DNA of 32,830 nt, taken from NCBI GenBank assembly GCA_903898475.1, contig CAIUFU010000054.1, positions 1 to 32,830 of the forward strand, written 5' to 3'. Under the pieces are notes generated by a model. The model was given only the letters and a program-made list of their open reading frames with translations. It made no database searches and had not been told where the DNA came from. A program made the translations under genes and the position numbers. Shown piece by piece: positions 1 to 32,830 of this stretch (position 1 is its first letter; each line of letters opens with the position of its first letter). Source of the stretch: an uncultured Alphaproteobacteria bacterium (GTDB taxonomy: Bacteria; Pseudomonadota; Alphaproteobacteria; Rickettsiales; UBA1997).

Positions 1-89
1 GGTTCTTGCCTCTCCAAATTTTCTCTTGTGATTTTTGTCTAAAATATCAAGGGTTGCAAAATTCTTAATTTTGCAAGGAGAAGGTTACC

Positions 90-947
90 ATGCGACAATT
101 TTCAACCGCTTTACATTCTTTAAAAGTTCTTCTCATTAGGTCTCCGCGTGAAAAAGAATATGGATTAGCTAAGCTTTATATTCCCGGCATCCCCTTCAAA
201 CCTTTTTCTGAGGGTGAAAGATTGAGTTTGGGTTGGGCTTCATCAAGCGAGCTGATTTCTACTTATAATCTTTGTTCAAAATCTCAGGATTATTTATCTG
301 AGGATGATGAAGAGCGTAGCGACAAAAACCCACCGCAACGCGGCGATGTCATTGCTCATTTGGCAAAATATCATGATCCGCATGAAACTGAAGCTTATCT
401 GTCATCGGTAAAAGGCTTGGTTAGTAATGGTGACTACAATAATGATAAGCTTTTTAGAGAGGCTGAAGATCGTAGATTGCCAGCCTACGTTTTGAAGGAT
501 GGACTGCTTGATTTACGAAAGTCCGATGGCACTTTTGAGCCAGCAAAATTCTCTCGGGATATTATTTCTTTTGATAAAAGGGATCGTAGCCCTCAAGAAG
601 TGCAAGGGTTGGTGGAGTATCTAAGGAAAAATTATGAAACTATCATTGCGGAGAGAGCGCAACAATATTCGTGGCCAAAATATCTGAGTTTTCTGTCTAG
701 CTGTAAGAAAAACATTCTTAACGAAATTACCTCAAGGATTGAAGCTGATACCCACCAGAAGGCTCTAGCAATTAATCCAGCCTACAAAAAAGAGTGGGAT
801 GAGAGTTGTCAAACTTCAGAAACAAAAGTTGAAACTCCATTTGTTGAAACTCCCAATCCGATTCTGCAACAAAATGATGACAAGTTAACAGAGGCTAGAC
901 AGGCTTTTTATGATCAGAATTACGATGCGATCTCGAGATATGATTAG
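90..947 (+). CDS. hypothetical protein, hydrophilic, no recognisable family
   Basis: Uninterrupted 285-codon ORF. AGGAG at 76-80 lies 9 nt before the ATG. No signal peptide or TM segment. No motif I can assign to a family. Confidence 0.55.
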   Translation: MRQFSTALHSLKVLLIRSPREKEYGLAKLYIPGIPFKPFSEGERLSLGWASSSELISTYNLCSKSQDYLSEDDEERSDKNPPQRGDVIAHLAKYHDPHETEAYLSSVKGLVSNGDYNNDKLFREAEDRRLPAYVLKDGLLDLRKSDGTFEPAKFSRDIISFDKRDRSPQEVQGLVEYLRKNYETIIAERAQQYSWPKYLSFLSSCKKNILNEITSRIEADTHQKALAINPAYKKEWDESCQTSETKVETPFVETPNPILQQNDDKLTEARQAFYDQNYDAISRYD

Positions 948-1079
948 AGACTGTTAGCTAATTCCTTCGACCTCATATTTCGTCCTATTTTTGCTTATTT
1001 TTTCTGGACAAAAAGCAGTCGACAAATAATTTCCGCCGCTTCTCCCGCTGCTTAATTTTTCCAAAAAAAATCTCTAAAA

Positions 1080-1580
1080 ATGCTTGAACAAAAATCAATT
1101 TTGCGAGTTGTTGCGTTGCACTTAATCGCGATTTTGTTCGTTATCATTAACGTCTCCGACATCAGAATTACTGGCCTTTCACACATCATTCCGCTTTTTG
1201 ATTTGATGATGATTTTTTATTTTGGCGCCTTCAAAAACACTTTCGGAATTTGGTTTATTTTTCTTTTGGGCATTTGGAATGACGCGCTAAACGGCAACCC
1301 ACTGGGCACCACCGCGCTTTGCTACATTTTGTTGGTGAAACTTTTTTCAGTTTTAAATCACAAAATGATGATCAAAGAAAATTTCCGTCAAGTTTGGCAG
1401 CAATTTGTCGCTTTCTGTTTTCTGTTTTTGCTGATGAAATGGCTGATTTTATCAATCTTTAGCGGCCAATTTGTTTCAATCACCAACGCACTAGTGCAGC
1501 TGCTTCTGAGCTCGGCTCTCTATATTTTGATGCATAAATTTTTCGACTATCTCAGTCACAAATTGTTAGAGGAAAATTAG
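1080..1580 (+). CDS. mreD: rod shape-determining protein MreD (probable)
   Basis: 166-aa polytopic membrane protein with about five hydrophobic segments. Its stop overlaps the GTG start of the PBP2 gene (TAGTG), the canonical mreD-mrdA junction. The central FLLGIWNDALNGNPLGTTAL resembles the conserved MreD Gly/Asp block. Confidence 0.7.
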   Translation: MLEQKSILRVVALHLIAILFVIINVSDIRITGLSHIIPLFDLMMIFYFGAFKNTFGIWFIFLLGIWNDALNGNPLGTTALCYILLVKLFSVLNHKMMIKENFRQVWQQFVAFCFLFLLMKWLILSIFSGQFVSITNALVQLLLSSALYILMHKFFDYLSHKLLEEN

Positions 1581-3397
1581 TGCTTCGCGACATTCGCAAA
1601 AATAAAATTTTCAATCGTCGTGCCTTAATTCTTGGTGCTGCCCAATCAACTTTGGCAAGCGCTCTGGTGCTGCGTTTGAGCTATTTGCAATTGTGGAAGC
1701 ATGAAGAATATTCAATTCAATCTGACAGCAATCGTATCAAGCCGATGATTAATCCGGCGCCGCGCGGTACGATTGTTGATCGCAACGGATTTCCTCTGAC
1801 TAAAAATGACGGCAATTATCGCTTACTCCTTTACTCTGATCGACGCAGAAATTCTCAAGAATTAATCGATAAACTGTCTCAGGTGCTCGATCTAACCGAT
1901 GAGCAAAAAAATATTTTCGCCAGCAAAATCAAAAGTTCGCGCCGCAAAAGCATCGTTTCTTTGATGGATAATTTAGGTTGGGACGATCTGGCGCGCATTG
2001 AAACTAACTCACATTTGTTGCCCGGTGTTTCAATTGAAAGTGGCATTATGCGCCGCTATCCATATCCTGCTGAAACCGCGCATCTTGTGGGTTACGTCTC
2101 GCTTCCTTCCGAAAAAGAAATTGATGAAAATGAGCAGAATCTTTTTATGCATCCCGATTTTCGCATGGGGAAATTTGGTTTAGAAAAATCTTTCGACGAA
2201 GCTCTGCGCGGCAAATATGGTGTCAAATATGTTGAGGTGAATGTTCATGAAATTCCTCTCCGCACATTGTCGGTAAAGACTTCAGTTGAAGGCTCGCGCT
2301 TGCAGACCACAATTGATTTTCCTTTGCAGAAATTTGTTACCGAAAGAATCAAAGATGATGTCGCTTCAGTAGTTGTGATGAATGTGAAAAGCGGTGAAAT
2401 TTTGGCTTACGCATCGAGCCCAACTTTTGATCCAAATAATTTCGTTGAAGGTGTTTCGCGCGAATATTGGAACCAGCTTTACGCCGATCCGCACAAACCT
2501 TTGAGCAACAAACCCATCGCGGCGACTTATCCACCGGGTTCAATTTTCAAATTAATGGTGGCGCTTGCCGGCCTTGAATCGGGCTTTAATCCTGCTACTA
2601 AAGTTCATTGCAGTGGCTCTTACCAATTTGGCAAAAGAGCCTTTCACTGCTGGAAAGAAGGCGGCCACGGCACGCTTGATTTGATGGGTGGCATCATGCA
2701 TTCCTGCAACGTTTATTTTTTCACTTTGGCTAATCAAATCGGTCACGAAAAATTCACCGAAATGGCGCGCCACTTTGGTTATGGCGAAAAAATGGACATT
2801 AGTTTGCACGGCAGCAAAAGCGGCAATGTGCCCTCCGACGAATGGAAAAGAAAAGTTTTTAAAGAAGGTTGGATGGGCGGAGACACCCTAAACACGGCAA
2901 TCGGGCAAGGATCAGTTTTAGCCACACCTCTACAAATGGCGGTGGTTACTGCTAGAATCGCTAATGGCGGCATTCCGATTAAGCCTTATCTGGTGCGCAA
3001 CCACAATATTTTTCAACAATTTGATGCATTGAAATCTCAGCCTATCGTCAAGCCAGCGCATGTTAAATTTGTGCAAGAAGGAATGCGCCGCGTAGTTAAC
3101 GAACCGGGTGGCACGGCTTACGGCAAAAGAATTGAAATTAAAGGTTTTGAAATGGCGGGCAAAACCGGAACCTCGCAAGTGATTTCCAAAAGAGAAAAAG
3201 AAATGACAAAAGAAGAAAATGCCGCCAATGCTAACCACGCAATTTTCACTGGCTTTGCGCCGTTTCACGATCCGAAATATGCTATTTCCGTTGTAGTGGA
3301 GCATGGTGGATCTGGATCTGGCGCTGCAGCACCAATCGCTAAAGATGTGATGATGGAATTGCAGGGTTTGAATAAGCGAATTGTCACCCCGAGTTAA
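1580..3397 (+). CDS. mrdA: penicillin-binding protein 2 (elongasome class B transpeptidase)
   Basis: N-terminal membrane anchor, then the transpeptidase motifs SxxK (GSIFK), SxN (SCN) and KTG (KTGTS) in the correct order and spacing. Lies directly after mreD. Confidence 0.9.
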   Translation: MLRDIRKNKIFNRRALILGAAQSTLASALVLRLSYLQLWKHEEYSIQSDSNRIKPMINPAPRGTIVDRNGFPLTKNDGNYRLLLYSDRRRNSQELIDKLSQVLDLTDEQKNIFASKIKSSRRKSIVSLMDNLGWDDLARIETNSHLLPGVSIESGIMRRYPYPAETAHLVGYVSLPSEKEIDENEQNLFMHPDFRMGKFGLEKSFDEALRGKYGVKYVEVNVHEIPLRTLSVKTSVEGSRLQTTIDFPLQKFVTERIKDDVASVVVMNVKSGEILAYASSPTFDPNNFVEGVSREYWNQLYADPHKPLSNKPIAATYPPGSIFKLMVALAGLESGFNPATKVHCSGSYQFGKRAFHCWKEGGHGTLDLMGGIMHSCNVYFFTLANQIGHEKFTEMARHFGYGEKMDISLHGSKSGNVPSDEWKRKVFKEGWMGGDTLNTAIGQGSVLATPLQMAVVTARIANGGIPIKPYLVRNHNIFQQFDALKSQPIVKPAHVKFVQEGMRRVVNEPGGTAYGKRIEIKGFEMAGKTGTSQVISKREKEMTKEENAANANHAIFTGFAPFHDPKYAISVVVEHGGSGSGAAAPIAKDVMMELQGLNKRIVTPS

Positions 3398-3492
3398 TGA
3401 CTCAAAATGACCAAGTTTGGTTGTTAGTTCTTGATTGATAAAGCGCAGTTCTTTCTCCTGATTCTTTTTCGATTAAATTTTTAGTACTAAAC

Positions 3493-6400
3493 ATGCACTC
3501 TAAGAAACACTCAGCTTTCTCTCTTCTAGAAGTGTCAGCTGTCCTGATTATTGTCGGTATTTTTATTGCCGGAGTTGTTGCGGCTAACGGCATGGTTTCA
3601 AAGTTCAGAATTACCGCGGCCCAAACTTTAAGCCGTTCATCACCAATTAACGAAGTTCCAGATGCCGCGATCTGGCTCGAAACCAGCTTGGATACTAGTT
3701 TTAACTCTAGTGAAAGTTCTGATACATCATCTCTGACAACTTGGTATGATTCTAGAGCTTCAATGAGCAAAGTTACGGTTCAGGCGGTTTCGGGAAATCC
3801 TACTTATTCTAACACTATCAATCGCATTCACGCTGTTAAGTTTAACGGGTCGGGATATTTCACCTTTGACGGCAGCTTTTTAAACAAGAGCGATTACACA
3901 ATTTTCATTTTAGAAAAAAGAGAAAGTGCCAATGCTGGCAATTATTTTTTGGGAGATAGTTCGGTTACAACCCCAAACCAAAATCTGCTTTTAGGCTACA
4001 GTGCCGATGGGCAAATCACTCATAGTCAAGGCACTAACTCTTACGCTGCAGGCATTAGTAATTACTCTAGCTCCGGTGGTGCGCCGCGAGTTTTTACCTT
4101 CACGCAAAGCGCAACAGCTGGCAAAAAAACTTATATCAATGGTGTGCTTGCGGCGGAAAGCTCTGATACAACTCAGCTTAGCGGCATTTCAACTTTAAGC
4201 ATTGGCCAAGGCTACACCGGACAAATTGGTGAAGTTGCTATATTTACAAGAGCACTCGAGCCTGAAGAGAGAATAGCCATTGAAGATTATGTCGGCAAAA
4301 AATGGTCTTCAAAAATTAATCGCGCCAACGCTGTAAGCTGTATTGACGGCACGGTTACGTTAAATGGTTGCGATAGTTCAACGCCAACTACTCCAACTCC
4401 AATTACTTGCGCGGTTAGTGTTACTGGCGTTTCCAGCACTGCTGCAGTTGCAAGTGGTAGCGGAACTTTAACTTGTGATGTCACCGGCTACAGAGGAACT
4501 AGCGCTTACACTTGTGCCAGTGGAACTCTTACTGCTGCGGCTTGCGCTTGCGCTAGCGGCTATGCTGCCTCGGGTGGAGCATGTGTTGCAACTCCAACTA
4601 CTTGCGCGGTTAGTGTTACTGGTGTTTCCAGCACTGCTGCAGTTGCAAGTGGTAGCGGAACTTTAACTTGTGACGTTACCGGCTACACTGGAACCAGCGC
4701 CTACACTTGTGCCGGCGGAACCCTTACCGCCGCGACTTGCGCTTGCGCTAGTGGATATGCTGCGTCGGGCGGAGCATGTGTTGCATCTGGTGCAAATTGC
4801 ACTGGTGGCACAATTGATAACTCAGTATCGGGCTATGTAATTCACAAATTTTTGAGTGGCGGAACTTTCACCTGCCCAGCTGCAAAAACTGTTGAGGTTC
4901 TTGTGGTCGCCGGTGGTGGTGGCGGCGGTGGCGGCGGTGGTGGCGGTGGTGGCGCAGGAGGTGGCGCGGGTGGTTTAATTTATAATTCTAGTTTTTCAGT
5001 TTCGACTTCTCCAATTACAGTAACCGTTGGTAATGGCGGTGCTGGTGGTCCCGGCAATAATTACAATTTGGCGGGCGTTGGCAGCAATGGTGGAAATTCA
5101 GTGTTTTCAAGCTTGACTGCTGTTGGTGGTGGTGGTTCGGGAGCTCGTGAAGATAGTGGAAATGCTGGGTTATCCGGTGGTTCTGGTGGCGGCGGTGGTA
5201 TTTCGGGAACTTCTAAAGCTGGTGGATCGGCAACTTCCGGACAAGGCAATGCTGGTGGTGCTAACGGACAAGGTGGAAATTATGGTGGTGGTGGCGGCGG
5301 CGGAGCTGGAGCTGCTGGTCAAAATGGCACTAGCAGCAAAGGTGGAAATGGTGGCGTGGGCTTGCAATATAGCATCAGCGGCACCTCAACTTACTACGCT
5401 GGCGGTGGCGCGGCTTCTTACTATTCTTCAGGCGGCACTTTTGGTACGGGTGGATTAGGCGGCGGCGGCTCAGTTGGAGTTGCGGGAACTGCTAATACTG
5501 GCGGCGGTGGCGGCGGAGGAACGACTACTTCAGACTCTGGTTTGGCTGGTGGTTCTGGTATTGTGATTGTGCGTTATGCCAGTGGGCCTGCAACTAGTTG
5601 CGCGGTTAGTGTGACTGGTGTAACGAGCCCAGCCACGGTTAGTATTGGCGCCAGCGGTAGCTTGTCTTGCGGTTCAGGTTATACTGGTTCGGTAAGCTAT
5701 ACTTGTCTTTCTGCGGGTGTTTTAAGTACTACGGGATCTTGCGCAGCGATTACTAGTTGTCCTGTTTCTGTAACAGGAGTGACTACGCCAACCACAGTCA
5801 GTGTTGGAGCTAGTGGCAGCTTATCTTGTGGTTCAGGTTACACTGGCTCGGTGACTTACACTTGTCCTTCTACGGGTGTTTTAAGTACCACGGGATCTTG
5901 CGCAGTGATTACTAGTTGTCCGGTTTCTGTGACGGGAGTTACTACGCCAACCACAGTCAGTGTTGGAGCTAGTGGCAGCTTATCTTGCGGTTCAGGTTAC
6001 ACTGGCTCGGTGACTTACACTTGTCCTTCGACTGGAACTCTCAGCGTTACAGGAACTTGTACTGCACCAGTTTCAACTTCTGTAGTTCGAACATCAGGCA
6101 CGTCTTACACGGTACCATCCGGAGTTACCCAAGTTAAAGTTTGGGCAATCGGCGCCGGTGGTGGTGGCGGCGGAGCCGGTGGAGCCGGTGGCGGCGGCGG
6201 AGCTGGTGGTGTTGCTTACAAAACTTGGACAGTCTCGCCAGGAAATACCATTACTTATTCAATTGGCACTGGCGGTAATGGTGGCGTTGGCTCAGGAAAA
6301 ACAGGGGCAACTGGCGGCAATACAACAGTGACCATTAGTGGTGTAACAATCACCGGTAATGGCGGCGGTGGTGGACGTGGCGATAATGCTACCGCATCGG

Positions 6401-6831
6401 TTGGTGGTTCATTTAGTGGTGGTGATGGTGGTGTTGCAGGTGGTGGCACGGTTGGAATATCTGGTGACAGAGGAGGAAGCGCTGGTGCTGCGATCGGCGG
6501 AGTGAACGGAACCGTTCCCCCTGACACTGCTTTTGGCGGAACCGGTGCTAACAGTGCTGATGTGAGTGCGCTATTTACAACGCTTGCGGCAGTTGGAGGT
6601 TATCCAACCGTAAGTGGAGGTGCGGGATCCGATAGTGGTAACATAGGTGGCGAAACCAATCACGGCTCAGCTGCTACCGGATTTGGTTGCGGTGGTGGTG
6701 GCGCTGGCTGGTGGGGTGGCAATGGTGGCGCTGGCAGATATGGCGGCGGCGGCGGTGGCGCTGCTGGTGAAGGTAGTTCTAGAACTGGTGGCGGCGGTGG
6801 TGCTGGTGCGGTTGTGCTAAAATTCTTCTAA
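3493..6831 (+). CDS. giant prepilin-signal / LamG-like / Cys-repeat / glycine-rich domain protein, paralog 1 (two-cassette form)
   Basis: Intact 1112-codon ORF. Short basic leader MHSKKHSA, then FSLLEVSAVLIIVGIFIAGVV (prepilin cleavage/methylation-type motif, Glu at +5). LamG-like block at about 3673-4305 (WLETSLD...HAVKFNG..YFTFDG...DYTIFILEK...KTYINGVL...IGEVAIFTRALEPEERIAIEDYVGKKW). Then 2 x 65-aa Cys units and glycine-rich domain 1 (about 4795-5577, ending GGSGIVIVRY). Then 3 x 53-aa Cys units and glycine-rich domain 2 (about 6070-6828). Confidence 0.85.
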   Translation: MHSKKHSAFSLLEVSAVLIIVGIFIAGVVAANGMVSKFRITAAQTLSRSSPINEVPDAAIWLETSLDTSFNSSESSDTSSLTTWYDSRASMSKVTVQAVSGNPTYSNTINRIHAVKFNGSGYFTFDGSFLNKSDYTIFILEKRESANAGNYFLGDSSVTTPNQNLLLGYSADGQITHSQGTNSYAAGISNYSSSGGAPRVFTFTQSATAGKKTYINGVLAAESSDTTQLSGISTLSIGQGYTGQIGEVAIFTRALEPEERIAIEDYVGKKWSSKINRANAVSCIDGTVTLNGCDSSTPTTPTPITCAVSVTGVSSTAAVASGSGTLTCDVTGYRGTSAYTCASGTLTAAACACASGYAASGGACVATPTTCAVSVTGVSSTAAVASGSGTLTCDVTGYTGTSAYTCAGGTLTAATCACASGYAASGGACVASGANCTGGTIDNSVSGYVIHKFLSGGTFTCPAAKTVEVLVVAGGGGGGGGGGGGGGAGGGAGGLIYNSSFSVSTSPITVTVGNGGAGGPGNNYNLAGVGSNGGNSVFSSLTAVGGGGSGAREDSGNAGLSGGSGGGGGISGTSKAGGSATSGQGNAGGANGQGGNYGGGGGGGAGAAGQNGTSSKGGNGGVGLQYSISGTSTYYAGGGAASYYSSGGTFGTGGLGGGGSVGVAGTANTGGGGGGGTTTSDSGLAGGSGIVIVRYASGPATSCAVSVTGVTSPATVSIGASGSLSCGSGYTGSVSYTCLSAGVLSTTGSCAAITSCPVSVTGVTTPTTVSVGASGSLSCGSGYTGSVTYTCPSTGVLSTTGSCAVITSCPVSVTGVTTPTTVSVGASGSLSCGSGYTGSVTYTCPSTGTLSVTGTCTAPVSTSVVRTSGTSYTVPSGVTQVKVWAIGAGGGGGGAGGAGGGGGAGGVAYKTWTVSPGNTITYSIGTGGNGGVGSGKTGATGGNTTVTISGVTITGNGGGGGRGDNATASVGGSFSGGDGGVAGGGTVGISGDRGGSAGAAIGGVNGTVPPDTAFGGTGANSADVSALFTTLAAVGGYPTVSGGAGSDSGNIGGETNHGSAATGFGCGGGGAGWWGGNGGAGRYGGGGGGAAGEGSSRTGGGGGAGAVVLKFF
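4405..4794 (+). repeat. 2 x 195-bp in-frame tandem repeat (65-aa six-Cys unit) inside paralog 1
   Basis: acttgcgcggttagtgttactgg... recurs at 4405 and 4600. The first ~75 nt differ at one position, and the remainder is about 85-90 percent identical by eye. Confidence 0.9.
4912..4953 (+). repeat. (GGY)14 trinucleotide tract encoding 14 consecutive glycines
   Basis: ggt ggt ggt ggc ggc ggt ggc ggc ggt ggt ggc ggt ggt ggc, read in frame with the 3493 start. The equivalent tract is 5 Gly in paralog 2 and 8 Gly in paralog 3. Confidence 0.95.
5593..6069 (+). repeat. 3 x 159-bp in-frame tandem repeat (53-aa four-Cys unit) inside paralog 1
   Basis: actagttg[cy] unit starts at 5593, 5752 and 5911. 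An 89-nt core (5782-5870 vs 5941-6029) differs at a single position. Confidence 0.9.
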
Positions 6832-6834
6832 ATT

Positions 6835-6869
6835 AATTGCTCACAAAATTCACCAGTTTGTGAGCAATT
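6835..6869 (+). terminator. 13-bp perfect hairpin downstream of paralog 1 (possible weak intrinsic terminator)
   Basis: aattgctcacaaa (6835-6847) pairs with tttgtgagcaatt (6857-6869) across a 9-nt loop, starting 4 nt after the stop codon. No strong T-tract follows, so terminator function is uncertain. Confidence 0.4.
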
Positions 6870-6896
6870 GTTACTTGTGCTTTGACATTGCGCTCC

Positions 6897-6910
6897 TAGA
6901 TTGCGCGCCC
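6897..6910 (+). promoter_or_regulatory. tagattgcgcgccc motif (possible -10 TAGATT plus GC-rich discriminator) upstream of the ABC-F gene
   Basis: The identical 14-mer occurs upstream of atpD at 29909-29922. Both copies are followed by a similar c/ttyttac tail. Confidence 0.3.
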
Positions 6911-6945
6911 CTTTTACCCAACATTTTTATCTTTCCAAAAGTACC

Positions 6946-8436
6946 GTGATTAGAGTCAAAGATTTATCCATTTCATTTGCTGGAAACGAAGTTTTTTCTG
7001 ATGCCAGTTTTATTATTAACGGCCGCGAGAAGGTTGGCTTGATTGGGCGCAATGGAAGCGGCAAATCAACATTTCTTAAATTAATTCTCAAAAAATTAGA
7101 GCCAGATTCGGGCGCAGTTGAAATCCCGCGCGGCTACAGAATTGGTCACTTAGAGCAACATATTCACTTCACCCACAACACCACTTTAGAAGAAATTTGT
7201 TCAGTGCTTCCCGAAGATCGCGAGCATGAAGGCTGGAAGGGCGAAAATATTTTATATGGTCTGGGCTTTACTCCTGAAGATCTCGAGAAAGATCCAAAAA
7301 ATTTCTCCGGCGGTTACCAAGTAAAATTAAACTTGGCCAAATTGCTTTTGGTTGAGCCACAAATGTTGCTTTTGGACGAGCCGACTAACTATCTCGATAT
7401 TCACTCAATTCGCTGGCTTAAAGAATTTTTACAAGAATGGGAAGGCGAGCTAATTCTAATCACGCATGATCGCGGATTCATGGATGATGTGGTTACGCAC
7501 ACTTTAGTAATTCACCGCAAAGCCTTCAAAAAAGTTCCGGGAAACACTCAAGGCGTGCGCGAAAAAATTGCGGCTGAAGAAGAAATTTACGAAAAAACCA
7601 GAGTTAACGAAGACAAACAAAGACAAAAAACTCAAGAATGGATCGACCGCTTCGGCGCCAAAGCTAGCATGGCGAGCCGCGCTCAATCGCGAGTGAAAAT
7701 GTTGGAAAAGCAAGATGTTAAAGAAAAGCTCGAGCATGTGGCAACTCTTGATTTTGAGTTTAATTACAATCCTTACGCCAGCAAAGAAAACATGGTTGAG
7801 GCTGAAAATATTGCTTTTGGTTACACGCCAGAAAATTTGCTGATTCAAAACCTTTCTTTCAAAGTTGCTGATGGCGAAAAAATCTGCATCATCGGAAAAA
7901 ACGGTAAAGGTAAATCAACTTTGCTTAAGCTGATCACCCAAGATTTGGCGGCACTCAAAGGCAATGTTAAAACTAACGGTAAAACAGAAATTGGCTATTT
8001 TGGCCAGATGAATATTGACCGTCTTGATCCAACTCGCACGGTTTATGAAGAGTTGCAAAGAACTGACGAGAAATTGCCGGTAAGTCGCGTACGTCAAGTG
8101 TGTAGCAACATGATGTTTAACAATGATTTGGCGAATAAAAAAATTTCGGTTTTGTCGGGTGGTGAAAAATCTCGCGTGATGCTTGGAAAAATTTTGCTCA
8201 AAGGCGTGAATTTGCTTTTGCTCGACGAGCCGACAAACCACTTAGATATGGAATCTTGTGATGCTTTGCTAGAAGCCATTAAAAACTTCAAAGGCGCGCT
8301 GATTGTTGTAACTCACGATGAGCATTTCTTGCGTCAAATTGCCAACAAGTTGATTATTTTTGATGACAATAAAACCTTCACTTTTGAAGATTCTTACGAG
8401 TTCTTCTTGAAAAGAGTTGGTTGGAAAGATCATTAG
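6946..8436 (+). CDS. ABC-F family ATPase (two ABC domains, no TM domain)
   Basis: Walker A twice (GRNGSGKST, GKNGKGKST), signatures (SGGYQVKLNLA, LSGGEKSRVMLG), Walker B (LLLDEPTNYLD, LLLDEPTNHLD) and a charged interdomain linker. The ORF is open from TTG 6901. I prefer GTG 6946 because it gives the usual ~34-residue lead to Walker A and leaves the shared 14-nt motif non-coding. The start is uncertain. Confidence 0.85.
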   Translation: MIRVKDLSISFAGNEVFSDASFIINGREKVGLIGRNGSGKSTFLKLILKKLEPDSGAVEIPRGYRIGHLEQHIHFTHNTTLEEICSVLPEDREHEGWKGENILYGLGFTPEDLEKDPKNFSGGYQVKLNLAKLLLVEPQMLLLDEPTNYLDIHSIRWLKEFLQEWEGELILITHDRGFMDDVVTHTLVIHRKAFKKVPGNTQGVREKIAAEEEIYEKTRVNEDKQRQKTQEWIDRFGAKASMASRAQSRVKMLEKQDVKEKLEHVATLDFEFNYNPYASKENMVEAENIAFGYTPENLLIQNLSFKVADGEKICIIGKNGKGKSTLLKLITQDLAALKGNVKTNGKTEIGYFGQMNIDRLDPTRTVYEELQRTDEKLPVSRVRQVCSNMMFNNDLANKKISVLSGGEKSRVMLGKILLKGVNLLLLDEPTNHLDMESCDALLEAIKNFKGALIVVTHDEHFLRQIANKLIIFDDNKTFTFEDSYEFFLKRVGWKDH

Positions 8437-8470
8437 GAATTATCGTTTTTCTGAATTTTATTTTTAAAAA

Positions 8471-10510
8471 ATGCGCTCAAAAAAAATCAAAAAATTTAGT
8501 GCATTTTCCCTCGTTGAAGTCTCGGTTGTAATTATCATCCTTGGCATTTTTATTGCTGGCGTTGTTGTTGCTGACGGCATGGTTTCAAAATTCAGAATTA
8601 CCGCCGCACAAAATTTAAGCCGCTCTTCTCCAGTTAACGAAGTTTCCGATGCAGCACTTTGGCTTGAAACTAGTTTAGATAGTAGTTTTAACGGCGGTGA
8701 GGCCAATAATGGTAGCCCACTTTCAACTTGGTACGATCAGAGAAATTCCACCTCAAAAGTTGCAATTAGCACAGCAGGTGCAAGTCCCACTTATTCTAAC
8801 ACAATTAATCGGGTTCACGCTGTAGAATTTGACGGCAGCGCTAATAAATATTTTACCTTCGATGGCAGCTTTTTAAACGGCACTGATTACACAATTTTTG
8901 TTCTCGAAAAAAGAAAAAGCGCCAATACCAATAATTATTTTTTAGGAACTGTGGGCTCCGGATCCAATAACAGCTTGGCTTTAGGATATAGCGCCGATTC
9001 AACGGTAATTCACGCTCAAGGTTCGAATTCTTACAATTCGAGTGTGACGAATTACTCAGGATCGGTGGGAAATTCGCGAATTTTTACCTTCATTTCTAGC
9101 GCAACCAGCAAAAAAACCTACATTAACGGAGTGCTTGCGGCGCAAAGCTCAAGCGCCTCTCAGCTCAGCGGAATTTCAACCTTAAGCATTGGTCAAAATT
9201 ACATTGGCGAGATTGGTGAAATCGCAATTTTTACTCGCGCCCTTGAGCCTGATGAAAGAATCGCTATTGAAGATTACGTCGGCAAAAAATGGACTAGCAA
9301 AATTAATCGCAACATCGTGCCTTCAGGCTCTTGCGTTGGCTACACGGTTACTGCAAGCGGTTGTGATTTAGCATCGGCAAATTGCAGTATCAGTCAGGCT
9401 GGCGTTAGTGCGACAGTTTCTGCAACTTCCAGCTCAACAACTCTTTCTTGCAATCTCGCCAATTACACTGGAACCATCAGCTACACTTGCGCTAGCGGAG
9501 TTGCTAGTGTTTTGGGATCTTGCTCTTGCGATGCGGCTCACAGCGGCGAGGGTTGCGCTTCTTGCGCTAGCGGTTACGAATCTGTTAGCGGCAATTGTCA
9601 GGCAATTTCTTGCGCGGCAAGCGGCACTGGACTTTCGGGAACAGTGAATCAAGCCAGTGGCGGCTTATCTTGCGGATCGGGATATTCAGGAGTGGTTAAT
9701 TACACTTGCTCAAATGGAACTTTCGCCATTACCAGTGGCTCTTGCAGCGTCCAGACAAATTGCACCGGAGGCACAATCAGCTCGTCTGGTGGATATACGA
9801 TTCACAAATTTACCACAGTTGGTTCTAGTCAAAAATTAAATTGTCCAAATACCAGAAATGTTGAATATTTAATTGTTGGAGGTGGTGGTGGAGCTGGTGC
9901 TTTCAACGGTGGCGGTGGTGCTGGAGGATTGCTAAGTGGCACAATTTCTGTCGCCGCTGCAACCGATTACATCGTGACTGTTGGCGCGGGTGGCTCTGGT
10001 GAAAATACCGTAAATAGCGGTGGCAGCAATGGTGGCTTTTCTTCTTTCAACGGACTCACCGCAATTGGTGGTGGCAAAGGTTGGCATAATCAAGCGGGAA
10101 GCACTGGCGGATCTGGTGGGGGAAGTGGTTATAGCAGTGTTACTCGCGCTGCAGGAACTGCCGGACAAGGAAATGCCGGCGGTGCGGGTGCTAATATTTC
10201 TAACGCCTGGGCTGGCGGTGGCGGTGGCGGTGCTGGAAGTGTCGGAGGAGACGGCACAAATGGTCGCGGTGGCGATGCCGGTGCTGGTATTTTATCAAAT
10301 ATTACTGGAACTCCAACTTACTACGCGGTTGGCGGGCCGGGAGCTAGTTACAATTCATCAGCAACGCCATTAACTTCGGGTGCCGCCGCCGCGGGCGGAT
10401 CCATAACCGGACAAGCGGGCGCGGCAAACACCGGAAATGGTGGTGGTACAGGCCTGACAACATGGAATGGTATGGCCGGTGGTTCGGGAATTGTGATAAT
10501 TCGTTACTAA
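8471..10510 (+). CDS. prepilin-signal / LamG-like / Cys-repeat / glycine-rich domain protein, paralog 2
   Basis: Intact 679-codon ORF. Leader MRSKKIKKFSA, then FSLVEVSVVIIILGIFIAGVV. The LamG-like block is about 70 percent identical by eye to paralogs 1 and 3. Cys modules lie at about 9383-9763. A glycine-rich domain ends the protein as GGSGIVIIRY-stop. Confidence 0.85.
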   Translation: MRSKKIKKFSAFSLVEVSVVIIILGIFIAGVVVADGMVSKFRITAAQNLSRSSPVNEVSDAALWLETSLDSSFNGGEANNGSPLSTWYDQRNSTSKVAISTAGASPTYSNTINRVHAVEFDGSANKYFTFDGSFLNGTDYTIFVLEKRKSANTNNYFLGTVGSGSNNSLALGYSADSTVIHAQGSNSYNSSVTNYSGSVGNSRIFTFISSATSKKTYINGVLAAQSSSASQLSGISTLSIGQNYIGEIGEIAIFTRALEPDERIAIEDYVGKKWTSKINRNIVPSGSCVGYTVTASGCDLASANCSISQAGVSATVSATSSSTTLSCNLANYTGTISYTCASGVASVLGSCSCDAAHSGEGCASCASGYESVSGNCQAISCAASGTGLSGTVNQASGGLSCGSGYSGVVNYTCSNGTFAITSGSCSVQTNCTGGTISSSGGYTIHKFTTVGSSQKLNCPNTRNVEYLIVGGGGGAGAFNGGGGAGGLLSGTISVAAATDYIVTVGAGGSGENTVNSGGSNGGFSSFNGLTAIGGGKGWHNQAGSTGGSGGGSGYSSVTRAAGTAGQGNAGGAGANISNAWAGGGGGGAGSVGGDGTNGRGGDAGAGILSNITGTPTYYAVGGPGASYNSSATPLTSGAAAAGGSITGQAGAANTGNGGGTGLTTWNGMAGGSGIVIIRY

Positions 10511-10524
10511 TTATTTTTTAAAAA

Positions 10525-11010
10525 ATGATCGAAATTCGCCTAGCAACAGAATCTGATTTTGACGAAATTTGGCGCATTTTTCACAGCGTAATTGCTGGCA
10601 AAAATACTTACGTCAATCGCCACGACACCACAAAAGACGAGGCTTACGCCAAATGGATGGACAAGAAAGTCAAAACTTTTGTCGCAGAAATTTCTGGAAA
10701 AATCGTCGGCGTTTATTTGCTAAAACCCAATCAAGTTGATCTAGGATCGCATGTCGCAAATGCCAGTTACATCGTTGACGCGGCAGCTCGCGGCGCAGGT
10801 GTCGGCAAGGCTTTAGCGTTGCACTCAATTGCCAAAGCCAAAGAAATTGGCTTTCACGCAATGCAATTTAATTTCGTCGTTTCAACCAATGAAGCAGCAG
10901 TGAAATTGTGGCAATCAGTTGGCTTTAAAATAATTGGCACAGTTCCTAAAGCCTTTAAACATGCTAGTTTAGGCTATGTTGATGCTTACATCATGTTTTT
11001 GAATTTGTGA
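10525..11010 (+). CDS. GNAT family N-acetyltransferase
   Basis: 161 aa. Acetyl-CoA-binding motif A (AARGAGVGKAL) in the usual position. Overall beta-alpha pattern of small GNATs. Starts 14 nt after paralog 2. Confidence 0.8.
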   Translation: MIEIRLATESDFDEIWRIFHSVIAGKNTYVNRHDTTKDEAYAKWMDKKVKTFVAEISGKIVGVYLLKPNQVDLGSHVANASYIVDAAARGAGVGKALALHSIAKAKEIGFHAMQFNFVVSTNEAAVKLWQSVGFKIIGTVPKAFKHASLGYVDAYIMFLNL

Positions 11011-11231
11011 AAAAATTTCTCACATTGTTCAGCTTAATTTTTTTAGCAGCGAGTTTAGTGGGCGCTCAAGATTTAGAAGAGGCGCCAAGCATTTGCGACG
11101 CCAGTGAGGCTTGCAAAAAAGCCTGCCAAGAAAAAGAGGCTGAGGGTCACGATGATTATGATTCTAAATACCAACAGCTGCTTTTGAAGTGCGCCGGAGA
11201 TGTGGCAAAAAATCTTAAGCTAATTCAATGA
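11007..11231 (+). CDS. small secreted Cys-containing protein (hypothetical)
   Basis: 74 aa. Signal peptide MKKFLTLFSLIFLAASLVGAQ. The mature part is acidic with 4 Cys (CDASEACKKAC...KC). The GTG start overlaps the GNAT stop (GTGA). Confidence 0.55.
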   Translation: MKKFLTLFSLIFLAASLVGAQDLEEAPSICDASEACKKACQEKEAEGHDDYDSKYQQLLLKCAGDVAKNLKLIQ

Positions 11232-11920
11232 AAAAACTTTTTCTTCTCACCTTTCTAATTTGTCTACAAGCCCCACAAGCTTGGTCGCAGATGACGATCT
11301 TAAATGTTCCGTCTGCCGATGTTGCGCCGAAAAAACGTGTTTTTGTGCAGCATGAGTCGCAATTTCGCACCAAAGAAAAGGGACGATTTTTAAACGCCAC
11401 TAACTACCTAACTTTTGGCGCGGGGCACAACACCGAGCTCACCGCCACCTACTACAATTTGGGAAATCTTTCCTACAACAATGACACGCTGGCGCTCGGC
11501 TTTAAAACCGCGCTACCGCTTTCAATTGAAGAAATAAAAAACTACCAACCAAAAATAATTTTCGGTTCAGCGGCAGCAATTTCGGTGCAGGGCAATGGCG
11601 TGGGGAATTGGACTTACGCGGCAGCAAATTTTACAATTCCGCAAAGTCAAACCCGCTTAACAATTGGCGGCAGCCAAGGCACCAAACAAATTTTTGACCG
11701 CAATTCAACAGCGCTAATGTTGGGTTTTGAGCAAAAAATTACCAACAAACTTAGTTACGTTGGCGACTGGTATTCGGGCAAAAATGCGCTGGGAATTTTT
11801 GCTTCGGCTTTGAGTTACAATTTTCCAAACGATCTTGTTTTATTTACCGGTTACCAAGTTGCCAATTCTACACGAATTGCACGCAATGGCTTTATTATTG
11901 AGGTGGCGAAGCTTTTTTAA
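11228..11920 (+). CDS. small outer-membrane beta-barrel protein (hypothetical)
   Basis: 230 aa. Signal peptide MKKLFLLTFLICLQAPQAWSQ, alternating hydrophobic beta-strand pattern and an aromatic C-terminus (...IIEVAKLF) typical of BAM substrates. The ATG overlaps the upstream stop (ATGA). Confidence 0.65.
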   Translation: MKKLFLLTFLICLQAPQAWSQMTILNVPSADVAPKKRVFVQHESQFRTKEKGRFLNATNYLTFGAGHNTELTATYYNLGNLSYNNDTLALGFKTALPLSIEEIKNYQPKIIFGSAAAISVQGNGVGNWTYAAANFTIPQSQTRLTIGGSQGTKQIFDRNSTALMLGFEQKITNKLSYVGDWYSGKNALGIFASALSYNFPNDLVLFTGYQVANSTRIARNGFIIEVAKLF

Positions 11921-12652
11921 ATGAAAAATTGGACGCATAAAAACTTTACGATTCATCAATTTGACGAGCTTGAAAGCACCAATTCGCACGCTTTGCAATT
12001 GGCAAATTCTCGGCAAATTTTTGAGCGTGAGGTGATTTTGGCAGACGCGCAAAAAAGCGGGCGTGGGCGCATGGAGCGTCTTTGGAGCTCGCCCGTGGGG
12101 AATCTTTATTTTTCTTTGGTGCTGTGTCCGAAAATTTCGGCAGCCGAAGTTTCGCAGATTTCTTTTGTGGCGATTGTGGCATTGCAAAGAGTTGTAAGCC
12201 GCGCGCTGCAAAATGTAGTTGAGGTGAAATGGCCCAATGACCTTTTAATTGATGGAAAGAAAGTTGCAGGGCTGTTGCTTGAAAGCAAAATTTCGGGAAA
12301 TGATTGTGAGTTTGTGATTGTGGGGATTGGCGTAAATATTGCTTCAAACCCACTTAACACAATTTTTCCGGCGGGATGTTTGAAAGATTTTGGTGTTAAT
12401 ATTTTGCCGCAAGATTTGCTGAAATTTTTTTTGGATGAGTTTGAAAAAATTTACCAAAGCTGGGGTGATTTTGGTTTTGGCGGGGTGCGAAAATTATGGT
12501 TAAAAAATGCTTACAGATTGGGAAAAGAGATCGGCGTGAAGATTGATGGAGAAGAGTTGCGGGGGGTGTTTGAAGATTTTGATCTTGAGGGGAATTTGGT
12601 GCTTAGATGTGGTGAAAAGTTGGTGAAGATTTCTACGGCCGATGTTTCTTAG
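11921..12652 (+). CDS. birA: biotin--[acetyl-CoA-carboxylase] ligase, group I (no N-terminal HTH)
   Basis: GRGRMERLWSSPVGNLYFS matches the BirA biotin-binding loop GRGRxGRxWxSPxG. KWPNDLL and GIGVN blocks are present. Starts at the nucleotide after the upstream stop. Confidence 0.88.
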   Translation: MKNWTHKNFTIHQFDELESTNSHALQLANSRQIFEREVILADAQKSGRGRMERLWSSPVGNLYFSLVLCPKISAAEVSQISFVAIVALQRVVSRALQNVVEVKWPNDLLIDGKKVAGLLLESKISGNDCEFVIVGIGVNIASNPLNTIFPAGCLKDFGVNILPQDLLKFFLDEFEKIYQSWGDFGFGGVRKLWLKNAYRLGKEIGVKIDGEELRGVFEDFDLEGNLVLRCGEKLVKISTADVS

Positions 12653-12781
12653 CGGAAATTTTTCTGCGTAAATAAAAGCGCATTTTTTATTTTTGCCTCA
12701 AAAACTAGCCGACTAACTTGACTTTCTCTCCTTCCAAGAGAAATCTTCCAAAATCTTGCTTTCAATCAATTAAAGTCCCCG

Positions 12782-15250
12782 ATGCCTGTAAAATATCGCC
12801 ATTTTCGTGGCTTCTCACTAATAGAAGTATCGGTCGTAATCATCATCATCGGGATCTTCGTTGCAGGCATATTTGTCGCCGATGGAATGATCTCTAGGTT
12901 CCGCATCACTGCCGCCAAATCTCTAACCCAATCTTCTCCAATCACTGCTCTGCCAAGTTCTGCTTTGTGGCTTGAAACCAGCCTGGATTCTAGCTTCAAT
13001 CTGAGTGAGACTCAAAATGGCAGTGACCTTTCTGCTTGGTATGACCAACGGAATGCTTCAAGCAAAATAGTAATTAGCACGGCAGGCGCCAGCCCTACTT
13101 ACTCCAACACTATTAACAGAATTCACGCTGTAGAATTTGATGGCACGGCCAACAAATACTTCACTTTTGATGGCAGCTTTTTGAACAAAACCGACTACAC
13201 CATCTTCGTGCTTGAAAAAAGAAAAGACTCTAAAAGCGACAATTATTTTTTAGGTGAAACAGGAGCTGGATTAAACAACTCGTTAGCTCTTGGGTATAGC
13301 GCCAACAATCAAATTATTCACGCTCAAGGCGCTAACTCTTATCCTTCAGGAATTAGCGCTTACTCAGATTCTAAAGATAAGCCCCGAGTATTTAGCTTCA
13401 CTCACAGTGGAATTGCCGGTAATAAAACTTACATTAATGGCGTTCTAGCCGCTGAGAATACTGACCCTGATGCTCTAGCTCACCTAACCGGAATTAGTAC
13501 TCTGGCAATTGGCAAAGGTTACGTTGGAGAAATTGGCGAACTCGCCATCTTTACCGAAGCATTAGAGGTGGCAGATAGAACCTCGGTCGAAGATTACTTG
13601 GGTAAAAAATGGACCTCGTCAATCAACAGAAATAAAACTCCCAACTGTGTTGGTGGACTCGTCACTGTTGGCGGCTGCGACAATTCTGCACCCATCATCT
13701 GCAGTGCTTCAGGAACAGGATATAATCAAACAGGTCTTACTTATACTTCGGGGGCAGCATTCTCCTGCAATACCTCAGGATATAGCGGCACTATTAGCTA
13801 TAAATGTTTAGCTTCGGGACCCGCTTCAAACATCTCGGGAAGCTGCGTAGCTACAACTTGCACCGCTCCATCGGGCACTGGATATAGCGCTCAATCGGGG
13901 CTAGCTTACTCAGCGGGAAGCGGAACTTTCGGCTGTGATGTAGGATTTACCGGCAGCAAAACTTACACCTGCACTGCGTCTGGTGTTGCCACCGGAATTA
14001 GTGGAACTTGTACGGCGATTACTTGTAGTGCTCCATCTGGAACTGGCTATAATGCTCAATCTGGACTCGCTTATTCAACGGGAAGCGGAACTTTCGGCTG
14101 TGATGTAGGATTTACCGGCAGCAAAACTTACACCTGCACCGCATCTGGTGTTGCCACCGGAATTAGTGGAACTTGTACGGCAATTACTTGCACTGCTCCA
14201 TCTGGAACTGGATATCTTGCGCAGACTGGCCTTGCCTACGCGGCCGGTGGAAGTGGGACTTTTGGTTGCGACACAGCCAATGGCTACACTGGAACTAAAA
14301 ACTATACCTGCACCACAGCGGGGGTAGCGACTGGAATTACAGGAACTTGCACTGTGGCTGGACCTTGCACAGTTAGCGGCGCGACAAATGGCACTCACAC
14401 ACTAAACAGCTCAGCATTTTCAGGATCAACGATTCACGCTTTTGTTGCTACCAGCGCAGCTGGGGGTGCTTCGGCTACGTTTACTTTTACCTGCCCAACT
14501 GCGCGCAATGTTCAGGTTTTGGTGGTTGGTGGTGGCGGCGGTGGAGGTGGATGTATTAGCGGTGGTGGTGGTGCGGGAGGGCTTATCTACAGCGCCTCTT
14601 ACGCGGTAAGTGCTGGTAACACTTCGGTCACTGTTGGTGTTGGTGGTATTGGCGGCAATGGTTGGAGCACGTTGCAACAACATGGTAAAAAGGGTGCAAA
14701 CTCGGTATTTGGATCTTTAACAGCAATCGGAGGTGGAGGTGGCGTTGATCACAGGTATTCCGTAGATCCAATGCCTAAAGATGGTGGCTCAGGCGGAGGT
14801 GATGCGCTACATAATCAAGATGGTGTCGTAAAAAGTGGGTGGGGCGTTGGAAGTTCTGGACAAGGCAATAATGGAGGCGCCTGCTCATCTAATTGCTACG
14901 ATCGTGCTGGAGGTGTTGGAGGCAGCGGATCTGCCGGTGGCAACTCGAGTGGATCTGTATCGGGAGTTGGCGGTAGTGGCTTGTATTACGGAACTATTTT
15001 TTCAAACAGCTACGGCCATTCTGGCTGGTTTGCTAGTGGCGGCAGTGGTGGTGTAAGAAGCGGCACGGGATCTGTTGGAACTGTGGCACAAGGCGGCGGC
15101 GGTATTGGCTCTGTAAATACAACTGGCGCAGTATCTGGCATGGCTAATACTGGTGGCGGCGGTGGTGGAGCTGGTTTTGATGCTGGTAATTCTGCGGTCG
15201 TTGGTGGTAATGGTGGCTCTGGCATCGTAATTGTGCGCTACGTTAACTAG
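12782..15250 (+). CDS. prepilin-signal / LamG-like / Cys-repeat / glycine-rich domain protein, paralog 3
   Basis: Intact 822-codon ORF. Leader MPVKYRHFRG, then FSLIEVSVVIIIIGIFVAG (canonical Gly at -1, Glu at +5). LamG-like block, four Cys units (13700-14350), and a glycine-rich domain ending GGSGIVIVRYVN-stop. Confidence 0.85.
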   Translation: MPVKYRHFRGFSLIEVSVVIIIIGIFVAGIFVADGMISRFRITAAKSLTQSSPITALPSSALWLETSLDSSFNLSETQNGSDLSAWYDQRNASSKIVISTAGASPTYSNTINRIHAVEFDGTANKYFTFDGSFLNKTDYTIFVLEKRKDSKSDNYFLGETGAGLNNSLALGYSANNQIIHAQGANSYPSGISAYSDSKDKPRVFSFTHSGIAGNKTYINGVLAAENTDPDALAHLTGISTLAIGKGYVGEIGELAIFTEALEVADRTSVEDYLGKKWTSSINRNKTPNCVGGLVTVGGCDNSAPIICSASGTGYNQTGLTYTSGAAFSCNTSGYSGTISYKCLASGPASNISGSCVATTCTAPSGTGYSAQSGLAYSAGSGTFGCDVGFTGSKTYTCTASGVATGISGTCTAITCSAPSGTGYNAQSGLAYSTGSGTFGCDVGFTGSKTYTCTASGVATGISGTCTAITCTAPSGTGYLAQTGLAYAAGGSGTFGCDTANGYTGTKNYTCTTAGVATGITGTCTVAGPCTVSGATNGTHTLNSSAFSGSTIHAFVATSAAGGASATFTFTCPTARNVQVLVVGGGGGGGGCISGGGGAGGLIYSASYAVSAGNTSVTVGVGGIGGNGWSTLQQHGKKGANSVFGSLTAIGGGGGVDHRYSVDPMPKDGGSGGGDALHNQDGVVKSGWGVGSSGQGNNGGACSSNCYDRAGGVGGSGSAGGNSSGSVSGVGGSGLYYGTIFSNSYGHSGWFASGGSGGVRSGTGSVGTVAQGGGGIGSVNTTGAVSGMANTGGGGGGAGFDAGNSAVVGGNGGSGIVIVRYVN
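13700..14350 (+). repeat. four tandem in-frame Cys-repeat units (first Cys codons at 13700, 13859, 14024 and 14189) inside paralog 3
   Basis: C-x(21-23)-C-x(12-13)-C-x(10-11)-C units. Units 2 and 3 (13856-14020 vs 14021-14185) share a ~106-nt 3' core with 3 mismatches. Their 5' 59 nt differ at 11 of 20 codons, 8 of them synonymous. Confidence 0.9.
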
Positions 15251-15320
15251 AGGCTGTTAGTTAATTTCTTATTTTGTCAAAAAAGCGTTTATGCCAGAAT
15301 CTGAGGCCAAATGAATGTCT

Positions 15321-15358
15321 AAAAAAAGAGGAGCCCTTTTTGGGGACTCCTCTTTTTT
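15321..15358. terminator. bidirectional intrinsic terminator between paralog 3 and lysC
   Basis: An A7 tract, stem agaggagccc / ggggactcctct (one bulge, T5 loop), then a T6 tract. Sits between convergent genes. Confidence 0.7.
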
Positions 15359-15389
15359 GTGTCAGAAGTTTTTGATAACTGCGTAAAAT

Positions 15390-16631
15390 TTATTTTTTAT
15401 CCAAACCATAAGCGTCGTGCAAAACGCGCACCGCTAATTCGCCATATTCTTTTGCAATCAAAACTGAAATTTTAATTTCTGAAGTCGAGATCAAAAGTAG
15501 GTTAATGCCTTTGTCGGCAAGGGTTTTGAACATTGTGTGAGCAACGCCAGAATGGCTAATCATGCCAACGCCAATTACTGAAATTTTTGCGATATTGTCG
15601 TCGATTCTGACTTCAGAATATTTGACTTCATCTTTGATTGATTCGAGAGCCATTTTAGCGCGCTCCAATTCTTCTTTTGCGGCAGTAAAAGTGATGTCGA
15701 TAAATTTGCCATCCGCGCTGATATTTTGTACGATCATGTCAACATTGACTTCTTTGGTTGCTAAAGCGCCAAAGATTGCAGCTGACAAACCTGGGTGGTC
15801 AGGCATTTTAACCAAAGTGATTCTAACATCGTTTTTGCTGTAGCTAATTCCTGTGATTACGCGTCTTTCCATGATTTCCTCGTTATTATTGACTAAGATT
15901 GTTCCAGAATTTTCGTTGGTTTCTTCAAAAGTTGACAAAACTCTCACGCGCACATTATGCGCCATGGCCATTGCAACTGAGCGGGTTTGCAGAACTTTTG
16001 AACCGCTGTAAGCCATTTCTAACATTTCTTCGTAGGTCACTTTATTAAGCTTGCGAGCTTTGTCGGTGATGCGCGGATCGGTTGTGTATACACCGTTAAC
16101 GTCAGTGTAAATGTCACACAAATCAGCTTTTACTGCTGCAGCAATTGCAACTGCTGAAGTGTCTGAACCGCCGCGGCCCAAAGTTGAAACGCGATTTGTT
16201 TTTGGATTAATTCCTTGAAATCCGGCAATTACAATTACGTCAAATTCTTCCAAAGATTTTAACAAAGCCTCTCCGTCAATTTCTTCAATGCGTGCTTTGC
16301 TTGGAACTTCGTCAGTGATAATTGGAATTTGCCAGCCCAAGAATGATCTGGCTTTGTAGCCAATTGATTGCAATTCCAAAGCCAGAAGACCGCAAGTAAC
16401 TTGCTCGCCTGTGGCCACGATTGAATCATATTCCGTAAGGCTTTCGTTAGATGTCAAAGGTGAAACCTGATTACAATAATCGACCAATTGATTGGTCACG
16501 CCCGACATTGCTGAAACTACAACGATGATTTTATTTTTTTTATCGAGCTCGGCTTTTACTTTTTTGGCAACATTCTTAATGCGGTTGATATCACCAACCG
16601 AAGTGCCACCAAATTTTTGAACGATTAACAT
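15390..16631 (-). CDS. lysC: aspartate kinase
   Basis: The N-terminal MLIVQKFGGTSVG kinase motif, GRGGSDT, and C-terminal tandem ACT-like regions. 413 aa is the typical monofunctional size. Confidence 0.92.
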   Translation of the reverse strand: MLIVQKFGGTSVGDINRIKNVAKKVKAELDKKNKIIVVVSAMSGVTNQLVDYCNQVSPLTSNESLTEYDSIVATGEQVTCGLLALELQSIGYKARSFLGWQIPIITDEVPSKARIEEIDGEALLKSLEEFDVIVIAGFQGINPKTNRVSTLGRGGSDTSAVAIAAAVKADLCDIYTDVNGVYTTDPRITDKARKLNKVTYEEMLEMAYSGSKVLQTRSVAMAMAHNVRVRVLSTFEETNENSGTILVNNNEEIMERRVITGISYSKNDVRITLVKMPDHPGLSAAIFGALATKEVNVDMIVQNISADGKFIDITFTAAKEELERAKMALESIKDEVKYSEVRIDDNIAKISVIGVGMISHSGVAHTMFKTLADKGINLLLISTSEIKISVLIAKEYGELAVRVLHDAYGLDKK

Positions 16632-16799
16632 TGTTTGATTTTTGTTAGAAGAAAGGGGTAGCGATTGTTTTTAGCGGAAATTTTTTCTCAAGAAAAACTT
16701 GTGGCACAGTTGCGGCCAAAAGAATTGATTTATCAATTACCCAACTTTAAAAAATCGCTTCACAAATTTCCCATTTTTAAAAAATAAGTTCCCCTTCAC

Positions 16800-18728
16800 A
16801 TGCAATTCTTCCGTAAGCTCGCAGGCAATATCCTTTTCAAAATTTTCTTAGCGTTTGTTGCTTTGGCATTTGTGTTTTTTGGCATTAGTGGATTTCTCAT
16901 GGGCAATCCAAATTCTTGGGTGGTGAAAGTTGGCAGAACTACCATTGGTCAAAGCACTTTCAACAAGGCGTTGCAAAACGATCGCGAAATTATCATCGCT
17001 TCAAATAAAAGCCCTGAAGCCCTGAAATATTTGGAATCAGAACAATTTAAATCTGCCGTTTTAGGCAGAATGGTAAACCGCATCATGGTTGAAAAATTGC
17101 GTGATGAATTTGGCGTTTCAGCTAGCAGAGAATTGATTTTGCAATCAGTTGCCAAAGATCCGAATTTCAGAAATAAAGAAGGCAAATTTGATCGCGAAGT
17201 TTTCAAAAGTTTCTTGGCTAAAAATGGTTTTAACGAAGAAAAATACATCAATGAAATTGCCAATGATGTGGTGGCGACAATGATTATTCAAACCATACCA
17301 ATGGCGTCTCCAATCAATCTTGCAGCGATTGTTGAATCGGAAAATTTCAAACAAGAAAAACGTCTCTGCGATGTTGTGACAATCTCAGAAAAAAATGTCA
17401 GCGCTGTGGCAAAACCAAGTGATGAAGAAGTGGCAAAATTCTTTGAAGAAAATAAGCAAAAATATGCCGCTCCTGAAATGCGCAAAGTTTCTTACGTGCA
17501 TTTTTCTAAAAGCAATTTCGCTAAAGATTTTGCGGTTTCTGACGCGGATGTTTTGGCTGAATATGAAAAAAATAAACAAAATTATTTGAAGCCAGAAAGC
17601 CGAATTTTTTATCACATTTTATTCGAAGAAGAAAAGGCAGCGAAAGAATTTTCACAAAAATTGGATGATGCTACCAAGTCAGACAAATCAAAGCATAAAG
17701 CCGAATTTGTTAAGCTAGCAAAAGAGCTGCAAAAGAAAGATGAAAAGGCTTTGAAGCTTGCCGTAATTCAAAAAGATTTAATTCCTGAATTAGCAGAACC
17801 AACTTTCAAAATGGCTCTTGATGAACGCAGTGCGGTTTTGAAAAGCCCGTTAGGATTTCACATTTTCTTGCTTACCGAAATTAAAAAATCACAACCAGCG
17901 CCTTTTTCTGAATTGAAAGCAGGCATCAAACAACAAATGCTTGAAGGCAGAGAAGAGAAGGTTCTTCAAGCTAAGACTGCTGAAATTGATGATGCACTTT
18001 TAACTTCAAATTCAATTGAAGCAGTTGCTCAAAAATTCAATTTGAAAGCTGTTGAAACAGTGACAATTGATCAAATGGGGCAAACTGAAAAAGGCGTTGA
18101 ATCTGCGGTAGTAAAAAGTTTCGACAATTTTGCTAACAATGCTTTTGCCGCACAAAAAGGTCAGGCTTCTAAAATTTTCTACGCGATAAAATCTGCCGGA
18201 TTTTACGCTTTGAAAGTTGAAGAAATCGCAGTGGCTCACGATAGAAAATTGGAAGAAGTTAAGTCGCAAGTAGTTGCTGATTTGATCAAAAAACATCAGT
18301 CACAAGCCTTGCAAACCTTAGCTAAAAAGATTGGCGATGAATTAAAAGCTAATCCAAATTCAGTTGCTGAAGTTGCTAAAAAATACAAATTGAAGCTTGA
18401 AAAAAATCGTGAATTTCCACGCATTTTTTACATGACTTTCCAAGGTCGCCAAGTGCCTTACCAAAATCAATTTTTGGAAGAATTATTTGCGGTTAAAGTT
18501 GGTCAAGCCACGTCAGTTGTGGCAAGTTCTCCACAAGAATTTATGGTTGGAATTTTGCGCGAAGTGAAAAAATCATCAATGGCATCAGCGCAATCTGAGT
18601 CGGCAAAAAGACAGGCGTCAGAGACTTTCAAAACTGATATTCTGCAAGAGTTCAACAATTACTTACTCGCCAAAAATCCGGTGAAAGTAAATGACAAACT
18701 TTTGGGTAAAAAAGAAGCGGCCCAATGA
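16800..18728 (+). CDS. ppiD: PpiD-like periplasmic chaperone / parvulin-type peptidyl-prolyl isomerase
   Basis: 642 aa. One N-terminal TM anchor, a SurA-N-like region and a parvulin-like block (SPLGFHIFLLTEIK). The size and the ppiD-trpE neighbourhood fit alphaproteobacteria. Confidence 0.7.
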   Translation: MQFFRKLAGNILFKIFLAFVALAFVFFGISGFLMGNPNSWVVKVGRTTIGQSTFNKALQNDREIIIASNKSPEALKYLESEQFKSAVLGRMVNRIMVEKLRDEFGVSASRELILQSVAKDPNFRNKEGKFDREVFKSFLAKNGFNEEKYINEIANDVVATMIIQTIPMASPINLAAIVESENFKQEKRLCDVVTISEKNVSAVAKPSDEEVAKFFEENKQKYAAPEMRKVSYVHFSKSNFAKDFAVSDADVLAEYEKNKQNYLKPESRIFYHILFEEEKAAKEFSQKLDDATKSDKSKHKAEFVKLAKELQKKDEKALKLAVIQKDLIPELAEPTFKMALDERSAVLKSPLGFHIFLLTEIKKSQPAPFSELKAGIKQQMLEGREEKVLQAKTAEIDDALLTSNSIEAVAQKFNLKAVETVTIDQMGQTEKGVESAVVKSFDNFANNAFAAQKGQASKIFYAIKSAGFYALKVEEIAVAHDRKLEEVKSQVVADLIKKHQSQALQTLAKKIGDELKANPNSVAEVAKKYKLKLEKNREFPRIFYMTFQGRQVPYQNQFLEELFAVKVGQATSVVASSPQEFMVGILREVKKSSMASAQSESAKRQASETFKTDILQEFNNYLLAKNPVKVNDKLLGKKEAAQ

Positions 18729-20224
18729 GTTTTAACTTTACCCAAAATGAATTTGACGCGGCGCTAGAAAAATCTGGCGCCACGGTTTTATTTAAAAAAA
18801 TCTCCGCTGACATCATCACGCCGGTACTGGCGTCCCTCAAGGTTGCAAAGCATTTTCCTAATCATCATTTTTTATTCGAATCAGCCGAAAACGGTAACAA
18901 TAAAGGCCGCTTTTCTTTGCTGGGATTCATGCCCGATTTAATGTGGAAATGTGTTGGTGAAGAATCATTCATCAATGCTGATTTTGCAAAAAATCCGCAG
19001 AATTTTAGCCAAGAAAAAGGCGATGTTTTAAACAATTTACGCGCGCTTATCAAAAAATCTCACATCGATTGGAGCATCTTAAATTATGGCTCGGGCGCAC
19101 TTCCTTCGATGAGCGCCGGAATTTTTGGCTACATGGGTTACGACATGGTGCGCTTGATGGAAAAAATTTCTAATCGCGGACTTGCAGATGAGCTAAAAAT
19201 TCCTGACAGCATTTTTATTCGCCCGCAAATCATTGTGGTTTTTGACAATCTTTTTGACTGCGCTTTGATTTGCGCGCCGGTTTTTTCTAAGCAAAAATAT
19301 CAAGATGTGGTGGCGCGAATTTCTGCTGCGGAAGAAATTTTGATGGAGCCTTACGAGGCCAAGCCAATTGCGGCTAAAACCGATTTTAATTTCACCTCAA
19401 ATTGCACTGAGAAAGAATATTGCGACGCGGTTGAGCATTCGAAAAAATACATTACCGACGGCGATATTTTTCAGGTTTTACCTTCGCAAAGATTCACTTC
19501 GAATTTTGACAAAAGCCTTCCAGAATTCGCATTTTATCGCGCGCTGCGCTCGGTGAATCCTTCGCCGTTTTTATTTTATTTGAAGCTGGATGATTTTGTT
19601 TTGAGTGGTTCTAGCCCAGAAATTATGGTGTCGCTAAAAGGCGAGAAAGTTACAGTCAGGCCACTTGCGGGCACCAGAAAAAGAGGCGCTAATTTAGAAG
19701 AAGATAAAAAAATTGCTGCTGAACTTTTGAGTGACGAAAAAGAAATTGCCGAACATTTGATGTTAATCGATTTGGGACGACACGACGCCGGACGCGTTTC
19801 TAAAGAAGGTTCGGTGGTGGTTACAGAAAAAATGGTGATCGAAAATTATTCGCACGTCATGCATATTTCTTCCAATGTTGAGGGAATTTTGCGCGATGAT
19901 CTTGATGCACTTGATGCCTTAATTTCGGGGTTTCCGGCTGGCACTGTCAGTGGCGCTCCAAAAATTCGCGCCATGGCAATCATTGAAGAAATCGAAAAAG
20001 TAAAACGCAGTTTTTACGCCGGATGTGTGGGATATTTTGCCAGCAACGGCGACATGGAGACCTGCATCACTTTGCGTTCAGCTTTGATCAAAGATCAGAA
20101 AATTTATTTGCAAGCGGGTGCCGGCGTGGTTTTTGATTCTGATCCAAAATCAGAATATCAAGAATGTATCAACAAGGCCTTAGGTTTGGTTAAGGCTTGT
20201 GAGAAGATTGCAGAATTTGTCTAA
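18725..20224 (+). CDS. trpE: anthranilate synthase component I (chorismate-utilising enzyme; PabB not excluded)
   Basis: FLFESAENGNNKGRFSLLGF (LLES-type N-terminal block), GDIFQVLPSQRF, SPSPFLFYL, PLAGTRKRG, EHLMLIDLGRHDAGRV, GTVSGAPKIRAM. The ATG overlaps the ppiD stop (ATGA). Confidence 0.8.
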   Translation: MSFNFTQNEFDAALEKSGATVLFKKISADIITPVLASLKVAKHFPNHHFLFESAENGNNKGRFSLLGFMPDLMWKCVGEESFINADFAKNPQNFSQEKGDVLNNLRALIKKSHIDWSILNYGSGALPSMSAGIFGYMGYDMVRLMEKISNRGLADELKIPDSIFIRPQIIVVFDNLFDCALICAPVFSKQKYQDVVARISAAEEILMEPYEAKPIAAKTDFNFTSNCTEKEYCDAVEHSKKYITDGDIFQVLPSQRFTSNFDKSLPEFAFYRALRSVNPSPFLFYLKLDDFVLSGSSPEIMVSLKGEKVTVRPLAGTRKRGANLEEDKKIAAELLSDEKEIAEHLMLIDLGRHDAGRVSKEGSVVVTEKMVIENYSHVMHISSNVEGILRDDLDALDALISGFPAGTVSGAPKIRAMAIIEEIEKVKRSFYAGCVGYFASNGDMETCITLRSALIKDQKIYLQAGAGVVFDSDPKSEYQECINKALGLVKACEKIAEFV

Positions 20225-20230
20225 CGTTAT

Positions 20231-20320
20231 TAGGTCCCTGAGCAAAGCGCAGCGTCGTCGAAGGGCCTGAAACTCGAGGTTCCGGCCCTTCGACGACGCT
20301 GCGCTTTGCTCAGGGACCTA
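20231..20320. repeat. GC-rich palindromic element A: 37-bp perfect inverted arms with a 16-nt loop
   Basis: taggtccctgagcaaagcgcagcgtcgtcgaagggcc (20231-20267) is the exact reverse complement of 20284-20320. Begins 7 nt after the trpE stop. Confidence 0.95.
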
Positions 20321-20425
20321 TTAAATTTGGAAAACAAATTCCGAGTTCTTGCTTTTAAAATCACCAATGAATTAAAGTGCGCGCTACTTAGATAGATCCT
20401 GTTCAAACTCCAATTTCCTCTTACA

Positions 20426-21007
20426 ATGATTCAAGAATTACCTTTAATGCGCAAGGCAACCGCCGTTTGGTTGGTTGAAAACACTTCGCTGACATTTTCT
20501 CAAATCGCTAGTTTTTGCGGTTTGCACGAGCTTGAAGTTCAAGGCATTGCAGATGGCGATGTGGCTTCAGGCATCATCGGACAAAATCCGTTTTTTTCTG
20601 GTCAATTAACTCGCGAAGAAATCACTAGATGTGAGCAAAATCCTGAAAGCAGATTGGTCATTAACAAAAGCGCTGGATCTCAAGTTAAATCAACTGAGAA
20701 AGCTTCAAAATACACACCAATTGCACGTCGCCAAGACAAGCCAGATGGCATTTCTTACTTGCTAAAATATTACCCAGAAATCACCAACGGCCAAATCAAA
20801 AAATTGGTTGGTACTACAGATAAAATGATCGACTCAATCAGAAGTCGCGCTCACTGGAACATGAAAGGCATTAAGCCAAGAGACGTTGTGCTTTTGGGTC
20901 TTTGCAGCCAATCACAATTTAACGATGTGATCTCACAAGTTAAATCAGGCGCCGAAGAAGAAACTCCAAAGCCAGTTAAAAAAAGAAAACCAGCAGCTAA
21001 AAAATAA
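20426..21007 (+). CDS. DUF1013 domain protein (TrcR-like, alphaproteobacteria-specific family)
   Basis: The N-terminus LPLMRKATAVWLVENTSLTFSQIASFCGLHELEVQGIADGDVA matches my recollection of the highly conserved DUF1013 N-terminal block. Lys-rich tail. Confidence 0.75.
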   Translation: MIQELPLMRKATAVWLVENTSLTFSQIASFCGLHELEVQGIADGDVASGIIGQNPFFSGQLTREEITRCEQNPESRLVINKSAGSQVKSTEKASKYTPIARRQDKPDGISYLLKYYPEITNGQIKKLVGTTDKMIDSIRSRAHWNMKGIKPRDVVLLGLCSQSQFNDVISQVKSGAEEETPKPVKKRKPAAKK

Positions 21008-21480
21008 TGAAATTAGAAATCGGCCAAGCGGCACCTTTATTTGCGGTTCAAAGCGACGAAGGTAATGAAATCGAGCTTTCAGAGCTTAAAGGTAAAAATG
21101 TTGTTTTGTATTTTTACCCAAAAGATGACACACCGGGTTGCACCATTGAGGCCCAAGATTTTACTAAAAAAATCAAAGAATTTGAGAAGCTTGATTGCAT
21201 CGTTTTAGGTGTGTCAAAAGATAGCGCTAAGGATCATTGCAAGTTCATCGAGAAATATAATTTGGCCTTCAATTTGTTGGTTGATGAAGACGCCACGCTC
21301 TGCAAAGAATATGGCGTCATCAAAGAAAAATCGATGTTTGGTAAAAAATATTTGGGCATTGATCGCACGACTTTTTTGATCGACAAAATGGGCAAAATTG
21401 TGCGTATTTGGAATTCGGTAAAAGTTAACGGTCACGTTGAAGAAGTTTTAAAAGAATTAGCGAAATTGGCCAAAGCCTAA
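21007..21480 (+). CDS. bcp: thioredoxin-dependent peroxiredoxin Bcp
   Basis: FYPKDDTPGCT peroxidatic-Cys motif. 157 aa with AhpC/TSA fold pattern. Confidence 0.9.
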   Translation: MKLEIGQAAPLFAVQSDEGNEIELSELKGKNVVLYFYPKDDTPGCTIEAQDFTKKIKEFEKLDCIVLGVSKDSAKDHCKFIEKYNLAFNLLVDEDATLCKEYGVIKEKSMFGKKYLGIDRTTFLIDKMGKIVRIWNSVKVNGHVEEVLKELAKLAKA

Positions 21481-21610
21481 AATCACTTGATCTTTCTACT
21501 TCGGTAAATAAGTTGCCGCGCTCTTTTGTTTTCAGGGCCGTCTTGCAAGGCTCGCAAATGATGATGATTTCCACAACTTTCAACAAATTAAATAAACTTT
21601 TAGGAGCGAC

Positions 21611-22261
21611 ATGTCTGTAGTTTTTAAAGCAGAAAAAAGAGAAAATCTTGGTACTGCTGCATCCAGAAAAATCAAAAGAGAAGGACGCATTCCAGCCGTT
21701 ATCTACGCATCAGAAGGTAATGTTAACCTTAGCTTAGATGTTAAAGAATTCGAACATGAATATTTCAAAGGAAATGTTCTAACTGCAGTTGTTGAGCTTG
21801 AGCTTGGCGGCAAAAAGTTAAAAGTTATTGCTCACAAAGTTGAGCTTGATCCAGTTTCTGATCGTCCAGTTCACGTTGATTTCTTGGATTGCAACAGAAC
21901 TAAAACAATCCGTGCTCAACCAAAATTGGTTTTCATCAACCAAGACAGATCTCCAGGATTGAAAAAAGGTGGTTTCTTGCACACCGTACTTCGCAAAACT
22001 TCAGTGATTTGCGACAGTGTTGAATGCATCCCAGAAAAAATTGAAATCGATGCAGCAACTTTGCACTTAGGTTACAAAGTTAGAGCTGAAAATTTAGTGC
22101 TTCCAGCTGGCGTGAAATTGGCTAAAAAAGGCAATTTCTTGATCGCTTCAGTTGTAGGTCGCGGTAAATCTGAAGAAGATCCAGCAGCTGCAGCAGCGGC
22201 AGGTGGAGCTGCTCCAGCAGCAGCAAAAGCTGAAGAGAAAAAACCAGCAGCTAAAAAGTAA
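21611..22261 (+). CDS. rplY: 50S ribosomal protein L25 / general stress protein Ctc (long form)
   Basis: N-terminal R-x-x-x-G-x-x-x-x-R-x-x-R-R-x-G-x-I-P-A-V-I-Y type block (RENLGTAASRKIKREGRIPAVIY), a Ctc C-terminal domain and an Ala/Lys tail. AGGAG lies 6 nt before the ATG. Confidence 0.9.
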   Translation: MSVVFKAEKRENLGTAASRKIKREGRIPAVIYASEGNVNLSLDVKEFEHEYFKGNVLTAVVELELGGKKLKVIAHKVELDPVSDRPVHVDFLDCNRTKTIRAQPKLVFINQDRSPGLKKGGFLHTVLRKTSVICDSVECIPEKIEIDAATLHLGYKVRAENLVLPAGVKLAKKGNFLIASVVGRGKSEEDPAAAAAAGGAAPAAAKAEEKKPAAKK

Positions 22262-22283
22262 GATTCTAAAGAAATATGGTTCG

Positions 22284-22320
22284 AAAAAAAGGGAGTCCTC
22301 GAAAGAGGCTCCCTTTTTTG
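22284..22320. terminator. intrinsic terminator after rplY (A-tract / hairpin / T-tract)
   Basis: aaaaaaa gggagtcctc gaaa gaggctccc tttttt. GC-rich stem with one bulge, then T6. Confidence 0.75.
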
Positions 22321-22380
22321 TTGTCGGGAGTTTTTGTTACTCGAGTCAAAACCTCTTCTTTTCAAGGGATTCATCTACTT

Positions 22381-22541
22381 AACTAGCCAAAGTCAATCCC
22401 CCCTCGATGTCACCCCGTCTTAACGACGGGGTCCACAGTGCTACGAGTTCAGAAGTAAAAAATAAAATTCATGCCTTGCGACGAGATGGACCCCGTCGTG
22501 AAGACGGGGTGACATCGAGGGGGGATTGGTTTTGCCTAGTT
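22381..22541. repeat. GC-rich nested palindromic element B (161 bp)
   Basis: The 42-nt core arms 22394-22435 and 22487-22528 are reverse complements with one mismatch. The outer 13 nt are imperfectly complementary. Each arm holds its own 8-bp hairpin (accccgtc/gacggggt at 22412-22432 and 22490-22510). The spacer is 51 nt and AT-rich. Confidence 0.9.
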
Positions 22542-22669
22542 GGCGAAAGAAAAAGAAGGTGAGAAACACCAAAAAAACACAACTAAAAGTAGAATTAGCT
22601 AGTTGCGATTTTGAGAGGTCGAAATCTTAACAGCATTGACCTCACTGGATCCGAAAAAAAAGTAGGAAG

Positions 22670-22684
22670 CTGCCGGCCCGGCAG
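22670..22684 (-). terminator. possible terminator hairpin downstream of the SDR gene
   Basis: ctgccgg c ccggcag palindrome 12 nt past the stop. On the minus strand a T8 tract follows, but 8 nt away, so this is weak. Confidence 0.35.
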
Positions 22685-22695
22685 TAATTTCTAAT

Positions 22696-23463
22696 TTACA
22701 GTGATTTTTTGCCCGGAAGTTTAGCAAAAATCGGGTCAGTAATTTTTGTCGAAAGCAAAGTTGCTAACCAAACCACGAAATAAAGCGGGAAAGGAAAAGC
22801 GATGCGTGATTTATTTTGTTCGAGTCCGCGTTTGACAATTTGCGCACATTTTTCTGGAGCCATTAAAAAAGGCATCGGAAATTCATTCACATCGGTCATC
22901 GGAGTTTTGATGTAGCCGGGGCAAATCAAATTTACCGCAATTCCAATCTTTCCCAAATTGCCGCGCAGCGCTTCGCCGTAAACGCGCACCGCAGATTTGC
23001 TGGCGGAATAAGCTGGTGAACTTGGTAAGCCGCGAAAGCCGGCGAGCGACGAAACCAAAGCGATTTGGCCGCTTCTTCTTTCTTTCATTTTCTCAATTGC
23101 TGGGTGAATCAAATTTAAAACCCCGTTCAAATTAGTAGAAAAAATTTTCTTCACCTGTGCAAAAGATTCTAAGCCGCCCGCGGTTCCGGCGGAAATTCCG
23201 GCATTGGCGATGACCAAATCTAATTCGTGATTTTCTTCAATTTTTTCGATCCAATTTTTCATCGCGACTTCATCGCAAACATCGGCAATTTCTAAAAGAA
23301 CGTTTGCTTTTAATTCCTCACAAAGAATTTTTGTCGCTTGCAATTTTTCTAAATTTCTGCCGCATAAAAATAAATTCACATTCGGCTTAGAGTAAGCAAC
23401 TGCAAGGGCGCGACCGATTCCACTGCCAGCGCCGCTAATCAAAATATTTTTGGGATTTTTCAT
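22696..23463 (-). CDS. SDR family NAD(P)-dependent oxidoreductase
   Basis: ISGAGSGIGRALA (TGxxxGxG-type cofactor motif), NAG, and the YSASK catalytic Y-x-x-x-K. 255 aa. Confidence 0.88.
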   Translation of the reverse strand: MKNPKNILISGAGSGIGRALAVAYSKPNVNLFLCGRNLEKLQATKILCEELKANVLLEIADVCDEVAMKNWIEKIEENHELDLVIANAGISAGTAGGLESFAQVKKIFSTNLNGVLNLIHPAIEKMKERRSGQIALVSSLAGFRGLPSSPAYSASKSAVRVYGEALRGNLGKIGIAVNLICPGYIKTPMTDVNEFPMPFLMAPEKCAQIVKRGLEQNKSRIAFPFPLYFVVWLATLLSTKITDPIFAKLPGKKSL

Positions 23464-23465
23464 AA

Positions 23466-25030
<1,565 letters not shown>

Positions 25031-25036
25031 AGATTA

Positions 25037-25070
25037 GCAGGGCCAGTCATGAAATCATGATTGGCCTGCT
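25037..25070 (+). terminator. imperfect hairpin between mdh and ftsI (possible terminator or attenuator)
   Basis: gcagggccagtcatga aa tcatgattggcctgc, a ~15-bp stem with one bulge and one mismatch. Only a short tt follows. Confidence 0.35.
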
Positions 25071-25084
25071 TCTAGCGCAAGCAG

Positions 25085-26674
25085 ATGAGCAACATCGAAA
25101 TCAAAAAATCCAGACTCGCCTTTATCTATTTCTGCATTTTAACAGCGTTTTGCGTTATTATTTTGCGGATGATTTTCATCGTTGCTTTTGGTGACAAAGT
25201 AAAAATCAGTGGCATTTACGATCCTCGTTTGGCGGGGCGTCGCGCTAATATTTACGATCGAAATGATGTTTTAGTTGCGACCGATTTGAAGACCAAATCG
25301 CTTTATGTCAGCAGTGTTTTAGTGAAAAATCCTCAAGCGATTTCTAAAGGCTTGGCGGCGATTTTTCCCGACCTTTCTTACGCTGAAATTCTCAAAAAAA
25401 TCTCTGAGGGAAAAAATAGTAAACAATGGATTCTAATCAGGCGCAACCTGACTCCAACCCAAGTTGAAAATGTGCAAAATATGCAAATGGCGGGGCTGCT
25501 TTTTGAAGATGATCGCATTCGGGTTTACCCACAAAAATCAATCGCCAGTCACTTTGTTGGTTACGTTGATTTAGACCGCAAAGGCTTGGCGGGCATGGAG
25601 ATGCAGTATGATCGCAAATTGATGCGGGGAGATGATTTGCATTTGGCGCTTGATGTGCGTGTGCAAGATATTTTGCATGATGAGTTGGTTAATGGCATTG
25701 AAGAATTTCGCGCTAAAGCAGCGGCTGGCGTGGTGATGGATGTAAATACCGGTGAGATTCTGGCGCTTTCATCGCTGCCAGAATTTGATCCGAATTTGCA
25801 ACATGAAGCAGATCCAGATGAGCGTTTCAACCGCGTCACTAACGGCGTTTATGAACTTGGTTCGGTGTTTAAAGTATTTACCAACACCACAGCTTTTGAA
25901 AAAGATTTGGTCAAAATGAATGACTCTTTCAACGTGCGCGACCCGATAAAATATGGGCGCTTCTCGATTAAAGATGACCATCCTTTTAAAGATGACATGA
26001 CGGTTGCGGAAATTTTTGATCACTCTTCCAACATCGGAACTGTCAAAATCGCTGCCAAAATTGGCATTGAAAATCAGAAAGAATCTTTGGCGAAATTGGG
26101 TTTGTTGAAAAAAATCGACACTGAATTTCCTGGCCTCGGCAAGCCAATTTATCCGCGCACTTGGAGCGAAATTAGTCTTTACACAATCGCTTACGGACAT
26201 GGCATTGCAATCACGCCGCTGCATTTAGCTACCGCAGTTTCGGCGATTGTAAATGGTGGAACTTTGCACAATCCGTCTTTCTTAAAATTAGATGAGCAGC
26301 CAAGCGGCAAAAGAGTAATCAAGGAATCAACGTCAGACACCATGCGTCAAATGTTGCGTAGTGTGGCAATTGATGGAACTGGTAAAAAAGCTAACATCGA
26401 AGGTTACGAAGTCGGTGGAAAAACTGGTACGGCAAACCGCGCTGAATCTGGCGGCTACAACGAAAGCCAAACCATGGCGTCTTTTGTTGCGGTGTTTCCG
26501 ATGTCGAGTCCGAAATATTTGGTTTACGTGATTTTTGATCGCCCGAATTACAGCTTTAATACTGGTGGGATGGTCGCGGCTCCTGTTGCCGGGAGGGTAG
26601 TGAAAAATATCGCACCACTTTTAGGAGTGCGCCCGCAGATCAATGCGGCACCTGTGGCAGAGAAAAAATTATAA
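25085..26674 (+). CDS. ftsI: class B penicillin-binding protein, FtsI/PBP3-like
   Basis: N-terminal TM anchor, SxxK (GSVFK), SxN (SSN), KTG (KTGTA). 529 aa. Confidence 0.8.
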   Translation: MSNIEIKKSRLAFIYFCILTAFCVIILRMIFIVAFGDKVKISGIYDPRLAGRRANIYDRNDVLVATDLKTKSLYVSSVLVKNPQAISKGLAAIFPDLSYAEILKKISEGKNSKQWILIRRNLTPTQVENVQNMQMAGLLFEDDRIRVYPQKSIASHFVGYVDLDRKGLAGMEMQYDRKLMRGDDLHLALDVRVQDILHDELVNGIEEFRAKAAAGVVMDVNTGEILALSSLPEFDPNLQHEADPDERFNRVTNGVYELGSVFKVFTNTTAFEKDLVKMNDSFNVRDPIKYGRFSIKDDHPFKDDMTVAEIFDHSSNIGTVKIAAKIGIENQKESLAKLGLLKKIDTEFPGLGKPIYPRTWSEISLYTIAYGHGIAITPLHLATAVSAIVNGGTLHNPSFLKLDEQPSGKRVIKESTSDTMRQMLRSVAIDGTGKKANIEGYEVGGKTGTANRAESGGYNESQTMASFVAVFPMSSPKYLVYVIFDRPNYSFNTGGMVAAPVAGRVVKNIAPLLGVRPQINAAPVAEKKL

Positions 26675-26676
26675 AT

Positions 26677-27120
26677 TTATTTCACCGCGCGCGCTAAAAT
26701 GATGCCGCAAGAAATTGCCACATTGAGTGAGCGCATTTGATTTTTCATTGGAATAAAAACTCTTTCATGCGCTGATGCGGCTACGTCATCTGGCACTCCG
26801 GCGCTTTCACGGCCGAACATCAAAACATCATTTTCAACAAAATTAAATTTGCGGTAATCGACGCTGGCTTTGGTTGAAGCTAAAATTAAGCGCTGATTTT
26901 TTGCTAAAATTTCTGAGGCAAAAAAATCTTCGAAAGAAGCGTGACGAAAAATTTTGGCGTGGTGAATGTAATCTAGCGCTGATTTTTTTACGCGTTGCAT
27001 ATCAAGCGGAAAACCGCAGGGCTCAATGATGTGCAGCTCAGAATCAAAACAAACACAAGTGCGAATTATGGTGCCGACATTGCCGGCAATATCAGGTTGG
27101 TAAAGTGCAATTTTTGTCAT
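26677..27120 (-). CDS. trmL: tRNA (cytidine/uridine-2'-O-)-methyltransferase TrmL (SPOUT family)
   Basis: IALYQPDIAGNVGTIIRTCVCFDSELHIIEPCGF matches the TrmL N-terminal block. C-terminal SLNVAISCGI knot region. 147 aa. Confidence 0.85.
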   Translation of the reverse strand: MTKIALYQPDIAGNVGTIIRTCVCFDSELHIIEPCGFPLDMQRVKKSALDYIHHAKIFRHASFEDFFASEILAKNQRLILASTKASVDYRKFNFVENDVLMFGRESAGVPDDVAASAHERVFIPMKNQMRSLNVAISCGIILARAVK

Positions 27121-27238
27121 GCTTTTGGTACAAAATTTTTCTTTTTAAAAAACAGTTTCAAAATTCTTTATTTCTAAAATCCTGTTTTTATAAACTTTTT
27201 TTCACAAATTTTTTTCACCTTCCATTCCTAGAAAATCA

Positions 27239-27574
27239 ATGTCTCAAACTGTTAAAATCATTTTTATTTGCAAAGGAGAAAAGAAGGAATTTCAAGTTCC
27301 TCTTGGTACCACAGTTCTTGAAGCTGCTCATAATAACGATATCAATTTGGAAGGCGCCTGCGAAGGATCGCTAGCTTGTTCAACTTGTCACGTAGTAGTT
27401 GATAAAAGCTTTTACGACATGCTGGAAGCGCCAAATGAAGATGAAGAAGACATGCTTGATTTAGCCTTTGGACTAACTCCAACTTCCAGACTTGGTTGCC
27501 AGATTGTGATGACCAAAGAATTGGATGGGTTAACTCTAGTGGTTCCTGACGAAACTCGTAACGTATCAATTTAA
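27239..27574 (+). CDS. 2Fe-2S ferredoxin, adrenodoxin type
   Basis: CEGSLACSTCHV plus a downstream SRLGCQI cluster-ligand pattern. 111 aa. Confidence 0.88.
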   Translation: MSQTVKIIFICKGEKKEFQVPLGTTVLEAAHNNDINLEGACEGSLACSTCHVVVDKSFYDMLEAPNEDEEDMLDLAFGLTPTSRLGCQIVMTKELDGLTLVVPDETRNVSI

Positions 27575-27598
27575 CACTTAACAAAAATCAAACTTCTT

Positions 27599-28999
27599 AT
27601 GAGCAAAAACGCATTAGTGAAATTTGTGATTCTTTTAGTTGTAGTAACTCTGGTCTACAGCGTGTTCTGGTTCTTCAAAACCGGTCAATTACACAAGCAA
27701 GTTGAGAACTTCATCAATCAAAATAGCAACTACGTCTCAGTTGGTGAAGTTGCTGTTTCAGGCTTTCCGCTAACTCAAACAGTTACGATCAAAGATTTGA
27801 AATTCACTCTTCCAGGAGCATTGCTAAGCAAGCGTCAAACTCTGGTTAAACATCTTGAAGCTAAAGCCGGAATTTTTTCTTCTGATTTCGCCGTTACTTT
27901 GCCAGAGGGTGTTTTGGTTCAAGATTCTGACAATGTTGCATCAGCTGTTGAATTCAGCAAAGAACCTGAGATCAGCATTTCAGTTGCTGATGGCAGAATT
28001 GCTAAATTTAGTTACCTAGATTTCGGTTACAGAATTTCTGACCTTGAAAAAAATACTATCTATGCCGCAAGCAGCTCAACTATCACTCTTGAGTCTGTGA
28101 TTGGTTCTGAAGATAAAGTCACAACTAAAATCAGTGCCAACATCAAAGATATCGAAGGTTTCGATGTTGTTGATATTTACAGAAATGTTTTCGAGAAAAA
28201 AATTACCGAAGGTTTAAAAACCGGAGAAATCGTTTTGGGTAGCGCTACTGTTGCTACTGATCCAGCAGCAGCTCCAGTAGTTGCTGCAGATGGTTCGGTT
28301 GTTGCTCCTGCTGCTGATGCATCTGCCGTTCCGGCTGCTCCAGTTGCCGCTGCTGATGCAGCAGCTGTTGTTGCTGCTGAGGCTCCTTTGGCTCCAATTG
28401 ATCCTATAGCTCCGGCTAAAGCGGATGATAAACTTGCTGCAACTGCTACCGACACTAACTTAGTGAAAAGCAACTTTATGGCAGAAATCGAATATTCTTT
28501 GATGCCAAATAAAGATGATCAAAAAGCGCAAATTCCAACTGATCCAACTCAAATCCAAGAAGTTCCAGCGCAACATAACAAAGTGATTAAAGTTACGAGC
28601 CTAGAATTTTCTAACCCACTTTACAAAGTTAGCATTAATGGCGAAATGAACGCTCTTGCTGACGACAATATGCCTTCTGGTTCATTGGCAATCAAAGTGG
28701 AAAAAATTGATAATTTGATCAATCACTTGGTGTTGCACTTGGGTCAAATGACTGAGAAAAAACCGGTGACCACCGAAGTTCAATCAGTTGATTTGGCTGG
28801 AAACGGCACTTTAACTGAAGATGCTTACCAAAATTTCTTGAAGAAATTTTCAGCAAGCTTGGGTTTGGTTGCTAAAGAAGTGGCAGCTAAAAATGCAGTT
28901 AGCAAAGATGATGTTGCTCAGTTTGACATCAGAAGAGAGAAAAATTTGGAATTCTTGGTTAACGAAACCTCGATTCGTGAAATTCTTGGAAAATTCTAA
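27599..28999 (+). CDS. membrane-anchored hypothetical protein (possibly DUF2125-like) with an Ala/Pro/Val-rich insert
   Basis: 466 aa. One N-terminal TM helix followed by a VSGFPL block, as I recall for DUF2125. Low-complexity stretch at about 28255-28440. Confidence 0.5.
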   Translation: MSKNALVKFVILLVVVTLVYSVFWFFKTGQLHKQVENFINQNSNYVSVGEVAVSGFPLTQTVTIKDLKFTLPGALLSKRQTLVKHLEAKAGIFSSDFAVTLPEGVLVQDSDNVASAVEFSKEPEISISVADGRIAKFSYLDFGYRISDLEKNTIYAASSSTITLESVIGSEDKVTTKISANIKDIEGFDVVDIYRNVFEKKITEGLKTGEIVLGSATVATDPAAAPVVAADGSVVAPAADASAVPAAPVAAADAAAVVAAEAPLAPIDPIAPAKADDKLAATATDTNLVKSNFMAEIEYSLMPNKDDQKAQIPTDPTQIQEVPAQHNKVIKVTSLEFSNPLYKVSINGEMNALADDNMPSGSLAIKVEKIDNLINHLVLHLGQMTEKKPVTTEVQSVDLAGNGTLTEDAYQNFLKKFSASLGLVAKEVAAKNAVSKDDVAQFDIRREKNLEFLVNETSIREILGKF

Positions 29000-29002
29000 T
29001 AA

Positions 29003-29848
29003 ATGAAAATCTCCAGCGCTCTAGCGCAAGCAAGGCTGGAGTTAGATTCAAAGGGCGTGAGTAGCAGTAAATTAGATTCACTAATTTTACTCTCTCACGC
29101 CCTTTTAGTTTCTAAGGAGCAGGTGATTTTTAATCCTGATCGCGAAATAGATGCGAGCCAGCAAAAAGTTTTTTTCGATTTAATCGCCCGCCGTGCGGCT
29201 CGTGAGCCAGTTTCTCACCTAATCAATAAAAGAGAATTTTTTGGTGAAGATTTTTTTGTTAGTAAAGATGTGCTCGATCCTCGCCCCGATTCAGAAAGTT
29301 TGATCGAATTAGTTTTTAAAACTTTCTTAGATAAAAATCAGAAACTAAAAATTTTGGAAGTTGGAGTTGGTTCGGGATGTCTAATTATTACTCTGCTTAA
29401 AGCTTACAAATCAGCGGATGCAATTGGTGTCGATATTAGCGAAAAAGCTCTAAAAATTTGTCAGAAAAATGCCGGAACTCATCAAGTAGAAAATCGTTTA
29501 AACCTACGAAAATCCGATCTTTTTTCCGCACTAAATCAAAATGAAAAATTAGATTTAATCATCTCCAACCCGCCTTACATTCCCTCGCAAGACATTGAAA
29601 ACCTAGAGCCAGAAGTAAAAATTCACGAGCCAAGAAATGCTCTTGATGGCGGATTAGATGGTTTGGATTTTTACAAAAAAATCGCCATTGATGCGAAAAA
29701 TTTTCTCAATGAAAATGGTAAAATAATTTTAGAAATTGGTTTTGGGCAAGAGCAAGAGATCATCGAGATTTTTGAAAAAGCAGGTTGGGCGTTTAATAGC
29801 TGGAACCTTGATTTGTCAGGCGTAGTCCGCTCTTTGTGTTTTAAATAA
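29003..29848 (+). CDS. prmC: release factor glutamine N5-methyltransferase PrmC/HemK
   Basis: The SAM motif LEVGVGSG and the catalytic IISNPPYIP (NPPY). 281 aa. Confidence 0.9.
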   Translation: MKISSALAQARLELDSKGVSSSKLDSLILLSHALLVSKEQVIFNPDREIDASQQKVFFDLIARRAAREPVSHLINKREFFGEDFFVSKDVLDPRPDSESLIELVFKTFLDKNQKLKILEVGVGSGCLIITLLKAYKSADAIGVDISEKALKICQKNAGTHQVENRLNLRKSDLFSALNQNEKLDLIISNPPYIPSQDIENLEPEVKIHEPRNALDGGLDGLDFYKKIAIDAKNFLNENGKIILEIGFGQEQEIIEIFEKAGWAFNSWNLDLSGVVRSLCFK

Positions 29849-29886
29849 ATTTTTTTAGCTTAAGCAAGATCAAGCCCGATTTCTGC

Positions 29887-29922
29887 TTGCACTTTGTTTT
29901 TCGATTTTTAGATTGCGCGCCC
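29887..29922 (+). promoter_or_regulatory. putative sigma-70-type promoter of atpD (TTGCAC, 16-nt spacer, TAGATT) with GC-rich discriminator
   Basis: ttgcac at 29887-29892, tagatt at 29909-29914, then gcgcgccc. The 14-mer tagattgcgcgccc is shared with 6897-6910. Confidence 0.4.
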
Positions 29923-29957
29923 TTCTTACAAAGCTCTCTCCCCCATAAATTTTTTAA

Positions 29958-31385
<1,428 letters not shown>

Positions 31386-31389
31386 TTTC

Positions 31390-31638
31390 ATGGCCAATTT
31401 AAATCTCGAAATCATCTCACCAAAAGGCATCCTTTTCAAAGGCACTTGCCACATGACGACTATTCCATCTGTTGAAGGTGAAATTGGCGTCATGGCTGGT
31501 CACGAAGCTGTGATCGTCAGCTTAAAAGCTGGGCAGATCGTGGTTTATGACGACAAGCAAAACGTGGTTAAAAGTCTTGATGTTGAAAGCGGATTTGCTG
31601 AGCAATCTGCTGAGAAATTGTTGGTGCTGGCTGAGTAG
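31390..31638 (+). CDS. atpC: F1 ATP synthase subunit epsilon, short form (beta-sandwich domain only)
   Basis: Starts 4 nt after atpD. LEIISPKGILFKG...IPSVEGEIGVMAGHEA...GFAE..AEKLLVLAE matches the epsilon N-terminal domain. The stop is followed directly by a strong terminator. Confidence 0.85.
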   Translation: MANLNLEIISPKGILFKGTCHMTTIPSVEGEIGVMAGHEAVIVSLKAGQIVVYDDKQNVVKSLDVESGFAEQSAEKLLVLAE

Positions 31639-31657
31639 GTCATCATTATTTTTCTAC

Positions 31658-31700
31658 AAAAAAGCCCGTCACTTGTGAAAAAGTGACGGGCTTTTTTTTT
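31658..31700. terminator. strong intrinsic terminator after atpC
   Basis: A6, stem gcccgtcactt (31664-31674) / aagtgacgggc (31681-31691), then T9. Confidence 0.85.
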
Positions 31701-31828
31701 GATAAAGTCGGGCATAATTAAAAGAATCTTACAAAAAGAGTCCTGTCATCAGTTTAGCTAGTTATTTGGAAACCCTAAACTCAATGAGATCCTCGAATGC
31801 TAACGCACGAGAGTTTTTTTGCAGTTTT

Positions 31829-32725
31829 CTACTTCTCTCTCGCAATCACAAAATCCACTAATTCCAATAACAGTGCCGCTTTGCCGCCGAAGATTTTTAG
31901 ATGTCCTGCGGCTTGATCGCGCAGTAATTCTAATTGTTTCAAAGCAGCTTCAATGCCAATCACATCAACAATGCTGGCATTTTCTTTGGTTTTTTTATGA
32001 ACGGTTTCATCGACTCCAACCTTGCCGACGCTGATTCCAACGTGATCTAGAATGTCGTCTTTAATTTGAAACGCTAAGCCCAAATCATGAGCAAAATAGC
32101 GCAAAGCGTGGCGCTCGTTGATTCCAGCATGACCAAGAATGGCGCCGATTTCGGCTGCGGCCATAAAAAGTTCGCCGGTTTTTAAGCGATGTAATTTAGC
32201 CAATTCTTCTTTTGTAATTTTTTGCTCAGCTTTTTCTAAGTCGATCATTTGGCCGCCGGCCATGCCTTTAAATCCTGCAGATTGCGCAACTGTTTTGATT
32301 AATTCACAGCGCGTTACGGCGTCTTTTGCGGTCTCTGGATCAGCTAAAATTTCAAAAGCATAAGTCAGTAGCGCATCGCCCGCCAAAATCGCTGTAGCCT
32401 CGGTAAATTGCTTGTGACAAGTCGGAATGCCGCGACGCAAATTGTCATCATCCATCGCGGGCAAATCATCGTGAATCAGCGAATAAACATGGATGAATTC
32501 CATCGCGGTTGCGGCGTTTAAAGACTCAAGAGGAGACACGGCAAAAATTTGGGCTGAGGCCATCACCAAAAAAGGGCGGATTCTTTTGCCGTCAGAAAGT
32601 GCGCTGTAGCGCATCGCTTCTACCAATTTTGAATCGTGAAACTCATGAGGTAATAAATCGCTCATGCGTTTTTGAACGAGGATTGAGCAGGCAAAAAGTG
32701 CTTCTTTTAGGGATTTGCTGAGCAT
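31829..32725 (-). CDS. ispA: farnesyl diphosphate synthase (short-chain polyprenyl synthase)
   Basis: First Asp-rich motif LIHDDLPAMDDDNLRRG and second motif FQIKDDILD. 298 aa. Confidence 0.9.
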   Translation of the reverse strand: MLSKSLKEALFACSILVQKRMSDLLPHEFHDSKLVEAMRYSALSDGKRIRPFLVMASAQIFAVSPLESLNAATAMEFIHVYSLIHDDLPAMDDDNLRRGIPTCHKQFTEATAILAGDALLTYAFEILADPETAKDAVTRCELIKTVAQSAGFKGMAGGQMIDLEKAEQKITKEELAKLHRLKTGELFMAAAEIGAILGHAGINERHALRYFAHDLGLAFQIKDDILDHVGISVGKVGVDETVHKKTKENASIVDVIGIEAALKQLELLRDQAAGHLKIFGGKAALLLELVDFVIAREK

Positions 32726-32759
32726 TGATGAGAAAAAATTAAGTTAAAATTTCTCCCAA

Positions 32760-32830
32760 GTCATGCTGAGCTTGTCGAAGCATGATTCAAGGCACGGGCC
32801 AGAATCATGCTTCGACAAGCTCAGCATGAC
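32760..32830. repeat. GC-rich palindromic element C: 29-bp perfect inverted arms with a 13-nt loop, touching the window end
   Basis: gtcatgctgagcttgtcgaagcatgattc (32760-32788) is the exact reverse complement of 32802-32830. It may extend past the window. Confidence 0.9.

Follow-up and report, generated by a model that had tools for sequence, protein, structure and literature searches.

Three large open reading frames in a contig of an uncultured alphaproteobacterium (GenBank assembly GCA_903898475.1, contig CAIUFU010000054.1) combine a prepilin-like N-terminus with lectin-like, cysteine-rich and glycine-rich domains. This raises the question whether they encode subunits of a filament, membrane-anchored envelope proteins, remnants of a phage, or genes in decay. 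The window analyzed here is the whole stretch of 32,830 nt. All three reading frames were confirmed on the forward strand and are referred to as paralogs A, B, and C (Table 1). They share one architecture, in which a class III signal with its α1 helix is followed by a LamG jellyroll, four-Cys modules and a Gly_rich_2 domain. The translations and HMM domain calls bear out this common plan, which had been proposed in a first-pass annotation of the sequence. That description was incomplete for A, which extends beyond its first Gly_rich_2 domain by three more Cys modules and a divergent second Gly_rich_2 domain (35.4 bits, E=1.5e-8). Over the N-terminal 285 aa, A and C are 69% and 66% identical to B, inside the range of 65-75% estimated by eye for the N-terminal third, and over the full length 60% and 54%, respectively.

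Table 1. Coordinates of the three paralogs and of their domains in the 32,830-nt window.
Feature	Coordinates	Strand	Composition or evidence
Paralog A, 1112 aa	3493..6831	+	signal/α1, LamG, 2 Cys modules, Gly_rich_2, 3 Cys modules, second Gly_rich_2
A: class III signal (leader MHSKKHSA, F1...E5) and α1	3493..3636	+	TIGR02532 17.0; helix placed by analogy with the model of B
A: LamG/ConA-like jellyroll	3673..4323	+	PF13385 34.1 bits; dN/dS 0.05 against L011
A: Cx9C hairpin and two 65-aa modules	4339..4797	+	repeat 4394-4785, 195 nt x 2.0, 90% identity
A: Gly_rich_2 domain 1, end GSGIVIVRY	4798..5577	+	PF21722, best aa 457-695; phrog_2295 E=2.8e-51
A: three 53-aa four-Cys modules (Sushi-like)	5596..6069	+	repeat 5629-6029, 159 nt x 2.5; Sushi 23.0 bits
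A: second, divergent Gly_rich_2, end AVVLKFF	6070..6828	+	PF21722 35.4 bits; phrog_863 (tail category) E=1.8e-9
Paralog B, 679 aa	8471..10510	+	signal/α1, LamG, 2 Cys modules, Gly_rich_2
B: class III signal and α1 (predicted helix 14-51)	8471..8623	+	AlphaFold; N_methyl and TIGR02532 just below cutoffs
B: LamG/ConA-like jellyroll	8660..9310	+	PF13385 28.5-29.2 bits; Foldseek
B: Cx9C hairpin, 4-Cys module, EGF-like stretch, 4-Cys module	9329..9760	+	sequence, model, module HMM
B: Gly_rich_2, end GSGIVIIRY	9761..10507	+	PF21722 81.8 bits; model mean pLDDT 88.7; Foldseek, BFVD
Paralog C, 822 aa	12782..15250	+	signal/α1, LamG, 4 Cys modules, Gly_rich_2
C: class III signal (Gly at -1) and α1	12782..12931	+	PF07963 26.5, TIGR02532 23.9
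C: LamG/ConA-like jellyroll	12968..13630	+	PF13385 24.4 bits (below cutoff); 66% identity to B over the N-terminal 285 aa
C: Cx9C hairpin and four ~55-aa four-Cys modules	13643..14365	+	repeat 13856-14215, 165 nt x 2.2, 90% identity
C: Gly_rich_2, end GSGIVIVRY(VN)	14366..15241	+	PF21722, best aa 565-820; phrog_2295 E=1.3e-34

The N-termini of A (MHSKKHSA/FSLLEVS), B (...KKFSA/FSLVEVS) and C (...RHFRG/FSLIEVS; the slash marks the putative cleavage site) contain all elements of a class III signal, i.e., a K/R/H-rich leader of 8-11 aa, Ala (A, B) or Gly (C) at position -1, F at +1, E at +5 and about 23 hydrophobic residues. Prepilin leaders end in Gly or Ala (PMC10191384), and the -1 residues of the family are compatible with this. 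The profile scores partly support the proposed prepilin-type signal, as the cutoff of TIGR02532 (16.3) is passed by A and C and that of Pfam N_methyl (PF07963; 21.2) by C, with B just below both (15.3 and 19.5-20.7) and A at 17.6 for the latter. N_methyl is matched by 26 of 44 homologues at E≤0.01 (best 2e-8). F at +1 and E at +5 occur in all listed homologue N-termini, and F1, E5, and G14 are strictly conserved in the family. The annotation pipelines of JGI and NCBI label such proteins as [quoted passage not shown] or "LamG-like jellyroll."

In the AlphaFold model of B residues 1-285 (mean pLDDT 93, pTM 0.87), a helix of 38 residues (14-51) is directly followed by the strands of the jellyroll (61-254), and a separate pilin β-sheet head domain is not present in this model, as had been claimed from the sequence. 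Fold searches with it returned LamG/ConA folds, and pilin-head folds were not among the matches.

The missing head domain is a first point for a different reading, in which the pilin-like N-terminus is a membrane anchor or export signal only and the proteins stay unpolymerised, tethered to the inner membrane, where they would bind polysaccharides or other substrates as part of the periplasmic envelope or of a surface assembly resembling the bindosome. Sugar-binding proteins of archaea that carry a class III signal provide a precedent. Among characterised pilins Ala at -1 is the minority state, and the 56 unique family N-termini carry Ala in 51 cases, Gly in four and Ser in one, which also speaks for a plain anchor. 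On the other hand, the strict F1, E5, and G14 together with an α1 of 38 residues exceed what such an anchor needs, and dN/dS is 0.03 for the helix of A. We consider this reading the less probable one, and it is taken up again below with the assembly genes.

The LamG/ConA-like jellyroll, predicted to begin about 50 residues into each protein, was missed by full-length Pfam scans, and the PF13385 scores in Table 1 were obtained from isolated segments. The cutoff of Laminin_G_3 (PF13385; 27.6) is passed by A and B, and C lies below it with E=3.5e-5. The same model is matched by 28 of 44 homologues (best 8.5e-11), and AlphaFold and Foldseek agree with the assignment. Using the jellyroll of B as query, Foldseek found 205 PDB matches at E≤1e-3 (top 3.7e-9), including botulinum NTNH/Hc and trans-sialidase lectin domains at E=4e-9 and the lectin module of PilC from Streptococcus sanguinis (7oa7/7oa8) at about 1e-7 (7e-8).

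The jellyroll is followed by Cys-rich spacer modules. Two to five of these had been counted by eye, and we found five in A (two of 65 aa and three of 53 aa), two in B and four of about 55 aa in C, those of B and C with a custom module HMM built for this analysis. At the DNA level they are seen as tandem repeats of 195, 159, and 165 nt with ~90% identity. Their core comprises four invariant Cys with the pattern C-x(2-4)-G[YF]-x-G-x3-Y-x-C, and in each 65-aa module of A the four-Cys unit is followed by an EGF_2-like CxCxxGYx6C. The modules weakly resemble Sushi/EGF-like domains. The Sushi model (PF00084, cutoff 20.7) gave 23.0 for modules 3-5 of A only, a score summed over three stretches, and did not match the modules of B and C. 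Furthermore, the Trp between Cys3 and Cys4 that is conserved in Sushi domains is absent from these modules, and cEGF reached 19.7 bits on the first modules of A, below its cutoff. A search of the module profile against PDB sequences returned nothing significant (DAF Sushi, E about 0.5-1). The predicted model of the module region of B contains small β-rich domains.

The glycine-rich domain of ~250 aa with the end GSGIVI[VI]RY, as first described, was confirmed and corresponds to Gly_rich_2 (PF21722, cutoff 24.3), with 92.7 bits for A, 81.8 for B, and 73.4 for C; GSGIVIVRY is found in A and C and GSGIVIIRY in B. Between residues 478 and 695 of A, 53 of the 81 invariant residues are Gly, and variable segments lie in between. 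In the predicted C-terminal model of B (mean pLDDT 88.7), residues 220-390 are mostly without DSSP helix or strand at a block pLDDT mostly of 87-98 that falls to 45-62 in residues 341-360. Low secondary structure combined with mostly high pLDDT is as would be expected for polyglycine-II-type segments. The best match of this model in a PDB fold search was the tail fibre protein gp24 of cyanophage Pam3 (7ypx, E=7.8e-4), followed by the TNF-like/glycine-rich domains of ALK/LTK (E=4e-3) and the Bxb1 tail tip. Among predicted viral proteins (BFVD), 196 matched at E≤1e-3 (top E=4e-19) with identities of 30-44%. The glycine-rich domains also match phrog_2295 at E=1e-34 to 1e-51, and PF21722 is widespread in phages and uncultured bacteria.

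The same type of domain is thus common to many phage proteins at 30-44% identity, and phrog_2295 and phrog_863 (tail category) are matched, so that A, B, and C might be seen as prophage tail-fibre remnants or as recent acquisitions from phage DNA. An rve integrase gene adjoins a fourth paralog upstream of the window and would fit such an origin. The surroundings of A, B, and C do not: as reported previously, the genes are interleaved with core genes (mreD/mrdA, an ABC-F gene, a GNAT gene, birA, and lysC), and no other phage genes were found around them. The three genes are indeed richer in GC than their flanks, and the suspicion that this is compositional proved correct. GC3 is 0.33-0.41 compared to 0.32-0.44 in housekeeping genes and the extra GC is confined to codon position 2 (0.69-0.74); the excess is therefore purely an effect of amino-acid composition. 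With native GC3 and codon usage, the same slots occupied in related genomes, and a pilin signal and LamG domain in place of baseplate-attachment domains, a phage origin is strongly disfavoured and in our estimate very improbable.

At E≤1e-30 the family comprises 311 clusters (50% identity). When genomes were scanned for its motifs, all matches came from alphaproteobacterial MAGs, one of which is labelled Gammaproteobacteria. Roughly 20 MAGs bear the family, with at least 17 copies in one of them. The heavy expansion concerns uncultured, aquatic (mainly freshwater) MAGs that carry the label Rickettsiales. Paralog B was additionally found on an 86.6-kb contig and in other assemblies. Across related genomes the copies hold conserved slots between housekeeping genes, where syntenic copies share 82-90% aa identity versus 94-99% for the named housekeeping neighbours. 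Compared with its syntenic orthologue in the MAG locus L011, A is 87-88% identical and its neighbours 97-99%. In this comparison dN/dS is 0.03 in α1 and 0.05 in LamG versus 0.21-0.27 in the stalk modules, all values being well below 1, and dS in Gly_rich_2 domain 1 is 1.24 with about 0.25 in the flanks. Alleles of C with at least 90% identity span 715-840 aa, and in one of them precisely one 55-aa module is missing; in general, near-identical alleles differ by module-sized indels. Besides gain and loss, modules are possibly also exchanged among copies. Fast evolution and module indels at syntenic slots are typical of exposed proteins, and the picture of an expanding, diversifying family amid core genes is upheld by the synteny, the raised divergence and the module indels in near-identical genomes.

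Rapid change could also mean that these repeat-rich, low-complexity ORFs are decaying under relaxed constraint in reduced genomes. In many MAG copies the reading frame is broken up into two or three ORFs (L015, L016, L033, L043, and L048, with further cases in L049, L058, L065, and L067), in-frame deletions take out parts of domains in L009, and dN/dS is higher than in the neighbours. The split copies may, however, be assembly errors of the MAGs, whereas A, B, and C are intact at 679-1112 aa. Since α1 and LamG of A are as constrained as housekeeping genes and the architecture is kept across the family-bearing MAGs and all clusters, we regard decay as improbable, though not to the same degree as a phage origin.

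If the proteins belong to a filament, its assembly genes should be considered. In line with the first-pass annotation, which saw no genes for peptidase, ATPase, platform or secretin in the window, neither a prepilin peptidase nor a PilC/GspF platform protein nor a small major pilin was found in the window or within 10 kb on either side, and the same three components were not found in ~0.94 Mb around family members of ~15 MAGs. A tblastn search of these loci with E. coli queries yielded no homologue of GspO/PilD or GspF/HofC. The wider scan was positive for the other two components, which come from related MAGs and not from the genome of the window. A GspE/PilB-family ATPase (P0181; PF00437, 320 bits) is encoded 9 kb from a family member in the near-conspecific MAG L059. 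A full-length version with 97% identity scores 485 with the NCBIfam model GspE and 480 with PilB, and BasE is a weak match only. A secretin gene is present in another family-bearing MAG, L057, and outer-membrane genes (Omp85, secretin) occur in hosts of the family.

The lack of a peptidase, platform or major pilin gene near any family member examined favours the anchor-only interpretation, as do the at least 17 copies in one MAG, which are many for tip pilins; expanded pilin-like families are known in other phyla. Against it stand the extension ATPase and the secretin in relatives, and a receptor-binding tip of phage-tail-fibre type combined with a lectin fold makes little sense in the periplasm. 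In addition, the cassette of EGF/Sushi-like modules and Gly_rich_2 is also fused to VirB2/TrbC-type T4SS pilins (P0069, P0104, and P0120) and joined directly to a pilin signal (P0064), which argues for a filament-displayed module.

We therefore prefer, with a probability of roughly 0.55, the interpretation that A, B, and C are modular pilin-like proteins of a type 4 filament, serving as minor or tip subunits in a type IV pilus or a T2SS-like pseudopilus and most likely acting as filament-borne adhesins. From the domain identities, the size and distribution of the family, its fast evolution at syntenic slots and the ATPase and secretin of related MAGs, we infer the following route. The short basic leader and the hydrophobic α1N would direct Sec-dependent insertion into the inner membrane, after which a prepilin peptidase would cut behind the Ala or Gly at -1. 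With the help of the α1 helix and its Glu5, a GspE/PilB-type ATPase would then incorporate the protein into a filament, and a secretin would let it pass to the outside. Due to its bulk the protein would probably sit at the filament tip. There, the LamG jellyroll would take the place of the pilin head on α1 and may bind glycans, the disulfide-bonded Sushi/EGF-like modules would form a stalk of variable length, and the distal TNF-like/glycine-rich domain, with its conserved polyglycine scaffold and variable loops, would recognise the target. Many paralogs, duplication and deletion of modules and exchange of segments could provide a repertoire of binding specificities. Further points weigh against display on a pilus. 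A secretin would need to accommodate 70-115 kDa proteins that contain many disulfides. The canonical globular pilin head is missing, and α1 and LamG would have to pack into a filament in its absence. B lies just below both N-terminal HMM cutoffs.

Should the proteins be plain membrane-anchored ones, the result would be an ordinary refinement of annotation. If they are displayed on pili, a fold with which phage tail-fibre tips bind receptors and the animal receptor kinases ALK and LTK bind their ligands would have been reused by bacteria as a cellular adhesin by grafting it onto pilus subunits and diversifying it by module shuffling. The family would also be a natural case of a pilin head replaced by a lectin domain, with bearing on the minimum pilin required for filament incorporation. 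As a tentative and rather speculative extension, an uncultured aquatic Rickettsiales-like clade may encode up to 17 or more interchangeable filament-tip adhesins per genome, each with a phage-tail-fibre-type (ALK-GRD-like) tip and a lectin and Sushi/EGF stalk, the cassette being mounted on either of two unrelated filament subunits, a type IV pilin α1 or a VirB2-type T4SS pilin, by which extracellular or epibiotic cells attach to eukaryotes such as algae. UBA1997, a freshwater family of Rickettsiales, was imaged as an epibiont of cryptophytes (bioRxiv 10.1101/2023.01.31.526412). If the attachment reading is true, the family would give molecular access to the stage of host association that precedes intracellular life in Rickettsiales, a group for which the passage from a free-living or epibiotic to an intracellular lifestyle is still an open question. 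As a large and fast-evolving set of candidates for host attachment, it could be pursued in lake metatranscriptomes, on glycan arrays and by imaging.

The first-pass annotation regarded the combination of modules as undescribed. This stands for the exact architecture, since we found no paper that covers it, its expansion or the fusion of this cassette with VirB2-type pilins, but was overstated for the components. Modular pilins are a described class, in which pilin plus PF13385 ranks within the 15 commonest architectures (Raynaud et al., 2021, PMC8179133). A, B, and C fall under its definition, as their class III signal is followed by the non-pilus domains PF13385 and PF21722, the latter also a known family.

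Best comparable are PilC, with a ConA-like lectin, and PilB, with a vWA domain, of S. sanguinis (PMC8179133; Shahin et al., 2023, PMC9934059), which like the family combine a class III signal, α1 and grafted modules. The LamG/ConA fold matches the structures of PilC (7oa7/7oa8), and the tip-displayed adhesin role of these pilins is the one proposed here. However, PilB is described to keep a small canonical pilin module, linked to the extra one by a short loop, and a pilin moiety is reported for PilC as well, whereas in the family LamG sits directly on α1. Moreover, the family adds two to five Cys-rich modules and one or two Gly_rich_2 domains, resulting in 680-1100 aa. S. sanguinis is a monoderm with one gene in a pil locus, in contrast to the many dispersed paralogs per genome of the family, whose hosts have outer-membrane genes.

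CofB of ETEC, TcpB of V. cholerae and GspK of the T2SS are likewise oversized pilin-like proteins with extra β-rich domains that are thought to be located at the tip (PMC8179133). Neither a sequence nor a fold match of A, B, and C to these three was obtained, and unlike the family they keep a pilin domain and their genes lie in pilus operons. CofB is a trimer (as summarised in PMC8179133), which is a precedent for a possibly trimeric fibre-tip domain capping a filament.

For the glycine-rich domain, the TG/GRD of ALK/LTK (7nx1, 7mzy, 7lrz, 7lir) belongs to the same fold class (PDB ranks 2-22, E=4e-3 to 0.1, probability up to 1.0), and in both cases the domain adjoins EGF-like Cys-rich modules, if in an entirely different biological setting. 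At the sequence level, PF21722 was the sole Pfam family reported for the glycine-rich domains and an ALK-type family was not matched, and the relationship may be very remote or convergent. With gp24 of Pam3 (7ypx/7yfw) the domain shares a TNF-like β-sandwich and stacked glycine-rich motifs with variable distal loops, at modest E-value and TM-scores (7.8e-4 and 0.29-0.44), partly because the query model also includes Cys modules. Matches at 30-44% identity include hundreds of phage proteins named "glycine-rich domain-containing protein." [quoted passage not shown] Whereas the phage proteins are trimeric fibres, chaperone-dependent and attached to the baseplate via an N-terminal helical bundle, in the family the corresponding domain forms the C-terminal part of a pilin-like protein encoded by the cell.

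The three paralogous genes A, B and C code for proteins that can be aligned from end to end, with 66-69% identity over residues 1-285 and 54-60% over the full length. The first-pass annotation had proposed a surface family in which a pilin-type anchor is followed by a LamG jellyroll, Cys-rich repeats and a glycine-rich domain, and all of these parts were recovered in the ORFs, their translations and the alignments. Only A extends beyond its first glycine-rich domain, with three extra Cys modules and another, divergent domain of the glycine-rich type.

Coordinates of the paralogs, of their deletions in related alleles and of associated genes in the window and in loci of related MAGs
Feature	Sequence	Coordinates	Strand	Length	Neighbours
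Paralog A	window	3493-6831	+	1112 aa	
Paralog B	window	8471-10510	+	679 aa	
Paralog C	window	12782-15250	+	822 aa	
Hydrophilic protein in expected mreC position	window	90-947	+	285 aa	mreD, mrdA
Protein with signal peptide, β-rich	window	11228-11920	+	230 aa	
Segment missing from L009 A orthologue (L009 7290-7330)	window	4625-5752			
Segment missing from L009 B orthologue (L009 11089-11553)	window	about 10071-10429		~120 aa	
Module missing from C allele P0441	window C	aa 379-433		55 aa	
P0008, LamG + SUEL lectin	L003	10001-11407			
Autotransporter	L003	5342-8611		1089 aa	family member
Autotransporter	L073	1512-4343		943 aa	ATPase gene
Four consecutive family genes	L013 (CAYVKI010000024.1)	9977-18269	three +, one -		
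P0120, cassette on VirB2/TrbC-type pilin	L074	10001-11809			
VirB11	L036	7000-7900			
Stand-alone GspE/PilB-type ATPase	L073	10001-11386			gltX/apaG
Stand-alone GspE/PilB-type ATPase	L076	9-1262			xerC-like/atpB

The N-termini consist of a short basic leader, the motif [A/G]-F-S-L-[LVI]-E-V-S and about 23 hydrophobic residues. Scores against TIGR02532 were 17.0 for A, 15.3 for B and 23.9 for C (cutoff 16.3), those against the Pfam N_methyl profile were 17.6, 19.5-20.7 and 26.5, respectively (cutoff 21.2), and 26 of 44 homologues matched N_methyl at E≤0.01. The residue preceding the predicted cleavage site is alanine in 51 of the 56 unique family N-termini, glycine in four and serine in one. 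Class III leaders end in glycine or alanine (reviewed in PMC10191384).

The LamG domain was undetected in the full-length Pfam scan of A, B and C and was revealed by isolated segments only, on which PF13385 scored 34.1 (A), 29.2 (B) and 24.4 bits (C), with a cutoff of 27.6. An AlphaFold model of residues 1-285 of B, built on 44 sequences (mean pLDDT 93), comprises a helix (residues 14-51) that leads directly into a β-sandwich (61-254), after which comes a closing helix. In Foldseek this model matched ConA/LamG jellyrolls (best E=3.7e-9), including botulinum NTNH/Hc-N, trans-sialidase lectin domains and the modular pilin PilC of S. sanguinis (7oa7/7oa8). The initial observation that a globular pilin domain is absent and that LamG begins about 50 residues in is therefore borne out by a prediction of high confidence.

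The Cys modules downstream of LamG are 46-55 aa long and share four invariant cysteines with the core C-x(2-4)-G[YF]-x-G-x3-Y-x-C; some of those in A and B are followed by an EGF_2-like C-x-C-x2-G-Y-x6-C. On the DNA level they are tandem repeats with periods of 195, 159 and 165 nt and about 90% identity. Pfam Sushi was matched by modules 3-5 of A only (23.0, cutoff 20.7), and the module profile found no significant match among PDB sequences, as was also the case for searches with the N-terminal and with the C-terminal part of the proteins. The modules may tentatively be regarded as Sushi/EGF-like.

The glycine-rich domain was assigned to PF21722 (Gly_rich_2) with 73-93 bits, and 53 of its 81 residues invariant across A, B and C are glycines. 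The model of residues 286-679 of B (AlphaFold, mean pLDDT 88.7) contains long, mostly high-confidence stretches without helix or strand, as would be expected of a polyglycine-II-type structure. Its top fold match in the PDB is the tail fibre of cyanophage Pam3 (7ypx, E=7.8e-4), followed by a series of LTK/ALK TNF-like/glycine-rich domains and the tail tip of mycobacteriophage Bxb1. Furthermore, 196 predicted viral structures were matched at E≤1e-3 (best E=4e-19, 30-44% identity), originating from cyanophages, a Pelagibacter phage, prasinoviruses and a haloarchaeal phage, and the PHROGs search gave phrog_2295 at E=1e-34 to 1e-51 as well as phrog_863 from the tail category. The fibre tip of Pam3, in which the glycine stem is conserved and the distal end varies, was noted by its authors to resemble S16 gp38 and C. 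elegans ALK (PMC9608196).

These domains belong to a large family. With the N-terminal 285 residues as the query, a word-indexed search yielded 60 relatives with 28-75%, mostly 45-60%, identity from Rickettsiales/Pseudomonadota MAGs, named either 'prepilin-type N-terminal cleavage/methylation domain-containing' or 'LamG-like jellyroll' proteins. When 50%-identity representatives were searched exhaustively, the number of matching proteins was 311 at a limit of E≤1e-30 and 1843 at E≤1e-10, the best of them mostly 600-1300 aa long and aligned from the pilin N-terminus on. A motif-based scan, covering one genome for each GTDB species, found at least 62 loci, all but one in MAGs labelled Rickettsiales/Alphaproteobacteria or obviously mislabelled ('Rickettsia typhi', 'Rhizobium sp.'); the remaining MAG is labelled Gammaproteobacteria. 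The family-bearing MAGs derive from lakes, groundwater and the Black Sea. ErkenSummer_bin-0736 contains at least 17 loci and several others at least 4-6. In L013, four family genes lie in a row, and hence the family forms arrays rather than dispersed singletons in some genomes.

According to purpose-built HMMs, the canonical order in the scanned loci is N-terminus, LamG, zero to five Cys modules and Gly_rich, with variants comprising LamG only, LamG with a SUEL lectin, or two Gly domains. In P0008, P0033 and P0034 a SUEL-type galactose/rhamnose-binding lectin domain (PF02140) follows LamG and replaces the part with Cys modules and Gly-rich domain. In the representative library, seven proteins of 2200-3500 aa (P0322, P0326, P0379, P0389, P0394, P0396, P0397) carry the same LamG subtype 4-14 times in tandem, without an N-terminal pilin alignment. 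Gly_rich_2 alone is much more widely spread (more than 2594 matches, including candidate-phyla bacteria, an archaeon and phages). The cassette of EGF-like/four-Cys modules and Gly_rich_2, ending in GIVIVRYVN, was also found on VirB2/TrbC-type T4SS pilin N-termini (P0069, P0104, P0120) and joined directly to a pilin signal (P0064), each time as a single gene amid housekeeping genes. Additionally, the large autotransporter genes of L003 and L073 are candidates for a second class of adhesins in these MAGs.

The gene order in the window is mreD-mrdA, A, ABC-F, B, GNAT, further genes up to birA, C and lysC on the reverse strand. A fourth family member (665 aa, with Gly_rich_2) is located, according to the gene table, about 5 kb upstream of window position 1 on the 86.6-kb metagenomic contig (ERZ1426856) from which the window derives, adjoining an rve-type integrase gene, which brings the number of paralogs to at least four in about 25 kb. 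The GC excess of A, B and C is confined to codon positions 1 and 2, because of their content of Gly, Ala, Thr and Ser. Their GC3 (0.33-0.41) equals that of the neighbouring genes (0.32-0.44) and therefore gives no sign of the foreign origin that a high GC content might suggest. A prophage remnant, as another source of such genes, is contradicted by gene context, synteny and codon usage and is hardly credible. Promoter and terminator scans gave counts not above those of shuffled sequence.

Two further proteins of the window were recorded. The one in the expected mreC position, just upstream of mreD and mrdA, lacks predicted membrane segments as well as Pfam/NCBIfam matches, and its identity is only 79% and 56% in sister genomes where the adjacent genes reach 97-99%. 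The 230-aa protein, which ends in a C-terminal Phe, has no family match and looks like a small outer-membrane β-barrel; its conservation in the sister genomes is 98-99%.

The evolution of the paralogs was followed in two closely related MAGs, CE-Oct18-128 (CANEVP01; locus L009) and ErkenSummer_bin-0736 (CAIRMX01; loci L011 and L012), whose flanking DNA shares 91-95% identity with the window and in which A, B and C occupy the same slots. The named housekeeping neighbours have 94-99% amino-acid identity, A and B each 87-90%, and C 82% in its N-terminal half, its C-terminal half being unalignable. Between the window and L011, dN/dS is 0.03-0.13 in housekeeping genes, 0.03 in the N-terminal helix and 0.05 in the LamG of A, and 0.21-0.27 in its Cys modules. 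The first Gly domain of A has a dS of 1.24 versus about 0.25 in the flanks, which points to a segment that was replaced rather than vertically diverged. With all dN/dS values below 1, positive selection is unsupported, and the pattern is one of relaxed constraint together with segment replacement. Recent gene conversion among A, B and C was not seen, the N-terminal DNA being only 65-81% identical; only the tandem modules within a gene reach 80-91%.

Between near-identical alleles, in-frame deletions of module size were found. The A orthologue of L009 lacks the first Gly-rich domain, its B orthologue a part of the Gly domain, and the C allele P0441 exactly one module, while being 100% identical elsewhere. 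Alleles of C with at least 90% identity range from 715 to 840 aa. These deletions may reflect true recombination among the repeats, or repeats that collapsed during assembly. Split copies, consisting of two or three consecutive ORFs, are common (L015, L016, L033, L043, L048, L049, L058, L065, L067) and are either pseudogenes or frameshift/assembly errors in repeat-rich genes. That the family as a whole is decaying is considered quite improbable.

The window contains no pilus gene, nor did one appear in the gene table of the 10 kb preceding it on the source contig or in the 10 kb past its other end, which were covered by a contig from another sample. Loci carrying the family, about 0.94 Mb in all, were searched by tblastn with E. 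coli K-12 HofB, HofC, PpdD and GspD/E/F/G/L/M/O. This gave a GspE/PilB-family ATPase (PF00437, 320 bits) located 9 kb away from a family gene in the near-conspecific MAG of L059, a secretin (PF00263, 128 bits; best NCBIfam match MshL-like) in that of L057, a VirB11 in that of L036, and nothing else; prepilin peptidase, platform protein and small major pilin were not seen in these loci. A full-length, 97% identical ATPase (P0181, 461 aa; GspE 485 bits, PilB 480 bits) is solitary between gltX and apaG/tsaB, and an 85% identical one is also solitary. The ATPase genes of this clade (L073, L076) have only housekeeping genes around them, and these surroundings revealed no further machinery. The filament machinery of the clade, if there is any, appears scattered rather than operon-encoded, and its presence is plausible on evidence from related MAGs, not from the window's own genome.

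The lack of peptidase, platform protein and major pilin in the examined loci favours the main rival explanation, in which the pilin-like N-terminus is just an anchor or export signal of envelope proteins that do not polymerise. This seems rather unlikely, as the pilin-specific residues are strongly conserved, and both the kind of distal domains present and the fusions to VirB2 speak against it. The feature itself is real, and A, B and C are best read as modular, pilin-like adhesins of type-4 filaments, to which we assign a probability of roughly 55%. In such an adhesin, the N-terminal helix (α1) would insert the protein into the membrane and allow its incorporation into the filament, LamG would stand in for the pilin head, and the Cys modules would build a disulfide-bonded stalk of variable length, with Gly_rich_2 as a distal recognition tip of the phage-fibre type. 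Multiple paralogs would then provide differing specificities. The domain composition, the family and its evolution are observed here, and processing, polymerisation, the tip location and the ligands are inferred.

Modular pilins are an already described class with more than 1200 InterPro proteins in 264 architectures, among whose 15 most frequent is the pairing of pilin and PF13385, and with PilC of S. sanguinis as a characterised lectin-bearing example (PMC8179133, PMC9934059). PF21722 is already a Pfam family, on which no papers were found, and public pipelines have given generic names to these proteins. Members of the freshwater Rickettsiales family UBA1997 were reported to be attached to cryptophytes, and early-branching Rickettsiales families to have type IV pili (bioRxiv 10.1101/2023.01.31.526412); a possible connection of the family-bearing MAGs to these families is a lead. 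Compared with these known systems, five aspects appear not to have been described before: the exact architecture of A, B and C, the predicted absence of a pilin head in this family, a tip of the tail-fibre/ALK type on a pilin, the strong multiplication of paralogs in Rickettsiales-like MAGs from aquatic habitats, and the finding that pilins of the VirB2 type carry the cassette in parallel.
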